Source of the DNA: Nemertoderma westbladi
Lineage: Eukaryota > Animalia > Xenacoelomorpha
Length of the DNA stretch: 64,000 nt
Assembly: GCA_032718475.1 (NCBI GenBank)
Contig: JAUCBJ010006812.1
Location: 17,511 to 81,510 of the forward strand
Direction of reading: 5' to 3'
A program made the translations under genes and the position numbers. Each line of letters opens with the position of its first letter. Position 1 is the stretch's first letter. Positions 1 through 64,000 of this stretch are shown here, piece after piece. The notes below the pieces were generated by a model. The model made no database searches, was not told where the DNA came from, and saw only the letters and a list, made by a program, of their open reading frames with translations.

Positions 1-146
1 GAATCGCGTAATTTTTCTTGAAATTAATATCTCGTATCTCTCCAAACCACGTACGCGTTTCGACCTTACTGGGTCGAATCAGCGTGGTGTCGGATTCGAA
101 CCTGGGACCTCGAGGAGGTAGCCGAGACTACAAACCACTAGGCCAC
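1..146 (-). mobile_element. tRNA-derived Pol III head fused to a minimal hammerhead ribozyme (copy A; SINE/retrozyme-like), running off the window start
   Basis: The minus strand reads TGGCCTAGTGG (A box)...GGTTCGAATCC (B box), then ACCACG-CTGATTC-GACC cagtaa GGTC-GAAA-CGCG-TA-CGTGGT. It is an inverted homologue of 296-447. Confidence 0.75.
46..88 (-). ncRNA. Type I minimal hammerhead ribozyme, copy A (core CUGAUGA mutated to CUGAUUC)
   Basis: Stem I ACCACG/CGTGGT is perfect; stem II is GACC/GGTC; GAAAC-GC-GUA forms a minimal palindromic stem III with a GUA cleavage triplet. Confidence 0.65.
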
Positions 147-295
147 AGGTTCTTGAGATATGGAGTATTAATTTCAAAGCCAGCTGCCATTTTATTAGCC
201 CCTGATTTTTATTATTGATAGTAACATTGTGTTGGCAAGCTGTATTTTTCGAGGTGTTTGTTACAGTATTATACATTATTATAAGGAAGGATATA

Positions 296-447
296 GGGGT
301 CTAGTGGTTGTAGACTCAAGTCTCGGCTTCCTTCTCGAGGTCCCAGGTTCAAATCCGACACCAAGCTGATGAGACCCAGTAAGGTCGAAAGGCGTACGTG
401 GTTTGGAGAGATGTGAGATATTAATTTAAAGAAAAATTACGCGATTC
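296..447 (+). mobile_element. tRNA-derived Pol III head fused to a minimal hammerhead ribozyme (copy B)
   Basis: GGTCTAGTGG A box (~298-307), GGTTCAAATCC B box (346-356), hammerhead core at 366-390, and a 3' tail shared with copy A (tttggagagat..gagatattaattt.aagaaaaattacgcgattc). Confidence 0.75.
360..402 (+). ncRNA. Type I minimal hammerhead ribozyme, copy B (intact CUGAUGA/GAAA core)
   Basis: ACCAAG-CTGATGA(366-372)-GACC-cagtaa-GGTC-GAAA(387-390)-GGCG-TA-CGTGGT. There is one stem I mismatch and GAAAG instead of GAAAC. Confidence 0.7.
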
Positions 448-1591
448 CTAAATTTGTACACTACCCGGTTAAAAAAGTACGCATGTGATGGGATTAGCCC
501 TACAATGGCGCCAATAAAAGATAAGTTATTTTCGGTAAAATAAACTTATCATTCGAGGTTAAGACCCCTAGATCCCTTCCTATAATAAATGTATAATAAC
601 AAACGTATATCTCGAAAATACAGCTTGCCAGCACAATGTTACTTGTCCCCCTGACACTTACTCTCCCCTAATCCATTTCTATTGAACAGGCAGTTTTAAG
701 GGATTGGGGGGTGGGTTGACTAATACCGATATTTTTATGAGGGTTTCAAAACATCAAACCGTTTGTTAATAGCTAATATAGATAAAAAGTTATGAGTGAT
801 AATGTTAACCTTATTCTGTGTAGGTGTCTGTGAAAACTGACAGTCTGGGATAATGTTGCTGGCGGTTTTGTGTGCTGTCAAAGTATAAGAAAAGCATTCA
901 TTATATTATGTACTATAGGTACCGGTACTACAGCGTTGATTCAACCCCTGGTGTCAGGCTTCCTTGCCCTGATGTCAATTTTTCCATGTCCATTTTTCCA
1001 ATTTTTTGGTTTAGTATCTGATCAATTTTATGTCTGTCTAGTTTATATATTGATTAGGATTACTCTGTTTGTTTGTTGGACAGTTAACTAGGGATTTTGT
1101 TTGTATTTTGTGGCCTGTGATGCGTTTTCTTAAAACAGGAAAATTGTCAATAAATTATATATATATTATTTTAATCTTAAGATCTGTTAGTTAGTTACTT
1201 CTTTTATTCAATAAATCTTGGAGATAAACAAAATATCAACACGGCTGTTGACACCAATAAGTGTCATCTGTTAATTATATTGAACAAGCGTCGTAGTCCC
1301 AATGTTGCTAAGCAACACCTTACCGGTAATAATACTACGGTACCGGTACTGTAAATAACTACATCAAAATTATATTAAGATCTGAATATAATATAGTTAC
1401 AGAAGCACAGACAAAAATAAGATAAATTAATAAACCTTCAATCGACCGGTAATGTTTTTATTTTAAATGTGCATTTTGGCATTATCTGTGCCAAAGGAAA
1501 ATGCCACGATGACGTAGATTTATTTAAAAATAAATATGATGTGCATTAATAAAAAAGTTAATCAAAGTTAATTTTTAATGTACTGTAGGGC

Positions 1592-4500
1592 CTACGTCCC
1601 TTTTAGTCCAATATTGGCATGCGCAATTTGTTTTCGTGCGGAAGAACCATCACCTTTCGTCTTTTTAATTTCGTATTTAATTTTATTTATGATGAGGGTC
1701 AAACAGATCTTGGAAAGAAGAGGCTCCTTAGCCTGAATACTTCTAATTAATTTATTTCCAGGAAATTCGGCGCACAGGATATGTCTTCCAAAACTTTTAT
1801 TGAGGGCGGCGAGCTCTTCAGCAGACCACAATTTCCGAGGTTTGTAAGGCATTATATTTCTCTTTACAATAGGAGATAATCCATTACCGGTGTCACTAAT
1901 GTACTCTTGCGTATAATCACTATTAGCGCCCGTGTGCATGTGTTTGTGCGCATTCGGAGCTTCGTTGCTCCTACTAGTGTCGTTAACAATGGGATGTTCC
2001 CCAGTGAGCGCCCATTGCTGTGTGGTATTATCGCTGTCTTCCCGTGGTTGATGAACAGAGGATCCGGCTTGGTAGTCGAGATAGGAATGACTCCGGGCTG
2101 TTACGTTATTGGTTGTGGAAAGCATGTCTGAGTCAACCGAAAGTAGTTGAGTTTGTGGGGGCAGACCTTGGGCTGTGTGGGGAGCCAATGTGTGTGTATG
2201 TGGGGGGAGACCTTGGGCTGTGTGGGAAGCCGATGCGTGTGTGTGTGGGAGGAGACCTTGGGCTGTGTGGGGGATCGAGGGGTGGGTTTGTGGAGGAAGA
2301 CCTTGGGCTGTGTGGGGGACCGAGGAGTGGGTTTGTGGAGGGAGACCTTGGGCTGTGTGGGGGGCCGATGGGTGTGTATGTTGGGGGAGACCTTGGGCTG
2401 TGTGGGGGGCCGATGGGTGTATATGTGGGGGGAGACCTTGGGCTGTGTGGGGGGCCGATGGGTGGGTTTGTGGTGGGAGACCTTGGGCTGGGTGGGGGAC
2501 CGAGGAGTGGGTTTGTGGATGGAGGCCTTGGGCTGTGTGGGGGGCCGATGGGTGTGTATGTGGGAGGAGACCTTGGGCTGTGTGGGGGGCCGATGGGTGT
2601 ATATGTGGGGGGAGGCCTTGGGCTGTGTGGGTGGCCGATGGGTGGGTTTGTTTAGGGAGACCTTGGGCTGGGTGGGGGACCGAGGAGTGGGTTTGTGGAG
2701 GGAGACCTTGGGCTGTGTGGGGGGACGATGGGTGTGTATGTGGGGGGAGACCTTGGTATGTGTGGGGGGCCGATGGGTGTGTATGTGGGGGGACACCTTG
2801 GGCTGGGTGGGGGGCCGATGGGTGTGTATGTGGGGGGAGACCTTGGGCTGTGAGTGGGGCCGATGGGTGTATATGTGGGGGGAGACCTTGGGCTGTGTGG
2901 GGGGCCGATGGGTGGGTTTGTGGTGGGAGACCTTGGGCTGGGTGGGGGACCGAGGAGTGGGTTTGTGGATGGAGGCCTTGGGCTGTGTGGGGGGCCGATG
3001 GGTGTGTATGTGGGAGGAGACCTTGGGCTGTGTGGGGGGCCGATGGGTGTATATGTGGGGGGAGGCCTTGGGCTGTGTGGGTGGCCGATGGGTGGGTTTG
3101 TTTAGGGAGACCTTGGGCTGGGTGGGGGACCGAGGAGTGGGTTTGTGGAGGGAGACCTTGGGCTGTGTGGGGGGACGATGGGTGTGTATGTGGGGGGAGA
3201 CCTTGGTATGTGTGGGGGGCCGATGGGTGTGTATGTGGGGGGACACCTTGGGCTGGGTGGGGGGCCGATGGGTGTGTATGTGGGGGGAGACCTTGGGCTG
3301 TGAGTGGGGCCGATGGGTGTATATGTGGGGGGAGACCTTGGGCTGTGTGGGGGGCCGATGGGTGGGTTTGTTTAGGGAGACCTTGGGCTGGGTGGGGGGC
3401 CGATGAGTGGGTTTGTGGAGGGAGACCTTGGGCTGTGTGGGGGGCCGAGGGGTGGGTTTGTGGAGGGAGACCTTGGGCTGCCTGGGGGACCGAGGAGTGG
3501 GTTTGTTTAAGGAGACCTTGGGCTGGGTGGGAGGCCGATGGGTGGGTTTGTTTAGGGTGACCTTGGGCTGGGTGGGGGGCCGAGGGGTGGGTTTTTTTAG
3601 GGAGACCTTGGGCTGGGTGGGAGGCCGATGGGTGGGTTTGTTTAGGGTGACCTTGGGCTGGGTGCGGGGCCGAGGGGTGGATTTGTTTAAGGAGACCTTG
3701 GGCTGGGTGGTAGGCCGATGGGTGGGTTTGTTTAGGGAGACCTTGGGCTGGGTGGGAGGCCGATGGGTGGGTTTGTTTAGGGTGACCTTGGGCTGGGTGC
3801 GGGGCCGAGGGGTGGATTTGTTTAAGGAGACCTTGGGCTGGGTGGTAGGCCGATGGGTGGGTTTGTTTAGGGAGACCTTGGGCAGGGTGGGAGGCCGATG
3901 GGTGGGTTTGTTTAGGGAGACCTTGGGCTGGGTGGGAGGCCGATGGGTAGGTTTGTTTAGGGTGACCTTGGGCTGGGTGCGGGGCCGAGGGGTGGATTTG
4001 TTTAAGGAGACCTTGGGCTGGGTGGGAGGCCGATGGGTGGGTTTGTTTAGGGTGACCTTGGGCTGGGTGGGGGGCCGATGGGTGGGTTTGTTTAGGGTAA
4101 CCTTGGGCTGGGTGGGGGGCCGAGGGGTGGGTTTGTTTAGGGTGACCTTGGGCTGGGTGGGGGGCCAAGGGGTGGGTTTGTTTACGGAGACCTGGTTCAA
4201 TAACGCTGTTCACTTTATCCATACTGCTCCCAACCGCACCTACGAATGGTTTATACTCAGTTTCATCTTCTTCCTTGATGAATATAATTTCTGGATCATC
4301 TGGCGTATCTTGTAGATGCTGAGTAGAACAATGATGTGTGCCAGTAGCGGTTATTGTATTGGTGTAGAGGGGGTTGTTATACTTATAAGTATATGATGAG
4401 AAAGTTGAAGGGGCAACTGCGTTATCAGATTCAATTGGATTAAATCTGGGTTCTATTGAATTCGGCATGGGAGCTGAAGGCACCGATCTGGGTTCTATTG

Positions 4501-7500
4501 TGTTCGGTATGGGAGCTGAATGCACCGATCTGGGTTCTATTGAGTTCGGTATGGGAGCTGAAGGCACCGATCTGGGTTCTATTGAGTTCGGTATGGGAGC
4601 TGAATGCACCGATCTGGGTTCTATTGAGTTCGGTATGGGAGCTGAAGGCACCGATCTGGGTTCTATTGAGTTCGGTATGGGAGCTGAATGCACCGATCTG
4701 GGTTCTATTGAGTTCGGTATGGGAGCTGAAGGCACCAATCTGGGTTCTATTGAGTTCGGTACGGGAGCTGAAGGCACCGACCTGGGTTCTATTGAGTTCG
4801 GTATGGGAACTGAAGGCACCAATCTGGGTTCTATTGAGTTCGGTATGGGAGCTGAAGGCACCGATCTGGGTTCTATTGAGTTCGGTATGGGAACTGAAGG
4901 CACCAATCTGGGTTCTATTGAGTTCGGTATGGGAGCTGAAGGCACCGATCTGGGTTCTATTGAGTTCGGTATGGGAACTGAAGGCACCAATCTGGGTTCT
5001 ATTGAGTTCGATAATAGAGCTGAAGGCACTGATCTGGGTTCTATTGAGTTCGGTATGGGAGCTGAAGGCACCAATCTGGGTTCTATTGACTTCCGTATGG
5101 GAGCTGAAGGCACCAATCTGGGTTCTATTGAGTTCGGTATGGGAGCTGAAGGCACCGATCTGGGTTCTATTGAGTTCGGTATGGGAACTGAAGGCACCAA
5201 TCTGGGTTCTATTGAGTTCGATAATAGAGCTGAAGGCACTGATCTGGGTTCTATTGAGTTCGGTATGGGAGCTGAAGGCACCAATCTGGGTTCTATTGAC
5301 TTCCGTATGGGAGCTGAAGGCACCAATCTGCATCTGCGTGTTATTAAATTCGAGTCGTTCTCTAAAGGGCCCTGTCTCTCGTCTATATGGTTTACTGTGG
5401 GGTGTATGTGGTTCAGTCTGGCTACCATAGGATTCAATCTTGCTAGTATTGAGTTCGGTGTTGATTTCATCTCGTTTTCTCCGTGGTTAATTGAGTATGG
5501 TATGCTGTCTAATGGGTTCAATCTCTCGTCTATTTCGATTACAGTGGCTGCAGGATCTATTGAGTTTAGCCTGGATTCGATTGGCAATGACCTTTTATCT
5601 TCCGGAGGGGTGTCTGTCTGCTTGATGCGCTGTGACGTCACCACGGACTGTTTGAAGGAGTAACCGGGGGTGGAATTGGAAGTGGGCGCATCTGGGGATT
5701 TCCCACAGTATCTACAATAAAACAACACGTACCGGTATAATTACACCACACTTACGCAATATAATAGCACACTATATGAGATTTGAAACAGAATTACTTC
5801 AACCTATTACTACAAACTTTATTAAACCTTCCTTTTCTTTATACAGTATATGACACGTTCGTGGGGCCTTCGCGCAGCACGAGAGCCTATATTAGAAAGT
5901 ACATCTTAATCTTTAATCTCTAATAATCTTTATTAGATATGAAAACTGTCTTTCCTAAAATATTTTTGAGTGAAGGCGATGCTATCAGTTTGTGATAAAC
6001 TAGTTGTAAAAATAGAGATCCATTTCAGTTTCCCCTTACACACTTATCTGTCATTTGTAAACCTTCTAACTAGGGCTATTAAAGTCAAGTATGACATTTT
6101 TAGTTTTACAATACTATTCACCTTCATTAGCCTCGTTGCGCTCGTCCTGTTTTGTCTTAAAATAATTTCCCTAAACGGAGACTAACGACCTTTATAACTG
6201 TACAAAGTCTCGAAACTGTGAGAGTAACTGCTGATTTATGTCAGATGGATACTAGTATCCACTGTAAACTCGTTGCGTTCATACGTTTTTGACCAAACTT
6301 GAGATTCTTTCTAAACTTTTGCCGGACTACATACGTACCAAGTTTCGTTTAATTTCATCAAGGAATAACCGAGTTATTAGCGATCAAAAATTTACGACAG
6401 ACGACGACGACAGACAACTCGTTAATGATACCCAAATGCTAAGGCTTCGCTCACTTCGTGGCTCGCCCCAAATATAACTTTGAATGTTGAATTTTTGATA
6501 CTTTTCATTGGGCACCGCTTGACGAAGTCGGCATCTAACAGGGTGACCTCCAGGGATCGAACAGGTGACCCCCAGACTGGTAGTTTGGCATTCTAACCAA
6601 AGGTTGACATAGAAAAACTACTGATGTATTTTCATTGTATGTCTACACTATCCCTATACACCATCCCTCATGGCCACCCACACCCCTCCACCAATCATCT
6701 GCAGCCATTGCGCTCAACGCTAATTAATGTACTTGATAGCCCATCCAATCAGCTACAGTGAAAGAGTAGTGCATATTTAACTACGAGTTATCATGATCAC
6801 TATAATTAAAGTGGTATTGAAGGTTAACATTTCCTTTACAGTGTTTGGAGCGTCCAAATTCCAAACAATTCGATCCAAATCCAACAGGGTGGCCATAGCC
6901 CAACGGAACGGAAATGTCTACAATGTTTTTTTACATATTGGCTATAAGCAATAATGTAAATTAAGATGCCTATGTATGCCTACGTGAATGCGTGGCGAAG
7001 TATGAAATTTTAATATCTTAATTTACAAATTTGACATGAAATTTTTTGTTTCTCTCATTAAAAAATTCCACCAACAATGAAAAAAAGTGATACTTCTTTC
7101 TCACTAGATACTTACCGAGATTTCTTACGGTAAATCACTCTCATCCCAGCATTATTGTGCAGGTACCTAAACGGTGACGTCACCGATGACCTCATTGATC
7201 TCTGCCTCAGACTCTTCTCGAGGTAAATTGTGGGTGGTACATAAGCCGTCGATTGTGGCGGGTAATGGGATAAGGCCGATGTTGTGGGGGTGTTGATAGA
7301 GTCAGAAGACATCGAACGCTTCAGCCACTTAGCAATATGTTCGGACGTACATTTAGAAACGACGTAATCCTCCAGAAAACTCGAGTTAGAGTCCAGGTAT
7401 TCTTTGAGAAAGTTACGCAAAAACGAACCATTTTCCAAACAAATGATAGCGAATATGGATTTGTTAATTATTAAGGCCTTGGCCGATTCACCAGTAAGTT

Positions 7501-7522
7501 GCATTGTCTCCTCAGATTCCAT
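1592..7522 (-). CDS. Uncharacterised ~1508-aa protein (2 exons: 7522-7116, 5711-1592); PDE-like N-terminal helix motif, Pro/His-rich repeats, C-terminal Myb/SANT-like domain
   Basis: Donor TCTCG|GTAAGT (phase 2) joins acceptor ttttattgtag|A (phase 2) in frame; total 4527 nt. The exon 2 frame stays open through unique sequence on both sides of the repeats. C-terminal RKLWSAEELAALNKSFGRHI..FPG; IKEE motif; AATAAA on the minus strand at ~1457-1462. Confidence 0.65.
2152..4195. repeat. Coding 45-bp minisatellite (~45 units; 15-aa HPSAPHTAQGLPPQT-type unit) with a 450-bp higher-order duplication
   Basis: Unit ggagaccttgggctgtgtggggggccgatgggtg...; block ~2408-2857 recurs at ~2858-3307. The + strand is G-rich. 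Confidence 0.95.
4444..5330. repeat. Coding 42-bp minisatellite (~21 units; IEPRSVPSAPIPNS)
   Basis: Unit atctgggttctattgagttcggtatgggagctgaaggcaccg. Confidence 0.95.
6270..6476 (+). mobile_element. Possible Helentron/DINE-1-like non-autonomous element fragment
   Basis: taccaagtttcg..aatttcatcaagg motif, GACA/GAC microsatellite (gacagacgacgacgacagaca) and a short 3' hairpin-like segment (ggcttcgc...ggctcgcc). Assignment from recalled architecture only. Confidence 0.35.
6500..6605 (-). mobile_element. Degenerate tRNA-derived SINE head
   Basis: Minus strand tggttagaatgcc...ctgggggtcacctGTTCGATCCctgg (A/B-box-like); no complete cloverleaf. Confidence 0.4.
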
Positions 7523-8345
7523 ATTATATTACAGGATAAAGGACATTCTTATTTTGTAACAATCTGCACCAAACAACAGTTACAAACAAAATTTTACAAT
7601 ATCAATTATTAGGCCAAAGACTAAACAATAAAGATGAATTCCAATATTGGCAGGATGAAGGTACCGGATTTGTACTAGTACATATTGTGAACATGTAGAT
7701 TGACTGGAAAGAAATCAAAAAATATTTGTTATTGTTTGTAGGTAACCTGGCAATGAATTCGAAAGTGGTTTCCCCAGACTAGGATGGACCAATACTGAGT
7801 CACTAACTCATCATTGCACGCGTGCAGTACGTCAGGGTAGATCATACTCATACTCACGTTGGTATAACACATTGTATGCGACGAATATACTACACTTAGA
7901 CCACAATAATAATTTACAAACTTTTTAAAAGTACCCAAGTAAATTATTATACTTAGATACATTATAACACAGATAACATTATTTCGTAGCATATTAGTAG
8001 CATTATCTGTAGTACCAAGGCAGACAGCCAGGCGGCACGCTCACAAAATGAATGAGATGCGTGTTCCTTTTTGTCTATGTCTATATTTAATTATTTAAAC
8101 GGGTGAGTGATCAGTGATGTATAGAAAAGTAGCCATGAAGTATATTTCATCCTACAACATAATAATATTACTATCCATATTAGATTAAGGATATATTATT
8201 TACATGAGGCCTCAAAATGCAATATAGCACTCCCAATATAATCACAGTACAGACATGAAGCTGATTCACTCCCAACACGTGTCCTTACAGGTGACCCAGC
8301 ATTAAGGGATAGGCTCGACGCTTCCTTTGTTAGGAACTGCTACTG

Positions 8346-9594
8346 GGTGTCGTCGCGTTACGGCTAATGTCGCGTTACGGCTAATTTTTTGAGAGATTAG
8401 CCGTAACGCGACTTTCAAAAGTCGCGGTACGGCTACTCCAAAAGTCGCGTTACGGCTAATTGTCGCGTTACGGCTAATCTATTGTCTTGGTTTTACATAG
8501 GGAATCATTTCCAATATTATTCTATGGTGTTTACGTACAGATGAGGTCCGAAAAATGTAATGTAATAATGGTTTACAGCGTGTCTTCATACTGTATGTTC
8601 TTCGACAACCTCGTATTCAATATAATATTGTATTCTATGGTATTCTTAGTCACAGCCTCAAGCACAGATACGGATTACAGCCAATAATAGCAGCCGAAGA
8701 AACAATGAATGGTTTTGTGGAACATATTCCACTGCTTCATATCGATGTTGTTAACCAACAACGCCTGGCTCGCTACCTGGACCATATCGCGCTCTGTTTG
8801 GGGACTGACAAGCAGGCAATGGTCCATCCTTCCAGCACCCAGGTCCATCACCCAGTTGAAAGTCCAGCTGCATTGGGAGGGGGTGGTGATCCCGACTGGC
8901 ATGTTGGTGTAGTGAACCACACCTTCGCGGCTGAACTATTTCTTCCCAACCCAACCCCGACCACCCCTTCGCGGCCGAACCATTCCAACCCAACCCACCA
9001 CCGAACCAAATGCCATACGCGGGCGATGACTGGCTAATTCAAGAGCTTTAGTTTTAGATACTTTTGATTTGATTATTATAATGATAAATTCAAAGTGCAA
9101 TATTTCGGCAAAATACTGATATACTTTCGACCAATATACCTATATGGTACTGTGTACTGTGTGGTACTCAATGCAGCAAAAATAATACAATAATTACTAA
9201 ATTAAGTTTTTTAGTTAAAATCCCCCCCCCCCCCCCCCCCCTGGATACTCCCTCCCATGCTGTAAAACATTATTACATTAAATTTTTCTCACCTTTCTCA
9301 TCTGTACGTAAACACCATAGAATAATATTGATAATGATTCCCTATGTAGAACCAAGACAATAAATTAGGCATCACGCGACAATTAGCCGCAACGCGACTT
9401 TTTGAGTAGCTGTACCGCGACTTTCAAAGTCGCGTTACGGCTACTGTGCAAATTAGCCGTAACGCGACAATTAGCCGTAACGCGACGTTTTGAGTAGCCG
9501 TACCGCGACTTTCATAGTCGCGTTACGGCTAATCTGAAAATTAGCCGTAACGCGACTTTCCGTAATGCGACATTAGCCGTACCGCCACTGCGCC
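8346..9594. mobile_element. Non-autonomous Mutator-like (MULE) foldback element with repetitive TIRs
   Basis: GG...CC termini and a 9-bp TSD ctgctactg (8337-8345, 9595-9603). TIRs are built of gtcgcgttacggcta repeats, plus longer inverted segments (~8484-8550 vs ~9285-9360). Confidence 0.8.
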
Positions 9595-10559
9595 CTGCTA
9601 CTGTACAACACATTTTCCATCCCATTCGTGTCAAAACGGCAACAACTTCTTGAATAATTTGGGGTTACTTAACCTTCTAACTACCATGGGTGCGCTCTAC
9701 TTTACAATGCGTACAGTATGCACTCCCAGCTCACCACAGCGTATAATTCGTCACATACATTTTATTACATATCATATATTTTAAAGTGTATTCTGCACTT
9801 GTGATATTTTTACTACCGATATCCGTTTCCGATATTCCCCAGTAGAGATATCCGGTATCGTACCTTTATGAACTATTTCCGATAATTTAGAATTATTTAA
9901 TTTAATTATAGCCTGTCGTGTCGGGGCGTAATCCGTGCCTAATAATAATATGGTAGTTAATATTATCATAAGGCGTTGATTATCACTAGTAGTTTGAGTA
10001 AACCGGTTCCGCTTTTGGATACACAAGTAATGTGTGAGTTACCGGTATTTGTGGCCGAATCACTAACGATTATTCATTCCATCACGCTCGGGTCACTCGT
10101 CATGAGCTCTCAACTTTCAATTAAAATATATAATACATAGAACCATTATTATGGGCAAATCGATATAGTATTTATATTATTTAGTATCAATGTAACAAAG
10201 TCCTAAGGTGTAAACCGGGAGGTAGTTCTTAGTTGAATGTTGAAAGCTCATGGTATGGCCCGGGCGAAGGATTCTTAGTGCGTCAACTTGGTATATTCAG
10301 GTAGCTGATACTCCTACACCGCACCGATTTAGTTTCAACTATATTATATTTCCTATTCATTCCAACATAATTATAAAGATATTACTGTCATCCATTATAT
10401 TTATAATTTCCTAAGAAATAAATGAATATATTTAGTTAGAAGGAAAGTTTATTCCTCACAAGGTTTTCCTCATTAATATTGCAATGCCATTAATTGCTCT
10501 ACGTCATAACCAGCACAGTGATATTATACTACAACTCAACGGAACACCAATTATTATAT

Positions 10560-12686
10560 TTATTTACGTTTCTTCCGTCCCAAAGGTTGTTTATTTCCCT
10601 TTCCTTGTTTATTTCCCTTCCCCCTCCCGGGTCTTTGCTTCTTAGCCTTTGTCTCCCGTTTGTCTGCCTTCATCCGTTTATCGACGACTTTGTATCGGCC
10701 CCCCTTGTACCCCTTGGGCTTAGTGATACCCCCTTTGCGGGACACCGCATATGGGACATCAACTTTCTTCTTGGAATTTAAAACTCCCGCCTTTTTATAT
10801 AAACTCCGCAGTTGGGCTGATTTCTCAGCATCGGGGACATCCGAAGAATCGCAAAGGGTTTCCGATTTCTTCCTCAAGGTTTCCAACCTTTTCAACGCCT
10901 TCTGCTTCTTCTTAGCCTTCGCCTCCGCAACTTTCTTTATAGGTCTAACATTAATCTCTTTCATTCTCTCTCTGTACAACTTAACTAACTCTTTAGTAAC
11001 CGGAATGTTTGGCCGGTTGTGTTTCTTCTCATCCTGAGCAAACCAGTCCGGCAAGTTCTCGTCGTTGCTTGTGTAGCGATTGTATCCGCTGTCCATGATG
11101 TCCCGCTTGGCTTTCTTCGAGGTTGCTATCGCGGTAGCCAGAGCTAACTCCTCTGGGGTCAGTGTCTGCTGAGGGACCGCAGGGGAGTCACCAGACTCAG
11201 CCTCATCCGCAAACCTAACTCTCTTATCTGACTTACCAACCGGTTCAACAGATCCAACCGGCTCTCTAATATCTTCAGTTGTTTCCATTTCATCATCTTC
11301 CTCATTCCAGTCCATTTCCTCGTCTACACCAAGCAACGAGAACATGGGTTTATCGAACCATCGCATTGACTCAGAATTGTTTACACTAGATGCACTATTA
11401 TCCTTAACTTTATTACCCTCAACTTCCTTATTTACCCCCCGAATACCTTTTATACTACTTAAAGAAAATAAGGAAATATCCTGTTCGGGATCTATCGACG
11501 ATGATGTCTTGGAATTCATCGCCAATCTCTCTCTCAACTGCTTCCGTTGCTTCAGTAATCTCTTCTTTCTCCGGTTCGTCTCAGAAGATTCTAAAGTTTG
11601 CAGCTCAGCGATTCGTTTCATCGCTTCATCATCCGAGTTATCTCCAACATCATCAGCAGCAGTTTCCTTAACATCCCCACCGCCCTCGGGCTGGTTAACT
11701 GACGCCACGTGTTCGTAATAGGCGACCATCTTCTTCCGCCATGTCAGCAGCGCTTTCAGGTCTTTCCGCCCTAAAACTTTAATATCTTTGCACATCAACT
11801 GTATGGATTCCGTGGTTAACGGGTGTATTAAGTCGTCCTCCTCATTGAACACGAGTTCGTGGCAGTTTGCGAGGAGTTCGATATGGTTGGGGGCTTTTAG
11901 GAACTCCGAAACAGAGAGTTTATCGTGCAGCAAATAGTCGCCCTCCTTGTATCCCAGGGCCTTGGCCTTCTTGGTTCCGGTTGATTGAGCCAATAAGGTT
12001 GCTTTCTTAGTGGTCGCCTCATTCTCCGCCACATCCCGGAAGACGTGCTTGATATCGAAGAATTTTGGGTCTATTTTATCCGGGGCTAAGAATCCCTGAC
12101 AGACGGTGTAGATTTCTGCGGATTGGGAGCGGGAGGCCTGCGGTTTGGTGGAATGAACTTTAGCGAATAACTGCTGAAGGACCCACACTAGGGACTGGTA
12201 ATCTTTACTGCGGAAGATTTTGGTTATAAACCATCCGCCTTTACGGAGAAAGGCACAGGCTAATCGCGTCGCGTGGAGGCACAACTCTGCCTGTGCGTAG
12301 GCGTCTAGCAGCCAATTAGCGCCCACGTTGGGTGCCCCGTCGTGCAGCACGCAGTCCACACTCATCGTCTTCAACTCGGCCTTTAGGGCGTTCCTGCACG
12401 CGACCGTTGTGATGTCCTGCACCAAAGTGGATACATGTGGAATCGGTTTAATGGGGAACAGATCGACGCCGAGGATGAGACTGGAGACAGGCATGGTGCG
12501 AGCGGCGACCTGCAGCCATCCGCCCGGCGCCGCGCACAGATCGATGAGAACTCGAGAATCTCGGAGAAACTCGAACTTTCGGTTTAGTTGGGCGAGTTTG
12601 AACGCTGAACGCGAGCGGTAGCCCGTCTCCTTGGCTAACTTATAGAATTTGTCCCGTCGAGCGGCTCCTTTTGTCTTTTTTCCCAT
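10560..12686 (-). CDS. FTSJ3: Pre-rRNA 2'-O-ribose methyltransferase FTSJ3/Spb1 (708 aa, intronless)
   Basis: MGKK..RRDKFYKLAKETGYRSRSAFKL, DLCAAPGGWLQVA, VLHDGAPNVG, FITKIFRSKDY, SAEIY (K-D-K-E tetrad); Spb1 C-terminal YNRY..LPDWF..DEKKH, RPIKKVAEAKAKKK, YKVVDKRMKAD. Confidence 0.97.
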   Translation of the reverse strand: MGKKTKGAARRDKFYKLAKETGYRSRSAFKLAQLNRKFEFLRDSRVLIDLCAAPGGWLQVAARTMPVSSLILGVDLFPIKPIPHVSTLVQDITTVACRNALKAELKTMSVDCVLHDGAPNVGANWLLDAYAQAELCLHATRLACAFLRKGGWFITKIFRSKDYQSLVWVLQQLFAKVHSTKPQASRSQSAEIYTVCQGFLAPDKIDPKFFDIKHVFRDVAENEATTKKATLLAQSTGTKKAKALGYKEGDYLLHDKLSVSEFLKAPNHIELLANCHELVFNEEDDLIHPLTTESIQLMCKDIKVLGRKDLKALLTWRKKMVAYYEHVASVNQPEGGGDVKETAADDVGDNSDDEAMKRIAELQTLESSETNRRKKRLLKQRKQLRERLAMNSKTSSSIDPEQDISLFSLSSIKGIRGVNKEVEGNKVKDNSASSVNNSESMRWFDKPMFSLLGVDEEMDWNEEDDEMETTEDIREPVGSVEPVGKSDKRVRFADEAESGDSPAVPQQTLTPEELALATAIATSKKAKRDIMDSGYNRYTSNDENLPDWFAQDEKKHNRPNIPVTKELVKLYRERMKEINVRPIKKVAEAKAKKKQKALKRLETLRKKSETLCDSSDVPDAEKSAQLRSLYKKAGVLNSKKKVDVPYAVSRKGGITKPKGYKGGRYKVVDKRMKADKRETKAKKQRPGRGKGNKQGKGNKQPLGRKKRK

Positions 12687-12904
12687 TTTTAAGTTTTATA
12701 AATCTGTAAATCTTTATACAGTTATAGGGCCTATATCAATAAGGCAGTAAGGTAAGCTACGTTACTGCATTACGCTACGGTTGGATACCAGGATACCTCT
12801 ACGATATACAGATATAGGCAGCTGTAGGCCTACCCTATACAGCTATGTCTGTATGTGCTATGCCTAACCTGCTTAGTGCTGACGTTATTTGGGAAAACTT
12901 GTGT

Positions 12905-15027
12905 GGTGTCGTCGCGTTTCGGCAACTGTCGCATTTCGGCAACAGTCGCGTTTCGGCAAAAAAAGTTCGTTTCGGCAAAAAAGATGCGTTTCGGCAAAAA
13001 GGTGCGATTCGGCAAAAAAGTTGCGTTTCGGCAAAAAAAGTTGCGTTTCGGCAACTGTCGCATTTCGGCAACAGTCGCGTTTCGGCAAAAAAAGTTGCGT
13101 TTCGGCAAAAAAGATGCGTTTCGGCAAAAAGGTGCGATTCGGAAAAAAAGTTGCGTTTCGGCAAAAAAGTTGCGTTTCGGCAACAGTCGCGATTCGGCAA
13201 AAAAGTTGCGTTTCGGCAAAAGGTTGCGTTTCGGCAAAATTATTTCTTTATTGCAGGATAATACACTATACTGTCAACAATACAAGTAGAGTGAAGTGAA
13301 ACAAGCAGTACATTATAAATATACAACACAATAGCACTTTCGTTCGTTGTTAGTTGCAATGCTAATAATAATAAAAGTTTTACTTCCCTTGGAATAGTGT
13401 TTTATAGGATAGTCTGTACGTCGTCAACCATGAATTTTGGTGAGGCCCAGAAAGTCGTAAGTAAGAGGCTTTCTGGGCAGGTTCGTACCATTAAAGAGGG
13501 TGATGTAAATAATGTGTAGGCCTACAGATGGGGACTTAAGAAAATACACGGTGGAGTAGAGTACCACGCCTGTGCCCATTGCAGGAAAGTAAAGGAGGCC
13601 GGTGGCGTCAACATGAAGGTTATAGTTTGTACTGTTATATCACATTAATTGCAAATAATAAAAACCCGGTGGGGCCTTTGTGCAGCAAAAGCTGCAAGCC
13701 ATCTTATAGCGAACAATTATAATAACTATGGCCAAGTTAGGTATTGGGTCGAAGGTCCGAATGAGACGAAGGTCCGAATGGGATGAAGGTCAAAAGTGGC
13801 CGTCTGGGTCGCTTTTTTTCGGACCTTCGTCCCATTCGGACCATCGTCCTGTGTATGGGGTCTTCGTCTACGGCCAATAACTGTACTTTATAGACGACAA
13901 GGTTTGTATGGGCCAGTGGCAACAAACATTAGTTGTTTATCATCCCATGACGAAGGTCCGAATAACCAGGACAAAGGTCCGAAATAATGTGGAAATCTTT
14001 CTCACAACGTCCTGTAAATTGTAACGGACATGATTTTTGAGACTCTCATATTGGCAAACGTATTAACAAATTCCTTCTGAGCTGCATGTAATTTAAATTT
14101 AAAACGCTGCTTGGATAAGCCATCATTCAAACAAGAGCAATCATAGTATGACGTTGGTAATAAATTTAATGGAGTAGGTACGGTGGCTGATTGCGGCCAA
14201 TTATTTCAATTTTTTTAATGTTTATCACCCGGGTGAAAAACATTTATCACCCGGGTGATAAACATTAAAAAAATGGAATTAATTGGCCGCAATCAGCCAC
14301 CGTAAGTAGGCCTACGGACAATCATGTATATTATAATATATTACACTTTTTTTCTTTATAAGAACCAGTAGAATTTTGCCGAGCCTCATGTTCTTAAAAT
14401 ATCTCGAACTCGAACGTAAATATTATCTTAGCGTCATGCTTTGTCGGACTTTCGTCCTGTTGTTTCGGACCTTCGTCATATGTGTTTCGGACCTTCGTAA
14501 TAATAATAATAATAAACAGTTAACCATAATAATAATAAACAGTTATCCATGATAAACAGTTAGCCTATCCAGTCTGACGCTAGAGGGCGAAATGTATGTA
14601 AGTGATAACCTTCCCCATTTCCTTGATCTTAATCTGTTTAAACTGAATCTTGGAATATATTTAAGGGGCAACTGGCAACCAAATCGCCCTGGCGATTTGG
14701 TAGTGCGAAATTATTAATTCCATACAACAAATACACAAAATAATATTAGTACTGTACCACCCTACCTTGCATAATTGACATAAAAAAAAGACCACAAGAA
14801 TTTTAATTATTGAATTCAACCCCCATCTAACATCTACAGTAGGAATTTATCTTTATCTTTTGCCGAAACGCAACTTTTTGCCGAAACGCGACTTTTTTGC
14901 CGAATCGCGCCTGTTGCCGAAACGCAACTTTTTTTTGCCGAATCGCGACTTTTTGCCGAAACGCAACTTTTATGCCGAATCGCGACTGTTGCCGAAACGC
15001 GACAGTTGCCGAAACGCGATGTATCCC
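12905..15027. mobile_element. MULE-like foldback element, related to 8346-9594, with a decayed transposase-like N-terminus and nested inserts
   Basis: Left end ggtgtcgtcgcgtttcggc is nearly identical to the 8346 terminus. TIRs are arrays of gcgtttcggcaaaa (12905-13240; inverted 14860-15026). Flanking direct repeat cttgtgt. A frame from ATG 13430 has an internal stop and YRWGLKK..VEYHACAHCRK (FLYWCH-like). Confidence 0.7.
14181..14302. mobile_element. MITE with TA TSD and CGG...CCG termini
   Basis: TA|cggtggctgattgcggccaatta...taattggccgcaatcagccaccg|TA, with internal tttatcacccgggtga repeats. Confidence 0.85.
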
Positions 15028-15759
15028 CTTGTGTACCTTACTCATTATGGCTGTATTGCCTTGTCATTAACAGCAAGGCAATTTTGTGGAACTTCGGAGG
15101 TATTGTCATGCCATAGGCCCTTAGAGGCGATAGCCGAAATAAGGGATCTAATCATTCCTGGCATCCTAGGTTGATAGACATTTTCACAATACTTGTACAT
15201 ATTTCTTATTCAATAAAAAATGAAATAGAAAATTTAAGAATATTTATTTAAGAATTTCCCTTCGAGTATACATACAGTATTGTATATTGGTCCTGTAATC
15301 GCAATTTAATTATAACACTAAAGGGTGAAGTCGATTTTTTGGGAGTCCCAGACATAATCGAATCATGTACTGTATAAAATGTCCCTTAAAAATGAAATCC
15401 ATTTATTTACCATGTTACAGTGGCTTAAATCATTATAAAGTACACGTACCTGTATGCTCCGACACCGACACCGACACCGACACGGGCAACCGACACCTTT
15501 TAATATTAAAAATGTTCTCCCAGTAATTGAACATTCTTATTTTCCTATTCCTATCAGATCATAGGAAAGGAACCGCAGTCTCTCAATAAATAGCGAAGTT
15601 TGGCGTGAGGAAAGGAACCGCAGTCTCTCAATAAGCGAAGTTTGGCGTGGACTCCTTAACTTCAAGAAAATATTTCAGAAATTTAAGATGAACACGTTCA
15701 ATATCTACAGCGGCATGTCACCCCAAATCTCAGAACAGTAAGCCTACATTATTATGTAG

Positions 15760-15791
<32 letters not shown>

Positions 15792-17723
15792 GGGTCGCAA
15801 TTTACACCCCAGCAATTTTCTAGGGGGTGAAATTACAGGCATAAAAATGTGCGAAATTTTTTAGTATTAAACCATTAAATCGTTTCCCTGCTGTATTACT
15901 AAACGCTGAATGCATCTGCCGTTTCTGTTCTGTCTCAGTGTCTGCTCCGACCGCTATCACGCGCCCTCTGTCCCTCAGTTTCATAACTCGCTACGTAGGC
16001 TGTACAGTACATTGTGCTTCATGTGCTCCTTATAATTAACTCTATCCGGTCACTATTATCTTTGTATATATCTACCTGGAACCTGTTCTGATTTTGTTGT
16101 GCTATACTTACCAATATTATTAATATATTTCGTTACCCCGACCAGGGGTGTAAAGAAAAAAAATCATTAGTTTTACCAAAGTATTAATGGTTAAAAATAC
16201 GATTTAAATGTCCAAAATCTCAGCATTGTTTAAAAAGTTTGTGCTGGGGGGGGGGGGGGGGGGGAATTGGCAAACGGGCGAAAATTTGACATCACAAATG
16301 TCATTTAAAATTTCGTCTAACTCACTAGACTGTAATAGATTTGTAAATTTCTGATCAGTTGGATTGTTATTTTTGCAGGCCAGTGAATTCTTGGATTAAG
16401 TTGTTTTGGTACCTAATTAATTCAGATCGATCCATTTATTGGCATTTATTGCGGTAGTACTACCCGTAGGGCTAATTAAATCAATTTGTATAGCAACAGA
16501 CAAATAACCTGATGGGAATAACAATTTATATCACCGATAATAAAATCGTTATACAGTATAAGATCTATTGTACCTAGAACATTATCGATAAGCGATTTAC
16601 CATTTTGGTAACAAAAATACAGCTTGCAAACACATTGTTACTACATTATTATGACATATTTGTTATTTCAAATAGTTCGCATTTCAGTCAACACGCCACG
16701 CCCACGCACATCACACAAACATACTTAATTATTTATTTTATCTCTTCAATTTAATAAAGTCCCTACATCGCTGTGAATATGGTCTACTCCCAAACCTCTA
16801 AATGATTGTCAACACTAGTCAGCTCTTTACCAACTATGCTGGTCTCTGATTGGTTCTTACTTCAGGTTCAATAATATTCTGGGTAAGGCAAGAAAGAGTA
16901 ATGAGCAGTGGGAAAACGAATGTGATTGGCCACTTTCTCCTCTTCTGAATTCACATCAGCTGATATTTTTCTCATTCCTGTGCCTGATGAATGGAGTAGT
17001 GTCTACATCATTGTCCAGAATAGGGTGTTTCCCTTCACTTCTATGGGGCTTTCTATTATTCCTACCTGTCCCAAATACGTTGTGTAATGATTTCCAACCT
17101 GTCCAATATAGGGGCATCCAATCAAATCATCATATGAGCCAACTCCTCGTCATCGGACCAATACCAACATTCCTACAGTTAGGCATCTCCCTTATTGGCT
17201 ATATAATGTAAAGGTTAATGGAAAATTCCACTGATATATAATCCAAGTGTCAGCTACGAATCCGGGGCTCATTATAACAACCTATACTGGACCAAGCAAC
17301 GTATTTGGGACAAGAGCTGGTTGAGGTATATGTACAGTGGAAATTCCCATTCTAAATAAGGGCATTTGGAATACATGTTCCCTAGTTATGGTTAAAGATA
17401 TACTGCGGGTGCCTTGCAAATGGCCTGTAAGACTGTGATGCATTATAGGCTATAGGGTCATCATAGTCACGTTATTTCATTTCATGTTGTGCAATTTATT
17501 CATATTGTGCAATTTTTGATGTTGTGCAACTTATTCATTGTGCAATTTATTCATGTGGTGCAATTTATTCACTTATAATAAATCTAAATACATTCGTATA
17601 ATAATAATTAAATGACAATCAAATTAGTGATATCGCAACCTCCTCCCCCAGACTCAACTCATCCCAAATAGTCATTCATAAGTCTAAAATTTGACTCAAA
17701 TAGGTGTTAGAGTCCCATATATA

Positions 17724-19787
17724 CAGCCGGGGTCTCAAAGTGCATCTGTTCTTTGAGATTTTCTCAAAGTTTTTCTAAAAGTGTCTAAAAGTCATTACAT
17801 TACTCCCAACGGCCGCTTTGAATTCTTGTAGACACTTTTAGTTGGGAATCTCAAAGTGATTTCCTGCTTTTAGGCACTTTGAATTCTTTGAATTCTTTGA
17901 GAAATGTCACTTTTAGGTAGTTTGCGGCACTTTTAATTCTTTGAGAAAATAAACTCCGAGGTAATCCTGATTGACAGCTCGTGGTAGTTAACTGAGAGGC
18001 AGAGGCATTCCCGGGGAACAATATTATGCGGGCAACAAAGTGATCTTGTGTGTTGGCCAGTTGTTGCATAGAAGCTATATTCCCATTAATTTATCAAATT
18101 GAGGTTCCTGAGGTCATTACAGGATGGGTTTTCGGTCGCAAGTACAAATTGAATTTACGGCACCTTAAAGTCTTTCTAAAAAACATTCATTCAAATAATA
18201 TATGAAACATAATTTGTGAAACAAGATTAATGCTTGACAAGATTGATTATTTTAATAACATAATACAATATCAGATTAACAATTAATATAAGAGAAACTT
18301 CTCTGTAGTTTCTCTGTGTATATGCAGTTTCATTATAATGACCTAAAGAAGCCCTGTTGGGAGAAAGCTTGTAATAACATTTGTTATTCATTTCATTAGT
18401 CACCTCAGGTCAACCCGTACTACCTTAACTGTTTAATTAATATGATAACTATGTTGACGAGAGCGCGAGAATTCCTTCTTAAAAACTAAGAAAGGCTTTC
18501 GACTTTCAAGTACGATAGAACAACGGCTACAATCTTGAGTTGTTTTATCTTAATAGATATATTAAAATATCCCCTGCCGCTGGCGTTTATATTTGAGCAT
18601 ATTTTAAATGTTTGCCTCATATTCAATTGATGTGTACCGCCTTCTGGCAAAGCGGCACCCAGTTTAAACTATCAATCACAGCTAGTGAGTAACGACCCAC
18701 GGTCGGCGACCTTCAAACAAACAGGTGCAGAGTCGGAAAGAACTGTCACATGCTTTGCTTGGCTTGTGGTACCATTTGATTACATAATAGATTTTGGCAG
18801 ACTCGGCGGTCGCTCTGACCATATGCATTGCGCACCAACAATGCCTAAAACATCTATGGGAACAGCCAATTAGTGCGCTTGAATCATTTATCTTTATTCC
18901 TGCCTCTATCATTATTCTTTACTTTGTATAACACAATTTACAGTGCGGCAAAGTATGGCTGGTTGACCATTGAAATGCATTGGTAAAGGTATTCGGCGTT
19001 CACGTGGGCTAAACAAATACGTCTAAACAGTACAGTTTTAGCACTATACATTAATATAGATAGGGCAACAGACAAACTGTCTATGACACAAATACCAACA
19101 CATTCCGATAGCCCGCAATTACGGCGTCTCTAAAGAGCCCAAATATAAATTAATAAAATCCTCTATGAAACAATAAAAATTCCTACAAAAAATACTGCTG
19201 TATTAAATATTAGTTACTGCAGTAACATATAACAATTACTGCAGTAACAAATATTTATTACTGCAGTAATAAATATTTATTACTGCAGTAATAAATATTT
19301 ATTATTGCAGTAACAAATATTTATTACTGCAGTAACAAATATTTATTACTGCAATAATCAATATTAATAAATTAATAAATAATTGAATAAAAATTAATAC
19401 TGCAGTAATCAATATTAATAAATAATTGAATAAAAATTTCTACTGCAGTAACAAATTATTTGTTACTGCAGAAAAAGACAATTTTTTATTACTGCAGTAA
19501 GTTTAATTCTTACTTTCAGTAACAAATATTTATTACTGCAGTATTTTTTGGAGGCATCTTTATTGTTTCATAGAGGTTTTTATTACTTATATTTTACCCT
19601 ATAGTCAAAGTCAATATACACCATACCATAGCCAGCTTCAGGCAGGACTGTATGAAATGACTGACAGTACTACTTTGAAATCTTTGAGGACACTTTGTCA
19701 TTTTCTTGGACCACTTTTAGAAATTTGAGACACTTTTAGTTCTTTGAGAAAATCTCAAAGAACAGATGCACTTTGAGACCCCGACTG
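17724..19787. mobile_element. Tc1/mariner-type non-autonomous element inserted in the left arm of the foldback
   Basis: TA|cagccggggtctcaaagtgcatctgttctttgagattttctcaaag ... ctttgagaaaatctcaaagaacagatgcactttgagaccccgactg|TA. The right arm shows the empty site. Confidence 0.9.
19142..19592. mobile_element. AT-rich MITE-like inverted repeat with internal 21-bp ttactgcagtaa repeats, nested in the Tc1-type element
   Basis: aatataaattaataaaatcctctatgaaacaataaa versus tttattgtttcatagaggtttttattacttatatt. Confidence 0.7.
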
Positions 19788-19789
19788 TA

Positions 19790-21960
19790 GGTTGATTTTG
19801 TCCAAAATTGTCCTGTAGCAAAATTATTTAAAATAGTTTATAAATGTAAAGGAATACTGAAAAGAATATCGACTTCATAATCATAGCTTTAATTCCAATT
19901 TGTCCCAAATAGGTTATTTATGTCCTATATATGGTGTTTTATGTCCCATACAGGGAGTTTTTATCCCAAATAGCATGTAACATTCTCAAAATGATTTTAC
20001 ATAGTTTATAAATATAATGGAAATACTCAAAGAAAAATAGAATCCACTATAATAGTATTAATTTAAATTTGTCCCAAATAGGTTGTTTGTGTCCCATATA
20101 GGGTGTTTGAGTCCCATATAGGGTGTTTGTGTTCCAAATTGCGTGTGACTTTCTCAAAATGATTTTATATGGTTTATAAGTATAATGAAATACTCAAAAC
20201 AAAATAGATTTCACTATCATAGCTTTAATTTAAATTTGTCCCAAATATGTTGTTTATGTCCCATATAGGGTGTTTGTGTCCCATAAAGGGTGTTTGTGTC
20301 CCAAATTGCGTGTGACTTTCTCAAAAGGATTTTACATAGTTTATAAATATAATGGAATGCTCAAAAGAAAATATAATTCACTATCATAGCTTTAATTGAA
20401 ATTTGTCCCAAATAGGTTGTTTTTGTCCCATATAGGGTGTTTGTGTCCCATATAGGGTGTTTGTGTCCCAAATTGCGTGTGACTTTCTCAAAATGATTTT
20501 ACATAGTTTATAAATATAATGGAAATACTCAAAGAAAAATAGAATCCACTATAATAGTATTAATTTAAATTTGTCCCAAATAGGTTGTTTGTGTCCCATA
20601 TAGGGTGTTTGTGTCCCGTATAGGGTGTGAAGTGCTTATAATGATTTCAAATAGTTTCGAAATGTAATGGAATACTCAAAAGAAAATAGAATTCGCTATC
20701 ATAGCTTTAATTTAAATTCGTCCCAAATATGTTGTTTATTTCCCATATAGGGTGTTTGTGTCCCAAATTGCGTGTGACTTTCTCAAAATGATTTTACATA
20801 GTTTATAAATAAAATGGACATACTCAAAGGAAAATAGAATCCACTATCATAGTTTTAATTTAAATTTCTCCCAAATAGGTTGTTTGTGTCCCATATAGGG
20901 TGTTTGTGTCCTGTATAGGGTGTGAAGTGCTTATAATGATTTCAAATAGTTTCGAAATGTAATGGAATACTCAAAAGAATATAGAATTCACTATCATAGC
21001 TTTCATTTAAATTTGTCCCAAATAGGATCTTTGTGTCCCATATAGGGTGTTTGTGTCCCATATAGGGTGTTTATGTCCCAAATAGCGTGTGACTTTCTCA
21101 AAATGATTTTAAATAGTTTCTAAATCTCATTGAATACTCAAAAGAATATAGAATTCACTACCATAGCTTTAATTTAAATTTGTCAAAAATAGGTTGTTTT
21201 TGTCCCATATAGGGTGTTTGAGTCCCGTATAGGGTGAGAATTGCTTATAATGATTTCAAATATTTTCTAAATGATAATGGAATACTCAAAAGAATGAATG
21301 ACATATAGAATTCACTATCATACATAGCTTTAATTTAAATTTGTCCCAAATAGGTTGTTTATGTCCCAATTAGGGTGTTTGTGTCCCATATAGGGTGTTT
21401 GTGTCCCAAATAGCGTGTGACTTTCTCAAAAGGATTTTACATAGTTTATAAATATAATGGAATGCTCAAAAGAAAATATAATTCACTATCATAGCTTTAA
21501 TTGAAATTTGTCCCAAATAGGTTGTTTTTGTCCCATATAGGGTGTTTGTGTCCCATATAGGGTGTTTGTGTCCCGTATAGGGTGTGAAGTGCTTATAATG
21601 ATTTCAAATAGTTTCGAAATTTAATGGAATACTCAAAAGAAAATAGAATTCGCTATCATAGCTTTAATTTAAATTTGTCCCAAATATGTTGTTTATGTCC
21701 CATATAGGGTGTTTGTGTCGCATATAGGGTGTTTGTGTCCCAAATTGCGTGTGACTTTCTCAAAATGATTTTACATAGTTTATAAATAAAATGGACATAC
21801 TCAAAGGAAAATAGAATCCACTATCATAGTTTTTATTTAAATTTGTCCCAAATAGGTTGTTTGTGTCCCATATAGGGTGTTTGTGTCCTGTATAGGGTGT
21901 GAAGTGCTTATAATGATTTCAAATAGTTTCGAAATGTAATGGAATACTCAAAAGAATATT
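19790..21960 (+). repeat. Satellite array in the left foldback arm (147-169-bp units with 20-bp subrepeats)
   Basis: The unit marker tgtcccaaata (or a close variant) recurs at 19901, 20070, 20237, 20404, 20572, 20719, 20867, 21014 and 21181. Subunit gtgtttgtgtcccatatagg. Confidence 0.9.
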
Positions 21961-22256
21961 CCAGGTACTAAATAGTACTACGTTAGAATGAATACTGTAA
22001 ATGAACTGAAATGAATGCAATTTTCGCCCACAAATAATTATCCCTGGGCCCTATGATCCCTACGAAGTTCTTAGACTGACCAATATGTATACTAACAATC
22101 CGAAATTTTGGTTTTCTTAAAAAGTCTCAAAGCAAAATGCTACTAAATATAAAATAAGGAAAAACTCAAAAAAATTAACACGGGAAGGAAGCAGCGGTAC
22201 ATTCAGTTGGAATAGATTGGAATTGGTAGAAGAAAGGAAAAAATATTATTTTTATT

Positions 22257-25120
22257 ATTCCATTACATTTAGAAACTATTTGAAATTATTATAAGCAATT
22301 CACACCCTATACGGGAGTCAAACACCCTATATGGGACAAAAACAACCTATTTGGGACAAATTGAAATTAAAGCTATGGTAGTGAATTCTATATTCTTTTG
22401 AGTATTCCATGAGATTTAGAAACCATTTAAAATCATTATAAGCAATTTACACCCTATATGGGACTCAAACACCCTATATGGGACAAAAACAACCTATTTG
22501 GGACAAATTGAAATTAAAGCTATGGTAGTGAATTCTATATTCTTTTGAGTATTCCATGAGGTTTAGAAACTATTTAAAATCATTTTGAGAAAGTCACACG
22601 CTATTTGGGACACAAACACCCTATATGGGACAAAAACAACCTATTTGGGACAAATTGAAATTAAAGCTATGGTAGTGAATTCTAAAGTCTTTTGAGTATT
22701 CCATTACATTTTGAAACTATTTGAAATGATTATAAGCACTTCATACCCTATATGGGACACAAACACCCTATACGGGACACAAACACCCTATATGGGACAC
22801 AAACAACCTATTTGGGACAAATTTAAATTAAAGTTACGATAGTGGATTCTATTTTCTTTTTAGTATTTCCATGATATTTATAAACTATGTAAAATCATTT
22901 TGAGGAAGTCACACGCTATTTGACACAAAAAAACACCCTATATGGGACGAAAACAACCTATTTGGGACAAATTGAAATTAAAGCTATGGTAGTGAATTCT
23001 ATATTCTTTTGAGTATTCCATTACATTTCGAAACTATTTGAAATCATTATAAGCACTTCACACCCTATACGGGACACAAACACCCTATACGGGACACGAA
23101 CACCCTATATGGGACACAAACAACCTATTTGGGACAAATTTAAATTAAAGTTATGATAGTGGATTCTATTTTCTTTTGAGTATTTCCATTATATTTATAA
23201 ACTATGTAAAATCATTTTGAGGAAGTCACACGCTATTTGGCACATAAACACCCGATATGGGATGAAAACAACCTATTTGGGACAAATTGAAATTAAAGCT
23301 ATGGTTGTGAATTTTATATTCTTTTGAGTATTCCATTACATTTAGAAACTATTTAAAATCATTATAAGCAATTCACACCCTATACGGGAGTCAAACACCC
23401 TATGGGACAAAAACAACCTATTTGGGACAAATTGAAATTAAAGCTATGGTAGTGAATTCTATATTCTTTTGAGTATTCCATGAGATTTAGAAACTATTTA
23501 AAATCATTATAAGCACTTCACACCCTATACGGGACACAAAAACCCTATTTGGGACACAAAAACCCTATTTGGGACACAAGCAACCTATTTGGGACAAATT
23601 TAAATTAAAGCAATGATAGTGAATTATATTTTATTTTGAGTATTCCATTATATTTATAAACTATGTAAAATCATTTTGAGAAAGTCACACGCTATTTGGC
23701 ACACAAACACCCTATATGGGACAAAAACAACCTATTTGGGACAAATTTAAATTAAAGCTATGATAGTGAATTCTATATTCTTTTGAGTATTCCATGAGAT
23801 TTAGAAACTATTTAAAATCATTTTAAGAAAGTCACACGCTATTTGGGACACAAACACCCTATATGGGACACAAACAACCTATTTGGGACAGATTTAAATG
23901 AAAGCTATGATAGTGAATTCTATATTATTTTGAGTATTCCATTACATTTCGAAACTATTTGAAATCATTATAAGCACTTCACACCCTATACGGGACACAA
24001 ACACCCTATTTGGGACACAAGCAACCTATTTGGGACAAATTTAAATTAAAGCTATGATAGTGAATTATATTTTATTTTGAGTATTCCATTATATTTATAA
24101 ACTATGTAAAATCATTTTGAGAAAGTCATACGCTATTTGGCACACAAACCCCCTAAATGGGACAAAAACAACCTATTTGGGACAAATTTAAATTAAAGCT
24201 ATGATAGTGAATTATATTTTCTTTTGAGTATTCCATAATATTTATAAACTATGTAAAATCATTTTGAGAAAATGACACGCAATTTGGGACACAAATTCCC
24301 TATATGGGACACAAACACCCTATATGGGACATAAACAACCTAGTTGGGACAAATTTAAATTAAAGCTATGATAGTGAATTCTATAGTCTTTTGAGTATTC
24401 CATTACATTTCGAAACTATTTGAAATGATTATAAGCACTTCATACCCTATATGGGACACAAACACCCTATACGGGACACAAACACCCTATATGGGACACA
24501 AACAACCTATTTGGGACAAATTTAAATTAAAGTTATGATAGTGGATTCTATTTTCTTTTGAATATTCCATTATATTTATAAACTATGTAAAATCATTTTG
24601 AGAAAGTCATACGCTATTTGGCACACTAACACCCTATATGGGACAAAAACAACCTATTTGGGACAAATTTAAATTAAAGCTATGATAGTGAATTCTATTT
24701 TCTTTTGAGTATTCCATTATATTTATAAACTATGTAAAATCATTTTGATTGAGAAAGTGACACACAATTTGGGGATACAAACACCCTATATGGGACACAA
24801 ACACCCTATATGGGACATAAACAACCTATTTGGGACAGATTTAAATTAAAGCTATGATAGTGAATTCTATTTTCTTTTGAGTATTTCCATTATATTTATA
24901 AACTATGTAAAATCATTTTGAGAATGTTACATGCTATTTGGGACAAAAACTCCATGTATGGGACATAAACACCCTATATGGGACATACACAACCTATTTG
25001 GGACAAATTGGAATTAAAGCTATGATTATGAAGTCGAGTTTTCGGTATTCCTTTACATTTATAAACTATTTTAAATAATTTTGATAAAGCTACAGGCTAT
25101 TTTGGACAAAATCAACCTAT
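22257..25120 (-). repeat. Inverted satellite array in the right foldback arm
   Basis: Reverse-complement units (ccctatatgggacacaaacaacctatttgggacaaatt). Confidence 0.9.
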
Positions 25121-26275
25121 ACGTGACACTAACAACCTATTTGAGTCAAATTTTAGACTTATGAAGGACTATTTGGGATGAGTTGAGTCTGGGGGAGGAG
25201 GTTGCGATATCACTAATTTGATTTTCATTTAATTATTATTATACGAATGTATTTAGATTTATTATAAGTGAATAAATTGCACCACATGAATAAATTGCAC
25301 AATGAATAAGTTGCACAACATGAATAAATTGCACAATATGAATAAATTGCACAACATGAAATGAAATAACGTGACTATGATGACCCTATAGCCTATAATG
25401 CATCACAGTCTTACAAGCCATTTGCAAGGCACCCACAGTATATCTTTAACCATAACTTGGGAACATGTATTCCAAATGCCCTTATTTAGAATGGGAATTT
25501 CCACTGTACATATACCTCAACCAGCTCTTGTCCCAAATACGTTGCTTGGTCCAGTATAGGTTGTTATAATGAGCCCCGGATTCGTAGCTGACACTTTGGA
25601 TTATATATCAGTGCGAGTATCAGTTTCCATTAACCTTTACATTATATAGCCAATAAGGGAGATGCCTAACTGTAGGAATGTTGGTATTGGTCCGATGACG
25701 AGGAGTTGGCTCATATGATGATTTGATTGGATGCCCCTATATTGGACAGGTTGGAAATCATTAGGCAACGTATTTGGGACAGGTAGGACTAATAGAAAGC
25801 CCCATAGAAGTGAAGGGAAACACCCTATTCTGGACAATGATGTAGATACTATTGGATGAATGACTGCCGTTTCTGGTCAAAGGGCTGAAATGCCTTGTTT
25901 ACGCAGGTTCCGGTTCGAAAAAGTCGAAATGGGTGCCCTACTGCCCTACGTCAGTACGTCATGTCCTACTGTCCTAATCAATCACAAATCAGATAGGCCT
26001 AGTGCAGTAGGCAGTAGGGTCGGGCTAATGCAGTAATGTCAGATTGCCGAAATACAACCTCAATAAAAAACGGAGATACGGATAGGCCTATAATCTTGTC
26101 TGCTTGTGAACTGTACAGGTAGGCCCTAACCTTCAACCTTGAGCGATCATGGGCATGAAGTATTGAAGATCGAACGTTTCATTACAGCATTACACTGCAT
26201 TAGATCAGATACAGGTACTAACAACGGCAACGAACCGAGAAAACTTCACGTCTGGATAAACTGAATTATCTGATC

Positions 26276-29200
26276 ATGGCTGCGGCTTCCGATACCGAGG
26301 TGAATTTACCATCGTCATCCGCGACAACAACAACGGATGCGTGTGTTGGAACTGAACGGGATCCCGGGGCTGCTGATGTGTTGCTCAATGAGTTACTTAA
26401 CTTAATGAACCGGGATGATGTTATGGCGATTATAGCTGCACAACATTCAACGTAAGTTTGCAAATCTTTTTTTCTGTTCTTTCATCATTCATTCATCTGT
26501 ACTTTATGAACCCCATTTATATAATCTCGAATACAGTAGGCCTATAACGTTTCCAATGGTTTAATAAACCAAGGTAAGGTAAATTATATTTTTCAACTTG
26601 TGCTTTCCATGGCCATTTTCTGAAATTGCGCAGATAGGATTATTAGTGTACTATGCATGCATATCTGTCTGTAAGGTTCAAAATACATTCGGCCAACGTA
26701 AGTTGCCACCGGGCGCCGCTTTGTCTTGTCAAAAATATCACTGCAACCTGTGCTATTAGCTCTGGTTTATTTTTTTGGTTAGAATAACGTGCCACTGTAA
26801 CCTGCTCCTTTCCCTTAATCTACCTTTTCGAACCTTGGTCCCATTTGGACCTTCATCTCGGAACCCTCGAGCATAATTCGTTACTATGCGTCCGATAGTC
26901 AGTAATATCGGTGTAGTACTGGTCGTGGTCCGGTAGTATGTATTCTTATCAAGCTTAATATATGAAAGAGAGAGCGTGCCTGTCAGATAATAAAGGAGTA
27001 ATTGTATTTTCCAATTTCGTTAGATTGGAACAGCTGGAACGCAGCAACGCTACTCTAACTCAGTGCATGCGGCTGAGCGCCACGCAATACAACAAACGCG
27101 TTTCTGAGATGACGTCACACGTTGCCATGCTCAAGGATATGAAAAAAACGTTGGATAATGTATTCAGACGAATCAATCAACTTAAGAAAGATGTTGCTGT
27201 ACAGTTCCCTACTCAGTGGCGAACTGGTGAGTTATTGTGTGATCTGGCAGGGAGGCGGGTGATTGACACGCATTTAAAACATAAACCTATCCCGCCATTA
27301 TTGGAAAGTGTTTATTTATATAAATATATCAACTATCAAGTATAAACCTCATTTATTGGAATTTAACTATATATAACTTCCAACCTCTAGTAAGGGTAAG
27401 GCGATGTATTGGCTTCTATTGAGGTTTCCACGATTTAGCATGTTTTAGTACACAGGTTATGGGGTGACGTAGCCTGGACTACTGTTGAGAACTGAATCAA
27501 TTTTGACTAATTTCAGTTACAGTTTCAGTATTACAAAATGTAACATTTCAGTTACAGTATTTATCCTGATAAAATTTATTTTAGATTCAATATTATATTA
27601 TCCCACATAGTAAGCTTTCATTGAAATAATGTCAGTCTCATCGGGCGGGGTGCAATTGGGCCTTTGCCCAATGAGTCACTTGCCCAACTTCATTACGAAA
27701 CTGCCTCTTTATAGAGATTTATTATAGGAAGTTGTTGTAGGAAATATGGGTAATTATTGTTATGGTGATATATAACCATATGCTGGCGATCTTCGTTCAC
27801 TACTTAATTTGCCAAATAAATCACAGTTGGGCTAAGTGGACAATGGGTCTTTGGGCCACTTGACTAATATGGTGGCCCATTACTATCAAGATCCAAAACT
27901 ATAATAATAAACAAAAATAAAAAATACATTGTTTTAAAAATAGGGTTTAAAAAAACACTTGGGTTGTTTTAAACACATGTTTCGAAACACTGTTTTTTTT
28001 GTTTTTTTACGGATAAAAAACAGTGTTTTTTTAAACAAAGACTGCATAAACAATATGAGCTATAAATGCATGGTATACCTATAATTCACACCACTACTCC
28101 CATATACTGCATATTTAGTAATACAATGATATGGCACCTATGTACTTACACGATAGAGTAATTTCTAGAACCGATAAGTATAATTTCTTAGGGCACGTCA
28201 TTCATGAAAGTAGAGATGATGATTACGATATCAAGAATGTAACTAGAGGCTTATATGCACGTGCAAATACATTATGTAGGAAATTTGGTAACTGTACGAA
28301 CTCCGTGAAACTTACACTTTTTAGGTCATATATCACTCCACTATATTGTAATGCTTTATGGTCGTCTTTGAATTATTCTGAGTTTGTGTATAATCGACTG
28401 AAGGTTGCTTATAATTCGGCTGCACGTATATTTTTCAAGTTACCTTTCCGTGCTAGTATGTCTTTATTTTTTGGTACCAATAATTTACCTTGCTTCATTC
28501 ATATTCGATATTGTTCCATACAAAGTTTATACAATAGGGTAAACAAGACTAATAACAATATTGTATTAATGGTTAATATGTGCACATTGCGTAGTTCCAG
28601 AATATGGCTGAATCGATTTGGGGTAGGAGATTAATTAATTAAATACATTTATATTACATCTACATCTACATTGTGCTACTTAATTTACGTGGGTATGTAT
28701 TATGGTTTGATTCTATTTATGAACCGGATTAAATAAATATAATAATAATAAAAACAGTAATAGGCCGAAGCTTTCAGTTGAGCGGGTGAACTGAACAGCC
28801 GCCAGCTCTTCATGCACTCCAAGGCACGGAACCAACAGGCTCTTCGCTCATCGTGTAAACCAGTTGATGTTGATTTCATTCAGTCGCTGCCTGGAGTCAA
28901 CTGCAGCTGCTAAGGCGAGGGAAAGTGAGGCTGTGGCCTACTGCGGCACTGCGGCACTGCTTCTGAGTGGCTTCCTGAACAGTCCGAGTACTGTGTTAAG
29001 ATTGACGAGGATGGGAATGACAGTGACTGGACTGATTGTGGCTATGTTTTTGTGCAGTTTGATATTACTGTCAGTACGGTAGTGTGAGTGTTGCTGTTGC
29101 TGTTGGTGTCGGGGTAGGTCATTGTACAATAAATTGTAAAATAAAATATTAAATATCATAATATAAATATTAAATATTGTATAACATTTATTTAATAGGC

Positions 29201-30999
29201 TTACTGTAGGCCTTAAAAATACGAGATACTAATATTGAAGCAACAGCTTAAAAAAAACATAAAAAATATAAATCGTATCATTACAATTCGTATAGTTTAT
29301 TCAATAATTGTTGCGCCGTTTGGGCCAAAATTTTGTTGGTTTAATGAAACAGAATGTATTGGTTATTTTATTTTGTTTTATGTTGTTTGTTTATTTTATT
29401 TTAATTTAATTTTGTTTTCGCCTTTTGGGCCAAAATTAAGATAAGAAGAAGTAAATTTTAAATATACCGGCATCGGTTACTCTGTCTGACCTGACAGTTT
29501 ATCGGCAATTCATTTCACTTTACTGGTCTATCTGTCTAGGTCAACGCCTAGTACTGTTGTAGGCTTTATAGTCCACTACTATATCTGTGAAAAATATACG
29601 GAATTTCCAAATATTAATTAACTTTAACTAGCTTCATCAAATTAACTTTCCTTTTCTTAGTAAACAAAATGATTTAAAGAGAAGGCGTTCAGTATCTTAT
29701 GTTAATTCTTATATAAATTAAATACAAATATATTATAATAATTAGAAGTAATATTGGAAATACGAATAATCGTTTTAAATTAGTATCAATTAAAATTAGT
29801 TATTTATTTAGCTTTCAGTATAATTATTTATTGGGTTACTATTTTATTCTAACTAGCATACAATAGAATCAAACATCTTCACACTGGCGGGGGTCATTGT
29901 ATGAAAATAGTGAAGGAATTCCTTCATTGTTTTCTCTAAATTTAATTAAAAGAAAGAGCTTTTTAACTTTTCTTTTATATAGTTTTTTAATTAATATTTC
30001 TTAATTACAGCTGTTGAAGTTTGTGATGTAGATGACCGTCCAGATGTGGTGGAAGAGTTTGCCCCGCCCACGATTTCGTCAACAACTACCGACACGTTTT
30101 CTAGTGGCATTGAAAGCAATTCGTCGTCTACCGCTAGTCGGCCTCCGCTGGTCGCAGATAAAACATCGGCCGATTCTGGAATATCAGATACAACGAAAGG
30201 ATCACTTAATATACTGTGTGGGACATCCAATGTAATGGGTGGGAACTCTATTACAACCGCGCATTCACACGGGACATCCCTTTCACCAGATGGGACATCC
30301 CATTCACCAGATGGGACATCCCATTCACCTGATGGGACATCCCATTCACCAGATGGGACATCGCATTCACCAGATGGGACATCCCATTCACCAGAGGGGA
30401 CATCCCATTCCCCAGAGGAGACATCCCATTCACCAGATGGGACATCCCATTCACCTGATGGGACATCCCATTCACCAGATGGGACATCCCATTCACCAGA
30501 TGGGACATCCCATTCACCAGATGGGTCATCACATTCACCAGAAGGGACATCCAATTCACCAGATGGGACATCCCATTCACCAGATGGGACATCCCATTCA
30601 CCTGATGGGACATCCCATTCACCAGATGGGACATCCCATTCACCAGATGGGACATCCCATTCACCAGATGGGTCATCACATTCACCAGAAGGGACATCCA
30701 ATTCACCAGATGGGACATCCCATTCACCAGATAGGACATCCCATTCACCAGATGGGACATCCCATTCACCAGATGGGACATCCTATTCACCAGATGGGAC
30801 ATCCCATTCACCAGATGGGACATCCCATTCACCAGATGGGACATCGCATTCACCAGATGGGACATCCCATTCACCAGAGGGGATATTCCATTCACCACAG
30901 GAGACATCCCTTTCACCAGATGGGACATCCCATTCACCTGATGGGACATCCCATTCACCAGATGGGACATCCCATTCACCAGATGGGACATCCCATTAA
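26276..30999 (+). CDS. KXD1: KxDL motif-containing protein 1 (BORC/BLOC-1-associated) with a C-terminal heptad-repeat tail; exons 26276-26451, 27024-27226, 30011-30999 (~455 aa)
   Basis: MNRDDVMAIIAAQ/LEQLERSNATLTQCMRLS/HVAMLKDMKKTLDNVFRRINQLK..QFP matches the KxDL domain. Donors AC|GTAAGT and G|GTGAGT and acceptors ttag|A and ttacag|CT are phase-consistent. Exon 3 is less certain than exons 1-2. Confidence 0.85.
28131..28752 (+). mobile_element. 5'-truncated non-LTR retrotransposon (RTE-X-like) ORF2 C-terminus with 3' tail, in KXD1 intron 2
   Basis: KYNFLGHVI..DDYDIK..RGLYARANTLCRKFGNC...VKLTLFRSY..LW..LKVAYN..RIFFKLP, followed by aataaa and an (aat)n tail. Confidence 0.85.
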
Positions 31000-32823
31000 C
31001 CAGATGGGACATCTCATTCACCAGATGGGACATCTCATTCACCAGATGGGACATCGCATTCACCAGATGGGACATCCCATTCACCAGAGGAGACATCCCA
31101 TTCACCAGATGGGACATCCCATTCACCTGATGGGACATCCCATTCACCAGATGGGACATCCCATTCACCAGATGGGACATCCCATTCACCAGATGGGACA
31201 TCCCATTCACCAGATCGGACATTTCATTCACCAGATGGGACATCCCATTCACCAGATGGGACATCCCATTCACTAGATGGGACATCCCATTCACCAGATC
31301 GGGCATCCCATTCACCAGATCGGGCATCCCATTCACCAGATGGGACATCCCATTCACCAGATCGGGCATTTCATTCACCAGATGGGACATCCCATTCACC
31401 AGATGGGACATCCCATTCACCAGAGGAGACATCCCATTCACCATAGGAGACATCCCATTCACCAGATGGGACATCCCATTCACCTGATGGGACATCCCAT
31501 TCACCAGATGGGACATCCCATTCACCAGATGGGACATCGCATTCACCAGATGGGACATCCCATTCACCAGAGGAGACATCCCATTCACCAGATGGGACAT
31601 CGCATTCACCAGATGGGACATCCCATTCACCAGAGGAGACATCCCATTCACCAGATTAGACATCGCATTCACCAGATGGGACATCGCATTCACCAGATGG
31701 GACATCCCATTCACCAGAGGGGACATTCCATTCACCAGATGGGACATCCCATTCACCAGATGGGACATCCCATTAACCAGATGGGACATCCCATTAACCA
31801 GATGGGACATCCCATTCACCAGATGGGACATCGCATTCACCAGATGGGACATCCCATTCACCAGAGGAGACATCCCATTCACCAGATAGGACATCCCATT
31901 TACCAGATGGGACATCTCATTCACCAGATGGGACATCCCATTCACCAGATGGGACATCCCATTCACCAGATGGGACATCCCATTCACCAGATGGAACGTC
32001 CCATTCACCAGATGGGACATCCCATTCACCAGATGGGACATCCCATTCACCAGATGGGACATCCCATTCACCAGATGGGACATCCCATTCACCAGATGGG
32101 ACATCGCATTCACCAGATGGGACATCCTATTCACCAGATGGGACATCCCATTCACCAGATGGGACATCGCATTCACCCGATGGGACATCCCATTCACCAG
32201 AGGGGACATTCCATTCACCAGAGGAGACATCCCATTCACCAGATGGGACATCCCATTCACCTGATGGCACATCCCATTCACCAGATGGTACATCCCATTA
32301 ACCAGATGGGACATCCCATTTACCAGATGGGACATCGCATTCACCAGATGGGACATCCCATTCACCAGAGGAGACATCCCATTCACCAGATGGGACATCC
32401 CATTCACCTGATGGGACATCCCATTCACCAGATGGGACATCCCATTCACTAGATGGGACATCCCATTCACCAGATGGGACATCCCATTCACCAGATGGGA
32501 CATCCCATTCACCAGAGGGGACATCCCATTCACAAGGTGGGACATCCCATTCACCAGATCGGGCATCCCATTCACCAGGTGGGACATCCCATTTACCAGA
32601 TGGGACATCCCATTCACCAGAGGGGACATCCCATTCACCAGATGGGACATCCCATTCACCAGATGGGACATCCCATTCACCAGATGGGACATCCCATTCA
32701 CCAGATGGGACATCTCATTCACCAGATCGGACATCCCATTCACAAGGTGGGACATCCCATTCACCAGATCGGGCATCCCATTCACCAGGTGGGACATCCC
32801 ATTTACCAGATGGGACATCTCAT
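30271..32823. repeat. 21-bp minisatellite (~122 units, gggacatcccattcaccagat) spanning the KXD1 CDS end and 3' region
   Basis: Direct tandem units; each contains the internal palindrome atggga-ca-tcccat. Confidence 0.97.
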
Positions 32824-33174
32824 ATACTAGATTAATGATTAAACATTCCATCGGATTCTAAAACATTGATTTTTTTTAGTATTTATTAATTATATTGTTC
32901 ATTTGAATATTACTTACTATTAGATTACGTGATTTATTATATATTGTTTAATTTTCTTACTTATTATTATTGGCCTGTGTAATTCTCTTTGTTATGTTTA
33001 CTTTATATCATAATTTAAGGAAGCTGAGTAATATACGATAATCAATGATTCCAGGAACTAAAATTAAAAAAAAATCTAAAATTTCCGGGAACACATTAAG
33101 TGAACATTACAATTTGCATTACCAGAAAAAATAGACTTTATTCAAGGATCTTGGTGGGTATTGTGTGTAAATGA

Positions 33175-34640
33175 GAAAGCACGACGAGCACATAATGTAG
33201 TGGCAACCTCCACAGAAACCACGACGAGCACATAATGTAGTGGCAACCTCCACAGAAACCACGACGAGCACATAATGTAGTGGCAACCTCCACAGAAACC
33301 ACGACGAGCACATAATGTAGTGGCAACCTCCACAGAAACCACGACGAGCACATAATGTAGTGGCAACCTCCACAGAAACCACGTCGTGCACATAATGTAG
33401 TGGCAACCTCCACAGAAACCACGACGAGCACATAATGTAGTGGCAACCTCCACAGAAACCACGACGAGCACATAATGTAGTGGCAACCTCCACAGAAACC
33501 ACGACGAGCACATAATGTAGTGGCAACCTCCACAGAAAGCACGACGAGCACATAATGTAGTGGCAACCTCCACAGAAACAACGACGAGCACATAATGTAG
33601 TGGCAACCTCAACAGAAACCACGACGAGCACATAATGTAGTGGCAACCTCCACAGAAACCACGACGAGCACATAATGTAGTGGCAACCTCCACAGAAACC
33701 ACGACGAGCACATAATGTAGTGGCAACCTCCACAGAAACCACGACGAGCACATAATGTAGTGGCAACCTCCACAGAAACCACGACGAGCACATAATGTAG
33801 GGGCAACCTCCACAGAAACCACGACGAGCACATAATGTAGTGGCAACCTCCACAGAAACCACGACGAGCACATAATGTAGTGGCAACCTCAACAGAAACC
33901 ACGACGAGCACATAATGTAGTGGCAACCTCCACCGAAACCACGACGAGCACATAATGTAGTGGCAACCTCCACAGAAACCACGACGAGCACATAATGTAG
34001 TGGCAACCTCCACAGAAACCACGACGAGCACATAATGTAGTGGCAACCTCCACAGAAACCACGACGAGCACATAATGTAGGGGCAACCTCCACAGAAACC
34101 ACGACGAGCACATAATGTAGTGGCAACCTCCACAGAAACCACGACGAGCACATAATGTAGTGGCAACCTCCACAGAAACCACGACGAGCACATAATGTAG
34201 TGGCAACCTCCACAGAAACCACGACGAGCACATAATGTAGTGGCAACCTCCACAGAAACCACGACGAGCACATAATGTAGTGGCAACCTCCACAGAAACC
34301 ACGACGAGCAGATAATGTAGTGGCAACCTCAACAGAAACCACGACGAGCACATAATGTAGTGGCAACCTCCACCGAAACCACGACGAGCACATAATGTAG
34401 TGGCAACCTCCACAGAAACCACGACGAGCACATAATGTAGTGGCAACCTCCACAGAAACCACGACGGGAACATAACGTAGTGGCAACCTCAACAGAAACC
34501 ACGACGAGCACATAATGTAGTGGCAACCTCCACCGAAACCACGACGAGCACATAATGTAGTGGCAACCTCCACAGAAACCACGACGAGCACATAATGTAG
34601 GGGCAACCTCCACAGAAAGTACGACGAGCGCATAATGTAG
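33175..34640. repeat. 40-bp minisatellite (~36 units)
   Basis: Unit gaaaccacgacgagcacataatgtagtggcaacctccaca; nearly homogeneous. Confidence 0.97.
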
Positions 34641-35299
34641 CATTTTTAGAGGGGCCATTTTCGAGCGAAAAGGCCCCAAAACCGGCACTTTTGGGACCTT
34701 TTTTGGTATAAAATGCTCGGTAGGATTGGATGCAGAAAATGAATTGAACATATTCACAAAATTTGACATCAATAAAATCAAAATTGTTTAAGAAATAGCC
34801 ACTTTGGCAAAAAGGCCTCTTTGGCCTGTAAAGTTTAGAAACAAATTGGATTGGCCATTCCTAAACTCCCCAAACGATGTTTGATAGAACTAAATTCAAT
34901 TTTCATTATATTTTAGGCTGCGGAAACATCACAATGAAAAGTTATAATATATCATTCATGTTGGATATTGGGTAAGATATGCGACAGGGATGGTATAAAG
35001 TGATTATAAGTTGGATGAAATTAATTGCATGTATTATTAGATAACATGAAATATTTATTATAAGATAACAGATAACATGAATGTCCAACATGAAGATATG
35101 ACGCAATAGCATGTTCGAGAATCAAGGTGTGAAAAAAGTTTGCAAACATTTATGGAGTAATCCACTACAATAATCGGCCTGCTGCATTGCAGCTGCACAA
35201 TGAGATTGTTATGCCGACTCAACAATACATTTGTGCTACCATCATGCAATCTAAAATCGGTATGCTCTAAAAGCAGCTTTCATTAAGCATGCTACATCA

Positions 35300-35570
35300 G
35301 TGACCTATCCCCCGTGACCTTCGCGAGTTTACCCAGGCCAGTGTTCTTTAAGAGGCGTACCAAGAAAATCATGGACTGTCTGTCCACCATGCTTATTTTC
35401 TTGTATTTTCTTCCTTATTTTCTCGTACACAAAATTATTGTGCAAGGTGCACTGGCTGGTCCTCACGGTGAAAGCAATGGCCTGCAAAGCGCCTGCGGCT
35501 TTATTCACTTGTAAAGCTTAGGGGGACCAATGAAACACTTCCAATGCTATGTAGTGTCGGGTTGGAGATC
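35300..35570 (-). mobile_element. Degenerate RTE-clade LINE 3' fragment, paralogous to 60860-61120
   Basis: Shares cactgg.tggtcctcacgg.gaaagcaatg.cctgcaaagcg and gtccaccatgcttatt with the 60.9-kb copy (LRFAGHCF motif). Confidence 0.75.
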
Positions 35571-37059
35571 AACTCCCTATCCCCCATAACTTTCGGGAGA
35601 TTATCCGCATCTCCAAGGACTGGTTCTACTAATAGCAGGTAGGGTTGATAGGTACTGGTAGGGGTACGTAGTGGTATCTACTGTAAATAATCTGGCCTTG
35701 TCTTTCCCTGCAATTTGTAGCTATTTTTAACATTATTAGTAGGGGTTTCTTTTTGGGGGCTTTAGTATGTCTTCATATGATCTTACTATTGTTTATTGGT
35801 GCCGGGATTACCTATTAGCGCTGTAATTGCACCTGATTTTAGGGTCTTTGTTGTTATATTATACACGGGGCCGTATTCGTAGATATCACTAACCGCTGGC
35901 AGGTAGTCAAACTAAGATAGCACTGAATTTCACCTAAATTAGTGCGAAGTTTCTGCATTCTAGTCTGACTACTGTAGTTAGTGAGAACAAAGAATACGAC
36001 CCTGGAATATAGAGTCTTTATTCAGGTACGTTTTCATTATTTAGCTACAAGCGTGTGAAAAAGCCTACCTTATCGTGGCTTTGGTTCTACATACACCATA
36101 ATTATTCTGGTTACCTACTCATCATACACCATAATCTGAATTTCGTCGTAAAACTTACATTGTATTCCAGTACAGTACAGTATACTGTACAAGTATTGAA
36201 GTACTGATAAAATATTGAGGGATGGGGGATCTTTTCTAAGTGACTGTTGCAACTATATCTTGATGGAAGGTTCGGTAAAGATAATTAACGAGCGAGCCAG
36301 TGATGTTGCGTTACGTATAATTAAATTTACAGAATCTTTCAGTTTCAATAAATAAAGTTACAATAATAATTTACCCAACCAACATGGCTTTTTAAAATTG
36401 CATGGAATCTACTTACAAACAGTGAAATTACATACCACAGTACCGAACTACTACCTACCCAATCGACTCTTAGCACAATCAAAGATCCCCCATCCGCGCA
36501 AACTTAACTAGAGTACTGAAGTACAGACGATTAGGCATCGTTTAAGAACAACGAAAAATGAAAGTGAATTCCAATATGAGCGTTATACAAAATGTACAGT
36601 ATGTGTACCGGCTGACTGGTGTTTGGGTACTGTAGGGTTTTACTGCATCCCGATAACTCCTTTAAATTAAATCATGGATTAGTTTTAGTTTATAGTTGTT
36701 TTAAGGGCTCCTGAAATCCCTTTAGTATTTTTAAAGGGGCCCTGCTAATTAATATGGCATTTTGAAACCAGCTGATGGCGTTGCTAGGTACCCGGTTTAT
36801 AACCAATCAGGAAATAGTGATTCTAGTTTCAATTAAGGGCTCCTTTAGCTGACTGAGTTACGTACTGCAGTACAGTTCCGGTACTTCCTTATGCAGGTAG
36901 GCCTACTCTTGAGGTCGTAAGCGTAACTACTGTCAAGGTCAACTGTAGCCTTCTTCATTCTTCTGTTCTTCCATTTGAATTCCTCTCAGTCAGTCAGTCT
37001 CAACCAACCAGTGACCAGCAACACGCAGACTCAAATAATCATACTACACAACTGACAAA

Positions 37060-40000
37060 ATGTCCAATCTTACATTGCCACTGAAGCTTGTCGATTTCGT
37101 TAATCGGTCGCCTTCGCCATATCACGTTGTTCATTCCTGTAAAACTCTCCTTAATAAAGGTAAGATAAGTGCAGAAGACGGGATGATCCGAGTCCTGGAG
37201 TCCAAAAAAAATTATTGACGCACCGGTACACGGTACACACGTAGGCCTACCGTATATGATCTGGTATCGGTACCGGTAGCGGTAGGTAGGTACCACGGTG
37301 GAGACTGATCAGCCTATATTGGCCATTTGTTTTCCAGAAATTTTTTTAACGATACCGTATCTTATGCTCTACCGTGTCAAAGGTTAAACTACAAACACCA
37401 CTTTTTATATGGAAAACATACAGCCTATTTTATTTGGCTGACTTGGGCTACTTAATGATTTGTTGATTGGCAGATTGGGGTGTTTCGTTTTGTAGGTACT
37501 CACTGGTTTGTTAGTTCTGTAGTTAGGTTAAGGTTTGTTGGTCAGGCACAAATCATATGAAGGCCGTAATTGAACCTGAACCCTAAAGTCTTGAGGCAGT
37601 GTGAGTGGCATCTACAACTCCTTCGACATAAAACATTTCGTCAATAATTCGTTTAGGTTTGGTACAAATTTTTTGATGAAGGCCTACCAGTCTAAACATT
37701 CTCGTGGACCTAACAAGTTACTAGAGTTGCAGCCCTAATACTAAGTCATGTGGCTCTAATCACTAATCCTAGAAGTTACTTATCGAATATTTATTACAGT
37801 ATTAACCTCGCTACGTTCGGTAAATATTTTAATTTGATAAATAATTTATTTTAATAAGTTATTTTTATAACGAACTGTTACATATTTTATTCCAGCGGGT
37901 TTTAGGGAACTGAAAGAAGACGTGGCCTGGAAGATTGAACCCAAAGGCTTGTACTATATTACACGGAACAGTTCCACATTGATAGCTATAGCGGTTGGTG
38001 GCCAACATGAAGTAGGAGGTGGTAGGAACGGATTTAGTATAGTTGGAGCTCATACGGACAGCCCATGTCTTCGCGTAAGTTTCTACGTAATGGCAACCTG
38101 ACATACCGTTACCGTGTATGGTGGGAGTTAGTGTGGGACAATCCCTGCCTTACACGTAGCAGCTGAGATAGAGGAGACTTAGGGTTGCCCCCGGTGTTTC
38201 GTATTTCACACGTTCACTGATCACTTTTATCCATTCAATACATTTGTTTGGTCCCAAGCGAAAATTGAAAAGTTAACTTAGTTAGAAGTGACTAGGAATG
38301 GATATGTTAAATATTAAGGCTCCGTTTTGGATAACTGCGTATCAAGAGAAAGCACAGTGAAAAATATTTTCTCGAAAGTTAACTGTAGGCTTAAATGGTA
38401 AGTTTAAATCTTAAAGGGTAAGTGTCCCAACTACATAAAACAAAAATTCAACAGAGTACGCGATATACAGAGATTATCGCCTGTCCCAGAAGGTGATATA
38501 CGGTTATAAAACCTGAAGCAAATAAAAATATTTATTTTATAAAATTAAATTAAATTTATTTGCTGAAGTTTTTATAACCGTATATCACCTTCTGGGACAG
38601 GCGATAATCTGTTTATCATGTATATTCGAGCTTATTGCACTGATAAATTTTGTGAGCTACTTTTGTATCTTTCACGTTTTGGATAACGCAGACCCCACTG
38701 AAACAAACACATCTTTTGAAATCCCCCCCCAACCCCCTTCCCTCTCCAGTTGTCCGAACATTAAACAATATTGTAGAGAGAAGGGTTCAATTTCATTTAA
38801 TATTAAGTCAGAACAAGGAATTGTTACTTGTAGACCTAGATAACTAGTAATTATAATTGATGGGAATTGTTGCTCTTTTCGTGTTTTGACTGTCTTTGAT
38901 GTTTAGCAAGTGTTGCTGTCTGTGACCGGAAGCATCTGCAAATCTCTTTCTATTATTGGGTTTGCTGAAACTCATATTATGACGAATTTAGGCACTGCAG
39001 TAATAATACTGTACTGTAGTACAGCCAGTGTGTGAGCATTTTTTGTGATAAAACTCAAAATAAAAATTTTAATAAAAAAACTCAAAACTCAAAAAAAACA
39101 TAAAAAGAAAAAAAGAATAAACCCATAAAAACTCTAATCAATATTCATTTAAAAGTATTAAGAAATTTACTTAAAAATATTTCATTTTAATTTACTAGCT
39201 ATGTTAAAATAAAAAAACTATAGCTATCATTAAATTTTTTATTTTATTTATGTTCTAGAATAGTATATAATACTTTTATATTGTTCTGCAACTCCTCAAT
39301 GTTGCCATTTTATCAATGATATATGATTTATAAATGTAGTGCTATACGGAACTCTAACCGAAAAGATGATGAAAAATTTTCAATAAACGGTCACACAGGC
39401 TACTACAGTATAGTGCGGACTTCAATATTAGCTACAAAGTGATTTTAATCAGTTGGGAATGGATATAAATTATTTCAACATTGGGAAGAATGTGCAAAAA
39501 ATAACGTCTAAAACACAACAATAAATATGTAAGTTCTAGAATTTTGTATTAGGAGTTTTAATATAGTAGTTACATTGTTACATATATTAGTTACATTGTT
39601 ACATATAGTAGTTACATTGTTACATATAGTAGTTACATTGTTACATATAATAGTTACATTGTTACATATAGTAGTTACATTTTTACATATAGTAGTTACA
39701 TTGTTACATATAGTAGTTACATTGTTACATATAGTAGTTACATTGTTACATATAGTAGTTACATTGTTACATATAATAGTTACATTGTTACATATAATAG
39801 TTACATTGTTACATATAGTAGTTACATTGTTACATATATTAGTTACATTGTTACTTATAGTAGTTACTTTGTTACATATAGTAGTTACATTGTTACATAT
39901 AATAGTTACATTGTTACATATAGTAGTTACATTGTTACATATAGTAGTTACATTGTTACATATAGTAGTTACATTGTTACATATAGTAGTTACATTGTTA

Positions 40001-43000
40001 CATATAGTAGTTACATTGTTATATATAGTAGTTACATTGTTACATATAGTAGTTACATTGTTACATATAGTAGTTACATTGTTACATATAGTAGTTACAT
40101 TGTTACATATAGTAGTTACATTGTTACATATAGTAGTTACATTGTTACATATAGTAGTTACATTGTTACATATAGTAGTTACATTGTTACATATAGTAGT
40201 TACATTGTTACATATAGTAGTTACATTGTTACATATAGTAGTTACATTGTTACATATAGTAGTTACATTGTTACATATAGTAGTTACATTGTTACATATA
40301 GTAGTTACATTGTTACATATAGTAGTTACATTGTTACATATAGTAGTTACATTGTTACATATAGTAGTTACATTGTTACATATAGTAGTTACATTGTTAC
40401 ATATAGTAGTTACATTGTTACATATAGTAGTTACATTGTTACATATAGTAGTTACATTGTTACATATAGTAGTTACATTGTTACATATAGTAGTTACATT
40501 GTTACATATAGTAGTTACATTGTTACATATAGTAGTGACATTGTTACATATAGTAGTTACATTGTTACATATAGTAGTGACATTGTTACATATAGTAGTT
40601 ACATTGTTACATATAGTAGTTACATTGTTACATATAGTAGTTACATTGTTACATATAGTAGTTACATTGTTACATATAGTAGTTACATTGTTACATATAG
40701 TAGTTACATTGTTACATATAATAGTTACATTGTTACATATAGTAGTTACATTGTTACATATAGTAGTTACATTGTTACATATAGTAGTTACATTGTTACA
40801 TATAGTAGTTACATTGTTACATATAGTAGTTACATTGTTACTTATAGTAGTTACTTTGTTACATATAGTAGTTATATTTTTACATATAGTAGTTACATTG
40901 TCACATATAGTAGTTACATTGTTACATATAGTAGTTACATTGTTACATATAGTAGTTACATTGTTACATGTAGTAGTTACATTGTTACATATAGTAGTTA
41001 CATTGTTACATATAGTAGTTACATTGTTACATATAGTAGTTACATTGTTACATATAGTAGTTACATTGTTACATATAGTAGTTACATTGTTACATATAGT
41101 AGTTACATTGTTACATATAGTAGTTACATTGTTACATATAGTAGTTACATTGTTACATATAGTAGTTACATTGTTACATATAGTAGTTACATTGTTACAT
41201 ATAGTAGTTACATTGTTACATATAGTAGTTACATTGTTACATATAGTAGTTACATTGTTACATATAGTAGTTACATTGTTACATATAGTAGTTACATTGT
41301 TACTTATAGTAGTTACTTTGTTACATATAGTAGTTACATTGTTACATATAGTAGTTACATTGTTACATATAGTAGTTACATTGTTACATATAGTAGTTAC
41401 ATTGTTACATATAGTAGTTACATTGTTACATATAGTAGTTACATTGTTACATATAGTAGTTACATTGTTACATATAGTAGTTACATTGTTACATATAGTA
41501 GTTACATTGTTACATATAGTAGTTACATTGTTACATATAGTAGTTACATTGTTACATATAGTAGTTACATTGTTACATATAGTAGTTACATTGTTACATA
41601 TAGTAGTTACATTGTTACATATAGTAGTTACATTGTTACATATAGTAGTTACATTGTTACATATAGTAGTTACATTGTTACATATAATAGTTACATTGTT
41701 ACATATAGTAGTTACATTGTTACATATAGTAGTTACATTGTTACATATAGTAGTGACATTGTTACATATAGTAGTTACATTGTTACATATAGTAGTTACA
41801 TTGTTACATATAGTAGTTACATTGTTACATATAGTAGTTACATTGTTACATATAGTAGTTACATTGTTACATATAGTAGTTACATTGTTACATATAGTAG
41901 TTACATTGTTACATATAGTAGTTACATTGTTACATATAGTAGTTACATTGTTACATATAGTAGTTACATTGTTACTTATAGTAGTTACTTTGTTACATAT
42001 AGTAGTTACATTTTTACATATAGTAGTTACATTGTTACATATAGTAGTTACATTGTTACATATAGTAGTTACATTGTTACATATAGTAGTTACATTGTTA
42101 CATATAGTAGTTACATTGTTACATATAGTAGTTACATTGAGAATACATGATAAACACTCTTACAGTACCAATTTTAGTTACATTTTGTGGGAATGCCTTT
42201 GGTCTCCGGTGCTCAAATTCACTATCAATGTATTTATAAAACAACGGAGAACCACCCTGGAAAAAACCGCATCTCTATAGCTCCGTTGTACCAATCATTA
42301 GTAGATAACTTTTGGCCACTTTCAGAATAACGGGGGGGGGGGGGGGGGTGCCGCCTATACCCATCCCCCTTGGATACGTGCCTGTGTGTGTATGTGGCGG
42401 GTATTTAACAATCAGGCAATTAACTAAATCGAATAATAGCTGATCCTAAGGCATTTTAAAAATCCCGCCTTATTATATAAGTGAAAATATTGAGCACCGG
42501 TGCACAAACCCCAAAAAGATATATATGAGTCCTGTAGAGGTCACCGATACCGAATATGGCAACAGCTAATGTATTTGAGCACCGGTGCTAAACTTATAGC
42601 CTCCGCACTAAGGGCCAGCCAAGCCAAAATAGCTCCGCACATATAGGTTGCACAGGTCATGTTAACCGGTGCACAATCCGCAGTAAGAAGTTGACAGGGA
42701 GTAAAACCTGCAGCAGTAAAGTTAAAACACGAATTGTGCACCAGTGCTCAATCCGCAGCTAAGTAGCGTGCTCTAATAATAATGCCGTCCATCGCATATC
42801 TTCCGTAGTTGAAACCGATATCTAAGCGAGAGAGTCACGGATACATCCAGGTTGGTGTGCAGCTGTACGGAGGCGGTATATGGCACACGTGGTTCGATAG
42901 GAACCTAAAGGTTGCTGGCCGTGTCATCGTGAGGGACAACGGGAAACTGGTGCCCAGACTGGTGGATATCAATAGACCCATTCTCTGTATCCCTAGCTGC

Positions 43001-46000
43001 TGTATCCATCTCTACCGGGAACAGAATGACAAGTTCAGCCCCAATCTGGAGACCAACCTGTGAGTATAATGTGTATCTCGGTCTGGAGACCAACCTGTGA
43101 GTATAATGTGTATCTCGGTCTGGAAACCAACCTGTGAGTATAATGTGTAGCTTGGTCTGGAGACCAACCTGTGAGTATAATGTGTAGCTTGGTCTGGAGA
43201 CCAACCTGTGAGTATAATGTGTATCTCGGTCTGGAGACCAACCTGTGAGTATAATGAGTATAATGTGTATCTCGGTCTGGAGACCAACCTGTGAGTATAA
43301 TGTGTAGCTCGGTCTGGAGACCAACCTGTGAGTATAATGTGTATCTCGGTCTGGAGACCAACCTGTGAGTATAATGTGTATCTCGGTCTGGAGACCAACC
43401 TGTGAGTATAATGTGTATCTCGGTCTGGAGACCAACCTGTGAGTATAATGTGTAGCTTGGTCTGGAGACCAACCTGTGAGTATAATGTGTAGCTTGGTCT
43501 GGAGACCAACCTGTGAGTATAATGTGTATCTCGGTCTGGAGACCAACCTGTGAGTATAATGTGTATCTCGGTCTGGAGACCAACCTGTGAGTATAATGTG
43601 TAGCTTGGTCTGGAGACCAACCTGTGAGTATAATGTGTAGCTCGGTATGGAAACCAACCTGTGAGTATAATGTGTAGCTCGGTATGGAGACCAACCTGTG
43701 AGTATAATGTGTATCTCGGTCTGGAGACCAACCTGTGAGTATAATGTGTATCTCGGTCTGGAGACCAACGTGTGAGTATAATGTGTAGCTCGGTATGGAA
43801 ACCAACCTGTGAGTATAATGTGTAGCTCGGTATGGAGACCAACCTGTGAGTATAATGTGTATCTCGGTCTGGAGACCAACCTGTGAGTATAATGTGTATC
43901 TCGGTCTGGAGACCAACCTGTGAGTATAATGTGTAGCTCGGTCTGGAGACCAACCTGTGAGTATAATGTGTAGCTCAGTCTGGAGACCAACCTGTGAGTA
44001 TAATGTGTAGCTTGGTCTGGAGACCAACCTGTGAGTATAATGTGTAGCTTGGTCTGGAGACCAACCTGTGAGTATAATGTGTATCTCGGTCTGGAGACCA
44101 ACCTGTGAGTATAATGTGTATCTCGGTCTGGAGACCAACCTGTGAGTATAATGTGTATCTCGGTCTGGAGACCAACCTGTGAGTATAATGTGTATCTCGG
44201 TCTGGAGACCAACCCGTGAGTATAATGTGTATCTCGGTATGGAGTCCAACCTGTGAGTATAATGTGTATCTCGGTCTGGAGTCCAACCTGTGAGTATAAT
44301 GTGTATCTCAGTCTGGAGACCAACCTGTGAGTATAATGTGTATCTCAGTCTGGAGACCAACCTGTGAGTATAATGTGTATCTCGGTCTGGAGACCAACCT
44401 GTGAGTATAATGTGTATCTCGGTCTGGAGACCAACCTGTGAGTATAATGTGTAGCTCGGTCTGGAGACCAACCTGTGAGTATAATGTGTATCTCGGTCTG
44501 GAAACCAACCTGTGAGTATAATGTGTGGCTCGGTCTGGAGACCAACCTGTGAGTATAATGTGTATCTCGGTCTGGAGACCAACCTGTGAGTATAATGTGT
44601 ATCTCGGTCTGGAGATCAACCTGTGAGTATAATGTGTAGCTTGGTCTGGAGACCAACCTGTGAGTATAATGTGTATCTCGGTCTGGAAACCAACCTGTGA
44701 GTATAATGTGTGGCTCGGTCTGGAGACCAACCTGTGAGTATAATGTGTATCTCGGTCTGGAGACCAACCTGTGAGTATAATGTGTAGCTCGTTCTGGAGA
44801 CCAACCTGTGAGTATAATGTGTATCTCGGTCTGGAGACCAACCTGTGAGTATAATGTGTATCTCGGTCTGGAGACCAACCTGTGAGTATAATGTGTATCT
44901 CGGTCTGGAGACCAACCTGTGAGTATAATGTGTATCTCGGTCTGGAGACCAACCTGTGAGTATAATGTGTATCTCGGTCTGAAGACCAACCTGTGAGTAT
45001 AATGTGTATCTCGGTCTGGAGACCAACCTGTGAGTATAATGTGTAGCTCGGTCTGGAGACCAACCTGTGAGTATAATGTGTATCTCAGTCTGGAGACCAA
45101 CCTGTGAGTATAATGTGTAGCTCGGTCTGGAGACCAACCTGTGAGTATAATGTGTATCTCGGTCTGGAGACCAACCTGTGAGTATAATGTGTATCTCGGT
45201 CTGGAGACCAACCCGTGAGTATAATGTGTATCTCGGTATGGAGTCCAACCTGTGAGTATAATGTGTATCTCGGTCTGGAGTCCAACCTGTGAGTATAATG
45301 TGTATCTCAGTCTGGAGACCAACCTGTGAGTATAATGTGTATCTCAGTCTGGAGACCAACCTGTGAGTATAATGTGTATCTCGGTCTGGAGACCAACCTG
45401 TGAGTATAATGTGTATCTCGGTCTGGAGACCAACCTGTGAGTATAATGTGTATCTCGGTCTGGAGACCAACCTGTGAGTATAATGTGTATCTCGGTCTGG
45501 AGACCAACCTGTGAGTATAATGTGTATCTCGGTCTGGAGACCAACCTGTGAGTATAATGTGTATCTCGGTCTGGAGACCAACCTGTGAGTATAATGTGTA
45601 TCTCGGTCTGGAGACCAACCTGTGAGTATAATGTGTATCTCGGTCTGGAGACCAACCTGTGAGTATAATGTGTAGCTCGGTCTGGAGACCAACCTGTGAG
45701 TATAATGTGTATCTCAGTCTGGAGACCAACCTGTGAGTATAATGTGTAGCTCGGTCTGGAGACCAACCTGTGAGTATAATGTGTATCTCGGTCTGGAGAC
45801 CAACCTGTGAGTATAATGTGTATCTCGGTCTGGAGACCAACCTGTGAGTATAATGTGTATCTCGGTCTGGAGACCAACCTGTGAGTATAATGTGTATCTC
45901 GGTCTGGAGACCAACCTGTGAGTATAATGTGTATCTCGGTCTGGAGACCAACCTGTGAGTATAATGTGTATCTCGGTCTGGAGACCAACCTGTGAGTATA

Positions 46001-49000
46001 ATGTGTATCTCGGTCTGGAGACCAACCTGTGAGTATAATGTGTAGCTCGGTCTGGAGACCAACCTGTGAGTATAATGTGTATCTCAGTCTGGAGACCAAC
46101 CTGTGAGTATAATGTGTAGCTTGGTCTGGAGACCAACCTGTGAGTATAATGTGTATCTCGGTCTGGAGACCAACCTGTGAGTATAATGTGTATCTCAGTC
46201 TGGAGACCAACCTGTGAGTATAATGTGTATCTCGGTATGGAGTCCAACCTGTGAGTATAATGTGTAGCTCGGTCTGGAGACCAACCTGTGAGTATAATGT
46301 GTATCTCGGTATGGAGTCCAACCTGTGAGTATAAAATGTGTAGCTTGGTCTGGAGTCCAACCTGTGAGTATAATGTGTAGCTCGGTCTGGAGACCAACCT
46401 GTGAGTATAATGTGTATCTCGGTATGGAGTCCAACCTGTGAGTATAAAATGTGTAGCTTGGTCTGGAGACCAACCTGTGAGTATAATGTGTATCTCGGTC
46501 TGGAGACCAACCTGTGAGTATAATGTGTATCTCGGTCTGGAGACCAACCTGTGAGTATAATGTGTATCTCGGTCTGGAGACCAACCTGTGAGTATAATGT
46601 GTATCTCGGTCTGGAGACCAACCTGTGAGTATAATGTGTATCTCGGTATGGAGTCCAACCTGTGAGTATAAAATGTGTAGCTTGGTCTGGAGACCAACCT
46701 GTGAGTATAATGTGTATCTCGGTCTGGAGACCAACCTGTGAGTATAATGTGTATCTCGGTCTGGAGACCAACCTGTGAGTATAATGTGTAGCTTGGTCTG
46801 GAGACCAACCTGTGAGTATAATGTGTAGCTTGGTCTGGAGACCAACCTGTGAGTATAATGTGTATCTCGGTCTGGAGACCAACCTGTGAGTATAATGTGT
46901 ATCTCGGTCTGGAGACCAACCTGTGAGTATAATGTGTAGCTTGGTCTGGAGACCAACCTGTGAGTATAATGTGTATCTCGGTATGGAGACCAACCTGTGA
47001 GTATAATGTGTATCTCGGTCTGGAGACCAACCTGTGAGTATAATGTGTATCTCGGTCTGGAGACCAACGTGTGAGTATAATGTGTAGCTCGGTATGGAGA
47101 CCAACCTGTGAGTATAATGTGTATCTCGGTCTGGAGACCAACCTGTGAGTATAAAATGTGTAGCTTGGTCTGGAGACCAACCTGTGAGTATAATGTGTAT
47201 CTCGGTCTGGAGACCAACCTGTGAGTATAATGTGTATCTCGGTCTGGAGACCAACCTGTGAGTATAATGTGTATCTCGGTCTGGAGACCAACCTGTGAGT
47301 ATAATGTGTATCTCGGTATGGAGTCCAACCTGTGAGTATAAAATGTGTAGCTTGGTCTGGAGACCAACCTGTGAGTATAATGTGTATCTCGGTCTGGAGA
47401 CCAACCTGTGAGTATAATGTGTATCTCGGTCTGGAGACCAACCTGTGAGTATAATGTGTATCTCGGTCTGGAGACCAACCTGTGAGTATAATGTGTATCT
47501 CGGTCTGGAGACCAACCTGTGAGTATAATGTGTATCTCGGTCTGGAGACCAACCTGTGAGTATAATGTGTATCTCGGTCTGGAGACCAACCTGTGAGTAT
47601 AATGTGTAGCTCGGTCTGGAGACCAACCTGTGAGTATAATGTGTAGCTCGGTCTGGAGACCAACCTGTGAGTATAATGTGTAGCTTGGTCTGGAGACCAA
47701 CCTGTGAGTATAATGTGTGGCTCGGTCTGGAGACCAACCTGTGAGTATAATGTGTAGCTCGGTCTGGAGACCAACCTGTGAGTATAATGTGTATCTCGGT
47801 CTGGAGACCAACCTGTGAGTATAATGTGTAGCTTGGTCTGGAGACCAACCTGTGAGTATAATGTGTATCTCGGTCTGGAGACCAACCTGTGAGTATAATG
47901 TGTATCTCGGTCTGGAGACCAAGCTGTGAGTATAATGTGTATCTCGGTCTGGAGACCAACCTGTGAGTATAATGTGTAGCTTGGTAATATGGTAAATCTT
48001 TTAGTTCGACATAGCCGGGCCTACTGGCAGATTATTCATAGAATATTTAATTTAATTTTGATTTTTTGAGTGTTTTGTTCAGAACGCCCTTTTATTTAAA
48101 CTTATAATTAAACATGATTAAAAGTTATGCATATTTTTAATTAATGTCTGGCGAAGATTGGTGAATATGGTGTGGTAGGTAGGTAGTGGGTTTATTGAGA
48201 TACACTCCCCTTAATTAACTGATAAGATAGAATTATATAAATTAATTCCAAAGTCTGCTTTATTGAACATATCGCTATTTTTATTATTTATAATGGCAAA
48301 AGGGCATATTTGGTAAAATGATACTTATTCATACGGATTCCTGACAATGTCCTCCACTTTCAGGCGAAATATTAAAGCACGATGTGATTTTTGTGTAAAA
48401 ATATGGCGTTTTTTCAGCAATTTTTCGGATGTAAAAGGGCATTTTTGTAAAAAACATAAAGGAAATTTACTTTAAATTTTAAAGGGCATTTGATGGTGCC
48501 ATTGACACCAACATATCGATCATAGCATGTCAAGTACTATGAGATAAGAACTGACAAGAGTTTTCACCAGATACCAATTGTATTAAATTTGGTTGAATCA
48601 ATAAAAACTTATGGTTTTTAGTGTCTCCTGAACAATTTTTAATCGAGTGCCCTTTTGCCTGATAACCGACGATATACGGCAGTTGGGCGTTGGGCAAGGT
48701 ACTGGACTGGTTACCATTAGACTTGAGGACTGAGGAAGTAGTACTTAGGTCAGGTAAAGGTAGAGTATACTGTTCATTCATTCGTGTTAGACTATGGTGC
48801 AATCACGGTAAACTCAGAAACAAATTCACCCCAAATCACTCAAGCAAAAAAAGCGAGCACCTTGGAATAATAATTATATAAAACATGATGTTGAATGCTT
48901 TTCTTAAACGAATATTTATAAATTATAAAGGTTTAACTCACTCTGTGTTACTCCCTTGCAGGGTACCAATACTAGCAACAACCATTAAGGCTAAACTAAA

Positions 49001-52000
49001 CTCTGAAGACGACAGCCCCCCCACGATTGCTTCCAACAATTGCGCCTCCGCCAGACACCACACCCTGTTGGTTGATCTCGTTGCCAAGGAGTTGAAGGTG
49101 TCTGCTAACGACGTTGTGGATTTCGATTTGTATTTAGCTGATTGTCAACCCGGATGCATTGGCGGGGTGTTGGAGGAATTCGTACACGCGCCGCGATTGG
49201 ACAACCAGTTCAATGCTTTCTGTGGCGTCGAGGCTCTCATTGGTAGTTTGGATTCATTAGCGAACGATGCTAATATAAGAATCCTAACTATGTACGATAA
49301 TGAAGAGTGCGGCTCGCAATCTGCACAGGTTGGTTCCGTTTTACTCTCTATTTGATTGGCGTGTTATTAAATTCATTAAATAATTATCAGTATTCTTCCA
49401 CCAAATGAGTTATGTACCGAGCGATCGCAGCGAGGGATGTCTACAAAAATAAACAAGAGTCATAAACGCTGAAGTGCCATTTGAATACAATTGTACTTAA
49501 TTTTGTTACATTTTCTGAACTTATCGGGGTTCCTATAATATTTCAAGATATACCCCCATGCGGGGTAAAACAGGTATCGATAAAACTAAATAAAGAGTAT
49601 TTTTATAGTAAAATTAATTTTAGTAAATAAATAGATAAATGGGTCAATGCCAACCTTATTGATCAAGTTACGTAGGGGACAAAAAATATACAAAAATGTA
49701 AATCATTCGAGAATGAATGGTCGGTTGGCTTTGATAATTTGATTTCCGAATACACAATAATCGGTCCCCTCCTGCAGTGATACACTTAAAGCACAGTTTG
49801 TTATAGAAAAGGCTACATCGAATTTAAAAAAATCGTCACTTACGGGACAAATTTCAAATTTTGTTTTTGTGATTACGGGCTCATTTAGGCCATTAAAATT
49901 ACAATTCAGGTGTCAAACGATTAATATCCTTCCGGTACGGAGCCCGGGAAGGGACAGAAAAAAATATTTTCCTAACACGAGCCCTCAAGTTAGCTAACAC
50001 GAGCCCTCAAGTTAGCTAACACGAGCCCTCGTGCTAGCTAACACGAGCCCTCGTGCTAGCTAACACGAGCCCTCGTGCTAGCTAACATGAGCCCTCGTGT
50101 TAGCTAACACGAGGGCTCGTGTTAGAAAAATATTTTTTTTATGTCCCTTCCCGGGCTCCGTACTCCTGAGTAGAATTCCTGTGAACAAATAAGCGTAGCT
50201 TCGTTGTAAATTTGAGATATCAGAAATTAAAAAAAAATAGTTTTTTGTCACATACGTGACACTCGGTAAATGATTAATTTAATAGCATATAAATTGTCAA
50301 ATATGGGCCATTAACCCGATGTGTTAACACACAGTTAACATATTCTTCCATGTTGTTCAATTAGATTACCGATTTTTGATGGTTTAGCAGGTCATATGGA
50401 TAAATTGCGTGAGCGTGTCCAAAAAAGTGTCCCATACGCGAATAGAAAACGCGAACTCATAAAGATTTAGATCACCATATCCATTTCTCTGATAGTTTTG
50501 CCATGTATGGGTTGTATCAGGGAGACTGCTACGTAAACATTTATTTGGCCAGGTTGAAAAAAACTGCCATGTCCCATTGTGTTGGGGGCAGAAGTTAATC
50601 ATGGTCAAAACAATTAATACTGACATTTAATTAATGGTTGGGGGCTTACCAGTCACAGATAAACTGTAATCTGTTCCTTCCCCTTACTTGACAACAGACC
50701 AAATTTCTTTATTACCAAATTAACTATTTGTGGAAAAGGTTTTGAGATTGGGACATTAGTTGAGAGTGGGATGTAAGTTGGGAATGGAACAGGAGTTGGC
50801 AGTGGGAAGGACGATAAACAGGACTTAAATTCTAGTACTGAGCAGTTGTTTGAAGAATCTCATGATTTTTTTTAATTGGAAAATAAATGTCATAATTTAT
50901 AATAATCGTTTCCATGTAATTTCCTTCCTATACCATATCAATATGTCCCAAACATGACATCAAAAAACTGTCTATTTACATTTTCAAATTAATTTTTTGA
51001 TATAAAATAACGATTTCAGTTTAACATATGCAACATTTTGTGTATCACATTGTTATTAACAGGAAAAAACATTTAGCCCCACTTTTCACGGCGGCAAAGT
51101 TTCCCAGAAAGTGAAACTTTGTGTTGTCACTCAATGAAAACTTTATTTTTAGTGAAAGAATTTTTAAATTTTTTCTCACCAGAATATGGACATAAAATAA
51201 GAAAAAAATATTTATAGATTTCCCATACGTGACAAAAAAATTTTCTCAATTTTAGCATTTTGGAATGTTTCTCTCAATAACGGCCAATAAATTTTTGGGG
51301 CCCTTTCTGGTTTCATATGCAGAAATTATCGCTCTTTCTAAACACCACTATGGCAAATTCTCAAAGTTAATTTCAAAATTCAACAAATTTCAAAAATCAC
51401 CACGGGACATTGGTCAATATGGTTGGCATTGACCCAAATAAGTAATTCGTAAATAATAGTTAGGGTGGGGGGGGGGGGGGGTCGATTCTGCTGCGGTTGC
51501 GATGATTGCCGGAGACGGATAGATTAGGCACGATAGTGCGTGGTAGCCGAGGGTACACGATTGGCCACAGAATGTGCTCGTACATTCCGGTGTGAGTGAG
51601 CGGTAGGGGGTCCTGTTTACACACAACTTACAATGGAAACCGAGTGCAGTGAGCCGGGTAACTATGTGGCGGTGGGCTCGGTACTGTTGGATTACTTCAC
51701 AGTTCAATGTTTCAGTCTGTGTTTCAGTCAATGTTACAGTCTGGTGAAAATTCACCAACTAATTTTAGTGGTAGACTTGATGATGCCGATTGGTGTAGTC
51801 CAAGCATCCGATGCGTTTTATAAGAAAGGGAAGACTTTAATTTTGACGATTTTCATGCCAGTTTCAGTTGAAATTAGAGGAAGTTTTGTAAGAGAGACCA
51901 TTGATTGTTGCATAACGCCTTAATTTTCTTCGATTTTTTGTTTTTACTGAAAGAAAGGGAGTTTATCGGGGTTCTATGCGTTAATTATTAATCACTTTAA

Positions 52001-55000
52001 TATTGAAATGCTTTAAGAATATTGATATTAATATTCACAGTTTTAAACTTTTAAACAATTATTTTTTAAGGAATTTTTAGTTGGTTGCATCTTTCCGATG
52101 TCACCATGAAATTGCAGATTATTAACACTTAAACTGGTAGAAACACATATTTGTGTTTTAAGTGTTAAGCTTTCAGAAAGTAATTATTGTTTACATTATT
52201 TTGATGACAATTACTTTGAAGTTATTTACCCCAGATTCGGTCAGACAGTTAGGGGTTCATCTGATATCACTTTTTTTTAATATCCGGTGCGCCTCCTAGT
52301 GATAGTATTAGTTTTGGGATCTGATATTATTTATTATGAGATTGGCGTCAGTGTTTACTGTTTACCTCACAATTGGACCCAATCGGAGAATCTTATTGGA
52401 CTTATTCAGCCAGAGGATGCCGATATTTACTATGAATAATTCAACTTATAAATAAATGTATCGATGAAGACTTATTGTCATAAAATCTATATGAGCTAGA
52501 CACCCAATTGCGTTGGAGCGCTTACTGAGTGAACTGGGCGGTACGCCGTTGCTAAGATACCGACTAAGACACCTACCCCTCGGACACCCACTACAGTTCC
52601 CATATTTCCTTACATCTCCAGGGGGCACGGTCTGCCTTTACTGAGAACGTTTTACGACGACTTATCCAACTGGATGCGACCCCACCCGTAGTCAATGGAT
52701 ACGAGTTAACTATAGCTCGATCTTTCCTAGTTAGCGCGGACCAAGCACACGCCTTACATCCTAATTACCCAGAGAAACACGAAGACAAACACAAACCGAC
52801 CTTCCACGCGGGTCCCGTGATTAAATCGCATTGCAACCAGTGTTACACAACGACCGATCTAACGTCGACTATTCTACGTGAGGTTGCTGCCAAGGTTAAC
52901 GTACCAATGCAGGTAAATATAACAGAGATATAATGTTGCTTTACTGCTCTATAGGAGTTACTTGATAATAGAAAATAATCCATCGGCAAGCAAATCCTGT
53001 TATTATTAATCGATGTATCTAACACTAGCAGACTGTACCGTTCAGGCAACTGCAAACTTTAAATTCGCTAAAACTTCCGACTTCGTTGGTTAAATTTTAC
53101 AATATTAGGTCCAAACGTTTCTGATTGGATGTTCTATTATATCCTATTAGGCTGATAACACAAAAAACTACCCAAAGGTTCACTTGTTCACATTGACGGA
53201 TTGTCACTTAACTATAGGAATTTTTTTATTATTTTTTTCATTTTTATAACAATATTATAATTAACATTAATTAGTAAGTATTGATTCTATTATTATCCTC
53301 ATACATTTATTTGCGCTCACTCAATACGTTCGGTCGTGTATTGAACCATTCAGAGCATCATTAAGTGCTACTTTCATACAATAATGTTAAATAGTTACAT
53401 ATTTTACTTTGCCCTGCTTGTTTTACCTTTCCAGGAATATTGTGTGAAGAATCATTCTCCTTGTGGTAGTACCATCGGCCCCATGCAGTCTGCTTTACTG
53501 GGTTTGCGGACCATTGATATCGGTTGCGCTCAGTTTGCAATGCATTCTATACGGGAGATGTGTTCAACCACCAGCGTCGAACAAAACATCACATTGCTTA
53601 AGGTAAGACCGTCAAGTATCACAAATAATAGGAAGAGTAGAGTAATGCTATATATATAAGGTGTAATTTGCTACTCTCTGTTCACTTTTTGTTTTTTGCC
53701 CGGAAAGAAAGACTTAACACATGTTGTATGAGAAAGTAGATCTTCGTCATACACCAGAACAAACAACAGCTCAACAAAATTAAATTAAATTCCACCAAGA
53801 TGTAAGCCGGTTCGATAGGATATCAATATTCTATATTACCTACGATATACAAAATTTGATACAAAATTAATTAATACACATGATATAGACATTTACAGTT
53901 GAAACATATAAACTTTGCAATATATCGAGAACGAAGCAAATCTGATTTCACATTCGGAATCAACATGATGAACTGGTTCCATTGTTTAGGCATGGGATGT
54001 GGTGCCACTGGATAGATCGATATATTTATTGACCCAAGATATTCGCGGTAAAGACACATAGTACATAAACGGGTGTAAACGTAAAACGGACAGAAGTTTG
54101 CGGGCAGGTTTACGGACAGGTTTGCGGACAAGTTTGCGGACAGGTTTGCGGACAGGTTTGGGGACAGGTTTACGGGCAGGTTTGGGGACAGGTTTACGGA
54201 CAGGTTTGCGGACAGATGTTTGCGGGCAGGTTTACGGGCAGGTTTACGGACAGGTTTGCGGACAGATGTTTGCGGGCAGGTTTACGGGCAGGTTTACGGA
54301 CAGGTTTGCGGACAGGTTTGGGGACATGTTTACGGACAGGTTTGCGGACAGATGTTTGCGGGCAGGTTTACGGGCAGGTTTACGGACAGGTTTGCGGACA
54401 GATGTTTGCGGGCAGGTTTACGGGCAGGTTTACGGACAGGTTTGCAGGTTTACGGACAGGTTTGCGGACAGATGTTTGCGGGCAGGTTTACGGGCAGGTT
54501 TACGGACAGGTTTGCGGACAGATGTTTGCGGGCAGGTTTACGGCAGGTTTACGGACAGGTTTGCGGACAGGTTTGGGGACATGTTTACGGACAGGTTTGC
54601 GGACAGATGTTTGCGGGCAGGTTTACGGGCAGGTTTACGGACAGGTTTGCGGACAGATGTTTGCGGGCAGGTTTACGGGCAGGTTTACGGACAGGTTTGC
54701 GGACAGGTTTGGGGACAGGTTTACGGACAGGTTTGCGGACAGATGTTTGCGGGCAGGTTTACGGGCAGGTTTACGGACAGGTTTGCGGACATGTTTACGG
54801 AAGGTTTGCGGACAGATTTGCGGACAGGTTTGCGGACAGATGTTTGCGGACAGGTTTGCGGACACGTTTACGGACAGGTTTGCGGACAGGTTTACGGACA
54901 GGTTTGCGGTCAGGTTTGCGGATAGGTTTGCGGACAGGTTTGCGGACAGATGTTTGCGGGCAGGTTTGCGGACAGATTTGCGGACAGGTTTGCGAACAGA

Positions 55001-55339
55001 TGTTTGCGGACAGGTTTGCGGACACGTTTACGGACAGATTTGCGGACAGATGTTTGCGGGCAGGTTTGCGGACAGGTTTGTGGGCACGTTTACGGACAGA
55101 TTTGCGGACAGATGTTTGCTGGCAGGTTTGCGGACGGAGACAGAGATTTGCGGACTTATTATTTAGTATCTTGACATAATTATTAATTAATACTTACTAA
55201 CTCAACTCAAGGTTATTATTATTATTATCTTTCAATTTACTGAATTACTTTCCACTAGTTTTCTCATATTTTTCAGGGATTTTTCGAACACTATCCTGGG
55301 ATATATTCGACATTTCAGATGGAATATCACTCGGATTAA
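37060..55339 (+). CDS. DNPEP: Aspartyl aminopeptidase (M18), isoform A, 472 aa; exons 37060-37159, 37896-38074, 42809-43059, 48962-49328, 52622-52912, 53435-53602, 55277-55339
   Basis: [90 protein letters not shown]. All introns are GT-AG and phase-consistent. AATAAA at 55395. Confidence 0.95.
38471..38610. repeat. Near-perfect 140-bp palindrome in DNPEP intron 2
   Basis: agattatcgcctgtcccagaaggtgatatacggttataaaa ... ttttataaccgtatatcaccttctgggacaggcgataatct. Confidence 0.9.
39561..42138. repeat. 21-bp minisatellite (~122 units) in DNPEP intron 2
   Basis: Unit atatagtagttacattgttac. Confidence 0.97.
43045..47985 (+). repeat. 37-bp minisatellite (~133 units) made of the DNPEP exon-3 end plus its 5' splice site
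   Basis: Unit TCTGGAGACCAACCT|GTGAGTATAATGTGTATCTCGG; the first unit is the real exon 3/intron 3 junction (43059|43060). Confidence 0.97.
49641..51435. mobile_element. Non-autonomous DNA transposon (Sola-like) in DNPEP intron 4
   Basis: TIR gggtcaatgccaacc(t/a)tattga(t/c)caa at both ends, with a 4-bp AAAT TSD (AWWT type). Confidence 0.75.
49938..50160. mobile_element. MITE with TA TSD, CGG...CCG termini and internal 21-bp repeats, nested in 49641-51435
   Basis: TA|cggagcccgggaagggaca ... tgtcccttcccgggctccg|TA; internal gctaacacgagccctc repeats. Confidence 0.88.
54095..55155. repeat. 12-14-bp minisatellite (ggacaggtttgc variants) in DNPEP intron 6a
   Basis: Tandem gg(a/g)caggttt(a/g)c with interspersed gatgtttgc variants. 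Confidence 0.95.
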
Positions 55340-56181
55340 TGGCTCCAACTCCATTATCGAGATTAGACTGTTTGATTAGGTTGTGGGTTTGTCAAATAAA
55401 CATTTATCATTATAGTTTAGACAAAAAGTGCTATTTCCCGATACTTTATTCATATCCAATAACATTAGTTGATTGATTTCGTTGTTGGCTAAATATATAC
55501 ACATGGAATAATTTGATATCTTTAATCATTTTTGCTAGAAATTTGTGCTGTTTGTATTTTTGTCAATAGGTTCTGGTTGTATTTTGGTATTGTATTTCTG
55601 TTCAATATTATATGGAATATTTACAAATTTACTTAATTAACTTAATTAAATTTACAAATTTTGAAAATTTACATATTTCAACCATTCACTTTCTAGTTTG
55701 TTTATATATCTCCCTATGAGGAAGATGTGCTTTATTTCCTTGCCATTGTGAAATTGTATTAAATTTTTCTATATAACAGATTTATTGTTATAATTCTCCA
55801 TAAACTTCACCACCGCACACTGCACAACATAGGCTTATATTTATTTAGAAACAAGTATTATTGTGCATGCCTACCGATCCGGTTTAAAGGATTTACATTT
55901 GAACCTTTTGCCTTGCATGAATAATGACTAACTCACTGTAGCATTAACTGATAAAACCGAGCATTACCCTTCAGAAGCAATGTATCCTACTCGCGTGGAA
56001 ATGATCGACCACCATATACTACATAAGATCTCATATTGCCCTATTGTACCTGTTAGTAGTACATAATTAGTAACCCCGATTTTGGTTTTTGAATTTCACG
56101 TAAGCACATTTTAATAAGGATTTAAAATAGGAATTAAACAGTTTTAAGCGAGATAAGAAAGAAGCCCACCACGTAGCTGAA

Positions 56182-56226
<45 letters not shown>
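56182..56226. repeat. (GGC)n trinucleotide microsatellite
   Basis: About 15 uninterrupted units. Confidence 0.9.
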
Positions 56227-56227
<1 letters not shown>

Positions 56228-56337
56228 ATCGGCGGGTTTATTGGAGGGTAATTTTATTTCAATGAATATTAATTTATTTTATTTTTGCGTCTGATTTCAT
56301 GTGCGTGTTGGGAAATAAATGGTAATAAACTAATTGT

Positions 56338-58343
56338 TCCACAGAGCCCCACTAGATACAGCTAAAATATGGACACATATTAGCTGTATCTAGTGGGGCA
56401 CTGTGGACACATATTAGCTGTATCTAGTGGGGCAACTACTGTGGACCCATATTAGCTGCATCTAGTGGGGCACTGTGAACCCATATTAGCTGTATCTAGT
56501 GGTGCTCTGTGGACCCATATTAGCTGTATCTAGTGGGGCTCTGTGGACCCATATTAGCTGTATCTAGTGGGGCAACTACTGTGGACCCATATTAGCTGCA
56601 TCTAGTGGGGCACTGTGAACCCATATTAGCTGTATCTAGTGGTGCTCTGTGGACCCATATTAGCTGTATCTAGTGGGGCAACTACTGTGGACCCATATTA
56701 GCTGCATCTAGTGGGGCACTGTGAACCCATATTAGCTGTATCTAGTGGGGCACTGTGGACCCATATTAGCTGTATCTAGTGGGGAAATACTGTGAACCCA
56801 TATTAGCTGTATCTAGTGGGGCTCTGTGGACCCATATTAGCTATATCTAGTGGGGCACTGTGGACCCATATTAGCTGTATCTAGTGGGGAAATACTGTGA
56901 ACCCATATTAGCATTATCTAGTGGGGCTCTGTGGACCCATATTAGCTGTATCTAGTGGGGCTCTGTGGACCCATATTAGCTGAATCTAGTGAGGCACTAC
57001 TGTGGACCCATATTAGCTGTATCTAGTGGGGCACTGTGGACACATATTAGCTGTATCTAGTGGGGCAACTACTGTGGACCCATATTAGCTGTATCTAGTG
57101 GGGCACTGTGAACCCATATTAGCTGTATCTAGTGGGGCTCTGTGGTCCCATATTAGCTGTATCTAGTGGAGCTCTGTGGACCCATATTAGCTGTATCTAG
57201 TGGGGCAACTTCTGTGGACACATATTAGCTGTATCTAGTGGGGCTCTGTGGTCCCATATTAGCTGTATCTAGTGGGACACTACTGTGGACCCATATTAGC
57301 TGTATCTAGTGGGGCACTACTGTGGACACATATTAGCTGTATCTAGTGGGGCACTGTGGACAGCTGGACACATATTAGCTGTATCTAGTGGGGCACTGTG
57401 GACACATATTAGCTGTATCTAGTGGGGCAACTACTGTGGACCCATATTAGCTGTATCTAGTGGGGCACTGTGAACCCATATTAGCTGTATCTAGTGGGGC
57501 TCTGTGGTCCCATATTAGCTGTATCTAGTGGAGCTCTGTGGACCCATATTAGCTGTATCTAGTGGGGCAACTTCTGTGGACACATATTAGCTGTATCTAG
57601 TGGGGCTCTGTGGTCCCATATTAGCTGTATCTAGTGGGACACTACTGTGGACCCATATTAGCTGTATCTAGTGGGGCACTACTGTGGACACATATTAGCT
57701 GTATCTAGTGGGGCACTGTGGACAGCTGGACCCATATTAGCTGTATCTAGTGGGGCTCTGTGGACCCATATTAGCTGTATCTAGTGGGGAAATACTGTGA
57801 ACCCATATTAGCTGTATCTAGTGGGGCTCTGTAGACCCATATTAGCTGTATCTAGTGGGGCACTGTGGACCCATATTAGCTGTATCTAGTGGGGCTCTGT
57901 GGACCCATATTAGCTGTATCTAGTGGGGCACTGTGGATACATATTAGCCTTATCTAGTGGGACACTACTGTGAACCCATATTATCTGTATCTAGTGGGGC
58001 TCTGTGGACCCATATTAGCTGAATCTAGTGAGGCACTACTGTGGACCCATATTAGCTGTATCTAGTGAGGCACTACTGTGGACCCATATTAGCTGTATCT
58101 AGTGGGGCTCCGGGGACCCATATTAGCTGTATCTAGTGAGGAAATACTGTGAGCCTGATACTAATAAACTAATACTGTGATCTAGTGGCGCTCTGTGAAA
58201 CCATATTAGCTGTATCTAGTGGGGCTCTGTGAAACCATATTATCTGTATCTAGTGGGGCTCTGTGGACCCATATTAGCTGTATCTAGTGGGGCTCTGTGA
58301 AACCATATTATCTGTATCTAGTGGGGCTTTGTGAAACCATATT
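56338..58343. repeat. 38-41-bp minisatellite immediately upstream of the exon 5b acceptor; first unit inverted
   Basis: Unit catattagctgtatctagtggggctctgtggacc; 56338-56370 is its reverse complement. Confidence 0.95.
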
Positions 58344-58364
58344 TCTATTATGTTTGCGTTGCAG

Positions 58365-59401
58365 GGAGGAATGTCGGCCTTTACGGATAATGTGTTGCGA
58401 CGATTCATCCAATCAGATGCGGCCTCAAAGGTTTTCAATGGATACGAATTATCAATAGCAAGATCACTTCTAATGAGTTGCGACCAATCACATGCCTTGC
58501 ATCCTAATTACGCTAATAAGCACGAAGGCAAGCACACACCGACAATGCATTCTGGCCCTATAATTAAAACAAACTGCAATCAACGTTATGCGTCTACCGA
58601 CCTAACATCTGCTATTGTTCGCGAGGTAGCTAATAGGTCTAAAGTGCCCATACAGGTAAGTCGATTATTATTGATATATTACAATATCTTAGCGTCTATT
58701 TTATTTAACATTTTGTTACACAACTAATTACGATGTTTCACATTCATTTAGGAATTTGTTAGACGAAGCGAACATCAACCCGCACTAGGTGCCACCTCGT
58801 TCGGTAATAAGATAGCGTCCATCCTGGGTATCCGAACAGTCGATGTTGGGGGTGCCCAGTTAGCAATGCATTCCGTAAGAGAAATGGCCCATGTCGATGC
58901 TATAACATACATGGTTCGGTTAATGATTGTAAGTTATATATTAGATGCTATTAACCCCCCTCGGTTCACTATAACTGACAGAGTTGGGGAGTGGGGAGGG
59001 GAGGTGGATTAAATTGGTTAGCATAACGTCTACCACGACTGTAACCTGATCCTTTGCCCTAAATATTCTTACCGCATTAATACAAACAGGTACACACAGG
59101 TACAGTACCACGTAGCCCCCCCCCCCCCCCCCCCCCTCCCCCCCTACTGTTGATCTTGATATTTTAGCAGTAACCTCTCACTATAACCTCTTAAATCTCA
59201 ATATAAGCTCTCAAAATCAGTTCGCTACAGTTTTTTTTTTAATTATTATTTTTATTTTAACTTCCGTGATATTAATTATATATTATTAGATATTCTTCAT
59301 CCTATTTTATTTTGTTTCAGGGATTATACGAACAATATCCCGAGATTTTCAAATCATTTCAGATGGAATATCAAATTGAATTAGACTTACGAATTGAATG
59401 A
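58365..59401 (+). CDS. DNPEP: Second DNPEP C-terminal cassette (exons 5b-7b: 58365-58655, 58752-58928, 59321-59401); putative alternative isoform B (481 aa with shared exons 1-4)
   Basis: Same exon phases as 5a-7a, intact frames and canonical splice sites; SCDQSHALHPNY, GPIIK, AMHSVREM, GLYEQYP..FQMEY. No duplicate of exons 1-4 is seen upstream. Confidence 0.85.
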
Positions 59402-59697
59402 TGTAACAACATTCAAATTATATAAAATATCACGTCCGTTTAATGTTGGTATGATCCAATAATAATAATAACAAATAATATTAAATAATATAATCGAATC
59501 GACTTTTCAGATATTAAACCACCACTACCACTTAAACCACTCCCCACTACCCACACGCTGCGAAGATATATTTCCATTGGAATCCTTTCCGGAGGAAAAT
59601 CAAAGCAAAAATAACAAGTGCACCACAGCAATAATACACTGTTACCCATTGAAATTATTTGTAAAGTGACATGCCGACTTTAGGGCGTTTGTATACA

Positions 59698-60025
59698 TCA
59701 TGATAATTATTAAAACGACAAGGAGTTTCATCGCCCAATGAACACTTCAATATAATTATATAAACAGTGGATTAATTTCTCCCCTTTGGGGCATCGTCAG
59801 CACAAAAACTACTGCACTACAGTTAGGCCAAACAGAAAACACTAACATATACTGAAATAGACTACCAGTCACTCACAAAACGATGTATATGTACAGTACA
59901 AATAACAACACTCCGCCTACGGTTGTTATGTGGTTAAAAGGACCGTGCAGCCACGGTCCGTAGAGCTAACAACATAAGTGTTCATTGGGCGATGAAACTC
60001 CTTGTCGTTTTAATAATTATCATGA
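59698..60025. mobile_element. MITE-like element with perfect 50-bp inverted repeats
   Basis: tcatgataattattaaaacgacaaggagtttcatcgcccaatgaacactt (59698-59747) and its reverse complement (59976-60025). Direct repeat ctgttacccat at 59639 and 60026. Confidence 0.75.
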
Positions 60026-60486
60026 CTGTTACCCATGCTATACCCGCCGTGTGGTTACTCATAGAATGTAACGACAGCGTTCAACTGCGAGATATATGTG
60101 ACGGAATCGCGTCTTACAGTATGTTAAACAATGGGAGAAGGCTATCTGATTCGAAACATCGACATCAAAACATCGACTTGCACTCTTTAGGAGCCGAGCC
60201 TTTAGAAATTCAAAATTTAAATTCGCGGCAAGTGATTTAAACGACACCAAAATTTTTGTATTAATATGCATTACCGTGGTTAAGATATAGGCCTATCTGC
60301 AGTCTGGTAGTTGCTACACCTTGAACTCCGCGCCCATGTTGAAGTTTATTCACTCAGATATTGTTTCCATTCCTTTATTTGCAACGATATTATTCTCTAT
60401 TTTAATGTCTATCTCTATTCTCTCTAATCTGTCCGTTTCCCTCATTGGTAATTAAATTCTTTATAGTTTCGGTTATACTACTACTA

Positions 60487-60757
60487 AAAGTAAAAAAAAG
60501 TAAATTTTCTTCGGCCGCTAGGCCAGGGATTACGCACAAAGTCTGACGACTTATTTCCAGTGCGGTCCCCCCAGAACTTTAATCCCCAGAGGAAACTCCA
60601 GTACTCAATTAGCTTCCACTTAAGGATGCAAGGCAGACATGCGCCCTGGCTGGTCCCTTTAAAGCATTCGTGCCGAAACGAAAACTGCCCTGTCCCATGT
60701 GAGGATCGAACCCACGACCTACATGAGATGTGAATTCAATACAACCACTACACCAAG
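60487..60757 (-). mobile_element. tRNA-derived SINE
   Basis: Minus strand TGGTGTAGTGG (A box) ... GGTTCGATCC (B box); the body contains gccttgcatcctt..aattgagtac (reminiscent of conserved SINE central domains); T-rich 3' end. Confidence 0.65.
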
Positions 60758-60839
60758 GTGGAACCTACGATCGGCATGCTGCATTGCAGCTACATTAAAT
60801 ATATTTTACATATATATTAAGAAAGCTGTGCCTGGCTTA

Positions 60840-61410
60840 TCGACAAAATTGCGCCGCCACAACTCTCTCTCACCCATGACATTTGCTAGATCATCCGCAT
60901 CTTCAAGGTCAGTGTCCTTTAGATGCGTCTCAAGAAAGTCATGGCCTGTCCACCATGCTTATTCGCTCCATGAGAGCGCCAAAGCACAAGATTATGCACT
61001 GGTTGGTCCTCACGGCGAAAGCAATGTCCTGCAAAGCGGAGGCAGTTCCGTTCAAGTGTAAAGCTAGGGGAGACTAATGGAACACCTCCAATGTTGTGTA
61101 GAGTCTGATTGGAGATATATTCATTGTACTTGACAAAAAGAACCCGGCGCAGCATTCTTGTGAAAATGCCATCAAGAGATTTGGTATCCTCTGCAGCATG
61201 AACCTCCATATAAGAGTACTGGTACTACTAATGGCATAAATGATCGAACCTTGAGTTTCCGTTTTATTTTAAGGGACTTCCAAATCCTGGACAGACTATT
61301 TAACGCTGCCCATGCCTTCCCCTTACGTATCCGAAGGCCTTCACCTGACTTTCTGATCCATGATCCCAAGTAGTAGAAGTCATCTACGTGCTCAAGTAAG
61401 CCGTCCTTAG
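60840..61410 (-). mobile_element. Frameshifted RTE-clade LINE reverse transcriptase C-terminal fragment
   Basis: LEHVDDFYYLGSWI, RKGKAWAALNSLSRIWKS, VLLYG, LDGIFTRMLRRVL, LRFAGHCFRREDQPVHNLVLW. Confidence 0.9.
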
Positions 61411-61469
61411 AGCTTATCCCCTTGGTTATAAAAGCCCGTAAATACTCCCTTCTCACTATTGGTAACAAC

Positions 61470-62042
61470 ATTGTTTATTGTTTTGGTTAGAAAAGCCCGG
61501 CTCTGTAACCTGGTCCTTTCCTTATTTGTTAACAAAGATTGTTTTGGTTAGAAAAGCGTGTAACCTGCTCCTTTCCCTCTATTATAAACTAGCCTCTGTA
61601 ACCCTTCTCTTTCTCTCAATTGGTAACAGCATTGTTTATTGTTTTGGTTAGAAAACCCTACTCATGTAAGCTGTTCCTTTCCCTTAATTCGGAACAACAT
61701 TGTTTTTTGTCTTCGTTAGAAAAAACGCATCTCTTGGAGCCATCCACACGAACTTGTAACTGTAACCCGTTCCTTTACTAACATACATAATCCAAATCTT
61801 GTAAAATGTGTTTAACTTTTCCCCACTTTCCCACATTTCGATTTTCCACGCCACATTCCCATCTTCCGACCAACCAACCGACCGTTCTGATCTAAACCCA
61901 TCCACCCATCTCCCCGAGACAGGTGGGAAAGTGGACGCAAATTCCATCCCGGCGATTTAATATCTCGTCTCAATGTTAAATTTCCCATTTAGGGAAAGGA
62001 GCAGGTTACAGTGGCACGTTATTCTATCCAAAACAATAAACA
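61470..62042. repeat. Dispersed repeat family (ttttggttagaaaa..ctgtaacctgctcctttccct): tandem and inverted copies
   Basis: Four to five direct copies at 61470-61780 and an inverted copy at 61989-62042; another copy at ~26766-26817. Confidence 0.65.
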
Positions 62043-62125
62043 ATAGAACAGGTCAATAGAACAGGATAGTTTTATTTTTGAGAGTAGGGTAATCAGCTTT
62101 TATTTGTATCGATTTTCCCCTGGAG

Positions 62126-62629
62126 AGGAATGAATTTTCTTTGAGTCAAAATTCCCCACTTTATGTTCTCCCCACCAACCCATCTACAGACCCCCCCCCC
62201 CCCCCCCCCCCCCCCCTCCCTCCCCCACACACACACACGCCAAACGTTGACTCACTTTGCCTTTCCTGGGCACTCCAAGAATTCAAGAATTAGTCGAACT
62301 ACGCGTGTTCATCTATTGATTATTTATATTTTTTAGAAGGTCGCACAACTAAATAATGATTTTGGGAGTACTTCGTCTTATTGTTAGCCATTCCTTGTAC
62401 GTATAATTATCTTACCTAATATCCAAATTATTACTCTGCGTTGTGGATGCTTTCTTCTAGAAGGGCATCTGTTTTATTTGCATACCAGCGGATTGATCCA
62501 TATAATATTATGGGTTACACCTTGGATTTCAATAAATGAAATGTTGCAGCAAAATTAATTATGTTTGCCAACATTGCATCCTGCCAAGACCAATATTGCT
62601 GTCTTAAGAAGTGCTTACCTGGAGGAATG
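62126..62629. promoter_or_regulatory. Three M-CAT (CATTCCT, TEAD-type) heptamers upstream of troponin I
   Basis: aggaatg 62126-62132, cattcct 62389-62395, aggaatg 62623-62629. Confidence 0.35.
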
Positions 62630-62950
62630 GCTATTGTATATTAGCCATGATGTAGAGAACCAATTGCAGCTCCATTCATGAGAAACCAATTACAAGGCTA
62701 GCAAGCACAGCAGTCCAGACCCAACTCAAGCAAGCCAACCCGAAGCAGTGTCTGGCTGTTTCCTGCCCCATCTCCCTAATATAAGTTACCTGGTGTGGTA
62801 TATATTCCTTTACCACTTCCCACTCAGTTATGTGTATTTGATTGGGTCTAGCTTGGAATTACGAGAAGTAATATCTGTAGTGTTAGTTTTGAGGATATTG
62901 AAATTATTTCAGGATTTGTATTGCTAGTACGGTATTTGCTATAATTAATC

Positions 62951-63580
62951 ATGGGGGAAACGAATGTTGAGAAACCAAAACGGGACTTCACCCACCTCCT
63001 CTCTGGAGGCGGTCGCAAGCAGGCGATCCGGAATTTGTTGATGAGAAAAGCACAGGAGGAGCTCGAATTAGAGAAGCAGAGGCAGGCGCATGAGAAGCAG
63101 ACGTTTATTGATCAATACATAGATAGATACGTCGACATGGAAGATGTTGACGGTATGGGTAAAGCTGAAGTTGTCGAATTGGTACAACAAATGAACGACA
63201 TCTACAGAAAGTTGGAGGGAGATAGATGGGAGCTGGAAAGAACTGTAAAGAACAACCTCCTCCAAATAGAAGACCTTAAAGGGAAAGCCACGGAAGGTAG
63301 AGGGAAGTTTATGAAGCCGCCTCTTAAGAAAGTGGTTACCAAGAAGGAGAACAGAGCAAAGGCGTTAGAGAGAGCGAGGAAGAGGGAACAGATGTTACAG
63401 AATGTTTCATTGACACTGAAAGTTACAGAAAAGAAGAAGTCTGTAGAAGAGCCCAAAGAAGAAAAGCCTGATTGGCAACAGCAGTCGTTAAAGAAGAAGG
63501 ACGATAAAGAGGTGATTAAAGATAAAGGAGAAGAAGATGTTGTAGAAGAGGAGGAAGAAGAGGAGGAGGATGAAGAGTAG
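62951..63580 (+). CDS. TNNI: Troponin I (209 aa, intronless CDS, acidic C-terminal tail)
   Basis: RKQAIRNLLMRKAQEELELEKQR (TnC-binding helix), KLEGDRWELE..IEDLK (coiled coil), RGKFMKPPLKKV (inhibitory peptide), LKVTEKK..KPDW; candidate 5'UTR acceptor ttatttcag at ~62912. Confidence 0.9.
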   Translation: MGETNVEKPKRDFTHLLSGGGRKQAIRNLLMRKAQEELELEKQRQAHEKQTFIDQYIDRYVDMEDVDGMGKAEVVELVQQMNDIYRKLEGDRWELERTVKNNLLQIEDLKGKATEGRGKFMKPPLKKVVTKKENRAKALERARKREQMLQNVSLTLKVTEKKKSVEEPKEEKPDWQQQSLKKKDDKEVIKDKGEEDVVEEEEEEEEDEE

Positions 63581-64000
63581 ACTAATGGGGAAGTGGTTAA
63601 CATTAAACCGAACATGTGTGCGAGCCAATACCGGTCTCCTTCTATTAGCTATATAGTCATTGATTGTAGTTTAGTTTATCTTTACGCGTTTATTAACTTC
63701 ATGCAATAATATCACGTTACGTTATTGATGACCTATATTATAAATATCTTAGTTATACTATCTAAACTTTTATTTCATTATTTATTGACAAATTCGACTA
63801 AAATTATTTATTGAGTTATTAAATGAGTTATTTGACACTAAAAGAAAGTTTATAGTATAACCAGACTCAATCATATTGGCATTGGGGTGTTTAGACCATT
63901 AGCAGACCTGGGGGGGGGGGGGGGGTGGGGGGGAAGGGGTGTGGATTCCCCCCCCCCCCCCCCCCCCACTGTATTTTAGAAATCGCCCACGAATTCCTAC

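What the first reader, a model, noticed from the sequence alone, without database searches (positions are those of the whole stretch)
52622..59401. DNPEP with two alternative three-exon catalytic C-terminal cassettes (one gene, two peptidase specificities?)
Seen: exons 5-7 occur twice with identical phases, intact frames and splice sites, but exons 1-4 occur once. Exon 5a and 5b differ at 33 of 97 aa (~66% identity), so the duplication is old and both copies look maintained. Both keep the metal-ligand Asp (S.DQ.H) and His (MHS.RE) and the GP.IK lysine. A has NQCY where B keeps the canonical NQRY. B replaces the conserved V(R/K)[10 protein letters not shown] loop with VRRSEHQPALGATSFGN (+3 aa). 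Known (recalled from human DNPEP structure): these segments line the substrate pocket, and M18 enzymes assemble as dodecamers. Inference: alternative splicing/polyadenylation swaps half of the active site, giving isoenzymes with different specificity and possibly mixed dodecamers. I do not know this arrangement for DNPEP elsewhere.
Basis: partly seen in the sequence, partly recalled or inferred. Interest (0 to 1): 0.82.

Follow-up and report, generated by a model that had tools for sequence, protein, structure and literature searches.

The report
Peptidase gene with two catalytic endings
An animal gene for aspartyl aminopeptidase has one front half followed by two old, intact copies of its last three exons, so splicing likely makes two enzymes from one gene, the second with a rewritten loop that is predicted to reshape the substrate pocket.

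Summary
Observation confirmed. DNPEP exons 1-4 occur once in the window. Exons 5-7 occur twice (A 52622-55339, B 58365-59401), with GT-AG sites, phase-0 joins and open frames of 472 and 481 aa. The copies are sisters and old (dS about 2), and were under purifying selection (dN/dS about 0.16). The shared half supplies three zinc ligands and the catalytic Glu; each cassette supplies the other two ligands and the P1 pocket. Both keep His349, Lys374 and Tyr381, so a switch away from acidic substrates is not supported. B departs from consensus at 7 of 9 conserved positions of the pocket-wall loop, against 6 of 37 elsewhere. B also evolves faster and has lower GC3. Best reading: alternative 3' cassettes, with A the conventional enzyme and B a retuned or weakened minor form. 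The exon 4 to 5b join is inferred, with no transcript or relative in hand, and a recently orphaned paralog remains possible. The architecture is known (fly pipe, CG42235, PGRP-LC; human GNAO1, MASP1). My searches found no such case for DNPEP. What is unusual is that the swap cuts through one bimetal site of a 12-subunit enzyme.

The parts
37060..37159 (+). DNPEP exon 1 (shared; start codon)
   Evidence: present once in the window
37896..38074 (+). DNPEP exon 2 (shared; zinc ligand equivalent to human His94)
42809..43059 (+). DNPEP exon 3 (shared; dimerisation domain with the swapped-loop His, human His170)
48962..49328 (+). DNPEP exon 4 (shared; human Asp264, Glu301, Glu302); its donor is the only one of 8 with a pyrimidine at +3
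52622..52912 (+). Exon 5a (cassette A; Asp346, His349, Lys374, Tyr381 kept; Arg380 to Cys)
53435..53602 (+). Exon 6a (cassette A; canonical pocket-wall loop; His440)
55277..55339 (+). Exon 7a coding part with stop
55395..55400 (+). AATAAA, candidate poly(A) signal of cassette A
   Evidence: use not shown
56376..58337 (.). 34-38 nt tandem array (about 55 copies) between the cassettes, ending in the 5b acceptor; one continuous unit family
58365..58655 (+). Exon 5b (cassette B; Asp346, His349, Lys374, Arg380, Tyr381 kept; in-frame ATG at codon 3)
58752..58928 (+). Exon 6b (cassette B; rewritten pocket-wall loop, +3 aa; His440 kept)
59321..59401 (+). Exon 7b coding part with stop (6 aa longer than 7a)
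59480..59518 (+). Two ATTAAA hexamers (59480, 59513), candidate poly(A) signals of cassette B; no AATAAA within 550 nt
   Evidence: use not shown

Best explanation
One aspartyl-aminopeptidase gene carries two tandem copies of its last three exons, and it likely picks one by alternative splicing and polyadenylation, which would give a conventional enzyme (A) and a minor form (B) predicted to keep both zinc ions and its acidic preference but with a reshaped pocket wall. Shown: the two intact cassettes, their phases, the selection on them and where the changes fall. Inferred: exon 4 splices either to 5a, with cleavage after 7a, or past cassette A to 5b. In-frame hybrids (5a-6a-7b, 5a-6b-7b) are also possible. 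Because the dimerisation domain and the swapped His loop are shared, A and B subunits would probably co-assemble into the dodecamer where they are co-expressed.
For: Exons 1-4 occur once and exons 5-7 twice, with no N and no room for a second front half: about 1 kb of unique DNA plus one array. dN 0.33-0.34 and dS 2.0-2.2 by three estimates; pN/pS 0.39 (bootstrap 0.30-0.49); exon 5 alone dN 0.22, dS 1.55. A neutrally drifting B would keep its frame and 5 splice dinucleotides in only 16% of simulations at 0.05 substitutions per site, 3% at 0.1 and 0.7% at 0.15, so B was under selection for most of its history. A and B are sisters (SH-aLRT 96, quick tree). All five metal ligands, Glu301 and His170 are present in both forms (against PMC3472314). 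B's departures are concentrated: 7 of 9 conserved loop columns versus 6 of 37 elsewhere (Fisher p 0.0009; scan-corrected p 0.02). By comparison 71 of 73 distinct homologues depart at 2 or fewer of those 9 columns. Docking work places Pro412/Cys413 on the S1 wall and Gly414/Thr415 in S1' (PMC7225938 passages). Each cassette has a poly(A)-like hexamer. The same layout is spliced in fly pipe, CG42235 and PGRP-LC and in human GNAO1.
Against: The exon 4 to 5b join and B's activity are untested. B changes faster than A (30-38 versus 9-14 unique residues against four outgroups, p 0.0003-0.02) and has lower GC3 (0.36 versus 0.51 in the shared exons, p 0.001; versus A 0.45, p 0.08). This also fits relaxed selection. 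B's changes include positions 97-99% conserved (Gly414, Thr416, Pro419 in the gapless register), which could cripple rather than retune the enzyme. B has only ATTAAA. No donor-to-acceptor RNA pairing above shuffles was found. dS is near saturation (LWL85 13.6, YN00 failed), and a pairwise dN/dS cannot show that B is still selected today.
Confidence: 0.5

Rival explanations
1. The same alternative 3' cassettes, but B is a catalytically weak or dead subunit that tempers or scaffolds the dodecamer rather than a retuned enzyme.
For: B alters near-invariant loop positions: Gly414 and Thr416 are each 99% conserved, and none of 76 homologues has B's residue at either. That loop walls the P1 pocket (the assignment of this stretch to the loop is inferred) and lines S1'.
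Against: All metal ligands and His349/Lys374/Arg380/Tyr381 are kept. In the gapless register most swaps are conservative (C to G, G to A, S to T, T to S, I to F). B keeps the consensus at 31 of 37 conserved columns outside the loop.
Confidence: 0.2
2. B is the leftover 3' half of a whole-gene tandem duplicate whose exons 1-4 were lost recently; it is now silent and starting to decay.
For: B's faster rate, lower GC3 and weaker poly(A) signal. Pairwise dN/dS reflects the past only.
Against: B is fully intact, which limits any dead period to roughly under 0.1 substitutions per site out of about 1 on its branch (the split of dS is assumed, indels not modelled). No trace of a second exon 1-4 is found.
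Confidence: 0.18
3. An assembly or haplotype artefact: a separate full B gene exists and its front half was dropped at the 2-kb array.
For: A tandem array lies exactly between 7a and 5b. No whole genome was available to look for a second front half.
Against: No N in the window. Rare unit variants occur on both sides of the array, the array fades into the 5b acceptor, and it has no copy elsewhere in the window. A simple collapse of a repeat-A-repeat-B layout does not give repeat-A-B (inference).
Confidence: 0.07
4. B is transcribed from its own promoter between the cassettes and translated from the ATG at codon 3 of exon 5b as a roughly 180-aa fragment.
For: In-frame ATG in 5b. A (GCG)15 run and three donor-like sites lie in 56100-56330.
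Against: The fragment would lack His94, Asp264, Glu301 and Glu302, yet B conserves the ligands that only make sense with them. An unrelated homologue (P0017) has Met at the same position.
Confidence: 0.05

Closest known systems
Drosophila pipe, CG42235 and PGRP-LC 3' variable regions (PMC6191721, passages; PMC3291829, passages)
   Same: Shared 5' exons followed by tandem multi-exon 3' cassettes chosen by splicing. pipe has 10 cassettes of 2-4 exons and gives 10 sulfotransferase isoforms, only one of them needed for axis formation.
   Different: Those are proven by RNA, and competing RNA pairings were shown for them; none was found here. Here there are two cassettes and the cut falls inside one catalytic domain.
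Human GNAO1 and the other C-terminal tandem-exon substitutions (PMC8373072, passages and supplement search)
   Same: The last coding exons are swapped for a duplicated set by alternative poly(A) use; 77 of 236 human events are C-terminal.
   Different: DNPEP is not in that catalogue (0 hits in the main text and in the one supplement held).
MASP1/3 gene (PMC3701661, passages; listed as a C-terminal event)
   Same: One gene, two proteases that differ only in their C-terminal catalytic part.
   Different: MASP swaps a whole self-contained serine-protease domain. Here the two-zinc site is built from a shared half (three ligands and the base) and a swapped half (two ligands and the pocket).
Human DNPEP, M18 family, PDB 4DYO (PMC3472314, parts 1-3 of 4 read)
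   Same: All five metal ligands, Glu301, His170, His349, Lys374 and Tyr381 are kept in both forms.
   Different: A has Cys for Arg380 (0 of 76 homologues). B has a rewritten, 3-residue-longer pocket-wall loop.
PhTET2-PhTET3 hetero-dodecamers, M42 family (PMC4220976, abstract and discussion)
   Same: Precedent for mixed tetrahedral aminopeptidase particles combining active sites of different specificity (reassembled in vitro).
   Different: Archaeal M42 enzymes, two distinct proteins rather than splice forms. Mixing is only hypothesised here.

Membership tests
M18 aspartyl aminopeptidase (DNPEP) | Match to Pfam PF02127 | tested here: met
   Exons 3, 4, 5a, 5b, 6a and 6b all above the 24-bit cut-off; 6b weakest at 39.6 bits
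M18 aspartyl aminopeptidase (DNPEP) | H.D.E.D.H metal ligands (His94, Asp264, Glu302, Asp346, His440) and base Glu301 | tested here: met
   Alignments to 4DYO/7U5H; chain numbering is paper numbering plus 10 (inferred from the matches); both forms complete
M18 aspartyl aminopeptidase (DNPEP) | Swapped-loop His170 | tested here: met
   Kept in shared exon 3
M18 aspartyl aminopeptidase (DNPEP) | Lys374 as mark of acidic P1 preference, with His349 and Tyr381 | tested here: met
   Kept in 5a and 5b (criterion)
M18 aspartyl aminopeptidase (DNPEP) | Conserved pocket-wall loop (human 408-419) | tested here: not met
   A departs at 2 of 9 conserved columns, B at 7 of 9. Not met for B only; a conserved rather than strictly defining feature
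M18 aspartyl aminopeptidase (DNPEP) | Dodecamer and Asp/Glu aminopeptidase activity | not testable with these tools
   Needs recombinant protein
Alternative 3' tandem multi-exon cassettes (pipe/CG42235/GNAO1 type) | Single 5' part, homologous tandem 3' exon sets in the same phase, each with its own stop | tested here: met
Alternative 3' tandem multi-exon cassettes (pipe/CG42235/GNAO1 type) | A poly(A) site after each cassette | tested here: inconclusive
   AATAAA 55 nt after A; only ATTAAA after B, in AT-rich DNA where it may be chance
Alternative 3' tandem multi-exon cassettes (pipe/CG42235/GNAO1 type) | Transcripts joining the last shared exon to each cassette | not testable with these tools
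Alternative 3' tandem multi-exon cassettes (pipe/CG42235/GNAO1 type) | Layout conserved in related species | tested here: inconclusive
   No close relative retrieved: best identity 55-57% to the exon 5 copies; no locus from metagenome contigs
Alternative 3' tandem multi-exon cassettes (pipe/CG42235/GNAO1 type) | Competing docking-site/selector RNA pairing (present in some members only) | tested here: not met
   Best duplex between the 300 nt after exon 4 and the DNA before 5a or 5b was reached by 9-35 of 60 shuffles in four tests; the paper says other 3' clusters lack it

The most novel reading that the evidence does not exclude
Splicing assembles the two-zinc active site of a self-compartmentalised peptidase from a constant half and a choice of two, or with hybrids up to four, pocket halves. 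The cell then builds mixed 12-subunit particles whose substrate range is set by splice ratio: a one-gene equivalent of the mixed TET2/TET3 particle, and a natural test of whether the pocket-wall loop can override Lys374.
Probability: 0.25. Interest if true: 0.75.

Novelty: new variant of a known kind. Interest (0 to 1): 0.5.

Why it matters
If B is spliced and active, this is a natural experiment on M18 specificity: the same metal site, dimer interface and Lys374, but a pocket-wall loop unlike that of 71 of 73 homologues examined. It would also extend 3' cassette splicing from swapping whole domains to swapping half of one catalytic centre in an obligate oligomer. If B is silent, it is an ordinary partial duplicate caught early in decay.

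Tried and rejected
No whole genome is held, so a second front half elsewhere could not be sought. Sequencing-run search with 58344-59500: no RNA holder listed; this says nothing about expression, and no reads could be laid. Protein searches with exons 5b and 5a among longer proteins only and with 5b among cluster representatives found no close relative. The intronless troponin and FTSJ3 proteins are not in the collection, and FTSJ3's best hits are spread over many animal phyla with none close, so the lineage was not placed. Metagenome scan: 177 pattern matches, none confirmed. Earlier findings by relatives, words, sequence and nearby place: nothing on this gene. Folds of exon 6b and 6a alone were both low-confidence (mean pLDDT 56.9 and 57.7) and uninformative, so no fold search was run; the full-length forms were not folded. 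RNA pairing was not above shuffles. A 9-nt motif shared before 5a and 5b looked like a selector, but its core CATAT lies before 6 of 11 acceptors in the window, so I rejected it as cassette-specific. The careful tree did not finish and the quick tree was used; 89 of 165 fetched M18 proteins did not span exons 5-6 and were left out. The bovine DNPEP structure paper is not held. Literature searches for this arrangement: 54 papers, 20 listed; the one naming aspartyl aminopeptidase lists it in a table of spliced Echinococcus genes without, in the passage seen, any duplicated cassette; 0; 1, unrelated by title; 0. Most subscription papers are not searchable, and figures and most supplements were not seen.
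Full report
Observation. The window holds a complete DNPEP (M18 aspartyl aminopeptidase) gene on the + strand. Exons 1-4 (37060-49328) encode 299 codons. Two sets of exons 5-7 follow: A (52622-52912, 53435-53602, 55277-55339) and B (58365-58655, 58752-58928, 59321-59401). All introns are GT-AG and all cassette joins are phase 0. Joined by coordinates the forms give 472 and 481 aa without internal stops. Identity is 64 of 97 for exon 5, 20 of 56 for exon 6 and 10 of 20 for exon 7.

Age and selection. Over 173 aligned codons dN is 0.33-0.34 and dS 2.0-2.2 (own NG86, Biopython NG86 and ML). LWL85 gave dS 13.6 and YN00 failed, so dS is near saturation. The uncorrected pN/pS is 0.39 (bootstrap 0.30-0.49); exon 5 alone gives dN 0.22 and dS 1.55. 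Introns have lost all real similarity. In a quick tree of 78 rows (76 of 165 fetched M18 proteins spanned the region; 172 of 334 columns kept) A and B are sisters at SH-aLRT 96, with branches 0.19 and 0.54. The duplication is therefore specific to this lineage as far as these homologues show. In simulation, neutral drift leaves B's frame and splice dinucleotides intact in 16%, 3% and 0.7% of runs at 0.05, 0.1 and 0.15 substitutions per site (no indels modelled). B has thus been selected for most of its history, though a very recent death cannot be excluded. Against: B changes about two to three times faster than A in four outgroup tests (p 0.0003-0.02), and its GC3 is 0.36 against 0.51 in the shared exons (p 0.001) and 0.45 in A (p 0.08).

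What is swapped. I read parts 1-3 of 4 of the human structure paper (PMC3472314). By alignment to 4DYO and 7U5H, the shared exons give His94, His170, Asp264, Glu301 and Glu302. Each cassette gives Asp346, His440, His349, Lys374 and Tyr381. The paper says the P1 pocket is made by strand b15 and the b16-a12 and b17-a13 loops, the last walling the pocket and limiting its size, and it proposes Lys374 as the mark of acidic preference. Both copies keep Lys374. My assignment of b17-a13 to the start of exon 6 is inferred from element order and from passages of PMC7225938 that place Pro412/Cys413 at S1 and Gly414/Thr415 at S1'; I could not see the figure. Among 73 distinct homologues 46 columns are at least 80% conserved; A keeps 38 and B 33. 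B departs at 7 of 9 such columns in this loop and 6 of 37 elsewhere (Fisher p 0.0009; scan-corrected p 0.02). Of the homologues, 71 depart at two or fewer loop columns, one at three and one at seven; the last is a plant model that looks locally mis-framed (my inference). The homologues were gathered with exon 5 queries and few are named animals. The loop register is ambiguous: gapless, Gly414 becomes Ala and Thr416 Ser; with scattered single insertions Gly414 is kept. A has its own oddity, Arg380 to Cys, seen in 0 of 76 homologues. Folds of exon 6 alone were too poor to help.

Splicing signals. A is followed by AATAAA at 55395 and B by ATTAAA at 59480 and 59513. B's acceptors and donors look like the constitutive ones. 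The exon 4 donor is the only one of eight with a pyrimidine at +3, but it matches the U1 consensus at 7 of 11 positions like several others (consensus recalled), so this is weak. Hybrids 5a-6a-7b and 5a-6b-7b are in frame. No docking-type RNA pairing exceeded shuffles. Between 7a and 5b lie 1 kb of unique DNA and one 2-kb array whose rare variants occur on both sides and which fades into the 5b acceptor. This argues against, but does not exclude, a mis-join.

Mechanism. Most likely exon 4 splices to 5a with cleavage after 7a, or the transcript runs on and exon 4 splices to 5b; both steps are inferred. A would be the ordinary Asp/Glu aminopeptidase. B would keep both zinc ions and the acidic-residue contacts but have a different pocket wall, changing size selectivity, P1' preference or turnover (0.5), or leaving it weak and regulatory (0.2). 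Orphaned paralog 0.18, assembly artefact 0.07, own promoter 0.05. The dimerisation domain and His170 loop are shared, so mixed dodecamers are plausible where both forms are made; in vitro mixed TET2/TET3 particles are a precedent (PMC4220976, abstract and discussion).

Comparison. Tandem multi-exon 3' cassettes are known in fly pipe, CG42235 and PGRP-LC (PMC6191721 passages; PMC3291829 passages) and human GNAO1; 77 of 236 human tandem-exon substitutions are C-terminal, and DNPEP is not among them (PMC8373072 passages and supplement search). MASP1/3 makes two proteases by swapping the catalytic domain (PMC3701661 passages). Passages of PMC5638241 and PMC4195677 added nothing on this layout. Searches found no report of it for DNPEP, within a library that lacks most subscription papers.

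Organism. The window is from an animal (troponin-family and FTSJ3 genes) with no close relative among the proteins retrieved. Unchecked earlier notes on other pieces of this genome suggest a xenacoelomorph worm and report other duplicated-exon cassettes. I treat these as leads only.

Verdict. A real, old, selected 3' cassette duplication; a new variant of a known kind of gene architecture. Its special feature is a cut through one bimetal active site. Splicing and function remain to be shown. Interest 0.5.

Noticed in passing
window 43045-47985: DNPEP intron 3 opens with a 37-nt array (133 copies; 128 carry the exact exon 3 end plus donor). Reading past the first donor hits a stop at once. It matches the amphioxus 'mirage' type (PMC3087553 section 16).
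   Followed up: partly
window 56376-58337: The array before exon 5b repeats the CATAT motif of that acceptor about 55 times. CATAT lies within 45 nt of 6 of 11 acceptors against 20 of 301 background YAG windows (p 3e-5, motif chosen after looking), possibly a branch-point-like signal of this lineage.
   Followed up: partly
window 62951-63580 (+): Intronless troponin-family ORF, 209 aa, nearest Atlas clusters troponin I.
   Followed up: partly
window 10563-12686 (-): Intronless FTSJ3/Spb1 ORF of 708 aa, shorter than most animal hits (about 750-910 aa).
   Followed up: partly
window about 26276-32823 (+): KXD1-like gene (Pfam KxDL) whose likely third exon runs in frame into a 21-nt array (121 copies) coding a 7-residue repeat; the first stop comes after about 454 aa.
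   Followed up: partly
window 56182-56330: (GCG)15 run followed by donor-like sites in the AT-rich spacer between the cassettes; could be a small exon or promoter piece.
   Followed up: no
window about 49930-50170: A 22-nt array (7 copies) flanked, by eye, by long inverted repeats in intron 4; looks like a small non-autonomous element.
   Followed up: no
window 42809-53602: Form A is rich in unusual cysteines near active-site motifs (next to His170, after Glu302, at Arg380).
   Followed up: no
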